NCBI RefSeq assembly: GCF_002113885.1
Contig: NW_018407082.1
Location: 762,490-826,489, forward strand
DNA from: Mizuhopecten yessoensis
Lineage: Eukaryota
Direction: 5' to 3'
DNA length: 64,000 bases
Positions 1-64,000 of the stretch are shown piece after piece. Each line of letters starts with the position of its first letter. The first letter of the stretch is position 1. The notes beneath the pieces are model-generated. The model worked only from the letters and a program-made list of their open reading frames with translations, did no database searches and had not been told where the DNA came from. Position numbers and translations under genes: made by a program.

Positions 1-423
1 GCACTCCGTACCAACCTGTTGCTGTTTGTCCACAGCTTTCATTCTGCCTTGCTTTATGATTGAATGTTTGAAAGATGTGTCTAAAAGTAGAGGTAGATCT
101 ATCAGACTAATATCCATCAAACTATCAATAGACAGTTGTTAACATCTCATTTAAGCTTTACTTTTTAATGATCAGTGATTTTTGTATGTAGGAGAAAGTA
201 AAGTTTGAACACTGAAATTCTGAGGAAAAAAATGCTTTTTAAAACAATGGATTAACTTTATTAAGATATTGAAATGCTTAAAGTTTTGAGTTGAAACATG
301 GAACCTTTAGTATTTGTTCAGTATTTAGGGCAAGACAGAGTAACTGTCAAGGACATTATGTCACTTATCGTTAGGGAAGTGTAACTGTTAGGGATATTAG
401 GTCTGTTTGGAGTTTGAGATTGT

Positions 424-753
424 TTAAGGATCACCATACCACTACCAAAGCCTTGTTCAATCATTTCTGAAAATATATCCATACTTTGTCATGCTTGTAT
501 GAAAAAAGAGAGAAAAAAAAATGAATTTCCGAGTGAAAAAATTACACTGGGACTAGACCGGAATTTGACCCCTTGACCTCATACCATTATACTGTTGCAC
601 TGACCAACTGAGCTCCTTGGTCAACAGAGGTATCCTGGACTATTTCAGCTGTCATGATATCAAAAATTAAATTAAAGGGAGGTTACTCTATATACAGAAA
701 AAATACAGTGGAACTCTTTAGTGTTTTGTCTGCAGTGGTATGGGAGTCCTTAA
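424..753 (-). mobile_element. Kolobok-like non-autonomous DNA transposon with an internal tRNA-like module
   Basis: TTAA-GGATCACCATACCACTAC ... GCAGTGGTATGGGAGTCC-TTAA imperfect TIRs; homologous in reverse to 21016-21475. Confidence 0.6.
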
Positions 754-1967
754 CTGTTAAGGGTGTACAGTCAGTGTTGTGGCTGAGATAACATAAGTTA
801 TTAAATCAGAACCTTTGTTTGGCACACGCTTCTGACATCACTGCCACACAAGCACGTTTCAGTTCACACTAGGCTGAAATTCTCACTGAGAAATGTTTCC
901 ACATACACTATGTTTTCAGTAACACGCTTCGTCTTTCTTATTCTTTGATATGCTATTATCCATACTGGATAATAAATTAAAAATCAGGGTAAAGATTAAA
1001 AGGTATGGACATTTTAAATAGGTGTAGTATTGACAATATGTACCAGAAAAAAATATTACAGGGTGAATTATAAACAAAGCCACAGATTCATTTTCAGGTG
1101 TTGAAGTTTGACAGACAGAAAAACAATTCCAACTAATGTTTTTGCAACAGTCCTCCTTATTTATTGAAATCTTAAACTATTTTGTAGTATCTCTATGTTG
1201 TCTTATCTGAACAGATGAAGTAAATTATAGTTTGACAGGACAAGGATTCCTGTAGAGCCTTGCTATTTATGGGTAGATTTCCAGGGTGATCTCTTCCACA
1301 TTTCACATTCCATAACTATTATGAAGATTTTCTGTTTGTTATAGAAAAACAAACATTTAAGGAAGTAGGGTGCTCTTTACATATAAATGAACTGCAAATA
1401 CAATTTGATTGTCAGAATAAAGTTTCATCAGTTTGGTTTGAATAATAACACAAACAGGAATTGAAAACTTGAATTTATTTTCCTACAAATACAATAAAAG
1501 GTTGAATTGTGCTATACCTTAAACTCTCTTAGAGATAGCTGCTCTTCATCTTTCTACAAAAGAAAAAAGTAACTTCAAACTCTCTGTTGGTACAATGTAG
1601 CTATCACACAGGTATACAGTGCTTTACCCTGCATGCTGTAATACCCAGAGATTTACAACTATAGTTCAATTTTCGTAAAGTACTAACTTTCATTTAATCA
1701 GGAGTCTCTCCCCCACCCCCCACCCCCCACCCCCATGGCTTAAAAACTTGCAATATTCACCATAGAATTCACAATATGGCGGTTTTGTATTTATTATGGT
1801 GTATTCAATTTTAGGGAAATAAAGTTTGATATGATTGTATAACTGTTAGTGCTCTTCAATACGAAGTATTCAGATGTTTTGAACTTTTATAAATTTGGAA
1901 TGTTTAACTATTTTGTTGGCCAGTGTTGTATCTTGCTATGATAAGCATCCTTTATATTTTTCCACAG

Positions 1968-1982
1968 CCTGTCAAAGATAAG
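1968..1982 (+). CDS. Candidate 15-nt microexon (PVKDK) in FARP FERM C-lobe
   Basis: Strong pyrimidine tract ending tttttccacag|; AAG|gtgaga donor; phase 0/0 matches the host intron; shares 16 nt across the donor with 4685-4720. Confidence 0.6.
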
Positions 1983-2609
1983 GTGAGATAGTTAACGATC
2001 AAGTTTGACACTTTTCTGTAGTATGGGAGAATTATTTGCAGAATGCACAGAAATGCTGGTTAACGCTTCAGATTTGCACTTGCTTAATACTTCAATTGTA
2101 ATTCTATACAAGTTCTTCAATACATTTCTATGATTGATCATATGTCAAAATGTCTCGGAAGATTAATTTTCCATGGTAACATTACGTACCAAACTCAAAT
2201 TATACATTGGAGTTTCTGTAAACTATAATTTTCACACTTGGATCTTTCAAAAAGAGACTTTCCTAGCATTGAATATTCCTTCTGTGTAAATTTTGGTTAC
2301 TTAAGGTGTCTTCTGTGAAATGTTTCAAAAACATCAACCTCTTGCTTTAAATTAATCACATTTGGTTGTGCCAAAAGAATGGAAAATATAGCAGAGGTGA
2401 ACTTTTTTCCGTTATACATGTTGCAGCCAATTATTCAGATCTGTTGACAACACTAAGCAGATGTAAAACTGAAGATTTAATCTATATAGATTTCTCTGCT
2501 CTTTGTCGATGAATAACCCACACTCAGTACTATAGAGTAACCAACTTCAGTGAGATGCTATGAACTAGAAATGTGCATGATATTTTTTATTGCATTTTTG
2601 GGATATTTG

Positions 2610-4470
2610 AGCTCCAGGATTTCTCCTAGGTTTTCAATAAACATCCTCTAGCTGTTTTATAGATTTGGGATTTCCTCACTCACACTGGTTTACAGGTTTG
2701 GGATTTATTTCCCAAAGCATTTTAACAGATTTAGACTTCCCTTTATCGGTATACAGGGTAGGAATTTCCTTCCCCTAGATGTTTTAACAGATTCGTGATT
2801 TCCCCTTGCTTTTAAACAGTTTTACGATTTCCCTTAGCTGTTTTACAAGTTTGGAATTCCCTATACTGGTTTTAAAGGTTTGGGACTTATCCAAGCAGTT
2901 TTTAGGTCACCTGAGACAAAGTCTCAAGTGACCTATTGCGATCGCCTTTTGTCGGGCGTCATCCGTCGTCCGTCCGTAAACAATTTACATTTTCGACTTC
3001 TTCTCCAAAACCCCTGAGCCAATTTCAATGAAATTTTGCAGAAATCTTCCATGGCCAAAGGTCAACAAAAATAGTTGCCGGTTTGGTCCCTGGCCCCCAG
3101 GGGCCTGAGGGGCGGGGCCAAAAATGGTCAAATTGACTAAAATTTCAAAAATCTTCTCAAGACCCAGATATGGTAGAATCAAATACTCTTCATAGATTGA
3201 AGGGTCTTAAGGTGTTCTACCAAAATTGTGATTTTCTTGACCCTGGGGTCTCACTGGGGAGGGGGTAAACTTTACTATAGTTTATATAGGGAAATCACAT
3301 TTTTGATCAACATTGTTTAATTTCCATTGGAAGTAATTAAATTTAGGTTAGCATTATCAGTATTGGGTAGCAGTTTGATGGTATGCACATATGAGCCCTG
3401 ACTGACCCCTTGGGGCTGATGGGAGGGGCTAAAAAGGGTTGATTTGACTGAAATTTCAAAAAAAAAAAAAAATCTTCTCAAAGACCCAGATAAGGTAGAA
3501 TCAAACACTCTTCATAGATGGAAAGGTCTTAAGATTTATGACCCTAGGGTCTCATTTTTACCCCCTGGGGAAGGAGGGGGGCAACATTTATAATGGTTTA
3601 TAATGGCAAATGATTCTTTGGATATTACATGTTTATAACTTGATTGGAATTATAACCTTGAGTTGACAGTTTGATACTTTGAACATTTTGAGCCAGCCCT
3701 ACCCCCAAGGGCTGTAGGGTGGGGCCCAAAGGAATCGGTGTGCTATTTTTTTTTCATTTTCCTTGTTTAGGATCAGAGGTGCTAGTTTCCAATTCTTTTT
3801 AGTCTTAAATCTGTATGTTAGATATTGAATAAGGTGGTTTTATTGTTTTTTGTCACTGAATGATATTTCTGTTTGTGTTAAAAACAATATCAACTCTCAG
3901 TATAAATACATCAGGTGACCGCTAAGGCCCATGGGCCTCTTGTATATGTTTTATATTCCCCCTAACTGTTTTACAGGTTTTGGTTTCCCCCTAGATATTA
4001 ATAGGTTTGGGATTACCCCTAGCTGTTTTATAGGTTAACCATTTTTATAGGTTTTTGATTTCCTGTAATAATTTTATTTTGCATAGGGTTTTCCCTCTGC
4101 AATTAAACAACTAGGTTCTGGATTTCCCTAGCTGGTTTTGCAGAACTGGGATTTCCCATTACAGTTAAACAGGTTTTGAATTTCCCCTGTTTTACAGATT
4201 TGGAATTTTCTCTAGCTGTTTTACAGGTTTGGGATTACCTCTAGCTGTTCTACAGGTTTGGGATTACCACTAGCTGTTTTACAGGTTTGGGAATACCTCT
4301 AGCTGTTTTACAGGTTTGGGATTACCTCTAGCAGTTTTACAGGTTTGGGATTACCTTTAGCTGTTTTACAGGTTTGGGATTACCTCTAGCTGTTTTACAG
4401 GTTTGGGATTTTCACTTGTTGTTTCACATATTTGGGAAGTTTTCCTGGGTGTTTGTCAGATTTGGGTTAT
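2610..4470. repeat. 29-bp minisatellite interrupted by the HINE at 2899-3943
   Basis: Unit CTAGCTGTTTTACAGGTTTGGGATTACCT; near-perfect copies at 4212-4410, degenerate elsewhere and on both sides of the HINE. Confidence 0.85.
2899..3943 (+). mobile_element. HINE-like (non-autonomous Helentron) element
   Basis: T-run, then subTIR AGGTCACCTGA with a local hairpin, (CCGT)n microsatellite, diverged central repeats, 3' subTIR TCAGGTGACC and terminal palindrome AGGCCCATGGGCCT. Confidence 0.78.
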
Positions 4471-4684
4471 GTTTTGTTCCTGTCATTTATCAATGATAAA
4501 TGTAGAGTGTAGAGGAATTGAAGATGAGATTATAAGACATAATGAGTAAGGTTAAGTAATGTTAGTTCTTCAGAGGTAAGTTGATTGCATTGTCTGAATA
4601 TACAGCCCATAGCTTCAATTTTCTAACTACCTTGTACAACGTGGAGGCCAGGGCTCAATATGATGGAATTATTTATTTAAACAG

Positions 4685-4720
4685 GGTGCATCTGTTTCAT
4701 CACCGACATTCAAAGATAAG
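4685..4720 (+). CDS. Candidate 36-nt mini-exon (GASVSSPTFKDK) in FARP FERM C-lobe
   Basis: aaacag| acceptor (weaker tract); AAG|gtgagg donor; phase 0/0; no stop codon. Confidence 0.5.
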
Positions 4721-6657
4721 GTGAGGTTAAGCTAGAATCTAGTTTATGCTTTACCCTGATGGCTACAAATTGAATGAAATGTTTTGAAACTTTTTGCATT
4801 ATCTGAAATGCATGATAAATTTTGTTATTGTGTTTGATGGAACAATGGTTACAGTATGTTCAAAGTGATAGTTAAAAAAAGTAAGAAAAAAACACCTCAA
4901 AGCTGAACTGCATGCGTCTCTTCTTGCGCTTGATTAGTTGCTATGGAAACAAACATACATGCCAATTAGATGTTTTGGTGTTGAAATTTTTAACTAATAT
5001 TTGTAGACAACAGAAATAATTTCATTATCCTTAGCTTTTGTATCGTTAAACAAAGATAGGTTTGTGTGTGTATTTTTTGGGGGTGAATAACACTAACTAG
5101 CATGGCTCCAACTCATTTTGTGACAATGCTCACCTTGTTGATTGGTATAGTACAGTTACATCTGTACAGAATTTAATAAACTTTAGAACTTCATTGTCAC
5201 ATACTCAAATTGGATAATCTTAGCTTGTCACCTTGTTATTGCATGGGGGGGGTTATTATGTTCCAGAATTGGCATATATGTGTTACATGCCTTGTTCCTA
5301 CTCTGCATCTGCTTCCGTCTTTTGTTACTCTGTGGTCCTAAATGATAGACTTGAGTACAGACTGATCTTCAGGGAAAGAAGGAACTTTTCAAAAGCACTG
5401 GTCCTTGATTGATGAACAGTAATATAGATATGCTTGCTTCAATATGGTATCTGACTAAAACTGAAAATAAAATGAATTTATTTATTTACGAACAACGCCA
5501 ACAGATTTTCTTATACATATAGATGTTATATTTTAATATATAGTGTTCATTGCTAGCACCAAGGCCATCCATAATTAGGTTCGTGTAAGGCACTAAGTAT
5601 CAAGCCTTGAAAAGGATCTATATAAAAAAAAAAAGTTTGCTTGCAGTCAACTAGAAACTATTTCAGCTTGTCAGTTGCTGCAACACAGCAGCATATTATT
5701 TAACTGTTTTTTTCTCTCAATGAGTGTTGTACATAGTTTCCATAAAAGATAGTTCTGATGAAGGAAAGAACTCTGTTACATTTTCTTTTCACCATTTGTA
5801 TGCTGGAGTATGATGCTGGCCTTGTGAATGCTTGTGTCATTGATACAGTGTACAGCTTATCTAAATTCATCTAGCCGATTAATATTACCTGTTTATTTGT
5901 TTGTCTATTTTTATTCGACAGTGTAGGTACTATAGATAAGAATGCTGGACATTAAAAGTCTCCTCAATTTCTTCTCGTTCACTGAAATTGTACTGAAGAC
6001 ATTTAAAATTTTCTGTGTGATTATGATGCATTTGATTTTATTCTTAATACAACATAGACTGTCATTGTGACCAAAAAAGATTATTTCTTGGTATGCCTAG
6101 CTTTTACTTCCCCTCTCCCTGTCACATACTGTGTTACCGCATGTGAGGATTCGGAAGACTGTCATATTTATTTGTTGAATTTGTATACCAATGTTTCTGT
6201 AGTGTAGAGACATCATTTGTTTGGCATGATTTTTCTAACAACTTTACAGTCATTTGGTGGTTTATGTAAAGGGGAGATAACTCTGATGGATACGGAGGTC
6301 ATTTGTCCCTTGTAATTAGTCTTTTGTATTTATAGACATCTGGATAATGAATATATCATTGTGTATGAAATCAGTAAATAATGTCAACCTTTACAACTAG
6401 TCTCCTTTATGCAGGTGTTATTCAACATTTGTGACTTTTACACTTTGGACTAAAATTATGAACCTCTGCCAAAAAAAAATAAAAAATGCAAAGACTTAGA
6501 AATGTGATGTCTGAAATAATTTTGATTTGTAGAATTTTTGAAAATTATCTTTTACTTTAAGTTTTACACCTGTTAAAATTGATACACAGTTTTCTCCACG
6601 GTCATCCAAAAGTTCTATTGTTTTGTGATTGGCTAAATTCTCTTTCTTTGTTTCCAG

Positions 6658-6818
6658 GGTTACTATAAAGACACTGTGGAATTCTTCTTTGAGAGTAGGG
6701 ATGAGTGTAAGATATTCTGGAAAAAATGTATCGAACATCACGCATTCTTTCGTTGTCATACCATAAAAAAGACGCCTAGAAACAAGACACGACTGGTCAG
6801 CCGAGGCTCCTCCTTCAG
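6658..6818 (+). CDS. FARP2: FARP exon: end of FERM C-lobe and start of FA domain ([11 protein letters not shown]...SRGSSF)
   Basis: tttccag|GGT acceptor; TTCAG|gtacgg donor; phase 0 to 2. Confidence 0.95.
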
Positions 6819-9800
6819 GTACGGTTGTGATGGCTACATCAGTCGGGTAACACATGGTGTTAGGAATACTTGTTTATTCTGTTTCCAATTGTACGAAAAA
6901 TTTCAATACTGTGTCTGTTAGTCCGGATAAAACGCAATGCAATCTACAATAATCCGAAAAACTCGCAAAACATGTTTTGGTGGTCTTGAAAACAACAATG
7001 CAGGCTGTAATAGTCTTTGAAAAATGGAAGCCACTTTTCAAAGAAAATCACAATATGGGGCTTTAATAGTCTGAGAAGCTAAAGATATGGACTCAAATAG
7101 TCTGTAAAATCCCAACATTGACACCAATAGTTTGGGAAAAGTATGTGTTGCAGAAATCATTCGTGATAAAAACAGCTTTGAGAAACATGGCTTTAATGTA
7201 AAGTTAAGTGTTATAAGAGTGTTATAAAAGAAAAATTGGTGTGTTGGATTGGTATCTAGATGAATCCTGTATATATACATGTTTGTCAGGGACAGACTTA
7301 TTATGTATGTAAAATAGTCCTTCAAAGTAGTTGTGTTGTTAACTGGTTGAAGGATTTCTTAACCTTATACATTGATAACTGTATGTGAATAGTGCTTACC
7401 TATACTGCTCGACTTAATTCTTAAATCTTCAAAAGATCAGCTCATTATTAAAAAAAAAACCTTCTTTGGAAAAAAATCATCGCGTCTTTAGACCGTGTTT
7501 TATTTCATGTACTGATGCTCAGATTGTTAGTTAAAAATATCCTCAATCCAAATATAGAGGGGAATGTCAACACTGTATGTGTGATACCATGACTTTGTTA
7601 GCCTGCCTCATCCTAGTATCCTGTGTTTGTGTACACAGGTACAGTGGCCGGACCCAGAAACAGCTGATGACCTACGTGAGGGAAACCTGTGTCAAGAGTC
7701 CCGCCTTTGAAAGGTTTGTATAATAACTATTCCGGGATAAGCGTCTGGACCGACATTCTTTTCTTCACCATCTAGTTGCAGCTTTTCTCGGGGAAACACC
7801 AGGGAAAGATAAATGGGCTTAAATTTTCATTTGAAAATGTGGTGATTGTAAAAACGTAATTGTAAATTGTAAACCTGCATTTTGAGTAGGATGAACAGTA
7901 GACTTTTCTGTAAAACTATGTGCGGATATTCACTTCAGCTTCAACTCATTCACCCCTGAAATTTCATAATGAACTTTTCCAACCTTTGAATTGAGAGATT
8001 TCAAATGTGTCTTCAGGGGTGAATGACTTAAAGTCTGCAAAAAGTGACTGGTGTGAAATGTTAGGGGTTGACACTGAAACTAGCACCGCAAACATACTGT
8101 GATGTCACCCATTTTTACCGGGGTTTTAATTTTATGTATTTCATAGGTAATTTTTATCTATGAATTCATAGGAAATAAACAATTCTCCATTTGCTCATAT
8201 TTCACAAATTCATGCACCAATTAAATTGTGTTTTGTCGGGAAACCCCGAAATTTGGGCCCCACGAAAATATCTGATTGTGCAGTAGTTTTAGAAAATTAA
8301 CAAGGTTATAACAGTATCCTTGTCACTCTTATTTTGTTATGTAGATGTTTTTCATGTCGAAAGAGTTGGTCTTAAATATAAATATCTCATAGAAAATTCT
8401 GTGAAGCAAAACAGAATTAAAGATTATATGTCTCATACTGTTCATTTCTTGAATACAAACTCTCACAAAATAGTTTTTTAATTTAAAGTGCAAAAATAAT
8501 TGGTCGCTGATTTACAAAAATTGTCCCCAATGCTCTATTTATATTCTAACTTCTTACTACTGTAGTATACTGTAAAAATTTCACTGTAGGTTAAATTTAA
8601 TTTTTCACCCTCTGTAATGAGGGAGAATTTACCATTATGGTGAATATAAGTAAACATTATTATGAACATAGCAATTTAATTTGAAGGGCGAAATAAACAC
8701 TGGGCGAAATAATTTTCATGAGCAAAGGGTGAAAATTTGATTTGGCAAAAATGTCCTGGTATACAGTATTTCTCGAGAGAGCTAACAATGTGGCAATATT
8801 ATTATAGTCAACAGAACACTAACTGTGATATAGGACAACACTGTAGATTGAAAACACTGTCCAAATCTTTGTCATACTATATTTGTTAGACCTCTCTGTT
8901 TGAGATTATTAGACTAAAACAATGACATCCTTGTTTTACGGGCTTCGCTTCACAGGACTAACACAAAGTAAGTTAGTGTTGTGACGGTATGCTGGTCGGC
9001 ATGGTAGCGATCACATGACCCATAGAGCACCATTGTAGACTCTGGAGCACTGTTGTTACGTGGAACTCATTGTTGTTTTGCGTGTATAGATAGACAATGT
9101 TTAGGATCGGTGTTGTTGTGTGTTTAGATAGAGGACACAGATGTTGTTGAATGAAAGAGCGAGGTCCGGAATCACAGAATCTGCAGTAAATGGTCAAAAA
9201 TGATTATGAAAGGATAAAAATAACTTTAAAGTAAATTTTAATTTTCAAAGGAAATTGTTGTGAAGCCATTTGTTAACCTATTTGAGAAAATTTTAGACAC
9301 AAATAAAAAAAAAATGAATGTATCCTGTCATCAGTGAACTTTTTCCCCGTGTTCTCGCTTACTAATTGCAATGAATTAAACACAATAAGATATCTTTACG
9401 TTGCCAATGCAGAACCTAAAATGTAGATCACACTAAGTTAGAGGTTAGTTCCTGCCATTTACAAAAAGGGCAATGAAAGTAGTATAGGTTTGTTGTATTA
9501 TTATATTTATTTTTTATGAAATTTTTAATTTATTTGAAAAGTTCCTTCACAATACAATGTATTGAATTAAAAAATGGACTTTTTATGCCCCACCATAAAA
9601 TGGTGGGGTATAGTGTTGCCCATGTCTGTCCCGTCAAACTTTATACAAAGGGGGCATTCATGTCTTTTAAACATATTCTTTTTAGGTCACCTGAGCTTTA
9701 GCTCAAGTGACCTATTGCTNAAGCTTTGTCATTTTTACCTTTGGAAACTCATTTATGGCCTCTAGATTTAGCAGATTAGCAACTGTATTGTTTTTCATAG

Positions 9801-12800
9801 AGTATGTATGATTCAGCAAAGAAGTTGAAGCAGATGTGTGTGTTGTTGCTGAGAGTGTGATAGATCATAGTTCATCCTTCAGAGGTTTAATTATGTAACT
9901 GTGTAATGGTAAATGCTGAGAGATTTACTTGTTCAATTGGTGTAGCATCAGAGGATCTTTGTTGTCGTTGTTAAGATTCACCCCTGAAGACACATTCGAA
10001 CTTGTCCAATTCAAAGGTTGGAATAGTTCATTATGAAATTTCAGGGTTTCACCAATCGTGTATATGTTGTTTAGTACCTGTAGTTTTAGGGTTTTGTAGA
10101 TATTTGTTTATATTGAGGTATTCATACACTATTGGTCACTGTTTCTACTACTAAACACCGGCAAGTAGATATGTAGTATTGTCATTTATATGAGACACAA
10201 TGTGAGAGACCTGTTTTGTGGAGTTCTGTAGAACTTAGATTCTGTATTAAGGGTCCATCAGAGGGGGAGGGGGAATGTCATCAGAGCCCCTTGTCAGTCT
10301 GAAATTACAGATAGAGATTAACATTTACAACATATCAAAGAATGAATTTTACAGGTTGAATAATTGGATTTCCTTTCCTATTATTTTCTATGTGTCATTA
10401 TGCTGTATTAAATCTCTGTGTATTATGTATATGCTGTAAAAATAGAAATTCTCGCCTATGGAATTGTTTGCATTGCGACTTTACAAAATGATTGGGGTTT
10501 TGGCTTTAGCATTGGTTCATAAATGTATATGTTATATAGTTTTATAATCTGCATAATTTATATATTTTTCTATAGAAATTTTCATGCCAATTTTGTCAGA
10601 AGGGAAGAACATCAGCATTGCCATGCTGTGATAATTTTAACTTTTACAGTATGTAAAAACTTCCAGCTAATACAGCAAGTTTTCTGCATCTTAGCCAATT
10701 TGACTTTGTTTTTGCTAACTGTATTGGATTTGTCTTGATATGTAGTAAGCTAAAAACTTTGATGAAGTCGAAGAAAAATACCATAAAACTGTTCTCATGC
10801 CTAAACTCAGATTCTGTGCTCATGTCCGATTTCTTGTTCAGGTGATAAATTGATAAAAAATATTCATTTTGTCAATGATCTGGTAGGAATTTTAAGACTT
10901 AGCACCAAATACCACTTTTAGTTTTTAAACTGGACTTTCTGACCTTGTCACATCATTAAAATGAGTTACAAAAATGTTGTATTGAGCACAGAATCCATGC
11001 TTGAACATGAGAATGATTTCATGAATATGAACCTTGTGTTCCTCATAATTCTCCCCGATGTAATCTTTGTACCTATTCTGTACTTTCTCGCCACCATGCC
11101 AACCCTGTGTTAATATACTTTAACTGTATATTGTAGGTCTGTCAGTGGGCGTATCTCATGTAGCCGGAGTGCCAGTGTTACACCTAAGATCTCAGCTAAG
11201 GCGGGGCTCCACAACTCTACCACAGACACTCACAACAGCACCGCATCCAGCGGCTCACACATCCTGTCCCCGGGGCTTGATGACCCGACCACACCAAGTC
11301 GCACAGAGACAGCCGAAGTCCACAGTGTGGACAGCTCGCTGTCTGGCAGTCGGTCACTCCCATCGCCAAAGCTTGACCGCAGCAGAGAGGGAACGCCTGG
11401 AGCTGAGGTTGACCTTCCCGATGACGATGGTGTGGCTTCCCCAGAGAGCAGAGTCGACAGAATCGACGAAAGAGGTGCCACTTCTACTTTTGTTACTAAT
11501 GCTATAGTATCTGCACCGCTAGATAGCAATCCTAATAATAACCAAAATGTGTCAGCCAATCAAAATGCAAATGACAATGATGAAAACAGCCAATCACAAT
11601 CTTTCTCTCTTTTTAAAGATGGGAAGGTTAAAAAATTAGATGAAAGTTCTATGGATACTGAGAATAATTTGTCTGCTACCTTCCCTACTAAACCACACCT
11701 AACCAAAGATATAGAGCATGTTAATAGTTCTGGTGAGGGACCAACAAAACCTAACCTCTCTAGTACAGATACTCTGCCCTCTAATCTTAAACATAATGTA
11801 CAAGATTCCTCCCCCGAGGGGCTGGGGACCTTTTCATACCAAAAGTCCCCAAACTCGACCCTCGGCAGGGAGCACAAAAAGGTTGTGTTTGCCGATGATA
11901 TTAGTTCCCATCCGACGCCAGGTAAGGTTTCTGAGGGGGAATGTAAGCAAGGCGAGATTGTCAAAGGTAAGAATAAACAGGAAACTGTTGTCAAGACAGG
12001 TTCTATGCATGTTAATGAGGAAAAGGGAAAATCAATCGGTCATGAGAAGCCATTAAGAAAATTAGTCCATCAAGACTCCGGAAAATCCTTGAGCAAGCAG
12101 GATAGCTTGACAAAAAAATCTACCAATCTTGAAAAAGGAGGAGGAATTTTATACAAGGGGGAAATAGTTTCCAGTTTCGATAGAAAAGCTGACAGGAAAC
12201 TGATGAAACAGGATAATGTAATAAATGAGGACATGCCAACAAACAAAGACCTGGCTACTGATAAGGCTTCCAAGAAACTGTCACACAAAGAGCTGGTCGC
12301 TGATAATACCTCTAGGGAACTACCGCAGAAAGAGGTTACCACTGATAATGTGTCGAGGAAACTGCCTCAAAGGGAAGAAGCCGCTGAAAATGTGTCCAGA
12401 AAGCTGCCACAAAGGGAAGAAGCCGCTGAAAATGTGTCCAGAAAGCTGCCACAAGACGTCTCCAGCGATAAGGCTGCTAGGAAAGGTAGTGTTACAAGGG
12501 AAAGTCCAGATAAAAAAGCAGTGCAACAAGAACTGAAGAAAATGGACAGCTTTGGTAAGGCTGAGGTCACCTATCCTAAACGTACTGGTAGCATAGAGAA
12601 ATTACAAAAACTTGACCTGAATACAGGAAGTGACGCAGAAAAACCTGTTAGAACCGAGAAGGAAAGTGAGGATAAATGTAAGAATGAGCTTAACAAGAAC
12701 AGGGGTGGAAAAAATACTGGACTAAATGGTGGGGAAAACATGATTGGGGATATACCATATCTCCTACATCGGCGCCACCTGGAAAAAAGCCCTGAACCTG

Positions 12801-15800
12801 TCAAAACAGAGGAGGTAACTTCGCCAACAGACATGGATGAGATCATATCGAACAGGAGGAGCAGAAGCTTGAAGAAGAAACGGCCGTCAAACATGCAGGT
12901 GCATCAGGTTAAAGTTTACGAGGGGTCTCTTCCTGTCGTACCGGACAAGGGAAAGACAGAAGTCAAATCTCCTGTGAGCGAGGGCAACAGTCCAGTCAGT
13001 CCAGTTAGTGGCGGGGGAAGTCCCTGTAGTGACACTTCCAGCCTGGGCAGTGTGGCAGGCAGCCCTGTTACTCCGGGGAGTGGTGTGGGCAGTCCTGTGA
13101 GTCCAGGTAGTCGAGGGGCCAGTCCCATCAGCCCAGGTAGTCGAGGGGCCAGTCCTATCAGCCCAGGTAGTCTACAACAGAGGATAGGCAGTCGTTCACC
13201 CTCAGGAAAGCGGGGATACCAGAGCCGATCCCCATCAGGTAAACGTACACCATCCCGAACGTCCAATGACAGGTCGCCATCTTGTAACCGGCGGATGGAG
13301 ATTGTCAATTATCACCGGCTGCCCCATAGAGATAGCTTCTCAAGCGTAGACGATACCACAAGTCCCACATTTGAGAAAGACATATTAAAACAGATTCAAA
13401 ATAAAGAAAACATCAAAGAAAATGATTCTGCATTTTCAGAATGTAACGGAGAGGTTATCAAAGATGGGACTACACTGCCCCCTCCACTTTCTGTAGCTAA
13501 GGTGCCACTGTCAAGTCATCAAGCTAGCGAGGATAATAAATCTAATAATAATCTAGAAATGGTGGAAGACATCACAGTTGTCCAAAATAAGCTTAACGAC
13601 AACCTGGAGAAGCGTCTCTCTGAGGACAAACTCGCTAGAAAGGAAGCAACAGGGTTGCCAACAGATTCAAAGATGTATGGCCTTCCTCAACATATAACAC
13701 AGCAAGTTCAGCATTCTTATAAGGCTACCAGTGATAACCCTAAAATGGCTAAGGCCAATAACCCTTCAGTAGTAAATGCGTGTCAATCTGGAGATGATCC
13801 AAAAAATGTCAGGTCCAGTAACCCTACGCCAGTCAGCTGTCAACCAGGAGAGAGGGGTAAACCTGGGGTATATATAAGTAGACCTGAACCTTCCAAAGTG
13901 GGTAGTGTACAAACCGCTGTCAACAAGACTTCAGCTTTCCATATGAAAAATCCTGATAAAAAAGCTAAGGAACCCTTTAGTCCTGTATATAGACCGACTT
14001 TTAGTTTGAAGCAGAGTAAAGACTCTGCTCTTTCTGCTCCAAAACAAGAAGAAACACAACCAAAAATCACAACAAAGAAATTAAACACCGACGGAAAAGA
14101 TAATACCTCGGTTCGCACTAAACCAGCTTTACCATGTCGAAAGCCTGCTTTACCAGGTAAAAAGCCAGAAATAATGAGCAAGAAACCAGCTCTACCAGGA
14201 AAAAGACAAGATCAACAAACTAAAAGGACGAATGCATCAAGAAAAGCTGATCAGGTGAGTTTGGATTTTTCATCCCCAGCGGCAGATTTTATATTATCAG
14301 AAACAGACTATGCAAGTAAACCCAATCGGAACAGCATTACATTTTCTACTTTTAAACCCCCAGACTCCAACTCAACATCGCCACGGCCACTCAGCCTAGT
14401 CAGTGTTGATGAGAATGAGGAGGAACCATCAATTTCACTTGCAGCCGACAAGGATCCTACGGTAAGGCTTAATCAGACTTTCCACGCACATCCTCCAGAG
14501 AATGTGTTCCGCCCAAGTCCAAAGCCAAAGCTGAAACTGGGGCGACACCCGAGCGATCAGGGCATTGAAGGTTCAAAGGTCAATGAGCCACGAAAGTTCC
14601 ACAAAGAACGTGGCTACATGTACAGTTTTGAGAGCGTCAATGATCCCCCTAGTGCTCAGATGTTTTTGAGTGGATCAACAGATACGGACGTCCAAGGAAG
14701 TCCAGAGAGTGTGGAGTCGGTGGATATGCTGGAACCTCTGGAAAACCTGGAGGAAAATATCTCTGATGGGTCAGAATCTTCGGTATCCGAAGGGAGCAAC
14801 TCAGAGTTTGGGGATGACAGTGAACACGAATGTGACAGTAGTGATAACGATGATGCTGAAAGACATAAAGAATTCTTACAATTTGCCAAAAGTTTAGCTG
14901 ACTCTGGCAAAGAAATCACAGTTGATTCTGGTGTTGGTATCGAGTTATCTGACTCTGGTATTAAGGATAATTCCCCGTTAGATCCTCTGGATCAGCTAGA
15001 GACTTTGGAAGGGTCGGTTTACGAGGATGAGAATCAAAACTTACCTCCACGCAATGACAATAATGGAAAAAGGCATTACACTAACACAACGTTAAGTTCA
15101 AGTTCGGATGAATCTTACCATGAGAGGATTGTTCGGAACAAGCGGGTAAGCGTGGACCCCCTGGAGAGTCTTGAGAATCCCCATATAGCAGAGCTGGCAT
15201 CACTTAGTGGAGATTCATATAGCGATGAATGTGATTCCGACGATCACATGACCTCCAGACACAGACTTGGGGCCGCCATTCCAATCCTCACCATCAGTAC
15301 TGCATCAAGTCCAGACGACCCTCACAGGAGCCCCTCAAGTTCCCTTGACAACGAAATTAGCCAATCAAATCCTTCTTAGATATATGAATTGTACAGTATA
15401 TTATTTGTTACGACATGATTACTCTTCTTGTAATTAGCATATTATTGAAACATGATGGAGATACAATTTTGTATTATATTGATTTCATTTTTGACTGCAG
15501 ATTTTTTTGATTTTTTAAATGTTTTTAGTTTTTGCATGATCAGCACAATTTAAGCATGAGGCGCTAGAAGCATTATATTTATACATAAAAATATACTATG
15601 TATATGTACATTTACATACATTTCGTTTTTTAATTTATCTTGTTTTGTTGTGCATGATGAAAGGTGCAATTTGTTATATTTTGCTGAAGTAGGGTTTTTT
15701 CAGTCATTTTGATTTACGTTTGTTTATTTCAGTTTTATTTACAAATGGATGTCCAATTTTGTTTACATATTGTTGAACCTTTTTTGTTGATATTTTAGAG

Positions 15801-18800
15801 ATCCCTTTTACAGTATTAATTGATTCTTATGGAATTAGTCCATGTGTTTATAATATTTACGCCAAACTCTGTGATTTAGGAACTAAACCAATAGATCAGT
15901 TATACAGAACGAAGGGATGTGACAAGCACTGTAGCTACTTCAAGTCTGTCATATAATTCTGTTACATTATGACCCTTGCTACTAGCTCTTTTTTGATTTG
16001 CTACAGATTTTAAAAACTATAAAATACATATACAATGTAGCTATATATGATTTTAAACTAACAAATAATTTAACAAAGAATATCTGATACAGTGTGTATA
16101 TGAAAAGTAAAAGGAGCAGGAAAGGGCCGAGGTGATATTTAAGGAATTCAAGAGAAAACTATTTTATCTCTTAGTTTTTAAACCATTAATGAAGACGGAT
16201 TTATACAGATTGAAAGATGGATGTGATTTACTTATATTAAGTTCAGGGTAAACCTTCGGGTGTCTTGGTGATGATCCAGATGTATTGTTATAGTTCTAGT
16301 CAGCACAGCTGTTTGAATTGCTGTGGTATACTGATGATGCCTAGTCAGCCCAGTTGTTTGAATAGCTGTGGAATTTTGATGATTCTAGTCAGCCCAGCTG
16401 TACGGACAGTCATTGTATTTTGATGGTTCTAGTCAGCCCAGCTGTATTAACAGTCGTGGTATTTTGATGGTTCTAGTCAGCCCAGCTGTATAAACAGTCA
16501 TGGTATATTGATGACTCTAGTCAGCCCAGCTATATGGACAGCCATGGTATTTTGATGGTTCTAGTCAGCCCAGCGGTATGGACAGCTGTGGTATTTTGAT
16601 GGTTCTAGTCAGCCCAGCTGTATGGACAGCTGTGGTATTTTGATGGTTCTAGTCAGCCCAGCTGTATGAACAGTCGTGGTATTTTGATGGTTCTAGTCAG
16701 TCCAGCTGTATGGACAGCTGTTGTATTTTAATGGTTCTAGTCAGCCCAGCTGTATGGACAGCTGTAGTATTTCGATGGTTCTAGTCAGCCCAGCTGTAAG
16801 GACAGTCATGGTATTTTGATGGTTCTAGTCAGCCCAGCTGTATTAACAGTCATGGTATCTTGATGGTTCTAGTCAGCCCAGCTGTTTCTATGCAGCACAG
16901 CTGGCTAGAATTATCATAATTAACACAGCTGAAGAAAAAAGTTTGTGATAATAACAAACAATTTAAAAATGTACTTACAATGTCCTCTGGTCCATAATGT
17001 AAGGGTGTAATATGCCATGGTATAAGCTGTTTAATGAAATTTGGAAAAAAGCTTGATGTTAGGAATTTGCCAATTCTAAGTAAAAAGAGATAAAAATTAA
17101 GGAGTTTCCCCTGTACATACGAAAGGAACATTATAAAGTTTGTTCTGTTTATGTTTTGCATTTGGTTCCAATATATAGTTTTCTGTTGTTACCAACACCA
17201 TGATGAGATAGCATGTGATACTTTGTTGATATTCTATTGAACGTTTACATAGCTGTATAAATAGAAAACTTGACACTTGTGGACCGGCGTCCCTTCAAGG
17301 ATTTTGGTTGTATGCTCACTTATTACTGAATTGGATGGCCAGTGTTTCAACAAGACATTTAGATATATATATCCATCTTATAAACAAATAATTAGCAAAA
17401 GCCTTCTGGTCTATATTGCATAACCTTACTTGTAGAATTGAATCATTTAAGTAAAAGGTCATTACATTTTAATATTTCATTTTTTCAGTTCTTTTATTTA
17501 GTTTTATAAAAGCAAAAGTTGAAATTTTCAATTAATTTTGTTTTATAGAAACATTCATCTAGACTTTGCCAGATGACTAAGGTACAGAAATGTGTTGGAG
17601 TGCTATCTTCTACTTTATTTTTAATTTTTTGTAAGCTATTTCCACTTTTCCTGATATTCTTCTAATTTTCTTCAATTCTGTTCTATCAGGAAATCTAGAG
17701 AGTGTTGACAAGTCAACTTGAAAAATTAGGGTACTTTCAATACTTATGAATATTTACAAAACACATTTGATGAATGAATGTCTTTATGGATTAGTAGCTA
17801 AAAAGGAAAAATTGAATTGAATGCAGAAACTTTCAAAATTCTCAAAAACAAACAAGAAAACAATAAAGACACAGTTTTCAGTTAAATGGCATCTTGTGGT
17901 GATGGCATTGGATCCTGTCAGATCAGGAATAGAGTATTAGTTGTTGATAGGGGATGGGCGATTCTTTGTCTGTGTTAAGGTACTTTCACCAGTATAACCA
18001 TAATGCTAGAATATTAGAAAATTTATACTAAATGTGATGCCCTTGAATTGGTTGCCTTTCAAGTAACGTTATTGCGTGAGATTGATGTCCTGTGAATTTG
18101 CCCGGGGAACAAACAATCAAAGTTTCTACATACAGAACTGAAGCACTACACTAATTATCAATGTACCGGAGCTTTAGGGTTTTACTGGAAAAACTTAAAG
18201 ATATAGACTCTTAACTTCAGTGATTCAAAAAAGTTGTTCTGATGAAGATTCAGAAGTTTGCCAGACTGCCTGAGTGCTGGCAAAGTAGATTGAAACCTAT
18301 TTTAAGTTTCCGAAACAAAACCTGTAATTAATCACTTTGTACCTGATACCCTTATACCCAGACAACAGTCGCACCGTAACACATTACGTCTATCGGTTAT
18401 GAGTTTACGGAGCTTTTATCATCTTGTATGTATGGTTTATGGGAGATAATTTAATGTCTTCTTCGTTTGAAAAATTGCCAATGTAAAAATGGATTTATGG
18501 CTGATGGAATTGTCCGGTATTGTAAACCAGTTCATCCTGGTCCGAGGTTTCATGGTTTACTGCGTCGTTGAGGACAGCCATGTTTAATGAGGTTGTCTGG
18601 GTTACGTCTTGTCTGACACTTTCAATAATCAATCATAATAAAATCGGATTGGTTCATTTCATCAAAATTGCTATCATAATCGTTTAATCAACAAATATTA
18701 CTAGATTACAGAAGCATACAAGGAAGAGATGCATGTTTAATTATTATAAATCAATTTTATTGTTGTAATATGTCACGTATAATACATTAGCGTATACTGT

Positions 18801-21800
18801 GTTTGACCCAATCCCTGGACACTTAGCAATTTGGGAAAGAATGATCACAGAACTTTCTGAAATTCTCTGGAAAGGCCATACGATACACTATTTGCAAGTT
18901 AGTCCGTTAACTTTGGTGAAAGGGTGGTATGTTTGGATGCCAAAAATTGTGGACGGTACTTACGAAGGATAGGTCATTTATTAGTTCAAATACGATACAG
19001 GGTTTCCAAATAAAAACAATATCTGGAACTTTCCTAAACCTGAACTCTGAATTAAGTTGTCATACTTTGTAAACAGGATTTTTCTGGAGAAATCTTACAT
19101 TAAGGATGAAATGTCGAGATAAGCTGAAGTAGGTGCTCGTCACGAGAAATCACATTTCTCAACAGTTAGCAGTGAATCATTGTATTTGGTGATCCTTTGT
19201 CTTGAGTGATGTCCTAACTAGATAGATGTCCTTATTAGAGAGATGTCCTAACTAGATAGATGTCCTTATTAGAGAGATGTCCCAACTAGATAGATGTCCT
19301 TATTAGATAGATGTCCTAACTAGATAGATGTCCTTATTAGAGAGATGTCCTAACTAGATAGATGTCCTAACGGAGATATGTCCTAACTAGATAGATGTCC
19401 TAACTAGAGAGATGTCCTAACTAGATAGATGTCCTAACTAGAAAGGTGTCCTAACTAGATAGATGTCCTAACTAACTAGATAGATGTCCTAACTAGAGAG
19501 ATGTCCTAGCTAGAAAGATGTCCTAACTAGAGAGATGTCCTAACTAGAGAGATGTCCTAACTAGAGAGATGTCCTAACTAGATAGATGTCCTAACTAGAG
19601 AGATGTCCTAACTAGATAGATTTACAGTGGTTTACTATCTACAGTGTCTTGTATGCAAATGTGTCTTGAGAAATCATATCTCAATAGGTCAAATCATACT
19701 TCTATGTACCAATTTGGTACAGTTGTAATGTTGTGCAGAATTATTACAGCCTGTATCTTAATATTGTACTGAAAAGGTATCAAGTAATGTTGTACCAAAC
19801 TAATACAGGCCGTGTGTTAGTATTAGGTATGGTGGAACAGTGGAAAACATTTGATGCCATTTTTAACGTAAATGAATTATATTGGGTGGGAAACGTACAT
19901 TTCAGTAAGGAATTAACAAACAATATTTCACCTGTACTGAAATTTAAACTTGGCTGCTTTCATGCTTCTGTGAGCTGGAAAACTTTTTCTGCTGCAAACA
20001 TCTTTAGGATTTCAATCATTAATATACACTTACGTCAACTATGTAGGCTTTTTGCTTCGAAAACTTTCTCTTTCTTTGATCAATCCATCTGATCCTCTTT
20101 TTACTAGATGTTGCTTAACTATATATTTCTCCTGACTGGGTCTGATTTCAGAGTAATACAAGGTAAATCATTAATACTTTGGTTGAGGGTACCACTAGCA
20201 TGTGTATTCAGGTAGTGAAGCTCAGAACTGTATGTTGGGTCAAATGCTGGATTCCGCACCATGCATAAAGGGGAGAAACTCTGACATGAATGCCATGTAT
20301 AAAGGGGAGAAACTCTGACATGAATGCCATGTATAAAGGGGAGAAACTCTGACATGAATGCCATGTATAAACTTCTGAGAGAACAAAATTTATAGAATTC
20401 ACTTAATGTTGAAATTGATGGGAGGAGTATTTGACCACAATATATTGATGGAAGTTTTGTTTGTTTGTTTACAGTTTAAAAGTTGATTGATACTTTAAGG
20501 TCATTACACATTGAAATAATAATGGGGCTGGTGATCACAGAAGGAAAGTTCGAAAAAGATGGTAGACTCATTTAGGGACCTCTTTCACCATAGAATGGTT
20601 TTGTTGGGCCTATTCCAAACCCTCCATGGGGAATGGGAGGACTATAATTCCAATACAATAAGTCTGCAAAGCTTATTGACTACAAGAAATCTGCATGGCT
20701 TATTGACTCCAATAAGTCTGGATCGCTTGTTTGACTACAATACATTGGGACCCCAGTTGCTTGCTCTTTGTTTTATTGCGTCCATCACTGATTTATCTGT
20801 GTGCTCACTGAACGTTTGACTTCAAAGTTCTAGATTCTTGAAATTCTGAACCTATCTTTATTACTTTAAAAAAAAACAACTTATTTATTCATTTGTTCTG
20901 ACTCTGTTTCCTTGTTGAATATGGCAAATTTAGATGACATGATTTACAAGAATTAAGATAAGATTTTAAAAGTTCTTTCATTACTTACCAATCAATCATA
21001 TTTAACCATGGTATTTTAAGGATCCCTGTCCCACTGCAATGCTGTATTTCATATATACAGTATCCTCCATTTAACCCCTTCACCACTGTAGACCATAATG
21101 GACTCATCCAGATCAATGCATGGTAGAGTCTGCTAAAGTTACATAGGGGTGAAAGGGTTAACTTCTGTTTGGATATAAACTGTAGTACAAGTGGCCCAGG
21201 ACACTTCCGTTGATCAGGTAGCTCAGTTGGTTAGCGAGATAGTATAACAATCGCAAGTCCAGTGTTCAAACCCTGGTTTAGCCCTGGTGATTTTTTTCCA
21301 CTCAGAACACTGTTAATATTTATATTTTGTTCATTACATCTTTATTATTTCTCAAAAAATTCCCGCAAGGTATGATTTTCTCTCCAAAGAAACGATTTGT
21401 CAAAGCCATAGTCATGCTGGAAAAAAACTTTCCAAACTTAGTTAAAGATTTTGGCAGTGGTACAGGGATCCTTAACCCTTTCACCCCTAGGTAACTTGAG
21501 TAGATTCTACCATACATTCATCTGGATGAGTCCATTATGGTCTACAGTGGTGAAAGGGTTAACTGAGAGGAATATTTTGCGTGTATCGGGGATCTTATCT
21601 GTGTGCTGACTGAATGTTTGACTTCAAGTTATCAAAACCGTTTACTGCATTTGTATGATAAAGCAAGCTATGGAAATGATTTGCTGTGGTTAATTTTGTT
21701 GACCTTTTTGTACTGATGTGTGGTTTGTTTTTCGCCCAAAGCTTCCTGTCACAGTGGTAAGAATGGTTGTATGTTTTCTAGAATTCAAAATCTATCATCA

Positions 21801-24800
21801 CAAACAACACATGTGAATGTGTGAACAATGCTTAAATGCACATCTTTATCAATATCCTTCTCTTCCTGGCTGTTTACTTCATGTTATTGTACAATTAACC
21901 GAGTTATAGAAACTATTTACTGTATTTATTATAAAATATTGTTTGTTTTGTTAACTATGTACTGTATTCTACGATAATGTTAGTTACAGAAACTGTTTTT
22001 ATTTTTATTATAAAACCAGTTTCAGAAACAATGCACATACTATAAAGCAAGTTATGGAAAGTATACTTATAAGATAATACAAGTTACAGAAAATTCATTC
22101 AGGATAATGGAAGATCCAGAAACTTTTTATAAGGTTTAGTAAGATAACAAAAATTATAAGATAAAGTGAGGCACAGCCTCTACTTATACAGAACTTAGGT
22201 ACGGAATTTAGGTCCATAAGATAAAGATAGGTAAGAGAAAATCCTTCTATGGAGCGCAAACTACTTGATGCATTTATACAACTAAATTTAAATTGCATAC
22301 AATTAAACGTCCAGGATTGAAAAACACAAATGAAATTACAGCTTTTATGATAATAAATGGTTCTTGTTAAATGTGTATTGAAATATCACATATTTGTGTC
22401 AAGAGTGATTTTGAAAAGATTTCATGTATGGCAGTGGAGGTATGGTTTCAAGCAGGCTTTGATGCTGAAGTTGAAATTGGGGTTCTGTTTAAAAGTTTCA
22501 ACATGGAAGTGGAAGTAAGAGTTCTCCTTTCTGTGATGGGTGGATCGCTTGATGATAAGTTGTCTCCCCTTTAGAGGCTGGGTAAGGGGATTGTCTACCA
22601 CGGGATCACTGATGATAAGTTGTCTCCCCCTTAGAGGCTGGTTAAGGAGATTGGCTACCACGTGATCACTGGTGATAAGTTGTCTCTCCTTTAGAGGCTG
22701 GTACAGGAGATTGTCTACCACGTGATCACTGGTGATAAGTTGTCTCCCCTTTAAAGGCTGGTACAAGAGATTGTCTACCACGTGATCACTGATGATAAGT
22801 TGTCTCCCCTTTACGGTATCACTGTGAAGTTAGTTGTTAAGATTATATTTGTTGGAAATATTTCACCATGCAAGAGACATGTCTAGCAGAAGTGGAATTG
22901 CATTCAATTAAGATCTGCAGACATTTCAAACAAGTCAAATAGGCGTCAGATGGGTCAAACTTCCATGCCTAGAGTGCTTATTTCTATCATTACAAACTTC
23001 ATCACTGTATTAAAGTCACATTTCAATTTGAAGTAGAAATACTTCTTTGCTAAAGAATAAAACACTTGACAAAATGTTTAGAGCATAGCTGCATTATTTT
23101 ATTATGATTTTCAAATTGCATGTATCATTTTAGTATTCTTTTCAACCCTCCCAATTTTTGTTTGCATGTACAGTATCTGATATTTTGTTTACCTTATAAT
23201 TTACGTCGCAAAAGACGAAGTGATTTCAAATTTTCTAATAAATACTGGAAAATAATCAACTTCAAATAGGAAGTTTATGGCTAAAACATTCTGGCTAGCA
23301 TTTGGTGATTAAATCCCCATTTTTGAGTTAAATTTATTTTTTCTATTAGTTTTGGTTTTGTTCCCAATGACGTTAATTTCAGATTGTTATTATTTTGGTG
23401 ATTTCTCTTTGGTGATTCCCTTATAAATCCACTTATTCTTCAGCATTATTTTGTTTTCATTTGTTACCATCGCCTAACCCTGCCTCCCACGGCCAACCAA
23501 AAAACCACAAACAAACAAATCCCCCCCTGCCGTCTCATTTCATCAGCTGTGTATGGTATAAAACACCATCTTTATCCATATTTCCTTATTAAAATGTTCA
23601 ATTTCTTCATAATGTGCACCAAACTCAGAATTAAGTTTAATATTTCATCCACATAGAACGGGAAAATAAGGAAAGGGGGGGGGGGGGGTGTGTTCCCTCG
23701 TAAGTTTGAGCTTGTTCAGGTGAAATCTTTATACGCTTTTCTTCCTAGGAAACAGAATTGAATAGCATAGGAATAATACTTTTAAAAGTTACGATGATTA
23801 TCGGTGTTTGTCCTGTGGTGTTGCCATGTCTGTCCTGTCACGTCCATCCTCCATGCTATATTCGTCATTGTCATAAGCATTTTGGGCTTGAAACATGGAT
23901 CATTTGACAACCGTTACCATGGCAACCTTGATCTGTAATTTACAAGTGAAGAGAACCACTGTTGTGTGCTGGTGTAGATTTATAACATGTCTTTTGACTT
24001 TAAATGTCTTGCTGATCAGCCTCACTGTCATGTCAGATGTTTTTTTCTTCTCGTATCTTCTGTTGGAAAACATTTATGTTTTTTTGGGAGAATTATTCTC
24101 TTTCATGTTTTGATTAAATTTCATTGCCTTTTATGATTTCCTGTTGGCTTTCAATTTTATTTGTTCTTGTTGCAGTAAATCTTTAAGTCAGGTAAATGTT
24201 TTAGGTGACTGAGAACATCAAGCCCTTTCATTCATGAAAAATAGATCTGCACAAAAATATTATATTGATATAGACTTGACCTGTCTGTATTCTTACTGTT
24301 GAAATCAGCATGAATTGTGACTGTATTTCAAACACATAACCAAGGACTTATTTCTGTAACACTGAAGTATTATCATTTCCGTGTCGAATGAAAGGGCATA
24401 GAGTGATCTCCCTTTCAATCTTTTTGCTTTGCATTGGGGTCTACAGTGGCCCATCAGAAATATATCCAGAGCTTCCTCAATGTATTTGTAGCTCAAGCTT
24501 TTTGTTGATAACACTCTCTGTTCTTTGTTTACGAGATCAATTGGATTTAGGATTTTAAAATCAACTGAGGGTTGATGTGAGATAATTTTCATTATAAAAG
24601 TTTGTATGAATTGAAAATCAGAATTTTGTTTAAATGATAATAAGAATAGCAAATTGTCATTACTGCATTCAGCTTTTTATTGGTCAAGGAAGGATAACTC
24701 TGTTTTGTTTATACTCTGTGTTGGTAGCTTTTTGTTTTGCCGGAAGTAATTGGTTTTTTGCTTTTTAAAATAATGTTCATTATTTACGAGGAAATGTCTT

Positions 24801-27800
24801 GTCAGAGGCTGTATGCTTACATAGATATTAACAAATATATGTTTTGAAATATTCAAAAGGCTATGAAAATATTCAAATGATTTTGAAAATAATTTACCAT
24901 AAATTTTTAACATATTGGACCTAATTACGAAATTTTAGAACAGGTATTGAATACATGAATGCGATTCTTTAAATTTTAAAATTTTAAAACTAGTCCAGGT
25001 CTACCATTATGGAATAGTTAGAGCTAAGTTATGTGCTAATGTTTGCTGAATTGAATGATGCTTAATGCAAATTAACAAACATTGAAACAAGTATTGAAAA
25101 TAATAGCTGAAACACAACCATTGGATAAATCTACAAGCTATAAGTTAATAACTAACAATGAACAGGTATTTCTAACATTTGGAGATGTATTCAAATTAGA
25201 TGAAGTTCAATAGATATCGCTGTTTTAGTAGATACAATAGACATTTGTCCTTTATCAAGTTTTGACTGAAATAAACAATTTGACCACATGACTAATTAAC
25301 CTTTATTGAGATTAAGACCTCAAGATAGATGTCCTCATTACATATTGGACCCCTTTGAACTTTGACCTTGGGATATTTGAGACTCAATAGACTTGACAGT
25401 TTGAAATATTCTTGACCTTAACCAGTTTTACCCAGTTACTCATTTGACTTCCAAATATGTTTGACCTCAATTTAATTTGAACTTCATTGTCAATGTGACT
25501 GCAAGGTTTGACTCCATTAGGTATTTGGCCTCAAATGACATTTGACCTTTATTGTAAAAGTTAATCTCTACAGACCTTGACCTCAACTGATGAATACAAT
25601 TAAATATTCATCTCCACACAGATTCAGTTTCACTGCTGTCTCTTGCCAGTAATCAAGTTGTGAAGTATTTTAGAGTAGTCTCCCTTTACTGGCTCTGAAT
25701 ATTTACTGCATAATCTTTTCTTTTGTTTAGTTTATTTAATTTTCTGCTTTGTTCTGTTGTGTATGTAGTTTTAGTGCTGATAAGGGTGGATGTCTTGAAA
25801 AGATTGTTATTGCTAAATACAATGTGTATGGGTGCTTGCTTGTGAAAATCAGAGCCTGTTCAGTATCTGTGTGTTCTACTTGTTAGACACAGACAGCTTT
25901 ATTATGATACAGACAACTTAGCTCATGTCTGTTGGTATGTAAGGTTCTTTCATTTGATCAATTCTATAATTGTGTGAAGAAAAAAGCAAAAAATGAAAAA
26001 TGAAACAAAGAAAGTACTTTGATACAATAATGCATTAGACTGCCTGATTGAGTCAGATTCTCTACATATTTATCATTGTTTCTGTTGTCTCATAGAAATC
26101 TACAAACTTAGTTTTGAAGAATTTCATTTTAAGTGTCATATTTGTGCAATTTATTATGTTCCCTTAGGGGGCATTACTGAATGCCCCAGTGTAACCCAGC
26201 TCAACATAGGCTAGCCATGTGTAGACGCTGCTGGAATATTCATTTCTTAACACTTTTTTATAATCTAATGCTTTATACATGTAGGTTTTATTTAAAAAGT
26301 ATTTTTCTTAGTAAGAAATGCTTTATATATTACTTTATTACAAATATTTTCACACAATACTTCAATGTCACTTATCGTAGTTCTAATTATTATACCAGAC
26401 ATTCAGTACAGCAGGTGACCCTTTTCTTTCACAGACAGTTAACGATACAATAGTTTACTCTGTCTTCACAGATTCCTGTCTAATATGGAAATCTTTATAA
26501 ACAAGATCCCCAGCTACTGTACAAATGTTTCACTTTATTTGAACTTGTGTATTCTTAAAACCTGCCAAAAAAATACATATGTGTTTGGAAACTCATATAG
26601 AAATAAAAACCTTTTTAAACTGACCCCAAAGGAACCAATGGCCTCATTGGGAATAAACAGATATCCATATTAAGGAACGGTTTATGCAGGTTTCTGGATT
26701 ATATGTGTCCTTTTAGACAGGTTCCACTGTTATTGTGATCAACTGTTTGTGAGAGAATGATGTCGTATTGCAATTGTTTGAATCTCCAAAACTAAGGAAT
26801 CTGTAATATGCTGTGTCTGGAAGTATCACTTGAACTCTCCTATGTTCATAAATACTGTATACCTTTTTTAGACTCATTTATAGGTGTTTAGCTTTTAATT
26901 TTTCACGACAAATTAATGCTAAGTTAGATACAATAAAGCAGTGTTTTGAATTTCAACTTTATTTAGGCAGAAATGTGGTGGAGTTCTTTCCACGAACAAT
27001 TATGTTCAATTATCCTTCTAATCAAAAGCAAATAAAATAGTTTTTATTTTTTTATTTTTTTTCTATAAGACTATAAATAAATCAAAGTTAAAAATAGGAT
27101 TTGATCATGCTTACATTTGTTATTTTATAGGTCTAATTTTTGCTGCTTTTTTTCTTCAAAAATTCACAGATTTAATTTAGCTGAGAATTGTTGTGGGTTC
27201 AAAGGATTTATGAAATTTGTTGATACAAAATTTACGTTACATTGTATGTAACTGTCTCATGGTGAATGATAAATGACGTCTCATATTAGTCTTTTTTTAT
27301 TAATATTATTTTTTGGGGAAATTGTATGATCAAAATTTCATAATTCATTTATTTCCAATTTAAATTGTCCAGATGTTGATGTTTTTTTAGCTTGTTGTAA
27401 TAGTTCATCTGTAATTATTCATGAATTTTAATTAATAAATCATATTTCATTGTTACATCAGAGAAGTATTATAATAAGATTTGTAAATTGTTGATGAGAT
27501 ATATTAATGACATTTTTATGCCTTTTATGGATTTCAGTCATGTCAAAAGTGATATTAATGTTGATTTTCTATTAAAATAGTGAATGTTACATTCTTTGCA
27601 CTGTACTCTCCTCAAATAAAAGTATGGAGAAAATAGGATAATTAACAAAACCTTTAATAATAATTCTGTGTAATAAAATATCTTTTGTTAGAGTGTATTT
27701 TTTCAAAGGGGCACAACTAGATTATCTCCCTTTGTTAAATAATATTGATGCTATACACAGGGATTTGCTTAATGATCTTCTTTGATGTGAAATTATTTGT

Positions 27801-30800
27801 CAAAATTAAATATTCTAGGTAAAAAGTTAAATATTTCATAATTTCAAGTTAATTTTGTGTTTTTAGATTTCACAAAACAGAATATTATTCTTATTTTCAT
27901 ACTATTGGTAAATGACATCGAATTGTAAATCTGAAGTAGGTTTGAACGTCATTTGTCAAGGTTAAAAGTATGTAGACTTATTGGAGGGTTGCAGGTTTTG
28001 TATATTTAACAAGGGAGGTAATCTTGTTGTTTTTCCAGTAGGGACCAGTATGACACACCTAACATATATCTAACTTAAAATAAGGACACTCACATAACAA
28101 TGTTATCCTGATGATTAAGAATAATTGTTTTAATTACAATGTTAAGAATTTAGATCTAGTCAGTGATAATTTTGTGGTGCTGACACCTCAGAAAATGTTG
28201 AGAGTACTCCTATCTTATAAAATAAGTGTTTCTGGCTAGTAGCCTACTTTCTCACTAAAACAAATCACTCATTTATCATTGAAATCATTCAAAGGTTGCC
28301 ACAGAGGTCAATCAGGGGTCATCTCTGACCCCAGAATGTACTTGTAGCCCCTTTATCAGTCAAAAGGTTTGAGGGAGATAAGTTGTTGAGCCAAGTTGTT
28401 GTTCATGTTAGCTGAAATGCAGACATGTTTGAAGGGATGTAAAATGTATGGCGGGGTGCTAGATCTTATGTTCTAATTCTGTTGGCAAACAATGTCTGTT
28501 TCACTGTATACATTTTCTCTGAAGAAAAATAAACTGCTTGCCTAGATAATATTGTGTTTGACTTTTCATTATTGTTGAAAATGTATTGTAGTTGAATATT
28601 CTTTTTCAATTACCTGTGAATTAGAATCTATAGGAATTCCATTCCATATTGAACCATACAAAACATTATTTTACCACCTCAAACGTATTTCCATTATTTA
28701 TCCTTGTTTAACAAATAATTAATTCCCTTCAATGATAGGTTTAATAATGACTTGCCTCCCTTTAGTCAAGGGAGATAATCTATGTTATTGCAAAACATGT
28801 TTTGCTTAATGGTATATGTTTACATTACTAACTTGGCACATGTCCTGAAAATCAGGACGCAAACTCTTATTGATTAATTTAGAGCTTCTATCTGAAAATC
28901 TAATTATATGTAATATGAAAATTGTATGTTATCTAGGTTTCGCTATCAGCAGAAACTTGATGCCCACCTTAGTAATTGTTATCCTACATAACTACACTAA
29001 CAAGAAATAAGGATGGAATTGCTTCACCCGGCCAATTTATCTTCCATGATTGCTATCTTTCCTTTGACCTTATAACACAAGATATTCATTAGGCTAGAAA
29101 TTCCTTGCTAGGTGTTGAAAAATTTAATACAAAAAAAGGTGTAAAAGAAAGTGAATTTGTGACAAAATATCAGATATAGAAAAGAAAACATTCCTTTTGT
29201 TGATTTAAGGATCGAAGTGTCTCAAAAATATCACTTTGATTTTCCATTTCAGCATTTTCTAAATCTTAAGCTGATAATAATGTAAGGCCAGCTAACGGTA
29301 ATGACAAAACCATTTTTTAAATGGAATTCTGATATTTGAAAAGATGCGCAAGTATGGCAAGTGTTGTCAGTTATTGAGAAAAGCCATTAACAGGAGTGAA
29401 AAGGAAACAATAGAAGCAAGAGTGGCCGCGGTGATAAATAGAATTCTACGTTGACACAGGAAATTCAGCTGCTAACCCGTATTGATAGGTGATGGAAGGC
29501 CTTAGCTGCCATTAATATTTATCACTATACCGATAGTTCTGCTCAATGAACTAGGAGATGAGACTGGAATCTCTGCCAGAGATATCTCTCACCCCCCACA
29601 GTCTAAATGAAAGAGTCCAGATCAATACATAGTCCATTCCATTACAGTATAAAGGGGATAACAGGAATATTCATCAGGTAGCTAGATAGAATGTCTATGG
29701 AATTATTTTTGTTTCATTACACAAGGGGTTTGACCAAAATTTTCAGGATTTCCCAGAATGCATTTGCGACACTGTGATTGGCTGAATGATGTTGGCTTTG
29801 TCTCATTGTGATGCGCTATGATTGGCTGACACATTTTGTAGATGTTTGGATGATGTTCTAAGTTCCCACGTCCTTTCACATTTCATTAATATGTAGAATA
29901 GTTTGTGTAATTAAGACCTGTACAGAAGCGGTGGAGGTTTGGCAGCGCAGACAGCCATTTATCAGGGGGAGTACAGCTCTGATAGATAATACACTGATGA
30001 TACTGTCATTACCTACAGTTGTAGATTTCACTTTCCTCCAGCAACTGGAGGATTATGCACAGTACTGTACAGAGATTTTTCTCACCGTGATGCATTTTAA
30101 TCCTATATATTATATCATACCGACTTATACACGGAAGTTAGATTGTATCAACTCAGCATGCTAAAAATTTATATTTGGTATGTATATATATAAATCACAT
30201 GAAGTTGGATATTTGTATAATGTGTATTTATATCAATATCTATGTGTTTGTGGGTGTATATAAGATATATACCAAAACACAGTAATGTATATATATTTAA
30301 AACATTAAAGCTGTGCGATGTTGATAACATTACTGATTATTGATCATTTATGTATGTGGCGATGACTGAATTAGCTAGGGTATATGATGGGACCTTTTCT
30401 AAATGATAGATAGAAATAGTTGTTTATGTTGTGTCTGTAAGAACTCGGATCAGCTGGGGTAAAGTGCCTGGGAGATTCTCGCTCTGCCCTTACAGCCGTA
30501 AAACATAACCCCATGCTTCCTCACACACAAAATATCTTTGCATTGATCGTAAACCATTTTTACAATGCTCATTTATAATTAGGTCATAATTTGAAAAAGT
30601 TTGTGTAATGAGCTTTTGTGGTAATTAATTCATGATGGGAATGTTGGATGCGTCTTTTATTTTGTGTTCTTGTATCCATGCTAAATGCTATTGATCACCA
30701 CCAGGATGGCCAAGTTTGGCTAGCTTAATAATGAGGTTAAGGGAATTATATAAAATATCAATTCATCATATATATGACATTAACATAGTTTTGTGGTTCA

Positions 30801-33800
30801 AACAATGATTAGCGTAATAAATTTCATATGTATTTGTGAGATAAACAAATTTTGAAATAACAAGAATGAGGATACATATAAAATATAAAAAGGAATTGGT
30901 AAAACAATTGGAAAAGGTTTTAAATGTGTTTATAGACAGTAAAGCTAACGGAGAAATAAATAAATGTTCATAGGAGAGCCTAGGCATGCCTTGGTTATGC
31001 AAAATACGAGAGATAAATGTGCAAGAAATTAATGGGCTAAATATCTCAACATGTTGTTGTTATCAATGCAAGGATTGATGGAGAGTGTCATTTCATTCTT
31101 ACCAGATGTGTTTAGTTAACATTTCGTTATGTCACATTTTTAGCTTACCTGGCCCGAAGGGCCAAGTGCGCTTATGGCATGGTGCAGCGTCCGGCATCCG
31201 TCCGTCGTCTGTCCGTCCAATGTCCGTCCGGCATCAAATTTCTACTTTAAGACAACTTCTTCTCAGTAACCAAAAGGCCTAGGATGATGATATTTGGCCA
31301 GTATCATGCTTAGATGAAGGGCTACAAAGTTTGTTCAAATGAATGACCTTGACCCACTTTCAAGGTCACAGGGGTCAAATGTCTTAAAATCTTCAAACGA
31401 CTTCTTCTCATTAACCAAAAGGCACAGGGTACTGATATTGGGCCTGGATCATGCTGGAATGAAAGGCTACTAAGTTTGTTCAAATGAATGACTTTGACCC
31501 ACTTTTAACCNACCTGGATCATGCTGGAATGAAGGGCTACTAAGTTTGTTCAAATGAATGACTTTGACCCACTTTTAACCTAATGTTCTTGTTTGACATT
31601 CAAGGTCACAGTCGTCATATGTTTAAATCTTTTAATTGTTTCTTATGAATCGAACACTGATATTCTGCCTGTATTTTAGTCAACTTTTAAGATTACAGGT
31701 GTTAGATTAATACCAGGTGAGCGATGTAGGCCCATTGGGCTTCTTGTTATACCCAGCCATCAAATTGAAATCCTATAATCCGCCATCATTACTTTACTTA
31801 TCTTTCAAATAAATGAAAAACATCTGTTTAGAGGTGTCTAATGTTTCCATGCCTCAATGCTGTTTCCTGGTAATTTTGAATCTGTCATACTAAAGTTTTC
31901 ACAGCTTAAAGCTAAATGTTAGTCTAAATTCTGTGAAGGGATGAAAGGTCAAGGAAGACTAGTCTATTATTTTCTGTAGGGAACAAATGGTTGAGATCTA
32001 TCCAGAGTAAGGCTCTGCCCTGATGATGACATAACACAGTGGGCTTTTATCATTGGAAAAAAAATTAAGGGGGGAAAAAATATACGCTTCAAGTACAAAT
32101 AATCTACATGCTCTTTGTAGACTGGTAATGTCTTGTAACCAGCCTCACATTCGGTAACCAACGGTAACCTGGCCGACTTTGGCAGGTTGTGAGTGGTTCA
32201 AACTCCACGCTTGGTAATAGGTATGATAATGGTAGAGTAATTAGTCCAGTTTTATCATGATTGTAAAACGTCAGATGTCGGGGGGGGGGGGGGGGGAANN
32301 NNNNNAACTAGTCAATTTGTAGTAAATCCAATACCTGTTAATGAGTAAACTATAGGACACATACAGGAATACAGGGTGTAGGATAGTAAACTGCTGACAT
32401 ACAGAAGGTACAGAATGCATACAAATATACAGGATGCATACAAAATATAGTGTGCAAATGTAATAAAGAATATTGACATTCGTGTTGCAGTCCCTCTAGA
32501 TAACAATTCTCCCACCCTTCACAGGTGTGTCTCCCGTTTGAGCCGGGAAAGATCAGCTTGTCACCCCCTAGGGGGAGATAGCCTCGTGCTGATTAGCACA
32601 TGTTCAATTGTGACGTCATTAAAATGAGTCATCGATAATTGTGACGTCATCAAAAGTGAATGACGATATGCATACCCCACATGTGTTTTTGTTTACAAAC
32701 ATGGCAGACTACCTCAGGGTAAGGGATGATTCTATTAGTTATCATGGAATATGTTTGAATGGAACTGTGTTGCATTCTCATAAATGTTTAAAAGATGCAT
32801 TTTAAACCTTTAATAAGTATATAACTACCGACTTCTTACAAAGTTACAGGAAACATGTAAAAATCCGACTTCACTTACAAAACTGAGATAACATCCTAAA
32901 TGACACTTTCACATACAAAAAGTACTGGCTATGTAATATAAAACTATGTGCTACATAAAAAATACAGGACACTTCTGATTGATACAAATCTCTTGAATGC
33001 ATGAAAAATAGAAATACTGGATACATGAAGAAACCCTGGATCATTACAAAATATAAGCTACATACATAACTACTGAATGCATACAAAAATCTGGATACAT
33101 ACAAAATACGAGGATACTAACAACCTAATCGATATGCAGAAAGAACTGTTCAAAACATACTTGTTCTTCTGGATTAACACTTCTGATTGCATGCAAAATA
33201 CTGCATACATAAACAGTTTTCTGATTTCATGGGAAAATAATGGTTACATACAAAAATACTAAAAATACTGGATGCACCCAAAACAAAAGGTTATATATAT
33301 ATATACACAAAATGCGGGATGCTTTCATTATTGAATTTTCAACAAATAGCTGCACTTTCAGATACTGACCAGAGAGCTTGAAATTCTGTAGTTGCGATTG
33401 AGAGGTAATGTCATACAGATGATTAAATGCATTAATTTTAATTGGAGACAAGAGGGGAAATACAAAATGCAATTTTAAAGCTTTGCATGGTGTGACAGTT
33501 TGAGAAATGTGACAGCCATAATCTCTTAAACAGTTTGAAAGGACAAAGCAACATTTTGTAGGGGCCCTTCAAATCAATCTCGTAGCAGAAGAGATCCCCA
33601 TGATGGACTTTAATCAATTGGGTATGGAAGGAAGCAATAGTTCTTGTCAATCCCCTATAATTAAATGAAAAAACCAAAGAAGAAACGCGGATTTAAAGAC
33701 TTGAAAACAAAATGAATTATTGATTGGTGTGCTATCAGATAGGTTCTGTAGCTTTTGACATACTTAACTTATTCCATTAATTTATCGATTCTTGTGAAAA

Positions 33801-36800
33801 TATTTACACCAAGGTCTCTTGGGAATGCAGTAAATATTGAACAGCAACTATTCATCTCCATGGTAACCATATACCTGGAAATATCTATCAGCAAGATAAA
33901 GGCAAAAAAAGGTGTTTTCATCCTGTTTCTATGGTGATCTGGTTAAGAAGGAAAATTTCGTGGAATAAAATGACTCAATTTGTTAGTTACAAATTTTAGA
34001 GAAATTGGAAAGCATGCACCAAATTTTTATTTGCAGGGTAACAATTTTCATTCAGACTTTTTGTGACTTTATCAAACTTATTACCTATAACTGAAAACTG
34101 TAACAATCATCTTATGTTTATGTCTAGAAACAACTCACTTGAGAAACACTGAGCTCTAGAGAGTGTTTAGTGTTAAGGGTGTGAGATTGAGGAAGTTTTT
34201 TATTATGAACTCTAGAAAGAGATCAATGTCAACACTAGAATAAATTTATTGTAGTTGTGACCTCCAGAAACCATTCTTTAGCTCTAGAAAGAGTTGAACA
34301 TAACTGTGATCTCTGAAACAGTTCAATGTTAATTCCAATTACAGCTGGCTGTAATTGAGAGCTTCTGAAAGAGCTCATGTAAATAATAAGTTTGAAAAAG
34401 AGTTCATGGTGAGAGCGCTAGGTACAGTTCAGTGTAAATAGCAACTCTAGGAGCAGTTCAGTGTAAATAGCAACTCTAGGTACAGTTCAGTGTACATAGC
34501 AACTCTAGGTACAGTTCAGTGTAAAAAGGAGTTCTAGGTACATTTCAGTGTAAATAGGATTTCTATGAAAAATTCATTGTATAAAATCGAGTTCTTGGAA
34601 CAGTTCAGTGTACATAGGAGCTCTAGGAACAGTTCAGTGAACATAGGAGCTCTAGGAACAGTTCAGTGTACATAGGAGCTTTAGGAACAGTTCAGTGTAC
34701 ATAAGATCTCTAGGAACAGTTCAGTGAACATAGGAGCTCTAGGTACAGTTCAGTGTAAAAAGGAGTTCTAGGAACAGTTCAGTGTACATAGCAACTCTAT
34801 GAACTGTTCAGTATACATAGGAGCTTTAGGTACAGTTCAGTGTACATAGGAGCTCTCGGAACAGTTCAGTGTACATAGCAACTCTATGAACTGTTCAGTG
34901 TACATAGGAGCTCTAGGAACAGTTCAGTATACATAAGATCTCTAGGTACAGTTCAGTGTACATAGGAGCTCTAGGAACAGTTCAGTATACATAGGTGCTC
35001 TAGGAACAGTTCAGTATACATAAGATCTCTAGGAACAGTTCAGTGTACATAGGAGCTCTAGGAACAGTTCAGTGTACATAGGAGCTCTAGGTACAGTTCT
35101 GTGTACATAGCAACTCTATGACCTGTTCAGTGTACATAGGAGCTATAGGAACAGTTCAGTGTACATAGGAGCTCTAGGAACAGTTCTGTGTACATAGGAG
35201 CTCTAGGAACAATTCATTGTATTAAATCGATCTCTTGGAACAGTTCAGTATACATAGGAGCTCTAGGTACAGTTCAGTGAACATAGGAGCTATAGGAACA
35301 GTTCAGTGTACATAGGAGCTATAGGAACAGTTCAGTGTACATAGGAGCTCTAGGAACAGTTCTGTGTACATAGGAGCTCTAGGAACAATTCATTGTATTA
35401 AATCGATCTCTTGGAACAGTTCAGTATACATAAGAGCTCTAGGTACAGTTCAGTGAACATAGGAGCTATAGGAACAGTTCAGTGTACATAGGAGCTCTCG
35501 GAACAGTTCAGTGTACATAGGAGCTTTAGGTACAGTTCAGTGTATATAGGAGCTCTAGGAACAATTCATTGTATTAAATCGATCTCTTGGAACAGTTCAG
35601 TGTACATATGAGCTCTAAGAACAATTCAGTGTATATAGGAGCTCTAGGAACAGTTCAGTGTACATAGGATCTCTAGGAACAGTTCAGTGAACATAGGAGC
35701 TTTAGGAACAGTTAAGTGTACATAGGAGCTCTAGGAACAGTTCAGTGTACTTAGGAGCTCTAGGAACAGTTCAGTGTACATATGAGTTCTAGGTACAGTT
35801 CAGTATACATAGCAACTCTAGGAACAGTTCAGTGTACTTAGGAGCTTTAGGAACAGTTCAGTGTACATAAGAGCTCTATGAACAGTTCAGTGTACATAGG
35901 AACTCTAAGAACAGTTCAGTGTACATAGGAACTCTAGGAGCAGTTCAGTATACATAGGAGCTCTAGGAACAGTTCAGTGTACATAGGAGCTCTAGGAACA
36001 TTTCAGTGTACATAGGAGCTCTAGATAAATTCAGTGTACATAGGAACTCTATGAACTGTTCAGTATACATAGGAGCTCTAGGAACAGCTCAGTGTACATA
36101 GGTGCTATAGGAACAGTTTTGTGTACATAGGAGCTCTAGGAACAGTTCAGTGTATATAGGAGCTATAGGAACAGTTCAGTGTACATAGGAGCTCTAGGAA
36201 CAGTTCTGTGTACATAGGAGCTCTAGGAACAGTTCAGTATACATAGGAGCTCTAGGAACAGTTCAGTGAACATAGGAGCTCTAGGAACAGTTCNNNNNNN
36301 NNNNNNNNNNNNNNNNNNNNNNNNNNNNNNNNNNNNNNNNNNNNNNNNNNNNNNNNNNNNNNNNNNNNNNNNNNNNNNNNNNNNNNNNNNNNNNNNNNNN
36401 NNNNNNNNNNNNNTAGGAACAGCTCAGTGTACATAGGAGGTCTAGATAAGTTCAGTGTACATAGCAACTCTATGAACTGTTCAGTATACATAGGAGCTCT
36501 AGGAACAGTTCAGTGTATATAGGAGCTCTAGGAACAGTTCAGTGTACATAGGAGCTCTAGATAAGTTCAGTGTACATAGCAACTCTATGAACTGTTCAGT
36601 ATGCATAGGAGCTCTAGGAACAGCTCAGTGTACATAGGAGGTCTAGATAAGTTCAGTGTACATAGCAACTCTATGAACTGTTCAGTATAGATAGGAGCTC
36701 TAGGAACAGCTCAGTGTACATAGGAGCTATAGGAACAGTTCAGTATACATAGGAGCTATAGGAACAGCTCAGTGTACATAGGAGCTATAGGAACAGTTCA

Positions 36801-39800
36801 GTGTACATAGGAGCTCTAAGAACAGTTCAGTGTACATAATATCTCTAGGAACAATTCAGTGTACATAGAAGCTCTAGGAACAGTTCAGTGTATATAGGAG
36901 CTCTAGGAACAGTTCAGTGTACATATGAGCTCTAGGAACAGTTCAGTGTACATAATATCTCTAGGAACAGTTCAGTGTACATAAGAGCTCTAGGAACAGT
37001 TCAGTGTACATATGAGCTCTAGGAACAGTTCAGTGTACATAGGAGCTCTAGGAACAGTTCAGTGTACATAAGAGCTATAGGAACAGTTCAGTGTACATAG
37101 CAACTCTATGAACTGTTCAGTATACATATGAGCTCTAGGAACAGCTCAGTGTACATAGGAGCTCTAGGTACAGTTCAGTGTACATAGGAGCTCTAGGAAC
37201 AATTCAGTGTACATAGGAGCTATAGGAACAGTTCAGTGTACATAGGAGCTATAGGAACAGTTCAGTGTACATAGGAGCTCTCGGAACAGTTCAGTATACA
37301 TAGGAGCTCTAGGTACAGTTCAGTGTACATAGGAGCTCTAGGAACAGTTCAGTGTACATAGGAGCTCTAGGAACAATTCAGTGTACATAGGAGCTCTAGG
37401 AACAATTCAGTGTACATAGGAGCTCTAGGAACAATTCAGTGTACGTAGGAGCTCTAGGAACAGTTCAGTGTACATATGAGCTCAAGGAACAATTCAGTGT
37501 ACATATGAGCTCTAGGAACAATTCAGTGTACATAGCAACTCTATGAACTGTTCAGTATACATAGGAGCTCTCGCAACAGTTCAGTGTACATAGGAGCTCT
37601 AGGTACAGTTCAGTGTACATAGGAGCTCTAGGAACAGTTCAGTGTACATAGGAGCTCTAGGTACAGTTCAGTGTACATAGGAGCTCTAGAATTCATTCAG
37701 TATAATTTTGAGCTCCAGAAAGATGCCGCATAAGAAGTGAGCTCTAGATAGACCTTAATGTAAGTATGATCTCTGATAAAAATTTGGTGTAACTTGGAGC
37801 TCCAGAAGTGTTGCTTTGAACCCAAAATAGGGTTCATTGTATACCCTGGGTAGAAGAGATAACCACAGTTGTTAAATTTAGAACAATGTATTTCAATATC
37901 TTTGTTTGGAACACCTTCCACACAACTACACTAGACCAATATTGCTGTATTTGACCACCACCAGTCTCTACAGAGAATGACTGGCCTGGCACGGTGACCA
38001 CTACCCTACCTAATATGACCTGAATGGTCCATCATACAAATGTATGATGACATCTCATGGCCAGAGATCGTTAATATCAATCTATCATCATATTCCTCTT
38101 GGAATTTTTCCACTGGGATTTGACGGCCACAATGGCTGAGGCCTACCTAGGTCAGTCACCAGGCACTGTTGGTGTTTTTTTCTGGGCACTCCTTCTTTCC
38201 TCCATCACCAACACCTGGCTCATCTTTAAATGACCAAAACTGTTCATAGCGCTAAAACAAAACAAAAAACAACAAAAAACAACTATTTAGTGTTAAATCT
38301 ATAGGTTCTAATTGTCCATGAGATGTTTCCAGGAAAATTGTATCCTTAACAAAGAACGTTAAAATGAACATGATATTGTATCTTTTCCTCTATAAGTAAA
38401 ACGGTGGCTGATATCAGATAGCTTTGTGTATAGATTTTAAAGACATACCCTGGAAAGCTGTTTTTTCTGACGCTGAATCTAATCTAATTAAAACAGAGGG
38501 TACAGCTCTGTGCCTCTCGGGGGATGGGTTCACTACGAAGTTACGGCTAGGGTCGGCTAGATTTACATATCCTATCAAACCAATCACACTTTCTATCTGT
38601 AGAGGGACGGCCTCTGTAGTTGTCTGACAATGTTGACTGGTGTTGATCAGCAGAGGTTATTTGATGGTGTGGGATTTGTTCAGAACCGTAAGGGAATTGA
38701 TTTTACAAATGGCTAGGTATCAATCTAGTGTGATGAATGTCTGACGGAGTTTTGTATCAATACGTCACAGGATGACATTCATCAATATTCCACATAGTCT
38801 GTCCGATAATTTTTCAGAATCTCAGATATTCTGTCCTTGAAAAATAGAAATTTTCTCCGGATTTTTCCATATACAAAGATAAAAGTATGGATGTGAAAAT
38901 GAATCGAGGAAGGCAGTATACTTTCTTTCGATATGGATGTATTTATATTCTTGAAAATTTAAATGACATTAGGAAGAGCAAGTTCAACTTCATTATTTAC
39001 AAAACTGCTTAAAATCCTTGCTTGTAGTGATTGGTTAAGAAAACAATAGTTCAAGGTCATACATGAAATCATTCACCCCTGAAATTTTATAATCATGATA
39101 ATAATTCTTATATACCGCTTTATCACAACCTATTTCGTAGGTCGTCTCAAAGTGGTTCATAAATTATCATCCTTGGTTATAGAGCCTTTGCAACAAGCCA
39201 ATACCTTTCTCAACTCCCTTGGGAGCATACAGCCGGTGCTGCCATTCAGTGCTCACAGCTAGCATTCTACAATTCTAGCACTACCCAACCACGTACTCAT
39301 TTACAGCTGAGTAGACTGGAACAAGCAGAGTAAAGTAGCTTGCCCAAAGATACAACACTAATGTTCAAATGTGTCTTCAGGGGTGAATGAATTAAAAGAT
39401 GTTTTAATTCCCTAGCTCACTGATACATGTTATTAGATATTCCTCAAAAAGTTGGTTGGATTTTATTTAAATATTAAAGGTCATTACTTAAAAAATCAGC
39501 TCAAATTAGTCAGTAATTAATGTATATCATTATTTACAAAGTCTCTCACAGTTATGATAGATGAGGAACAAAATACCAGGCATCAATACCAGGCATCAAT
39601 ACCAGGGACCTTCATCCTGAAATATGTGGGAATAAATGATCAGTCTATGCAAATTATATCTTTATAGTTGATTTAAAAAACAGGATGTACAACTGATGAT
39701 GCAGAACATAAAATTATAAAAAAAAAATCAATATTTTTTTTGAAAATTGTTGCCAATAACTTGTTGAGCCAAAAATGTATTAACTACTGCAGCTAAAACC

Positions 39801-42800
39801 CATAATATAATCAGAAACAGTACCTCATTTGATTAAACATTTGTCCGTGCAGTAAAAAATCAAGTTAGCTAGTAAAAACAAAATTCATAGATTTTTAGCT
39901 CACCTGGCCAGTCCGTCGTCAACATTTTACTTTAAACAACTTCTTCTCAGTAACCAAAAAAGCCTAGGGTGATGATATTTAGCAAGAAGCATGTTGGGAT
40001 GAAGGGCTACCAAGTTTGTTCAAATAAATGACCTTCATCCATTTTCAAGGGCACAGGGGTCAAATATGTTAAAATCATTAAACAACTTCTTCTGAATAAC
40101 CAAGAGGCCTAGGGTGATGATATTTGGCCAGTAACATGCTGGGATGAAGGGCTACCAAGTTTGTTCAAAAAAATGACCTTAACTTATACTCAAGGTCAAA
40201 GGGGTCAAATATGTTTAAAACCTTTAAACAACTTCTTCTGAATAACCAATACGCATAGGGTGCTTAAATTTGGCAAGTAACATGCACAGATGAAGGGCTA
40301 CCAAGTTTGTTCAAATGAATGACCTTGACAAATTTCAAGGTCACAATGGTGAAATATGTTTAAAAACTTTAAACAACTTCTTCTGTAAAACCGAAATGTC
40401 CAGGGTGATGATATTTGGTCAAAAGGATGTTAGCAAGAAGGGCTACGAAGTTTGTTCAAATGAATGACCTTTGCCCATATTCAACATCACAGGGGTCAAT
40501 TGTCTTGAAAACCTTTTAACGACTTCTTCTGTATAACCAAAAGGTCCAGGGTGATGATATTTGGCCAGAAGGATGTTGGCATGAAGGGCTACCAAGTGTG
40601 TTTAAACAAATGACCTTCAATCATATTCAAGGTCAAAGGGATCAAAAAACCTTTAAATGACTTCTTTTGTATAACCAAAAGGTCCAGGGTGATGATATTT
40701 GGCCAGAAGAATGTCGGCATGAAGGGCTACGAAGTTTGTTTAAATGAATGACCTTTGCCTATAATCAAGGTCACAGGGGTCAAATATGTTGAAATCTTTA
40801 AACGACTACTCTGAATAACTTAGGTGTACAGGGTGATTGCTTGTAGATATGAATGACCTTGATACGTTTTCATGGTCACATCTGGTCCATAGTGCATAAA
40901 TCTTTAAAAGTCATCTTCTGGATAAACAAAAAGTATAACGTGGTGATATTTGGCAAATTGCATTCTGGGAGGAAGGGCTATGAAGTTTGTTCAACTTAAT
41001 GTCCATGTTTGACTTTCAAGGTCACAGTGTCAAATGTGTTTTAATTGTTTAACAGGTTCTTCTGAATGACTTGAAGTCAAGACACTGATATTTTGCCTGT
41101 TGCTTTATTTTATTCCACTTTTAAGGTTACATTTGTGAGATTAATACCAGGTGAGCAATGCAGGCCCATTTGGCCTCTTGTTTCATTCACAAAAAGTCCA
41201 TTTACAACATAACAAAGATATTAATTTTCATTGATTGAAAAACAATGGCTATAGCTCAAAAAACATGTTCCAGACTAACAAAGCAGCTAAGTACTCGTGA
41301 AATAAAGTTCATAAAACAGTTCATGGTTTACGAAATGAAGTCCATAGCTCACAAAAAAGTTCAGGGACTACAAACAAAGCTCATGGCTGATAAATCAAAG
41401 GCTTTACAAATAAAATATATTTGCAAGGATTTGATGAAAACTTTCCCCCAATAAAATGTTCATAAAATATTCCCTTGATATACCGTCGCAGCATCGCTAT
41501 TTTTCTCTGTACATTTCTGGCTGTCTGTTTAACGTTTTCTGCGACGTCATGGCATGTCAAGTTGTCAGTAGGCAGAGTAAACTGTCGCCTTTACAAAGCA
41601 CTCAAAGTTTTTATTTTCACAAAAAAACACCATGCATATTTGCCATTAAGGATTGTGTGGTAACGATTCTGTCAGAATGTCCCATCGTAGGCCCTTTTAA
41701 GGAGGTGAGAACTCAGGAACATCTCTTTGTTGTGTTTATATAGATGGCTGCTATACCTAAAAATCAATAAGTAATGGATTCACAGGTTTGAGAAGTTGAT
41801 AACAAGTGATTTGTAAGAGAAGGGACGGACGGGACATGTGTAAATCCTTTGTCCAACCCCAGTCTGTCTGATGGGCAAAAAATACTCGCTTCGTGTGGCC
41901 ATATAAATGATGTAACCATGGCGATGATATCATGGGTGTTGAAAGTTTTCTGGGTCTACATGAAATATTGATGTGCAGGTTATGTGATTCACAGAGGCGT
42001 GTGACGAAAGACACTTGACTGATAGTTCTACAAACAGATCGATGCCTACAGGCGGCAATCCACGAATACATAGCGCACAGTGATCTTAGCAAACTTTACA
42101 GTGATCTCAAAGTAAACTTAGCTAACTTACCTTACCTAAATCATACTTTGTAGAAAACTGAATTAATCAAACAAAACAGTATTCTATGTAAAAATGCAAC
42201 ACAGGACCAAACTAGGATTTGAACCCTGGACCCCTGTTCATCATGTTGTTGTTCTATCCACTGAGATACTAGATCAGCAGTTTCACACATGTCAAGTCAA
42301 CAGACAGCTACATCTAAAACAGCTTTTGATGTGGCCATCTAGTTGGAAACTTTACTTTATTAAGTGGTTACAGGCCTAATAAAATCTATTACCTGTAACT
42401 GAGCGAGATTGGGTTTTCTCAGTCGAGGGTTAAGATTCTGTAACAAAATCCCAACCGAGGCGTAAGCCGAGTTTGGGATGTTACAGAATCTTAGCCCGAG
42501 ACTGAGATAACCCAATACGCCTCGGTTGGGATTTTGTTACAGAATCTTAACCCTTGACTGAGAAAACCCATCTCGCTCAGTTACAGGTAATTGATTTTTT
42601 TTCTCGCACCTTTTAGTTCGATCAAAATTATTTTTTTTGCTAAAAACTAGGGTAAGGGTTAGGGTAAGTATCCCGTCTGGGGCCTCAAATGATAATGACC
42701 TCTTCACTACTTAAGCTACATTTGAATGCTTCCGCGTAAAAATGCTGTCCGTTCTTACATAGATGAAAACTTATTTCACAGTGTAGATTATATTTTATCT

Positions 42801-45800
42801 ACAACATAAGATATCTAACAACATCAAAACTATACATATAACAAAACAGAACATTTATAATGCAGATTGTCAATTTCAAGCAGTTAACGCCTGGATGAAT
42901 ACATCGCAGTGTAAAAATTCCGCGAAATGTTGCATAAAGGTGCTAGACAGATCGGACGAGATAGAAAAATCTAGCATGGGGTATGACGTGGTATATGACA
43001 GAGGTGCGAGAAAAACTAAACTGATTTTGTTCATCTGTTTAAATTGGCCCCTTTTGTGCAAGGACTAGAATAGAGACAGAAATAAAACTGGGCACAATAA
43101 CCTATTTTAGAGGATGGTAGACGAAGTCTCACTATATGGGGTAAAACAATAAAAAACAATTAGTATTCCTCATCCTTTTATTTAACTACAGGCTAACCAA
43201 ACTAATTGTGATAGAGAAATTCCTTCAAAACTAAACTCTCCTCCACTTAGTGTTTGACTGGATACTAGGATTAGAAATGAAATCAGGCCTCCAGACACAA
43301 GTAGATTTTGCTAGCCTTTGTACATGCCAAATTTAATAACAAATAGTTTTAACATTATTACCCCTCGCTGTATTTAGTCATCTCAAGGCATTACTACAAT
43401 AACCTTTCAATTGGAGAATTCTTATTGATCTACAATCAGTGGGGACTACTCTGTATTATTATTTCCTTTTCAAAGTTTTTTTTTTCATATCTGAATCTGG
43501 TTTGGGATTTAGATGGTAAGCTTACAGATTCTTTACAGAGGAAATAATTTAGCTGTTTCTGGGTTTTTTTTTAAGGACCAACCAGTAGGCCAAAAAGCTT
43601 GTAAGTGAGGAACATTCACAAATATAACACAGATATCTGTTTCAATAAAAATTTGGAAGATGTCCCTATATCCACTTGCACATCATCTGCAGGATTAGGG
43701 AGAACTCATTATATCATATTATATAAGGAGGGGAGAAGTCTGTTTTTAATTTTACCACAGGCCTAGACCATCTTGAGCTGTCTATAACATTTATATAAGA
43801 CAATGTAAAGTTTCTGGTCGCTTCGTTTCACAATTCTAAAAAACAGTAATTTGATAGAAGATAGCATTATTGCAGGTTTTGTGCTAAAAATAACTCTGCT
43901 CCTCTATACCTATTTGGATCAGATGTTGGTAATTAATGTCAGATGTCAGGAAAAGCTCCTTTTTCTAAAACAAATTCATACATATGTTTGTAGGGAAAGG
44001 TCAGACTGGTCTGAACCGTTTTTATAATTTCTTTTGCCATTATAGAAAATCAAATTCAATAGTTAATTAATTTCATAACAATGCTACATGATAAAGAACA
44101 TCAAAGGCTTTCTAAACGTCAGCATAGACATTAATATTAACTGGGGGGGGGGGGGGGGGNNNNNNNNNNNNNNNNNNNNNNNNNNNNNNNNNNNNNNNNN
44201 NNNNNNNNNNNNNNNNNNNNNNNNNNNNNNNNNNNNNNNNNNTTTTTTTTTTTTACATCTCTCTGAACCAGAATACCGTACAAGTGTATGAATTTCCACT
44301 GTAGCTCTTTTTGAAATTTTTGAAAATGAATTTTTACAAAAAATCAAAATCTGTCACCACATACCGTAAGATAAATTCCAGTATGTGCAGATGTCAATTA
44401 TATATAAGCTGGTGAACTTATTTCTTTATACTTGATAAATTATTCATCCTATCTATCTGGTAAACTGTTGCTGTCGGTGTGTTGTGTGTACAGAGTGGTA
44501 GCTGAGACAGACACACAGCCATATGTTATATCTGGAACTCTAAACACAGCCAGCAGGTATTCAGAAGATTACTAACAAAAACAAATAACTTACAGGCAAT
44601 CTGGTGTTTTTTTGTTTGGCAGCAATACTTTGACATGTTTAGATAACTTTTTACTGATAGAACTACAAGAAATCTTTAAAGTACACTCCAGGCTTGAGTC
44701 CTACATTAACACATGGTAAAGCAGAGGTGTTTTATTATAAGTGAGTGACAGAAAATATTAACTAAAATGAAAAAAATACAACCGTATTTTGGTTATTTGA
44801 CTTGATTTTCAGTAGAATTCAGTGTGGTGTTAAGTCCGCTAGAGTTATTTCCCTTTCGAAACATTGATGTTGGGGTAAAAAAATGAATAAAAATAAGTGA
44901 ACTGTAAAGGGCCCAAGTGTCAACTACAATTTCTTATTGTGAATATTTCAAAAAAAAGAAGACGGCTTAACACGAACCTCAATGTACCATTACTAATTAG
45001 GTCTTCTGTTTGTCTTTGTAATTTTGTATGCAACCTTTTAGTAAGCCCATTTGTTGCTTTTACAGATGCCCCGCCCCCATACCCTGGTGTGGGTCCAGTA
45101 CAGCAGCATCCTCACGCCCTTCGTCACACTGACAGGAAGTTATCTGCCCCTGTCTTAGGTTCACGGGACACAGCCCCGACCATGCCCAATGAGAACCGTC
45201 TGTCACGCTGTGACGAGGTGGAGAACATACCTGAGGTCGTTCAAGAAGAACCGTTCACAGATGACATTGTGTCTCATCCACCACAATTTCAGAGGTAACC
45301 AAGGAGACAGTTTAATTATACTCTTTTCAGTATCATTCCCACCTTTACCTGATTAACGGTAGGGTTTCAGTTCTCGCTTGGTTGACCTGGCATTAGTTTC
45401 TTTATAGACATTGTTCAATTTATCAAATTATAACCAAAAGGTCAAGGTCACAAGGTCAAATAAAGGTCATCTTCTATGATTTTGATTTTATTATCAAATT
45501 ATTAACATCATGAATCATATATATTAAAATGTAAATCTTAGTATGATTCTAGTAAAGGCATGAAATGTATGCGTTGTTCTTCCTCTTTCCCAGGAGTGCT
45601 ACATCGCCGTACATCGAACACGACCTAGAATCTCCACCACCCCCTCCCCCTCCGTTGGACCCTGAGGAGCTGGCCCTCAGTCCTCCATCCTTAAGGTCTA
45701 CCCCTAACAGGCAGCAGGACCCTGACTCCTCCCAGTCCATAGACGGTCACGGCCCAAGGAGTAATGTCAGCGTCCTATCTTCCTCGCGCACAGAGGACTC

Positions 45801-48800
45801 CGAGGATGATCCTAAGCGCAAAATTAAGGTTTGTATTGCTCAGATATCTGTTTTATGTACACTGGGAAATATGTGCGGCAGTTTAACTTTTGACCTCTCA
45901 GTGTTTGTTATGAGAGTGAGTATATCATGACAGCAAATATTGGTACAAAGCATACTATATATAGTAATTTAAGGTGAAAAGCGAAAGTTTGGCTTGGCCA
46001 AAATTTCCCAGTAGACAAATACTTCAAATGTGCTTTTGTACCAACTTAAATAGTGGAGACTTTATCATGAAAGTCCTACGATGGTCCGAATTGTGTCTTT
46101 TCCATACTTTTTCGCAAAACCATGCTTATTTTTAACTTTCATGAATTTCAATGAATACAATTTTAAAAAGATTGAAAATAGTGACATCTTACAAAATAAA
46201 TTGTGACCTGTATTTATAATCTCTCATCCAACAGCGACACCCTGCTGACCGAGCCTATTACATTGCCAAAGAATTACTGATGACAGAACGCACATATCGC
46301 AAAGATCTCGAGGTCATCACCGTGGTGAGTAGAAGACACAGTCTCTAAGGTGATGTCCAGGGTCATGACCACTGTCAAAAGGTCAAAGGTCATGACCTCT
46401 GGTTTTGTTTTATCGTGATTATATCTTGACAACCTTTGAGAAAACAATGTCTGATTTAAATTTGAAAGTGACTGATAGTAAAAAAGTAGTACCTGCTTAT
46501 CTAAGTTCGTTAAATATTGGAAATTTCCTAAATCAACTATTCAACTAGACATTGGAAGTTTTTTTAATCTTTTTCCTTTAATTGTATGTATTAGTGGTTC
46601 CACAATGCCGTTAGTATGGAGGGAGCTGTACCTGAGCCCACAGAAAACCTGTTCTCTGCCTTGGAGCCCATCTACCAGTTCCACAGCAAATTCCTCATGG
46701 ACATTGACCAACGTATATCAATGTGGTAGGTATACATCGTATCAGGTACCCCCAGTGAATCCTGGGACTGATTATATCTAGTTCAATTAAGTATATACAT
46801 GTACTGGCCCATAACCTTGACGTTATGCTTGTATAGGTACATGTAGTTTGAAATATGAAATTATTCATCAGCCTTGGTCAGTCCTGAAGTCTTACTTGCT
46901 GTAAAATGTTTAAAGTCCGGTCTAGCATTACTGGTACCAATTATAAATACAATTCTTGTGTAGATCAGGACATAACATCAACTTTTGGCAACCAGTATAT
47001 TTATTCAAAGAGATTTGTCATAAGAATTTAGATTTAGATATCAATGAAATGCCTGTGAATGTGTTAATTAGTTTGTATGGCATTTTAACAGGGAAGGAAA
47101 ATCCAATGCCCACCTGAATGGTGACTACCAGAGAATTGGAGACGTGCTCATGAACAACCTCCCTAAGGCTCTGACGGTAAGTCTTAAAGAGCAAATAGCT
47201 ACTCAACCTGGGTACACCTAGATTACAAGCCGCTAATTATAATACCTGTCAGAAAAGGAAGTAACTAAAGCATTTCTTTATCATTTTATCATCATATGAT
47301 TTATATTATATGTTAAATCAGTTTGCAGTTGTATTTTGTTTCAAACATAAAGAAAAGGGCATAAATACTGGCCTAAAATAACAGTGATTCCACTTTTGAT
47401 AAAATTTGTTATCTCTTTATTTCAGTGTTGCACTTCCATTTCATTTCTTTATTTATATTATGTCAAAAATGAGTTTGATAACATTTTTTTCCGAAAACAT
47501 AAAAAAAAAGGATAAAAAAGAGAAAAGTTCCTATTTATTGACAAAGATATTTTGGAAGAGAAGTTTAAAGTTGGTAGTGTTTATATTAGTCTGAAGCACT
47601 TAATTAAGTGCTCAGCTTCCTCAACTTTCAGCTTTGTGTAGAGAGATAACTGACTAAAACTAATGAAATGACATAGCTTAATAATTCTGTTGCAATTTGA
47701 TATAATGTTTTCAATATTAGTAAATGCTATTTAAAGATGGATTTGTTTTTATTGGAATGTTGGGTTAGTGTTTCCTGGTTCTTCATTACACCTCATTAAA
47801 GATAACTTAGACGGATTTACTTAATGAAACCATACTTCCATCTCCCACAGACATTGAAATCTTCCTTGTCTGATAAAAACATATTACCCACTATAAATCC
47901 ACTTCTTAAAGCCGACTAATTACCTGGGGTATTGATAGCTTAGAAGGATTCATTTAATGAACCATTACTACCGTCTCCAAAAAACAAGGAAAAGTTTTAT
48001 TTTATACACAATAAAGGTACGTAACGCTCGACTACAGGATGTTTCAATTATCATTTGAGAGTGTAAACACACTTTATTTAGTTATACTTCATTGTATATT
48101 TCCAGGTGTTTTATAAGAATTATTTAGATAAACAAGAGGGCATCCTGACAGAGCTGGAACATGCAGTCAAGAAGCAGAAGTCTTTTGAAAAGATGTATAA
48201 GGAATTTGAGTCACAGAAAGTGTGTTACCTCCCCTTGAATACGTTCATTCTCAAGCCAGCACAGCGAATCCTTCACTATAAGCTTCTCCTGGAACGTGAG
48301 TATGACACAGACAGTGGGTGACTGTCTGATAGCCAGTGTGTTTAAGTTCTACAATGCAACATTATAAAATTGAGTTTTGAAATTTTGGTTTGCAGGAGAA
48401 ATGGGTCGGGAGTAGAGATTACCAAGCTACTGGAATTCTAAATACTATGTTTCAGAATACCAGTAAATAATAACTGGTATATCCTAATATTATATCACTA
48501 ATAAATGCTATAATTTATAAAAGGTAAAATTACTGTTGGGAAAATGGCACTTTTAGCGTAAATTAAAACCAGCTCACTAGACAGAATGAGGAACATGTTT
48601 AATTTACAGTAATTTGGCGCAGTATATTGAGTTTGTTTACTTTGAATAGTGCTTGTTATGTAGAACTCGTAAAACTAGTGTTTTGTTTTGATTTCCAGGC
48701 CTAACAAAGCATTACTCCAAAGACCACCAGGACTATGCAGACTGTAATGGTGAGTAAGGCTATGATAGCCCACTGGAGATCTGTGAGTAGGGGGTATGAT

Positions 48801-51800
48801 AGCCCACTGAAGATCTGAGTTTCAAATGTAGGCTGAATGCAGCTGTATCATTGCGGTATTCACAGCAATATAAACCTAACTTTGATACCCAAAAAGATGG
48901 ACATTCACTGTTTCATAAACAGTCCTGTAGAATCCCTGTCTCCCTTTGTGCATACGAGGAATAACTTATATATAATCTCAACAACGAGTCTTTAGTACTT
49001 TTATCTCGTCAAGGCGATTCTTCAGACTCATCTAAAATTTCACATCAATAATATTAAGTAATCTGATAATGGATATAGATATATTTAGTAATCTAATATA
49101 GATATAGATATATTTAGTAATCTAATATAGATATAGATATATCTATATAGCTTTAATGATTATTTGACAGTTACTGTGAAACACCCTACAGTAAAATTGT
49201 GATTACACAGGGTGCTTTTAAAAATTTAAATTTCGCTTTTTATCTTTTATGCATGAATGATTATAATCTTGACCACTACGACCTTGATTTAGTAATTAAG
49301 TGTGAGACAGAGCATCCGTGTCTTTCAGACACATCTAGTTCAGGATTTTTTTTAAGGAAAATTAATGATTGCGTCAAATCATCAAAAGAAATTCAAAGTT
49401 CAATTTTCAACTACTGGTATTTTTCACAAAATAAATAAAATCATCAGAAAGAAATACCTGGTACATTCTTTTAAAATTCATTAATTTTCTGACCTTGCAA
49501 CCTTTGTTTGCAGCTGCCCTGTCCAAGGTGAACGCTTTGGTGACTGAGTACAAGGAGCGGATGAGAACACAGGTATGTGATCATCTTGGAGATAGTACTC
49601 CGGGTAGTTTCAGATTTAGTAGGAAACAGTTATTTTGATCTGAGGTGTCTTAACTGAAGTAACATTTCTTATTTTCACTGAAATATGATCTTCATTTACA
49701 TTTCGCCATGGAAAAAAGATAGCAAAAAATAAGCAGTTTAAAATTTCATTTGATTACATATAGGAAAGATTTTGTGAAAATATTTTTTCTTTGATACAGC
49801 TAGAAAGAATTTTCATCCACATGTATTAATTCTCTGAAATCAGTTGGTTTGGTGGTGCAATGGAGGGCACACCTACCTTTCACCCAGACGGCCAGGGTTT
49901 GATTCCCAGATCAGGTGTGAAAAAGTATGGGGTCACCTGGGAGGCAGGGATTCAAAATTGTACAAATGGTGGGGCTAACCCCCCGGGCTAAGGGGTGGGG
50001 CCAATAAAACGTATTACTTGGAAGTGGTTGAGATCCCCACCATATAACCATATATACAATTGCTGAGTATAAAGAGAAGAATGCACATTTGCTTCCAGGA
50101 TGTCCCTAGGGTCTGGCCCCACCCTTGGAGACATAGTCCCTGGGCCATAACTTGAAAACGGTTGAGATCCCCACCCCAAAACTATATATACAAATGCTGG
50201 GCATAAAGAGACGAATGCAATCATGATATCAGAATAGACCCTGGGGTCTGACCGAACCCCTAGGGACCTAGTTTCTTAGTCACAGCTTGGAAACAGTTGA
50301 GAGCCCCACCCTATAACCGTATATATACAATTGCTGAGTATAAAGAGATGATTGTACATATGCTTCCAGGTTGGCCTTGGGGACTGCCCCACCCTTGGAG
50401 ACTTAACCCCTGGGTCATAACTTCGAAATGGTTAATATCCCCACCCCAAAACTATATATACAATTGTTAGGCATAAAGAGACGAATGCAGTCATGATATT
50501 AGAATTGATCCCAGGGTCTGCCCCACCCTTGCAGACTTGGCCCCTGGGTCATAACTTTGAAACGGTTGAGATCCCCACCCCAAAACTATATATAAAAATG
50601 CTGGGCCAAAAGAGACAAATGCAGTCACGATATTAGAATCGATCCTGGGGTCTGGCCACAACTCTAGGGACCTAGTTACTGAGTCAAAGCTTGGAAACAG
50701 TTGAGATCCCCACCCCATAACCATACATAAAATTGCTGGGTATGAAAAATCTAATATAGCTATGCTACAAGGATTGGCCTTGGTGTCTGTCATATTCCCT
50801 TGATCTCATTTGGAGAATACTTTGCCATGATTGCTTAGGTATCCAGGTGAGCGATACAGGCCCTCTGGGCCTCTTGTTTAATACTACAAGTAAAGCAATC
50901 CATGCCCCTTGGTTATATAAGTTGAGAAAATAAAACAAGTTTATATAAAATGTTTCGAAACTAGATATCCACTGAAGTTTTATACTTACGTCATGGCTAG
51001 TTTGTGATTTTGAATGTCTAATTTTCAGGAGAACCTGCAGAAGCTGATGGAGATACAGCGAGATCTGGTCGGTCTGGACACACTCGTACATGTAGACAGG
51101 GTATGTTTATACTGAATTTTACCCAGTACTTCACTTATTTCAACAATATTATATTTTCATTAAAACCTCCATATTGGAGATTTCAATTACAAGTTTCCAA
51201 CTTCATATGTTCTGAAGTCGCTTTACATAATTTGTTTAAAGAAAATGAATAATTGTACTCTAAACAATATGCATTTTGATTGATTTTCAGATTTTCATTC
51301 GAGAAGGATGCCTTCAGAAATTTTCGAGGAAGGGATACCAGCAAAGAATGTTTTTCTTGGTGAGTAGATAGAACTATAACAGTACTGAAGGGACCATGAC
51401 ATGAAAAGGGTGTTCATAAATATCAACAATAATACATTTCAATTATTCAGTTATAGCAATCACTATTTATAGCTAACTCAATAGAACACAGTAATAAGTA
51501 TGTATTGGACATAATTCACTACAGAGCCTGATATCTAAGGGACAATTTCTTGTCAGGAGAAATAATATGACACTTTTATTAGCAAGTTCTCTATAAGTTT
51601 GTTTGTACAAAAATGTCTTATTTGATTTCCTACAATATTCATTAGTTCAGAATATTGTATTCTTTCGTTAGATCATTTTGTCAGATATTTGTAAAAGAAA
51701 TTTATTTTGACTTCACATCTTAATTCAATTTTAATTTGAAATTGTCTTTCTACAGTTTTCGGACCTGTTGGTGTACACCAGTCGGACAACTACACATCTC

Positions 51801-54800
51801 TTGCAGTTCAAAGTTCACGGCCAGCTCCCTCTACGAGGCATGATTGTGAGTAATAGGGAAGACATTTTCATGAGAAGATCATTAAATCGCCTTGCTGAGT
51901 TTATACAGTTAATGGCACATACATACCATAATTTACATATAATTGAATGCCGAAACTCAAAGATCAGAAACAATTAGAACCTTAACAATATATTACCTGG
52001 TAGTATTTGTTTGTGAAATAGTATTAAAGTAACCTAAAACATACATTTATATTCTCTCAGGATATTATTGAAAATTTGTTACATGGCGAGTGAGATATTT
52101 ATAAGGGAGGTGAGAAAAGGGCTTAATGTAGAATATAATGCTTATAATGGTATAAGAACAAACAAGGAAATATCTGTAAGACATGAGTTTCCCCAGAGGC
52201 ACTCTGGTGCTGAGTGTTGTCTTTGTGTGAACAATTTCTGTAAATAGCAATGGTGACCTCGACTTTGATCTTGTAACCCTGAAAAAGGAACTCATTGGAG
52301 GTATTCTCACACTTGACTAAGTTTAATCAATATCAGTTAAAAAATGAAGTTGCCAGATTGAAGTCACTGTGTTCATTTGAATATTTCTAAAAGTAGTGAT
52401 GATGACCTTGACTTTGACAATGGAACCCCGAAATAGGACCCCCCTTTCAGGTATTCCCATACTTGATCTTCATATAAAGTATGATTGTAATCAGTTAAAC
52501 AATAAGAGCCGCTAGTATCCTAACACAGAAGTGGGACTGGACCAGACAGATATGAGTAACAATACAGTACGTGTTCCTCTCATGAAATTGGAGGGGAATG
52601 AAAAAACATGTTTAAGTTTGATATTTCTAGCAGTTGCTATAACTACATAAAAATACATATTTCAAACATATTATTTTATATCTCGAGGATTGTCTTTTTA
52701 TACAGGTGGAGGAGTCTGATCATGCCAAGATGGCAGTCGCCAACAGTTTCGCAATTTATGGTGGCAACAAATGTATATTAGTGGCAGCTAGGTAAGTTGT
52801 GGAGCTGTCCATGTTACACACGAAGTGTTGTGAAGCTGTCCATGTTACACACGAAGAGACCACCTACCTGAGCACGCAACTCTTTCTTTTAGTGAAATCA
52901 GAACAAAGAGACACTTTATCTTGATCATAGATAGTTTCATAGTATTTGCTCGTAATATTGTCACAGGTGTGTTTGTACGCTAAAAAGAGTTAATTCACAA
53001 AATCTAGTGTTTTCATAAATAGATAAATAAATAAATATACAAGTATTACAACATTTGCTATAGCGCCCTTTCTAGCTAACATAAGCCACTCTAAAGCGCC
53101 TTACAGTACATAGATATACAATTTAATACAATGAATACAATTAGCATATACATTAATCATTACAATTTTGAGGAATTCGCAGGAGCTGCCTTATCAGGCG
53201 CTAACTACTAGTCCTATGCCACCTGGCTAATATCTCCCTATGTGTGTATGTATGCGTGTGTGCTGGAGATGTATTGACTGGTGAATCAAGAAAACATTAT
53301 GATATATTAAGTAATTCAAGAGTTTTGCACTACAGTCTGATAACAAATAATAAAAGTGAACTTATATTGTCTGTAGATTTCTTACAGATGATCATGTTTT
53401 TTAATGTGATAATTATGTTGAAGTTCTCATGTTAATGAATGTGATAATTATGTTGTAGTTCTCAAGAGGAAAAAGATAAATGGATAGAGGATCTAAATGA
53501 AGCAATTATCCAAGCCAAAAACAGGAACGATGATAAACTGAAGTATTCTAGTCTGAAATCCTCCACTAGTAAGTGTATTAGTCCTCATCTCCAGACTCCT
53601 ACAGTTAAAGTTTAGAAAAAAATGTGGTTCCCAAACTGGGGTCACTGGGAGCACCTATCTGGGAAAGAGTTTTCTCTTACCCTGGACAGGAGTATCCATA
53701 CTTTTCCCGGTGTGAGATATCCCTGTCTCACCGTAGGGTTGAGAGGGGTATGACGTCATGATCACGTCAACAATACAATGACGTTGCATCAGCAATGCAT
53801 CAACGTCACGTCAACAATGCATTTAGCCTTTTAACATTTACATAACATTGTGTATATGATACACAATGGGTGAACAGGGTAAGAGAAACAGAATCGTTCA
53901 CCCCCTTGAGGTGAGATTGGGAATCTCAACCCTCGGGGAAAGATTCCCCTATATATAGAGCTATCTCACCCCAAAGAGGTTCTGTTTTACTGTATCAAGT
54001 GAGAATGATTTGATCTTCATCTGCTTTAATTTTACAATCTTCACAATTGGATGGATTTTAATGACAATCTTTCGACAGGTTCATCAGAAAATGTTGAAGG
54101 TGAAGGTCAGAGTGTGGAGGTCAATGGATCACCGCCTGAAAAACAGATCCAGCACCGCGCCAACACCACAATGCATGTGTGTTGGCATAGAAACACAAGT
54201 GTTAGCATGCGGGACCACGACAAGGCTGTTAAGGTAAGGAGGGGCAGTTTATTTGTGGTTGTTTCTTTAAGGGTGTTTGTTACCTTAACTGTGATATAAT
54301 AGTTACACCATAAGAAGTCTTTGCTGATTTATAATAAGTAGTACTTTTGATTTGATCTGTTAATTAATGACATAATAATAACACTCCATTAATTCTGAAA
54401 ATTAAGTTATAGTATTGTAAGGAAGAAAATTCCAACACAACTCACAGGGGAGATAACACAAATCACAAGGGAGATAAACACAAATCAAAAGGGAGATAAA
54501 CACAACTTACAAGGTAGATAAACACAACTCACAGGGGAGATAAACACAAATCACAAGGGAGATAAACACAACTCACAAGGGAGATAAACACAATCACAAA
54601 GGAGATATAATGTTTACACAACTCACAGGTTTAAAGTGTTAGTAAGCTTCTATGTTTAAGTTGTTTCCAGTTCAAACACCCTGATTTCTTCTTAATATAG
54701 GGTAATGGTTGTGTAAACATCTGAGTGTTTTGCAACAAAATTACACAAAATATATATCTTGGTAAAAAAATTCCTCAAAGGTTTTTGGATGATGAAAATG

Positions 54801-56494
54801 GCATTGTTAGGCTTTATTAATCATACTTAGTACAGTCATAAAAATTGTCACATTCGAAAAAAAAAAAAAAAAGTCCACACAAAAACAGATAACTATTAAT
54901 TGTTGTCCAAAAAATGGTCATATTCGAAAAGAGAAAGCCCACACAGAAATAAATAGCTGTTAATTATTGTCAGATTTCTAGTGTTGAAGTGATTAGTATT
55001 GATTTGATTTTAACAGTACCTATAATTTGTGACAGTGATATAAACGAATGTTGCTATGTATAGGGGCTTTTTATTTTAAAGTTCAATGGTTTACGTTACA
55101 GAACCAACTGAGTGGATACCTGCTGCGAAAGTTCAAGAACAGCAACGGCTGGCAGAAACTCTGGGTCGTGTTTACAAACTTTTGTCTATTTTTCTACAAA
55201 ACATATCAGGTAAAAAATTGTCCTTTTGAACTTAATTAATTTTCTGAAGACGTAAATACTATTATTCGAGGGAAGTTTATCTGACACAAGTGATCATTAA
55301 GATTTCAGACACAAGTGAACAACTTGGCTGGGGAAAATAAAATATTGGTGGGGGGCGTTGGAGGAAGTGAACTATGTTCTTTGTAGTTGGTGTAATTGAT
55401 CCTCGGGGTCAGATAGAGGTTAAATGATCACCTGGACCACTGGGCTTGTTAAAATCTTAACCAGTCCTTTAAGTTAATGTAAGTTTTATGTATATATCAA
55501 AAAAGGTCACAGGTCCAGACATTACCTTATAAAATTGCTTTTAACATGTTAGCCTAACATTAAGTTAGTTGTCGCAGGCCTTCGAACCAGTCGGGAATTC
55601 TGCCGTTCGCCTGGATTTTGTTCTGGTATTTAAGTTTCCTCCCACTTTAAGAACCTGTTCTTTCATCTTGGCCTACAAGCTTTAACGACAGCTACAGAGG
55701 ATATCTACAGCAGAAGGAAATAGTCAGATAGAGTAAATGTGAATCTGTTGATTATATACTTCATTTTCTCCATCACAGGATGACTTCCCCCTGGCCAGCC
55801 TGCCTTTGCTAGGTTATGCGGTCAATACGCCTGAGGAAGAGGACAGTATTCACAAAGACCACGTCTTCAAACTCCAGTTTAAAAACCATGTGTACTTCTT
55901 CAGGGCTGAGAGCGAGTATACCTTTGAGAGGTGGGTCTAAACTATAAATTTAATATCACAAAAAATACTGTATTTACAATATTGTATCACAACAGTGAAA
56001 AATACACAAAATACTATATATAACAGTAACATGGGAAGGGCGAAATTAACACTGAGCAAAAAGCAATTCTACCAGTTAAACACGAAAATCGTACTATGTG
56101 AAACAGAATGTTTCGCAGAATAATAAGAATTATAATGATATTTCTTTAGGAAAAGGCAAACACAACAACAACATCTAAGTAGGTAATCTACAAAGTTGAT
56201 ATCTATAACTTACGTATTTTGCCTTAGCCTGGGATATCCCATTAAAGCCACAGAAAGCTTATTTCCATTGGAGTCCCCTAGTGCAATACTCTATCAAAAT
56301 CGCTGACATTTTACCTGTATTTTGACACACCACCAATTTTTGACCAACTTAGTTTACCATAGTGTACCTGTATTTTACAAACCCTAAGTTTACCGGTATT
56401 TATTCTCAGGTGGATGGAGGTCATCAACCACGCTACAAACAGCTCCCGTCGAGTCAGACTCTTCAGTAGGATGGACAGCAACCAGTTGTCATAG
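6658..56494 (+). CDS. FARP2: FARP1/2 (CDEP)-like FERM, RhoGEF and PH domain protein; spliced CDS, 5'-partial (20 exons, ~856 aa in window)
   Basis: Exons 6658-6818, 7639-7713, 11137-11474, 45066-45294, 45594-45828, 46235-46324, 46595-46725, 47092-47176, 48106-48295, 48699-48749, 49514-49572, 51029-51100, 51291-51359, 51756-51845, 52706-52791, 53459-53568, 54079-54233, 55102-55209, 55779-55930, 56410-56494. All are GT-AG with matching phases and total 2571 nt. FARP-family motifs: [115 protein letters not shown]. Invertebrate co-ortholog of FARP1 and FARP2. Confidence 0.95.
7639..7713 (+). CDS. FARP2: FARP exon: FA domain ([26 protein letters not shown])
   Basis: cacag|G acceptor; AAG|gtttgt donor; phase 2 to 2; 75 nt. 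Confidence 0.93.
7941..8031 (+). mobile_element. TTAA MITE, family B (~90 bp)
   Basis: TIR TCATTCACCCCTGAA / TTCAGGGGTGAATGA; further copies at 9976-10047 (partial), 39069-39395 (split) and 57719-57809. Confidence 0.72.
8956..8967 (+). CDS. Candidate 12-nt microexon (adds TNTK after the FA domain)
   Basis: cttcgcttcacag|GACTAACACAAA|gtaagt; phase 2/2; no stop; upstream ACTAA branch-point-like motif. Confidence 0.6.
9579..9719 (+). mobile_element. Short HINE-like fragment followed by the 5' end of a second HINE at an assembly N
   Basis: ttttatgccccaccat...atggtgggg hairpin with tctgtccc; then tttaggtcacctgag...ctcaagtgacctattgc as at 2901. Confidence 0.55.
9976..10047 (-). mobile_element. 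TTAA MITE family B, partial inverted copy
   Basis: attcacccctgaagacacatt...ggaatagttcattatgaaatttcaggg matches the reverse complement of 7941-8031. Confidence 0.65.
10792..11013. mobile_element. MITE-like inverted repeat pair
   Basis: ttctcatg.....gattctgtgctca / tgagcacagaatc.....catgagaa. Confidence 0.45.
11137..11474 (+). CDS. FARP2: FARP exon: S/T-rich linker ([18 protein letters not shown]...RIDER)
   Basis: ttgtag|G phase-2 acceptor. The donor GAG|gtgcca is weak but phase 1, matching the acceptor at 45066, and coincides with a drop in GC. Alternative phase-1 donors exist at 11921 and 11966, so the 3' end is uncertain. Confidence 0.75.
11137..15379 (+). CDS. FARP2: Alternative giant terminal exon (read-through of the 11474 donor); encodes ~1410 aa of low-complexity, probably disordered sequence
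   Basis: Frame is open from the 11137 acceptor to TAG 15377-15379 (4243 nt) in an AT-rich genome. It is in frame with the 1350-aa ORF in the track, has coding-like composition and protein-level repeats, and is followed by AT-rich UTR-like sequence. Confidence 0.8.
12245..12484 (+). repeat. Coding 42-bp (14-aa) tandem repeat, ~6 units
   Basis: [14 protein letters not shown] / [14 protein letters not shown] / [14 protein letters not shown] / [14 protein letters not shown] x2 / [10 protein letters not shown]. Confidence 0.85.
16291..16886. repeat. 44-bp minisatellite, ~14 copies
   Basis: Unit TCTAGTCAGCCCAGCTGTATGGACAGCTGTGGTATTTTGATGGT. Confidence 0.92.
19208..19621. repeat. 17-bp minisatellite, ~24 copies
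   Basis: Unit GATGTCCTAACTAGA(T/G)A. Confidence 0.92.
20261..20371. repeat. 34-bp tandem repeat, 3 copies
   Basis: ATAAAGGGGAGAAACTCTGACATGAATGCCATGT. Confidence 0.9.
21016..21475 (+). mobile_element. Kolobok-like non-autonomous element, second copy, with a nested MITE
   Basis: TTAA-GGATCCCTGTCCCACTGC ... GCAGTGGTACAGGGATCC-TTAA; internal GGTAGCTCAGTTGG (A box) and GTTCAAAC (B box). Confidence 0.62.
21071..21161 (+). mobile_element. piggyBac-like MITE, family A (~90 bp)
   Basis: TTAA-CCCCTTCACC ... GGTGAAAGGG-TTAA; other copies at 21472-21562 and 61267-61356. Confidence 0.75.
21472..21562 (-). mobile_element. piggyBac-like MITE, family A, inverted copy
   Basis: TTAA-CCCTTTCACC ... GGTGAAAGGG-TTAA; reverse complement of 21071-21161. 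Confidence 0.75.
22544..22812. repeat. 60-bp tandem repeat, ~4.5 copies
   Basis: GATAAGTTGTCTCCCCTT...GATTGTCTACCACGTGATCACT recurring every 60 nt. Confidence 0.9.
31137..31748 (+). mobile_element. HINE-like element with ~3 central ~145-bp repeats
   Basis: TTTTAGCTTACCTGG...(GTCC)n...CCAGGTGAGC plus palindrome AGGCCCATTGGGCT; same family as 39892-41183. Confidence 0.78.
32505..32720. mobile_element. Fragment resembling the element at 53671
   Basis: ttctcccaccct..acagg..ccggg..agat..tgtcacc and repeated TGACGTCAT; no partner inverted repeat found. Confidence 0.35.
34150..37690. repeat. 29-bp satellite array, >100 copies, N gap at 36294-36413
   Basis: Unit TAGGAACAGTTCAGTGTACATAGGAGCTC; degenerate 5' edge. 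Confidence 0.95.
38120..38283 (+). mobile_element. SINE fragment (V-domain-like) with (A)nC tail
   Basis: ttttctgggcactcc..tttcctcc motif followed by gcgctaaaacaaaacaaaaaacaacaaaaaac. Confidence 0.4.
38630..38687 (+). CDS. Candidate alternative first coding exon ([19 protein letters not shown]) for a FERM-less isoform
   Basis: ACA-ATG start context; 19 codons plus 1 nt, then |gtaagg; phase 1 matches the 45066 acceptor; TATAAGTAAA at 38391. Confidence 0.35.
39097..39359 (-). mobile_element. CORE-SINE-like fragment inserted in a family B MITE
   Basis: catttacagctgagtagactgg...gtaaagtagcttgcccaaaga resembles the reverse CORE domain; L2-like tail (AAGCGGTATATAA on the minus strand); flanked by the two MITE halves. 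Confidence 0.55.
39892..41183 (+). mobile_element. HINE-like element with ~8 central ~145-bp repeats
   Basis: TTTTTAGCTCACCTGG ... CCAGGTGAGC plus AGGCCCATTTGGCCT; repeats carry GATGAAGGGCTACCAAGTTTGTTCAAATGAATGACCTT. Confidence 0.8.
42381..43015. mobile_element. Crypton-like non-autonomous element with long terminal hairpin
   Basis: ~84-bp inverted arms around CCGAGGCGTAAGCCGAG; 14-bp inverted repeat TTTTTCTCGCACCT (~42598-42611) / AGGTGCGAGAAAAA (43002-43015). Confidence 0.6.
45066..45294 (+). CDS. FARP2: FARP exon: linker (DAPPPYPGV...PPQFQR)
   Basis: tttacag|AT phase 1; CAGAG|gtaacc phase 2; contains a PPPY (PPxY) motif. Confidence 0.85.
45594..45828 (+). CDS. FARP2: FARP exon: proline-rich linker (SATSPY...PPPPPP...KRKIK)
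   Basis: ttcccag|G; AAG|gtttgt; phase 2 to 0. Confidence 0.9.
46235..46324 (+). CDS. FARP2: FARP exon: DH domain start ([30 protein letters not shown])
   Basis: caacag|CGA; GTG|gtgagt; DH CR1 motif. Confidence 0.95.
46595..46725 (+). CDS. FARP2: FARP exon: DH domain (WFHNAV...[26 protein letters not shown])
   Basis: attag|TGG; TG|gtaggt; phase 0 to 2. Confidence 0.92.
47092..47176 (+). CDS. FARP2: FARP exon: DH domain ([24 protein letters not shown])
   Basis: aacag|G; ACG|gtaagt; phase 2 to 0. Confidence 0.93.
48106..48295 (+). CDS. FARP2: FARP exon: DH domain ([31 protein letters not shown])
   Basis: ttccag|GTG; AAC|gtgagt; phase 0 to 1. Confidence 0.95.
48699..48749 (+). CDS. FARP2: FARP exon: DH domain ([17 protein letters not shown])
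   Basis: tttccag|GC; ATG|gtgagt; phase 1 to 1. Confidence 0.92.
49514..49572 (+). CDS. FARP2: FARP exon: DH helix 6 ([20 protein letters not shown])
   Basis: ttgcag|CT; CAG|gtatgt; phase 1 to 0. Confidence 0.9.
49843..49940 (+). mobile_element. tRNA-derived SINE head
   Basis: GGTGGTGCAATGG (A-box-like) and GGGTTTGATTCCC (B-box-like); no full cloverleaf. Confidence 0.45.
49945..50879 (+). mobile_element. 5'-truncated HINE-like element with ~6 central 134-135-bp repeats
   Basis: GAGATCCCCACC-like anchors at 50031, 50165, 50300, 50435, 50569 and 50704; 3' end CCAGGTGAGCGATACAGGCCCTCTGGGCCTCTTGTTT. Confidence 0.72.
51029..51100 (+). CDS. FARP2: FARP exon: DH-PH1 junction ([24 protein letters not shown])
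   Basis: ttttcag|GAG; AGG|gtatgt; phase 0. Confidence 0.93.
51291..51359 (+). CDS. FARP2: FARP exon: PH1 ([23 protein letters not shown])
   Basis: ttttcag|ATT; TTG|gtgagt; phase 0. Confidence 0.95.
51756..51845 (+). CDS. FARP2: FARP exon: PH1 ([10 protein letters not shown]...[14 protein letters not shown])
   Basis: ctacag|TTT; ATT|gtgagt; phase 0. Confidence 0.95.
52161..52606 (-). mobile_element. Degenerate HINE-like element, reverse orientation
   Basis: Repeated tgacct(t/c)gactttga units, gacaga microsatellite remnant and terminal ttcctctc...gaggggaa hairpin next to an A-run. Confidence 0.45.
52706..52791 (+). CDS. FARP2: FARP exon: PH1 ([29 protein letters not shown])
   Basis: tacag|GTG; TAG|gtaagt; phase 0 to 2. 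Confidence 0.92.
53459..53568 (+). CDS. FARP2: FARP exon: PH1 C-terminal helix ([16 protein letters not shown]...)
   Basis: ttgtag|T; CTA|gtaagt; phase 2 to 1. Confidence 0.93.
53671..53988. mobile_element. Crypton-like non-autonomous element, opposite layout
   Basis: Inverted repeat TTTCTCTTACCCTG (53671-53684) / CAGGGTAAGAGAAA (53875-53888), then a degenerate terminal hairpin; internal TGACGTCA motifs. Confidence 0.5.
54079..54233 (+). CDS. FARP2: FARP exon: PH1-PH2 linker ([19 protein letters not shown])
   Basis: cgacag|GT; AAG|gtaagg; phase 1 to 0; FARP signature motif. Confidence 0.95.
54436..54628. repeat. ~22-bp minisatellite, ~8 copies
   Basis: ACACAA(C/A)TCACAAGGGAGATAA. Confidence 0.85.
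55102..55209 (+). CDS. FARP2: FARP exon: PH2 ([36 protein letters not shown])
   Basis: ttacag|AAC; CAG|gtaaaa; phase 0. Confidence 0.96.
55779..55930 (+). CDS. FARP2: FARP exon: PH2 ([13 protein letters not shown]...[23 protein letters not shown])
   Basis: cacag|GAT; GAG|gtgggt; phase 0 to 2. Confidence 0.96.
56410..56494 (+). CDS. FARP2: FARP last coding exon ([27 protein letters not shown])
   Basis: tctcag|G phase 2; PH2 terminal WMEVI; TAG at 56492-56494. Confidence 0.94.
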
Positions 56495-57718
56495 CACTTA
56501 CAATCGGCAGCCAATCAAAACCTCTGTCTGCCTGTCACTGTGACACCTAGTCAAGTCGGCCATATCGTCGCCAAGCTGCCCACTCAGAGACAACTCTGAC
56601 TGTTACTGAAATACATGTTTATTAACTTGATACTCAGAAACCAGTTCTGATCTATAGTAAAAAGAGTTAGGACTTCTTATACTATTTTAAGAAAAACCAG
56701 CAATGTGGGTGATTTTAAAACTAATTTAAAAGGGTGCGTTAATGGAAATTTTCTTGATGAAACCTGTTGTTCAGTGAAATATTGGGACAGTATTAGACTA
56801 AATGGTGCGTAACTGTTTTTAGTGCAGTATTTTAACATGGGCGTGACTGGTAATAACTTCAATGGGTTTGTGATTGTGAGATAGCTATCTTTCATAATAT
56901 TTTCGAACATTTGTGTAGAAAACTTGTTGTGTCTGAAATCATTCATGAAGGTGATACAGAATTGATTTTAAATATTTTCTATATGAGTGACAAGTGGAAA
57001 TGACTGGATGAATTTCAACGTTTGTAATCGGTTAATTGTTAATATAATTACATTGTACGTCTTTTTAAACAAAAAAGAAGATGATATGGGATTTATAAGG
57101 GGAAATATTTTTAATGTTATTTTAAATTAATTATGTACATATATATATATATACATGTATATGGGATTTATTATCAGAGTAAACATTATTATTCAAATCC
57201 CCGTTTTAAAACTTTTTATTTGGAGTTCAGAAAAATATCTCCGTGTCATAGAATATCTAAATATTTACTACTGTAATTTTACAATTCAACATTTGGGGTG
57301 GGGAGGTGGTTGAATTGGTAGCATTTATCTATTAAAGATCAGACAATCAAGTCTGACATTGATTGAGTATTGAATTGAATCATGTGATTTGTGATATACA
57401 ACTCAGTTTAGTGTTTATAATGCTCAAAGACACTGTAATTATTTAAAAAATTACTGAAGACCCATATTAAATTTTAGAATGCTTAAAACATGTTTTTCAC
57501 ACCCAAATTAGATGTCAAAATGTACTCAAGACAAAAAATGAAATATATAGAATGCTAATTATTACAATTATTACATTTATTTAATAAAACCATATTCTAA
57601 AAATTATTATCCAGGAGCCAGATAAAGTTTTACACTACTTACCATATGTTTTTGCAATAACTTTGGAGATGTGGAAACAGGAGTAAAGATATGTAACTGA
57701 GCACAGGTTATCCTGTCC

Positions 57719-57809
57719 TTTACTCGTTCACCCCTGAAAACACATTTGAACTCTTCTGATTCAAAAGTTGGAATAGTTCATTATGAAATTTCAGGGGTGA
57801 ATGAGTTAA
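57719..57809 (-). mobile_element. TTAA MITE family B, in the putative 3'UTR
   Basis: Same TIRs and internal sequence as 7941-8031, reversed. Confidence 0.72.
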
Positions 57810-58939
57810 ATGTGACTAGACATAAAATGATGTACATGTATTAGTTTATGAAACTCTCAAGACTTTTAAATATTAAGTGATACATGAAATTTTCAAGATT
57901 TCATATTCACCTATCCTTGAACTATGCATAATATCTGAATGCAACTGATGAGAAATGAAATAGATACTAAGGTAGTTATATAGTAATTTAGCTGTATGTT
58001 TATGTAGCTGTGTGTAGTCAGTATGTAAGCTAGGAACCTACATAGGTTTAGTCTGTACACATTCAAGTCAGAATTATTCGCATCATTCTGTGATTTTCGT
58101 AAACAGGATTGATTATAATGTTTGAAATTTGATTTTAACAGTAAGGAAACATATTAAACTAGCTAAACATGATTGATATGATGGTGTTGAATTTTGCACC
58201 TTCTTTGCCAAACATTTTTATGAGTTGAAAGTTAATTTCAGCCTCTATAATAATTTTTTTGTCACAATAGATAAACCCCAATATATAGATAAACCCCAAT
58301 ATCTCCAATACTTTAAGTCCGCCTCAAGTCGAGTTTGAACTTACATCTCCATTTAAATCATGTAAAAAAATAAATTTGGGAATAGCCCCATGTGAATTTC
58401 AGAATGTTGGCGTAATTGCAGCTCAATTCTTAGGGAAGAGATATGGAAGTGAAGACCAAACAAGATAATCATGACTTAAATGTTGGCCTAAAACTATATT
58501 ATGGTAATTGTAACATGTCCCGACAAAAATGCATGGTTCTTGAAACATGCCTTAGATCTCTTTAATATACAGATTCTTGTTCATACGGGTCAGATTTTGT
58601 ATCTTTCTAATAACTTATTACTAACATAAACCCTTATCTAACACTTGGAAGCTTGTGGCATCACCAGTACCTCATACAGGTTACACAACATTCTCCTCCT
58701 GTAGTCACGGTTTTCCAGTCATAAACAAATAGGCTCATTGTTCAGCCCACCCTATTTAAAAACAATACACACCAGTGACTTATATGATACAAGCATGTCT
58801 TGTTCATTAAATTTAGGGAAAACATTTTGTATTAGTTTTACCATTTTATCAACTGCTAAAAGATTAAAACATAAAACCACTCTGAAAAGCATCGGTCATG
58901 CAGAACTTGTGTGTTGGTACAATTGCAGTGGTTGTTCCA

Positions 58940-59150
58940 TTGTGGGTAATTGTTCCAAAAGTAGCTGATGCATTATGGGTATGCATCTCAAAAGTAGCAG
59001 ATTCATTGTGGGTATGTGTTCTGAAAATAGTCAATGCATTCTTAATGCTTGTCCCAAATAGAGCTGATGAATTGTGAATATGTGCCCAGAAAATAGCATA
59101 TGCATTGTGGGTATGTGTCTCATAATTAGTTGATGCATTGAGAGTATGCA
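58940..59150. repeat. Degenerate ~33-bp tandem repeat in the putative 3'UTR
   Basis: AAAAGTAGCTGATGCATTGTGGGTATGTGT-like units. Confidence 0.6.
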
Positions 59151-60824
59151 TATAGAAAAAGAAATGTTACATTATGGGGTTGTATTGCATTGGTTAAATA
59201 CAAAAAGATTATTGAAACTTGCATATCAGTGTTTACAAGCACATGTCGCAAACATACAATATTTTGCAGTTGTATAGGGCTATTTTTTATTAGAGTGTAT
59301 ATGGTTATTTAACATAATTAGATAAATTGATTTGTAATATTGCACTAGTCATATTTTTTTAACAAAGTACTGTATACCCATAAAATGTTAATTTTATAGA
59401 AATATTTAATCATCCATCACAATTATTGTTGACACGAAGGTAAATCTGCTGGATCACCTTATTATGATGTAGACTACAATGATCTTTAAAGACATCAGTG
59501 AATTGAGCTGTAAACATAGATTTTAAAAGGGAGTTTGAGGCTAAAACAAATTAAGGGAGTTTGAGGCTAAAACAAATTCTAAATTTCTAGTTCTCTTTAC
59601 ATAGAGACCACTTGGGAAGGGAGTCTTCATCCATTGCTTAAATTCTTAACATTTCTTTTGATATGATTTATATTTTTGTTGAAGCCAGAACACTAAACAT
59701 AAGACATGGGAAGTTTTAGTGCGATATCCTGAATTAGTTTGATTGTGAATGTTTTTTCTCTCCCTACGTCACATGTGTTTGACTGTGCCTTACCCTCAGT
59801 GTAACAGCTGCTCGGTCAGGATTTGTCTTTTCCTTCTATTGTAAACCTTTGTTATACTAGAAGCGGTAAAGTACATTTTCTCATGATTGTCAGTCATATA
59901 CTTTTTTTTTTTCAAGTAGGCTTTTTTTGCTTAAATGAGTTTTATTAAATGTTATGAAATACAATTCTGTTTTGCTGGAGGATTAAAAATTATTTAAGAT
60001 AGAAAATGATCATTCAGATAAACAAACTATTAAAACAATATTGTCTTCATTTCATTTTGGTTGTGTTCAGCATAATATACAATGCATGTTCAAATCTAAA
60101 ATGTTTAGTTCTGTTATTGTGGTTATCCTTGAGTTTGATTCAAATCGCAGAAAGTTTTTTTATCTAAACATACATAAAACTCACTATTGTACAACTTGAA
60201 AATCTTCAAAGTGTGATGTATATGTTCAAAGATGCATATATTTGAATTTAAAGTTAGTGACACATTCTTACTACAAAAAAGTGCTTGATTTTATAATATA
60301 TAATTAGTATTACCGTAATAGTCTAATATACAGGTATAAACAAGACACATCAGCATGGAAGAGTTGTCTTTCCCTGGTTCAGATGCAAATGCCAGGTTTT
60401 TATTACCTGATGCTATAGGTACACTGGTTAGTGAAGAGTTATCTTTCCTTGTGACTAAATTTAACACAGGTTTGCCATCAATATTGGTCATCTTTTTTTC
60501 ATAATTTAGAAATATTTAAAGTGTCCATATGTATACACCGAGCACCTTCCTTGCAGGCCCTGGGTCTGTTATTGATGTAACATTAATATGTACTGCATTT
60601 CATTGTTAATTAAGCTGCATACTTCAAGGATACTATGGTTTGTTGTGTATACCGGTACTAGGAACCGTTTAACCAATGTTAATGTACAGTACTTAACATG
60701 TATATATCATTTTTAAACAATTTTTAATGTGAAGCATTTGTACATTGTAATTTATGTGTTTATTATAAACATGAACTTTTAAGTATCAACTCCTGAAAGA
60801 AAACCTTTTTTTCAGTTCAATTTT

Positions 60825-60830
60825 AATAAA
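60825..60830 (+). terminator. Candidate poly(A) signal for the full-length transcript (implies ~4.3-kb 3'UTR)
   Basis: AATAAA followed by a T-rich downstream tract; other AATAAA hexamers occur near 57583 and 61566. Confidence 0.35.
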
Positions 60831-61266
60831 GACTGGCTCTTCAGTTTTATTGCTTCTATTACTTTGCATATTTATTGTTTTCTATCTATGTATAAGAAAT
60901 TTTTATCATAATGAACTCCCCTTGATGCGGTTACCGTATGAAGGTGACTTGTTCATGCGGAATATGTTGTGAGGTGTTCAAACCTTATGCAAGTGTGTAT
61001 CCAATGTTCCTTTGTGTGTCCTCATGTCCTCATCAAATCCTCGGTGAACATTTGTTAACTACCCGTTTACATTATTTTAGTGTGCAAGTGTTTGTGTGCA
61101 ATGAAGGCTATTTACAGTCACAGAAAGAACGAAATCAGATAAGTCAACAATGTGAAGTCTTGCTTTTGACAAAATATACAGAACAAAAAAAAATCGAATT
61201 GTCTAAATTCTGCCTCTGAATTTAAGCTGAAATAATTTTGAGGATATTTTGATTTAAGATGTTTGA

Positions 61267-61356
61267 TTAATCCTTTCATCACTGTAGACCATAATGAACT
61301 CATCCAGATCAAAGCATAGTAGAGTCTACTAAGTTACAAAGGGGTGAAAGATTGAA
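61267..61356 (+). mobile_element. piggyBac-like MITE, family A, diverged copy
   Basis: Shares cactgtagaccataatg.actcatccagatca...gtagagtct with 21071-21161. Confidence 0.7.
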
Positions 61357-64000
61357 AAACAGAACAGGAAAGTTATTATTGGTGGTGTAAAGGCAAAGCT
61401 TATTTCGCAATTGAAAAATGTGTACAGACTTATTTAGAGTTGTATGCTTATTTTAGACTTTATTATTGCATTTATATGTGCCATTGAATATAAAAACAAA
61501 GAGAATGCAATAGCTCTCTTTCCTTGTTTTACATGGATACTTCATAAATCAGTCCTAAAGATTTCAATAAAACAATACTTTATTGAAAAATCATTGTTCT
61601 AGTTTATATAATAAAATCTATGGGCTTCAATTGAAATCCATATATGGTACATAATACAGCTAGAGATCGCTTAACTTTGATATGATAGGGTGCAAAAACG
61701 GATTAGTCTAGTTATCAGAAAAAGAGGATTCTATTGTATGAAAAATATCTAATTTAAGCAGTAATTTTTGTAAGGAAATTGATATGGATGTTATTTATGT
61801 TAAAAAGGGTCATTTCAAATTAAGATAATGGGAATTGATCCTAATGATAACTGAGTTTGAATTCTTTCAATACAGCTTTAAGATTTGACGGGTGGGTATC
61901 TATATTTAAATAAAATGGTCATCAGACTTAATTGTATACATGTGCAGTCGAATTCATGCAAAATTAATCTAGCAACTTTGTAAATGTAAGTGATTGGAGC
62001 TATAGACCAAACAAACGAAAATAGAAAAAAGTATTATTATAATATATACACACTATACAGTATACAGAGAGGAAATATTTGCCCTTACTATACAGATTGA
62101 CGGAGTTACTTCCCTTACTAAACAGATTTTACGAAGTTACTTCCCCTTAACATTGGTGCTGACATGTAATATAGGTTATTTAACCGTTTGTATTTTCTCG
62201 TATAACTTCTGTATATGTTATAGTATTTAACACTATTGTCACATGTGTATCTCCTGAATATAAATAAGATAACCCCCATCGTCCACTGGGATGTCATAGC
62301 CACACATGTGGCTTATGTATGTGTGGTTCTGTCTGTTGGTGGGAGTGTACGATAGAGGAGACATCTTTTTAGCGGATGCCTGCTGTAACAAATGGCATTC
62401 CTCTCAGAACCCCCCCCCCCAACAAAGATGGCTTCTGTCAATGTCTATACCATACCCTTTGGATCAGTATTTCTGTTTCACTTGCACTATACTGTTCAGG
62501 AAGTGTCAGTTTATAATGTCAAAATTTGTTACATTTGCTCAATACATCAGTGTGGGCCTACATTAATCACCATCACTATAGAATATGTACAAAGATTGTA
62601 TCTTAAATCGCTTAAGTACAATGTATCAAGACCCTTCAGAGTTGTGTATTGTTCCGCCTAATGCATATACTTATACCAGGAAATTTACAGTGAAACTCTT
62701 AAGCAGCAATCTTGATAATCGGGAAAAATTTCATTCCACACTTATATTTAGAAACTAGATTACAGTGTAAGTAAAACGATTTCTTTCTTTCTTTTTTATT
62801 TTATACTGATCAAGACTTAGGCTCCAATTAAATGTATTACAGCTATAAGTGTACATATCACATAGTGTACAGATTTGATGTGTACATGTGTATTAAAAAG
62901 TGTGGACTATCGAGGTTGTTTATTATATTCCCGTCATCTACCAACAACATGTTCCATCAGTCTGTGTTATGTACATATTCATTTCCCTGTAGTTATTGTA
63001 CATGTGAAGATACAGTGAATGAAAATATCCAGACTAACGAGGTTCCCCTGAACATGCCTGTCATCATTCTACAAGATTCACCTATTTGTCTGGTGTACAT
63101 ATTCTGTGTAATAATTGTACAGTGAATATCTCCTCTAAAAAGTCCATTTAGAACTAGTACAAACACCCTCTTAGTGTAAATTAACTAATTTTGTACACCT
63201 CTAGACTTATCATGTATAATACAGTATGTACAGATTTTGTACACCTCTGCTTCCATTGTACACTTATGTACTTGCATTGTTCTTATCATATGTATTCATG
63301 CCATATCAGAAACAAAGGTGTAGAAATAAAGAAAATCCATCAAATATACACCATTGTGTCAAGTTATTTATTATTTGATAGTTTATTTGGGTAATGGTAA
63401 TGGGGATGATACAACCAGCCAGTGATTCAAACCTGGGACCTTTCTTTTTTCACTCGGCTTACAAAATGATCACATATCATATTCTCACTGACCAGTGAGA
63501 GATTATCTCGGAAAGAAGGGTACACTCAAAGTCTTAGCCTTGGGCTTTTACTTTAAAGAATGCCTTTCCTCCGTCATATCCTATGGAACACTTGAAAGGA
63601 GTCGGGTCACATAATGCCACTCTCATACTCAAACACACGGTAAACCATAACTTGTAACTTACAGAAATTCTTGCTAATAGTCAAAGAAAGTAAAAAGTAA
63701 AAATTGGAATGGCACTCCATTGCAAGTTTAGGCTAGCAATGTGAAAATATGAAAGTTTAAAATGTACTTTCCCACAAAAAATAGGAAATGTGCTTGAGCA
63801 TAAACACTGTACTGAGTTTGAGCACCAGAACTGTTCATACAGTCTAGAAGGTGATTCCTGCTTTCGAATAGGGACATGCAAACATAATTAACATCAGAAA
63901 TATTAAAGCTAGATAGAATAAGTATGGAATTCATCAATAGTAATCATGACATTCAGATAATAAACACATTGTATCATGATAAAGACAGAATGTAAGGGCT

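What the first reader, a model, noticed from the sequence alone, without database searches (positions are those of the whole stretch)
1968..4725. Pair of apparently duplicated, frame-preserving microexons (PVKDK and GASVSSPTFKDK) in the FERM C-lobe
Seen: TCAAAGATAAG|GTGAG (16 nt) occurs identically at two places 2.7 kb apart in otherwise unrelated intron sequence. Each is preceded by a CAG acceptor at a multiple of 3 (15 and 36 nt), is stop-free in phase 0 (the phase of the intron before GYYKDTVEF), and ends in the codons for KDK. Known: microexons often insert into surface loops of interaction domains and are frequently neural-regulated; this position is a loop in the PTB-like F3 lobe that binds receptor tails. 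Inference: a duplicated, possibly mutually exclusive or additive microexon switch that tunes FERM ligand binding, easily missed by annotation.
Basis: partly seen in the sequence, partly recalled or inferred. Interest (0 to 1): 0.7.

Follow-up and report, generated by a model that had tools for sequence, protein, structure and literature searches.

The report
Two real FARP FERM-loop microexons
The two tiny candidate exons are real, alternatively spliced and additive, and they lengthen a surface loop of the FERM domain of a scallop FARP (FERM-RhoGEF) protein, but public annotation already lists all four isoforms, so this is a correct reading of an ordinary, already recorded feature.

Summary
The 16-mer is at window 1972-1987 and 4710-4725, and it occurs only three times in the 988-Mb genome.

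- **What the two sites are.** They are the 3' ends of two phase-0 cassette exons. A is 1968-1982 (15 nt, PVKDK). B is 4685-4720 (36 nt, GASVSSPTFKDK).
- **Where they sit.** Both lie in the intron between the FERM_C exon that ends 155 nt before the window and the exon at 6658.
- **Annotation.** RefSeq already lists all four combinations for this gene (Mizuhopecten yessoensis FARP1-like X1-X4), and the original gene model contains both exons.
- **RNA evidence.** Spliced contigs from three studies read upstream exon, A, B. A fourth study lacks A and most simply B too. The exons are therefore additive, not mutually exclusive.
- **Conservation.** Both exons and their intron flanks are conserved in Pecten, Argopecten and Ylistrum. 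A-like 5-residue exons occur in mussels and oysters.
- **Origin of B.** B carries a fossil copy of A's acceptor (23/25 identity in two scallops). It is most likely an old tandem copy of A that switched to an acceptor 21 nt upstream.
- **Structure.** The insert lies in a loop predicted disordered between strands beta6 and beta7 of lobe F3. That loop is not the ligand groove.
- **Not tested.** Neural regulation and any effect on binding remain untested.

The parts
1932..1967 (+). Conserved polypyrimidine tract and CAG acceptor upstream of microexon A
   Evidence: The blastn block window 1932-2089 is 89% identical to Pecten maximus. The four-scallop alignment shows a nearly invariant tract ending in CACAG.
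1968..1982 (+). Microexon A, 15 nt, phase 0, encodes PVKDK
   Evidence: Sequence read. Present in RefSeq isoforms X1 and X3 and absent from X2 and X4. RNA contigs of three studies carry its letters between the upstream exon and B (tables 5 and 5c). Orthologous exons with CAG..GTGAG exist in four scallops and in Mytilus edulis.
1983..1987 (+). Donor GTGAG of A
2013..2089 (+). Nearly invariant, UGC-rich intronic block downstream of A; candidate splicing regulatory element
   Evidence: Four-genus alignment. No covariation was found, so no RNA structure is claimed.
4651..4684 (+). Conserved upstream flank and CAG acceptor of B
   Evidence: The blastn block 4651-4839 is 81% identical to P. maximus; alignment.
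4685..4720 (+). Short cassette exon B, 36 nt, phase 0, encodes GASVSSPTFKDK
   Evidence: Sequence read. Present in RefSeq X1 and X2 and absent from X3 and X4. The RNA joint from the upstream exon through A lands on it in runs X1, X6 and X7. Orthologues in Pecten, Argopecten and Ylistrum read GTSVSSQ[A/T/P]FKDK.
4701..4705 (+). Fossil of A's acceptor inside B. It reads CACCG here and CACAG in Pecten and Ylistrum
   Evidence: Donor-anchored comparison of A and B: 21/25 identity here, 23/25 in Pecten and Ylistrum, 19/25 in Argopecten.
4721..4725 (+). Donor GTGAG of B
4809..4814 (+). TGCATG 89 nt downstream of B; its GCATG core is conserved in all four scallops (Rbfox-type motif)
   Evidence: That it binds a factor is inference only.
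6658..6818 (+). Constitutive downstream FERM_C exon (GYYKDTVEF...; strand beta7 and helix alpha1 of F3)
   Evidence: It matches Pfam FERM_C positions 54-89 and aligns to zebrafish FARP2 chain 6d21_A residues 250-301.

Best explanation
The window holds part of the scallop FARP gene, which encodes FERM-FA-DH-PH-PH. The phase-0 intron that splits the FERM_C domain between ...KLHPESY and GYYKDTVEF... contains two independently includable cassette exons. A is 15 nt and B is 36 nt. Together they give four isoforms with 0, 5, 12 or 17 extra residues. This much is shown.

B is most likely an old tandem copy of the A unit. That unit was a pyrimidine tract, CACAG, 15 nt and GTGAG. The copy was made before the four sampled scallop genera split. 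It later came to use an acceptor 21 nt further upstream, so its former pyrimidine tract now encodes SVSS. This is inferred from a 23/25 match that includes a fossil acceptor.

The extra residues lengthen the loop between strands beta6 and beta7 of lobe F3, which the model predicts to be disordered. They add lysines, and B adds a Ser-rich stretch. The secondary-structure position and low confidence are shown by the model.

The likely role is regulated, tissue-dependent tuning of the F3 surface, meaning membrane or partner engagement, or a phosphorylation handle. It probably acts through conserved intronic elements, including a GCAUG downstream of B. This last step is inferred and not tested.
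For: - **Sequence and phase:**
- **Annotated isoforms:** XP_021358602 (+A+B), XP_021358604 (B only), XP_021358605 (A only) and XP_021358606 (neither) differ exactly by these peptides.
- **RNA:** contigs with a GT..AG joint between upstream exons prove spliced RNA. In runs X1, X6 and X7 (three studies) the upstream exon end joins B with the A letters in between. Run X2 has a contig that leaves the upstream exon without A, and nothing is laid on B.
- **Conservation:** A and B have the same splice sites in Pecten, Argopecten and Ylistrum, and the flanks are conserved while most of the intron does not align.
- **Wider relatives:** A-like exons occur in mussels (PGKAK) and oysters (VSGQK), with both included and skipped forms, some from transcript assemblies.
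- **Duplication:** 23/25 identity including CACAG in Pecten and Ylistrum. The local A-versus-B score is 19, against 11.3 +/- 1.7 for shuffles.
- **Structure:** strands 245-251 and 254-259, then residues 262-285 with pLDDT below 50, then strand 287-291 and helix 295-307. Solved FARP FERM domains have the skip-form loop length.
Against: - No tissue information was available, so regulated or neural inclusion is unproven.
- Contigs cannot give inclusion levels.
- The A-only and B-only forms were not seen in the four runs laid. In this species they rest on RefSeq models. A-only also rests on other scallops and one transcript assembly.
- Outside the 25-nt core, A and B flanks are no more alike than shuffles. 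Duplication therefore rests on a short stretch that is also constrained by splice signals and by the shared KDK peptide.
- The loop is not the known ligand groove or the KRKR lipid patch, so a functional effect is not implied by position.
Confidence: 0.85

Rival explanations
1. Chance pseudo-exons: AG...GT stop-free stretches that are never spliced in.
For: Such stretches are common. There are 120 phase-0 AG..GT candidates of 9-60 nt in the mussel intron alone.
Against: Spliced RNA contigs contain both exons. Four RefSeq isoforms exist. The exons are conserved with their splice sites in four genera.
Confidence: 0.01
2. The 16-mer belongs to a dispersed repeat, such as a transposon fragment.
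For: The same intron does hold a dispersed element and a minisatellite.
Against: There are only 3 copies of the 16-mer in the whole genome. The repeats lie between the two exons and do not overlap them.
Confidence: 0.01
3. A and B arose independently. Their shared end reflects convergence on the same peptide end (hydrophobic-K-D-K), the same codons and a strong AAG|GTGAG donor.
For: Eight of the 16 shared bases are near-consensus donor sequence. The flanks beyond the core are not significantly alike. Other lineages have unrelated second exons in the same intron.
Against: The match includes a non-functional CACAG in register with A's acceptor inside B, giving 23/25 identity in two species. Convergence does not predict this.
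Confidence: 0.12
4. A mutually exclusive pair, the usual fate of tandemly duplicated exons.
For: Tandem exon duplicates are often mutually exclusive (general knowledge).
Against: Co-inclusion is seen directly in RNA from three studies. It is also annotated in four scallop species.
Confidence: 0.02
5. Real but functionally neutral: tolerated splicing variation in a disordered loop.
For: The loop is predicted disordered. Insert sequences differ widely between phyla. Solved vertebrate FERM domains lack any insert.
Against: The peptide cores (PVK[D/E]K, SVSS, FKDK) are invariant across four genera. The intron flanks are as conserved as coding exons. The same intron carries cassette exons in many protostome lineages.
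Confidence: 0.12

Closest known systems
Cassette microexons in surface loops of interaction domains (the neuronal microexon programmes of vertebrates and flies, e.g. PMC8797185)
   Same: The exons are very short, frame-preserving and alternatively included. They are conserved together with their flanking intron sequence, and they insert into a surface loop of a protein-interaction domain.
   Different: Neural specificity and dependence on the eMIC/Srrm factor were not tested. The UGC motif near A's acceptor is present in only three of the four scallops. B, at 36 nt, exceeds the strict 3-27 nt definition. No paper in the library links FARP or Cdep to a microexon.
Tandem exon duplication
   Same: Adjacent exons share the same phase and a common core, and the copy keeps a fossil acceptor.
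   Different: The copies are co-included rather than mutually exclusive. The copy changed length (15 to 36 nt) by a shift of acceptor.
Vertebrate FARP1/FARP2 FERM domains (PDB 6d2q, 6d2k, 6d21; PMC6041286)
   Same: The proteins are orthologous. The KRKR lipid-binding loop and the neighbouring strands are nearly identical.
   Different: The crystallised proteins have the skip-form loop. No insert at this position is described there.
RefSeq models XP_021358602/4/5/6 of this very gene and their counterparts in Pecten, Argopecten and Ylistrum
   Same: Identical exons and all four combinations.
   Different: Nothing at the exon level. The annotation carries no statement on origin, conservation or function.

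Membership tests
Alternative cassette microexon | Canonical AG/GT splice sites and preserved reading frame | tested here: met
   CAG...GTGAG at both exons. They are 15 and 36 nt, phase 0 and stop-free.
Alternative cassette microexon | Length of at most 27 nt (strict definition) | tested here: inconclusive
   A (15 nt) meets it. B (36 nt) qualifies only under looser definitions.
Alternative cassette microexon | Both inclusion and skipping occur in RNA | tested here: met
   +A+B contigs occur in three studies. In a fourth, a contig lacks A and nothing is laid on B. Included and skipped proteins from transcript assemblies exist in relatives.
Alternative cassette microexon | Conservation of the exon and of flanking intron sequence | tested here: met
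Neural (eMIC/Srrm-dependent) microexon programme | Neuron-specific inclusion | not testable with these tools
   Run and sample names are coded, only contigs were available, and the single read-laying run was used.
Neural (eMIC/Srrm-dependent) microexon programme | UGC motif close to the 3' splice site | tested here: inconclusive
   A TGC lies about 30-35 nt upstream of A in three of the four scallops but not in Pecten. None lies near B's acceptor.
Rbfox-type regulated exon | Conserved GCAUG in the downstream intron | tested here: met
   GCATG 89-90 nt downstream of B sits in an aligned column in all four scallops. Binding and effect were not tested.
Tandem exon duplication | Sequence similarity between neighbouring exons of the same phase | tested here: met
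   19-23 of 25 positions match in four species, including a fossil acceptor. The local alignment score is about 4.6 SD above the shuffle mean (19 against 11.3 +/- 1.7), reached by 1 of 500 shuffles.
Tandem exon duplication | Mutually exclusive use (typical, not obligatory) | tested here: not met
   The two exons are co-included.
FARP (FERM, RhoGEF, pleckstrin) protein family | FERM + FA + DH + two PH domains, and close similarity to FARP1/2 | tested here: met
   Precomputed Pfam domains of the protein cluster that holds this gene's products. PDB FARP2 DH-PH-PH matches at E=2.5e-193 and the FARP FERM at E=3e-96.

The most novel reading that the evidence does not exclude
The phase-0 intron in the F3 beta6-beta7 loop of FARP is an ancient, protostome-wide hotspot for short cassette exons. 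Haliotis has VSK and VNGAW, decapods have GE and LPYGGRWPE, Lineus has several, and Owenia and Aplysia each have 16 residues. Under this reading the loop is a general, tissue-regulated control point for how FARP meets the membrane or its receptors. The scallop pair would then show how new modules arise there, by copying an exon unit and shifting its acceptor.
Probability: 0.3. Interest if true: 0.5.

Novelty: already known. Interest (0 to 1): 0.27.

Why it matters
The finding shows that reading sequence alone can correctly pick out 15-nt and 36-nt exons. Biologically it is a textbook kind of feature, and it is already in RefSeq for this and three other scallops.

Two things are not on record in the literature searched:
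- **How B was made.** The fossil acceptor inside B gives a clean small example of a new cassette exon arising from a copy of its neighbour.
- **A recurrent site.** The same FERM loop intron carries short cassette exons in many protostomes.

If the inserts change membrane or receptor engagement of FARP, a synapse and guidance GEF, this would give a simple handle on isoform-specific signalling. That remains to be tested.

Tried and rejected
- **Dispersed repeat:** rejected, with only 3 copies in the genome.
- **Chance:** rejected.
- **Homology of A and B beyond the 25-nt core:** upstream and downstream flanks were compared in all 16 species pairs and give z of about 0-1, with a maximum of 2.7. 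The wider gapped alignment is therefore not relied on beyond the core.
- **Conserved RNA structure in the block downstream of A:** 36 pairs were predicted with no compensatory change, so nothing is claimed.
- **A derived from the start of the downstream exon (YKDT versus VKDK):** the best ungapped identity is about 42%, which is not above chance.
- **A B-like exon in the Mytilus edulis intron:** none was found ending in K with a GTRAG donor.
- **Literature:** nothing links FARP or Cdep to microexons. The only Cdep entry in the fly neural-exon table is a 5,804-nt exon.
- **Spliced model:** I built no joined spliced model of the gene. Exons were searched by reference, and full-length database proteins were used instead.
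- **Large search:** the large representative-protein search was not used, as advised.
Full report
**Observation.** The 16-mer is present exactly twice in the window, at 1972-1987 and 4710-4725. No further match appears with two mismatches allowed, and shuffling expects 0.10. The sequence shows ...ccacag|CCTGTCAAAGATAAG|gtgaga at 1968-1982. It shows ...aaacag|GGT...AAAGATAAG|gtgagg at 4685-4720. In the whole 988-Mb assembly the 16-mer occurs three times, two of them here, so it is not a dispersed repeat. The window is G000:C3755:762490-826489.

**Gene context and phase.**
- The exon at 6658-6818 begins on a full codon (GGT TAC TAT...). It matches Pfam FERM_C positions 54-89.
- The exon that matches FERM_C positions 1-55 lies just outside the window, at L004:9691-9846. 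It ends ...KLHPESY|gtaagt on a full codon, 155 nt before window position 1.
The Pfam domain is complete without the candidates, so they would be insertions at model position 54/55.
The homologues found here confirm that.

**Are they real exons?** I built no joined spliced model and used database proteins instead.
- A word search with the long downstream exon, followed by a cluster look-up, returned the RefSeq products of this very contig, Mizuhopecten yessoensis.
- X2 has B only, X3 has A only, and X4 has neither.
- Pecten maximus and Argopecten irradians have +A+B, +A and neither. Ylistrum balloti has +A+B.
- The claim that annotation would miss these exons is therefore wrong.

- All four runs have a contig with a GT..AG joint 260>860, so they are spliced RNA.
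- In X1, X6 and X7 (three studies) the contig leaves the upstream exon at 1015 and lands at 5852. The 13 letters CCTGTCAAAGATA lie in between. Position 5852-5853 is the AG before B, which equals the last two letters of A.
- The contigs therefore read upstream exon, then A in full, then B.
- In X2 the contig runs one letter (G) past the upstream exon. It has no joint to B, and nothing is laid on B. A is therefore skipped, and most simply B too.
- Contigs cannot give levels, and the sample names are coded, so tissue specificity could not be addressed.

**Conservation.** The orthologous introns of Pecten (L009), Argopecten (L010), Ylistrum (L011) and Mytilus edulis (L012) were fetched.
- A and B are present with CAG and GTGAG in all four scallops. 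Mytilus has A only (PGKAK).
- Against Pecten, most of the 6.8-kb intron does not align. Window 1932-2089 around A is 89% identical and 4651-4839 around B is 81% identical, comparable to the coding exons at 86-91%.
- Downstream of A lies a nearly invariant, UGC-rich block (2013-2089).
- 89 nt downstream of B lies a TGCATG whose GCATG core is conserved in all four.
- These features are typical of regulated exons, but their action is inferred.

**Duplication.** Aligned on the donor, the last 20 nt before the donor plus GTGAG match between A and B as follows:

| Species | Identity |
|---|---|
| Mizuhopecten | 21/25 |
| Pecten | 23/25 |
| Ylistrum | 23/25 |
| Argopecten | 19/25 |

- In Pecten and Ylistrum, B contains CACAG exactly where A has its acceptor. 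In this window it has become CACCG (4701-4705).
- The 16-mer identity is shared by three of the four species. It is therefore ancestral and maintained, not recent.
- Beyond the core the flanks are not significantly alike.
- The simplest account is an old tandem copy of the A unit that came to use an acceptor 21 nt upstream, which turned its pyrimidine tract into the SVSS-coding part of B.
- A is the older exon, because mussels and oysters have only an A-like 15-nt exon.

**Wider distribution.** A second word search with the FERM part of X1 and further cluster look-ups show that the junction ...KLHPE[S/G]Y|GYYKD... is almost invariant across protostomes. The same site carries alternative inserts in many lineages:
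- Haliotis: none, VSK, or VSK+VNGAW.
- Patella: VSTK.
- Babylonia: 15 residues.
- Aplysia: 16 residues.
- Owenia: 16 residues.
- Lineus: several combinations.
- Decapods: GE and/or LPYG[G/V]RWPE.
- Insects, spiders, heterodont bivalves and others among the listed proteins show only the skip form.

**Structure.**
- Solved zebrafish and mouse FARP FERM domains align without a gap across the junction. Chain 6d21_A residues 198-248 match the upstream exon and 250-301 match the downstream exon, so they represent the skip form.
- PMC6041286 places the lipid-binding KRKR motif in the beta5-beta6 loop. It places the receptor-tail groove between beta5 and the last helix.
- An AlphaFold model of X1 was built from a 35-sequence alignment, with FERM pLDDT mostly 72-93.
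- The model gives strands 245-251 and 254-259 with KRKR at 251-254, then residues 262-285 below pLDDT 50, then strand 287-291 and helix 295-307.
- The 17 inserted residues (265-281) thus lie in a loop between beta6 and beta7 that the model predicts with low confidence. That loop is at the other end of strand beta6 from the KRKR loop and is not part of the groove.
- A functional effect is possible, because a 17-residue lysine- and serine-rich tether could reach either site. It is not implied by position.

**Verdict.**
- The core interpretation is supported: real, additive, duplicated, alternatively spliced short exons in an F3 loop.
- 'Mutually exclusive' and 'missed by annotation' are refuted.
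- Neural regulation and ligand tuning are untested.
- The exons are already recorded in public annotation and are of a well-known kind. The fossil acceptor and the recurrent use of this intron across protostomes are the only additions.

Noticed in passing
window 2899-3935: A dispersed element of about 1.04 kb. It has inverted termini (GGTCACCTG ... CAGGTGACC) and an internal duplication of about 320 nt. Many full-length copies of 88-91% identity exist, with 4,152 first-look candidates genome-wide. It is absent from the orthologous Pecten intron and very abundant in RNA contigs (depth in the thousands). It looks like a MITE-type transposon inserted into the minisatellite.
   Followed up: partly
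window 2645-2895 and 3955-4450: A 29-nt minisatellite (unit CTGTTTTACAGGTTTGGGATTACCTCTAG) split by the transposon above. A related array lies at the same place in the Pecten maximus intron (L009:41425-42250), so the array is old.
   Followed up: partly
window 449-760: A short dispersed repeat. It has 40 scored matches at 69-87% identity and 558 first-look candidates in the genome. It is probably a SINE-like element.
   Followed up: no
P0049 (Littorina saxatilis XP_070173491): This model repeats the whole block from GYYKD to the end of the FERM/FA region twice in tandem. It is probably an assembly or annotation artefact, so its 16-residue 'insert' should not be trusted.
   Followed up: no
window 11137-15379 (sibling finding s1-507938): In supplementary file 4 of PMC8797185 the Drosophila FARP orthologue Cdep has a 5,804-nt exon labelled 'Neural'. 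This may correspond to the long-tail exon described for this gene.
   Followed up: no
G000:C1165:1360717-1360732: The only other copy of the 16-mer in the genome. One copy is about what base composition predicts by chance.
   Followed up: no
window 1710-1734: A (CCCCCAC)n microsatellite with 3.6 copies.
   Followed up: no

Follow-up and report, generated by a model that had tools for sequence, protein, structure and literature searches.

A composite exon in a scallop FARP gene probably gives rise to a GEF-less FERM-FA isoform with a long, predicted disordered tail

The exon that follows the FA domain in a FARP gene of the scallop Mizuhopecten yessoensis is probably a composite exon. When it is spliced, the canonical GEF is encoded; when its donor is read through, a GEF-less FERM-FA isoform with a long tail would be produced. 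The initial annotation had proposed that skipping the donor at 11474 yields such a protein with a long disordered tail, and this proposal is supported by RNA contigs, conservation, gene models of relatives, and AlphaFold2. Here, the window means the whole stretch of DNA analyzed (64,000 nt).

The window contains most of a bivalve FARP gene, with FERM-FA exons, a linker, and DH-PH-PH exons (Table 1). The FERM domain is followed by the FA domain, the DH domain lies downstream, and two PH domains come after the DH domain. The FERM C-lobe exon shared 74% identity with residues 264 to 335 of Mytilus P0005 in tblastn. Both FERM_C (6637-6918; score in Table 1) and FA (36.6 bits; 7535-7720) exceeded the Pfam cut-offs, and the N and M lobes of the FERM domain are either encoded farther upstream than the matched part or not contained in the window. 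As had been annotated, the DH-PH-PH exons were found downstream of the linker (46.2 to 56.5 kb). These exons were searched singly, with one exon per search; RhoGEF scored 43.1 bits at 48082-48318 and, below threshold, 16.5 bits at 46220-46345 and 16.0 bits at 46595-46726, with the pieces in profile order. The second PH domain was matched at 55752-55937 (27.1 bits) and 55039-55236 (20.3 bits), and the first by its C-terminal end alone (53448-53612; 13.9 bits, sub-threshold).

The linker exon is spliced at both ends, was kept in all relatives compared, and reached depths of 880, 157, and 76 in RNA runs X1, X2, and X6, respectively. In the contigs of these runs, the loose end before 11135 corresponded to the last letters of the FA exon, and the loose end behind 11479 corresponded to the letters following 45070. 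The canonical splice from 11474 to 45066, which has a phase-1 donor and spans an intron of 33,591 nt, was seen both in these contigs and in the raw reads of run X24 (n = 9). The donor GAG/GTGCCA (the slash marks the exon boundary) mismatches the consensus at +4, +5, and +6, which agrees with the weak phase-1 donor noted initially. This donor, in the form AG/GTGC[CT], was conserved across four bivalve lineages, being kept in mytilid contigs L002/L003, in L001/L005, and in oyster contig L008. The constraint to GTGC is probably twofold: the site has to remain weak while also encoding Gly-Ala. When the donor is used, the linker would be joined to the DH-PH-PH exons across 33.6 kb, and a canonical Rho-family GEF would be encoded. 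When it is skipped, the exon would continue for 3.9 kb to the stop at 15379, and the RNA would end some hundreds of bases later. Which of the two occurs probably depends on how weak recognition of the donor by U1 competes with 3'-end formation farther downstream.

Table 1. Features of the FARP gene and its read-through extension, in window coordinates
Feature	Position	Strand	Basis
FERM C-lobe exon, common to both isoforms	6658..6876	+	tblastn; Pfam FERM_C, 32.6 bits
FA exon, donor AAG/GTTTGT at 7713	7613..7713	+	Pfam FA; 5' boundary approximate (start of tblastn match)
Linker exon, both isoforms, opening with the conserved SVSGRIS motif	11137..11474	+	RNA contigs 11135-11474
Suboptimal phase-1 5' splice site GAG/GTGCCA, doubling as Gly-Ala codons of the putative read-through protein	11472..11480	+	Sequence
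Conserved block 1, right after the donor: G-A, hydrophobic-T-N, SANQN	11474..11587	+	Aligned with Mytilus, oysters, and the P0007/P0008 lineage
Read-through extension, 1,300-codon tail plus TAG (15377-15379)	11475..15379	+	ORF, RNA contigs, single copy
Conserved block 2: IPYxLHRRH, 11-residue basic cluster, SRSPSG, 16-residue motif	12716..13405	+	Alignments A1 and A2, invariant columns
Conserved block 3, C-terminal, about 360 aa	14246..15319	+	Alignment, profile matches
Sole confidently predicted helix of the tail, 18 residues	14849..14902	+	AlphaFold2 on A2
Probable 3' UTR of the read-through isoform	15380..16077	+	RNA contigs
Next exon of the canonical GEF isoform, in which the linker goes on as DAPPPYPG	45066..45294	+	Acceptor ttttacag/AT
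DH (RhoGEF) exons, canonical isoform only	46220..49635	+	Pfam RhoGEF on exon pieces
Exons of two PH domains, canonical isoform only	51264..56491	+	Pfam PH

As the initial annotation claimed, the frame remains open past the donor. A stop-to-stop open segment of 1,421 codons covers 11114-15376, of which 1,413 codons follow the in-frame exon start at 11138 and 1,301 run from the Gly codon split at the donor to the TAG. The second-longest open segment on either strand of the window was only 159 aa. The probability of 1,301 open codons by chance was about 1e-34 with the composition of the ORF itself and 1e-43 with that of the intron, and the longest open frame in shuffled versions of the ORF (n = 500) was at most 168 aa. 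These values exclude a chance origin, which had already been judged very unlikely. The GC content of the tail was 0.446 versus 0.353 for the intron. Its product would be rich in S (14%), K (9%), P (8%), E (7.5%), and D (7%), and tandem duplications lie within the ORF at 12342-12454, 13090-13172, and 14126-14166. No Pfam family matched the tail at an E value of ≤1, in line with the earlier statement that it has no transposon-like domain.

Coverage of 11475-15379 was compared with junction reads, and both the read-through path and the splice to 45066 were present. Read-through contigs (11445-12397, 12425-15683, and 13537-16077) extended from the linker exon through the whole ORF and past the stop. 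Their depths in X1, X2, and X6, which come from three independent studies, were 12.6, 52.9, and approximately 6.5, or 1.4%, 8.5%, and 34% of the exon depth. Splicing (loose ends at 11479) and read-through (from 11445) coexisted in each of these runs. Since the read-through contig begins at 11445, it shares 30 letters with the exon contig; we read this overlap as a fork of the assembly graph at the donor. In all three runs, the depth of bin 11076-11267 equaled the exon depth multiplied by 133/192; therefore, the 59 nt of intron that immediately precede the exon had zero depth. Because the upstream intron was silent, DNA contamination and general pre-mRNA were ruled out as the source. At least half of the ORF's words were present in 18 runs from 8 studies. 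In X24, the sole raw-read run, the tail was almost without coverage (three bins within 14532-15107, with depths of 0.2 to 0.85), and the read-through isoform was thus minor in this run. The silent upstream intron, the 30-letter overlap, and the gene models of relatives suggest that the read-through RNA also includes the FERM-FA exons.

The read-through RNA would be polyadenylated within some hundreds of bases of the stop. The contigs, which cannot show RNA ends, stopped at 15564 in X6, at 15683 in X2 (resuming at 15780), and at 16077 in X1, beyond which the depth in X1 was 0.69. In X2, coverage went on past 16250, and long intron retention may be present in this run. No AATAAA or ATTAAA occurred before 17862, that is, within 2.4 kb of the stop, and variant hexamers were located at 15584, 16018, 16023, and 16106.

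The tail was single-copy in the 988-Mb genome, with one match by DNA and one by protein, so the check for a multicopy mobile element gave no such match. The linker-plus-tail frame and its motif order were shared with mussels and oysters, the frame and motifs were also found in gastropods, and the alignment with relatives ran from the exon start across the donor without a break. When a profile of the tail was searched against 1.84 billion representatives (E ≤ 0.001), 28 matches were obtained; all of the named ones were molluscs, with no vertebrate and no nematode among them. Most of the 28 matches kept, wholly or partly, the order SGRIS, LHRR, SSVDDT, FSTFKP, DSGVG, DPLE, and the C-terminus was conserved in scallop, mussels, and oysters. 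Comparison of dN and dS gave 0.020/0.109 for a close mytilid pair and 0.226/~1.5 for a second pair (ratios of approximately 0.15 to 0.18), and the variants within the scallop species comprised 8 synonymous and 3 nonsynonymous changes. These substitution patterns, together with the frame intact in bivalves and gastropods, indicate that the tail is under purifying selection in both groups.

The tail is predicted to be intrinsically disordered with short conserved motifs. The mean pLDDT of the AlphaFold2 model was 43.7, and 761 of its 888 residues fell below 50, which supports the disorder suggested initially. The helix listed in Table 1 corresponds to residues 713 to 730 of the model, in a block with a pLDDT of 77 to 87. 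Conserved block 2, which contains a lineage-specific expansion of SP repeats, was also found in the gastropod Bulinus. Conserved block 3 carries a 12-residue motif, ERGYxYSFES, EFLxFAKSLAxSGKE..DSGVG, KRxSxDPLExLE, and IPxLTIS..SSPD, and was 40% identical to Mytilus (E values of 1e-44 to 1e-47). The conserved motifs are ordered and include a basic cluster and an amphipathic helix, which marks the tail as coding sequence under selection rather than intronic noise. The read-through product, without a GEF module, would comprise FERM-FA, the linker, and a disordered tail of about 1,300 aa, for a total of about 1,760 aa. By analogy to FRM-3A and FRM-3B of Caenorhabditis elegans, it is most likely a membrane-associated FERM-FA scaffold without nucleotide exchange, to which the tail may add partner binding, localization, or phospho-regulation.

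Orthologous FERM-FA, linker, and tail combinations were found in mollusc database models, which are unnamed or misnamed and do not carry names that identify them as a GEF-less FARP isoform. For example, the Mytilus coruscus "FARP2" (A0A6J8AKF9) contains FERM_N, FERM_M, FERM_C, FA, and a homologous tail without DH or PH domains. The RefSeq models of Ostrea edulis (XP_048744410) and Crassostrea virginica (XP_022338745) are full FERM-FA-plus-tail proteins without DH-PH, and Saccostrea cucullata (XP_062582355) and Bulinus truncatus (KAH9513865) show the same architecture. The three oyster records are named uncharacterized protein (LOC125657718, LOC111134196, and LOC134244094, respectively), and that of B. 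truncatus is named hypothetical protein Btru_031589. All of these oyster, mussel, and snail models were predicted automatically, and a long ORF could by itself be enough to prompt such predictions.

Several other explanations of the tail were weighed. It could be a cassette within a giant GEF isoform, inserted rather than swapped and spliced back to the exon at 45066, for which the consensus-like phase-1 donors at 11921 (CAG/GTAAGG) and 11966 (AAG/GTAAGA) would be available; the initial annotation had offered these donors as an alternative. A Haliotis rubra model (XP_046568871; 1,993 aa) indeed leaves the tail 3 residues ahead of the stop and continues with the canonical exon, a RhoGEF domain, and two PH domains. 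However, this model is flagged LOW QUALITY PROTEIN, and the scallop RNA gave no joint or listed loose end at 11921, at 11966, or near 15370. The X1 and X2 contigs, although contigs can hide rare forms, ran unbroken over 11445-12397 and then through the stop into the 3' flank. In addition, the region around 11921-11966 is not conserved, the C-terminus is, and the FERM-FA-plus-tail models end without DH or PH domains, all of which makes the cassette unlikely, although a minor form of it may exist. A little less likely still is a gene of its own, starting inside the linker exon or the tail and unjoined to FERM-FA. A gene caller did give a 1,242-aa product (P0001) whose start, Met-172 of the open frame, falls within the tail, and RefSeq holds a tail-only Haliotis asinina model with an unrelated name. 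Moreover, no read or contig was seen to join the FERM or FA exons to the tail, the exon side of the read-through contig providing 30 letters against a bridging rule of 31. Against this, the RNA enters through a spliced exon, as seen from the last 30 linker letters in the contig and the silent upstream intron; conservation from the exon start across the donor is unbroken in all lineages; and FERM-FA is joined to the tail in the oyster, mussel, and snail models.

Un- or misprocessed pre-mRNA whose ORF makes no working protein would fit the minor share of the isoform in X1 and X24 and the missing canonical poly(A) signal. This nonfunctional intron retention is nevertheless strongly disfavored already, and we regard it as very improbable given the chance probability of the ORF (≤1e-34), the frame, motif order, and C-terminus kept in bivalves and gastropods, the low dN/dS with mostly synonymous variants, and a tail depth of 6 to 53 versus zero in the adjacent upstream intron. 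The least credible origin is a mobile element or other gene inserted in the intron. The intron is otherwise long and repeat-rich, with an abundant repeat at 10791-11025 and a satellite at 16282-16885. However, the ORF has one genomic copy and no Pfam family, continues the host exon without a gap and in its frame, and is syntenic with the same exon in every relative; its copy number and conserved fusion to the linker exon refute a mobile-element ORF. The composite exon is therefore the reading that we prefer.

To our knowledge, work on FARP proteins has dealt almost exclusively with their role as Rac/Cdc42 exchange factors. Worm genetics has revealed that the FERM-FA half alone organizes postsynaptic receptor scaffolds, and FRMD7 is a human nystagmus gene. 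With the composite exon, molluscs would have retained a GEF-less isoform whose tail of 900 to 1,400 residues is under selection, made by C. elegans-like exon logic, and the scaffold output of the FARP locus would look ancient and important rather than a worm oddity. Database proteins that are "uncharacterized" or misnamed would gain an identity. The conserved motifs (the basic cluster, the SSVDDT acidic-serine patch, FSTFKP, and the amphipathic helix) are candidates for partner binding, and a conserved weak donor that is also a Gly-Ala codon pair offers a neat model of how a splice site and a poly(A) site compete under regulation. A two-output FARP locus, giving GEF and GEF-less long-tail isoforms from a composite exon immediately behind the FA exon, might even be ancestral to protostomes or bilaterians and still be used by molluscs and nematodes, with FRMD7 being a duplicate that kept the read-through exon only (subfunctionalization); we put this forward tentatively, as possible but rather doubtful. 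If true, it would explain why the unique C-terminus of FRMD7 lies in one large last exon after FA and why both FRM-3 and FRMD7 bind CASK. The mollusc finding makes this hypothesis of FRMD7 origin directly testable.

The scallop exon resembles composite terminal exons and intronic polyadenylation in general: its internal donor is weak, the frame runs on past this donor to a stop of its own, and contig coverage appears to end within some hundreds of nucleotides of that stop. What sets the extension apart is its unusual length (1,300 codons), together with its conservation between classes of molluscs and the purifying selection on it; in addition, no canonical hexamer lies nearby. The closest homologues of FRMD7 are FARP1 and FARP2, and exon 12, its large final exon, starts near residue 351, a little past the FA domain at 288-336 (PMC3163398). 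FRMD7 resembles the mollusc isoform in having no GEF module and a last exon in the position of the composite exon; however, it is a separate gene and not an isoform, and it is much shorter (714 aa). Membership of the FRMD7 family was rejected, since the scallop transcription unit also includes DH-PH-PH exons, to which the shared exon is spliced, and no vertebrate was among the named profile matches to the region after FA.

The closest parallel is frm-3, the FARP orthologue of C. elegans. FRM-3B comprises FERM-FA, a GEF, and two PH domains; FRM-3A is a GEF-less FERM-FA protein whose C-terminal part has no recognizable domain; and alternative splicing within the final exon of FRM-3A produces FRM-3B (PMC7260190). 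The profile search detected no similarity between frm-3 and the mollusc tail among its named matches, and the mollusc motif set is its own. The function of frm-3 was tested in the worm, whereas the role of the mollusc isoform is suggested by analogy. The composite-exon logic proposed for the mollusc gene is exactly that of frm-3. The arrangement itself was thus already known from frm-3a and frm-3b, and the mollusc gene is a further instance of it.

A composite exon follows the FA exon. Use of its weak internal donor at 11474 would lead to the canonical GEF, and skipping of this donor would give a FERM-FA protein of ~1,760 aa without the GEF module, which the models of relatives suggest to be longer than the canonical protein. 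The window carries a FARP-type gene; exons were searched singly, and the gene layout rests on these exon-by-exon matches (see table).

Positions of gene features, tail features, and neighboring elements
Feature	Position	Detail
FERM_C exon	6658-6876	
FA exon	ends 7713	donor AAG/GTTTGT
Putative interspersed repeat	10791-11025	
Linker exon	11137-11474	acceptor tattgtag/GT; donor GAG/GTGCCA
Read-through tail	11475-15379	TAG at 15377-15379
Intron spanned by canonical splicing	11475-45065	33,591 nt
Internal donor	11921	CAG/GTAAGG
Internal donor	11966	AAG/GTAAGA
Tandem duplication	12342-12454	14-aa unit
Tandem duplication	13090-13172	10-aa unit
Tandem duplication	14126-14166	7-aa unit
Predicted helix	14849-14902	block pLDDT 77-87
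Variant poly(A) hexamers	15584, 16018, 16023, 16106	
Tandem array	16282-16885	44-nt unit; 13.7 copies; 87% matches
Micro-exon	24176-24191	16 nt; ttgcag/TAAATCTTTAAGTCAG/gtaaat
Run of N	about 44.16-44.25 kb	~0.8 kb 5' of the acceptor at 45066; 212 N in the whole window
Following canonical exon	45066-45294	acceptor ttttacag
RhoGEF exons	46.2-49.6 kb	
PH exons	51.3-56.5 kb	

The open frame past the donor, which the initial annotation had observed, was confirmed. Translation from 11078 meets an in-frame stop in the upstream intron, ahead of the acceptor of the linker exon; from the start of this exon to the TAG there are 1,413 codons and no stop, 1,301 of them counted from the codon that the donor interrupts. 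The second-longest open segment on either strand of the whole 64-kb window is 159 aa, and shuffling the ORF 500 times gave a maximum open length of no more than 168 aa. The probability of 1,301 open codons arising by chance is ~1e-34 if the composition of the ORF itself is assumed and ~1e-43 if that of the intron is assumed, in keeping with the earlier view that chance is an unlikely origin. The tail has a G+C content of 0.446 versus 0.353 in the intron, is strongly skewed toward A over T, and, as had been described, abounds in S, K, P, E, and D. When the entire ORF was searched against Pfam, zero families were found at an E value of ≤1.

RNA was mapped to 10500-16250 from one raw-read run (X24) and three Logan contig sets (X1, X2, and X6), each of them a run from a different study. 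The record of X1 gives RNA as its source; X2 and X6 were guessed to be RNA and were treated as such because both hold spliced contigs. In all four runs, the linker exon was spliced at both ends, the letters preceding 11135 being the end of the FA exon and those behind 11479 the 45066 exon. A second path out of the exon was present in X1, X2, and X6, where contigs start at 11445, 30 letters before the donor; this overlap, 30 letters against a bridging rule of 31, was taken as an assembly-graph fork at the donor. A single molecule spanning the FERM exons and the tail was not observed in these runs. The read-through contigs covered 11445-12397 and then 12425-15683 in X2, 12425-13566 and 13537-16077 in X1, and several pieces to 15564 in X6. 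The sole breaks in X1 and X2 coincided with the internal tandem duplication around 12400. Read-through depths of 12.6, 52.9, and about 6.5 were obtained in X1, X2, and X6 versus exon depths of 880, 157, and 76, that is, 1.4%, 34%, and 8.5% of the exon. The tail was nearly without coverage in X24, which indicates that the read-through form is minor in that run. In 18 runs from 8 studies, half or more of the words of the ORF were present.

Two further observations were made in the RNA data. An intronic element upstream of the linker exon had an RNA word depth of about 8,000 in X1 and X2, with many loose ends on both sides, and probably represents an interspersed repeat that is both abundant and transcribed. 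In one X1 RNA contig, a micro-exon was joined directly to 11474, and the contig continued at least 12 nt beyond the micro-exon's donor. Read in the phase-1 frame, this micro-exon gives V-N-L-stop and would end the protein directly after the linker, as a poison or terminating exon.

DNA contamination and general pre-mRNA were considered as sources of the tail RNA, and both were ruled out by the adjacent upstream intron. In X1, X2, and X6, the depth of the bin 11076-11267 equals the exon depth multiplied by 133/192, which places the last 59 nt of this intron at zero depth; tail RNA thus enters via the spliced exon. The reading of the ORF as part of a multicopy mobile element was rejected on copy number, as the tail DNA and the C-terminal protein block each have a single match in the 987.6-Mb genome.

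It had also been suggested that part of the ORF is spliced back through the donors at 11921 or 11966, which are consensus-like and, on paper, far stronger than the donor used at 11474. This suggestion was not borne out: neither site showed a joint or a listed loose end in the RNA data, and no junction from either was found in the four runs; the two donors may be suppressed, or the contigs may hide rare forms. An insert-type form, with tail and GEF module in one protein, may exist as a minor one; a comparable arrangement is seen in the Haliotis rubra model XP_046568871 (P0065; 1,993 aa; flagged "LOW QUALITY PROTEIN" in RefSeq), in which FERM-FA and the tail, ending three residues short of its stop, run on into the canonical linker exon, a RhoGEF domain, and a pair of PH domains. 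Either this model is an artefact of annotation or abalone has a genuine isoform of the insert type. Skipping of the donor to give a GEF-less FERM-FA protein with a long tail, as first proposed, is supported by the RNA paths, by the conserved tail, and by FERM-FA-plus-tail models without DH or PH.

Beyond 16077, the depth in X1 dropped from 12.6 to 0.69; coverage stopped at 15564 in X6 and went past 16250 in X2, with contigs being unable to show RNA ends. No AATAAA or ATTAAA was found 3' of the stop before 17862, and four variant poly(A) hexamers are present (see table). A tandem array lies just downstream of the probable read-through 3' UTR. Mechanistically, we infer that recognition of a deliberately weak donor would compete with downstream 3'-end formation.

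A word search with the tail returned an automatic prediction named "FARP2 [Mytilus coruscus]" (A0A6J8AKF9; 1,337 aa), which has FERM_N/M/C and FA followed by a homologous tail, without DH or PH, together with unnamed ORFs of other assemblies. Pairwise alignments began at the start of the exon and continued over the donor (ER-GA, hydrophobic-T-N, SANQN) and showed three conserved tail blocks with variable low-complexity stretches between them. A search of 1.84 billion representatives with a profile built from blocks 2 and 3 (alignment A1) gave 28 proteins at an E value of ≤0.001 and 22 at ≤1e-10; all named hits were molluscs, with no nematode or vertebrate protein among them. Complete FERM_N/M/C, FA, and the tail were found in Ostrea edulis XP_048744410 (1,309 aa) and Crassostrea virginica XP_022338745 (1,298 aa), both recorded as "uncharacterized protein". 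Other named hits were Saccostrea cucullata XP_062582355 and, among gastropods, Bulinus truncatus KAH9513865 (1,758 aa, FERM-FA plus tail), Biomphalaria glabrata, and Haliotis. Most proteins retained, whole or in part, the order SGRIS, LHRR, SSVDDT, FSTFKP, DSGVG, DPLE.

Several unnamed ORFs open with a pyrimidine-tract-like translation right before SGRIS, and in oyster contigs residues 345-1309 of the RefSeq model form one uninterrupted exon behind intron-like sequence, which indicates that linker and tail are one exon in those genomes too. Relatives' Logan contigs (L001, L002, L005, and L008-L011) carried no spliced FERM-FA upstream of the tail and had intron-like sequence instead; they are thus genomic or unspliced, informative on ORF intactness and silent on splicing. 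The ORF was intact in all of them. The donor AG/GTGC[CT] is shared by the scallop, two mytilid contigs, the P0007/P0008 lineage of relatives, and an oyster contig. It matches the consensus from -2 to +3 only, lacks +5G, and its letters also encode a conserved Gly-Ala.

In line with the dN/dS comparison proposed earlier, dN was well under dS in two pairs of relatives. The post-donor tail of a close mytilid pair gave a dN of 0.020 and a dS of 0.109 (908 codons), and a second pair gave 0.226 and about 1.5, a saturated dS that makes the ratio rough. Between the scallop genome and RNA contigs, 11 tail variants were found, 8 synonymous at third positions and 3 non-synonymous (binomial test at 0.27 synonymous, P ~0.002; the expected share of about a quarter to 0.3 is our rough estimate).

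AlphaFold2, run on blocks 2 and 3 with a 23-sequence alignment, gave a mean pLDDT of 43.7, with 761 of 888 residues below 50, just two short helices, one of them confident (see table), and no folded domain. A PDB sequence profile search with A1 gave no match, and the ESM Atlas gave no usable look-alike for the C-terminal block. On these predictions, intrinsic disorder with conserved short linear motifs is the best description of the tail; among the motifs, a basic cluster might act in nuclear localisation or as a kinase site. The tail also contains three small, young tandem duplications that preserve the reading frame. The first two coincide with gaps of relatives in A1, which suggests that the disordered spacers between conserved motifs grow by local duplication.

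Here, a mollusc-wide, selected, and expressed tail was found fused to FARP via a conserved weak donor; in public records, it stands solely under "uncharacterized", hypothetical, or misapplied names. Exactly the same gene logic as in the scallop composite exon is found in C. elegans frm-3. FRM-3A consists of FERM-FA and a C-terminal part without a recognisable domain (PMC7260190). Clustering of GABA-A receptors is rescued by either FRM-3 isoform or by FERM-FA alone, and the isolated FRM-3A C-terminus localises to the nucleus (PMC7260190; see also PMC9632837). Vertebrate FRMD7, whose closest homologues are FARP1 and FARP2, consists of FERM-FA and a unique C-terminus, and its large last exon begins at about residue 351, right after the FA domain (PMC3163398). 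Although a gene in its own right, FRMD7 functions in the manner of the GEF-less isoform.
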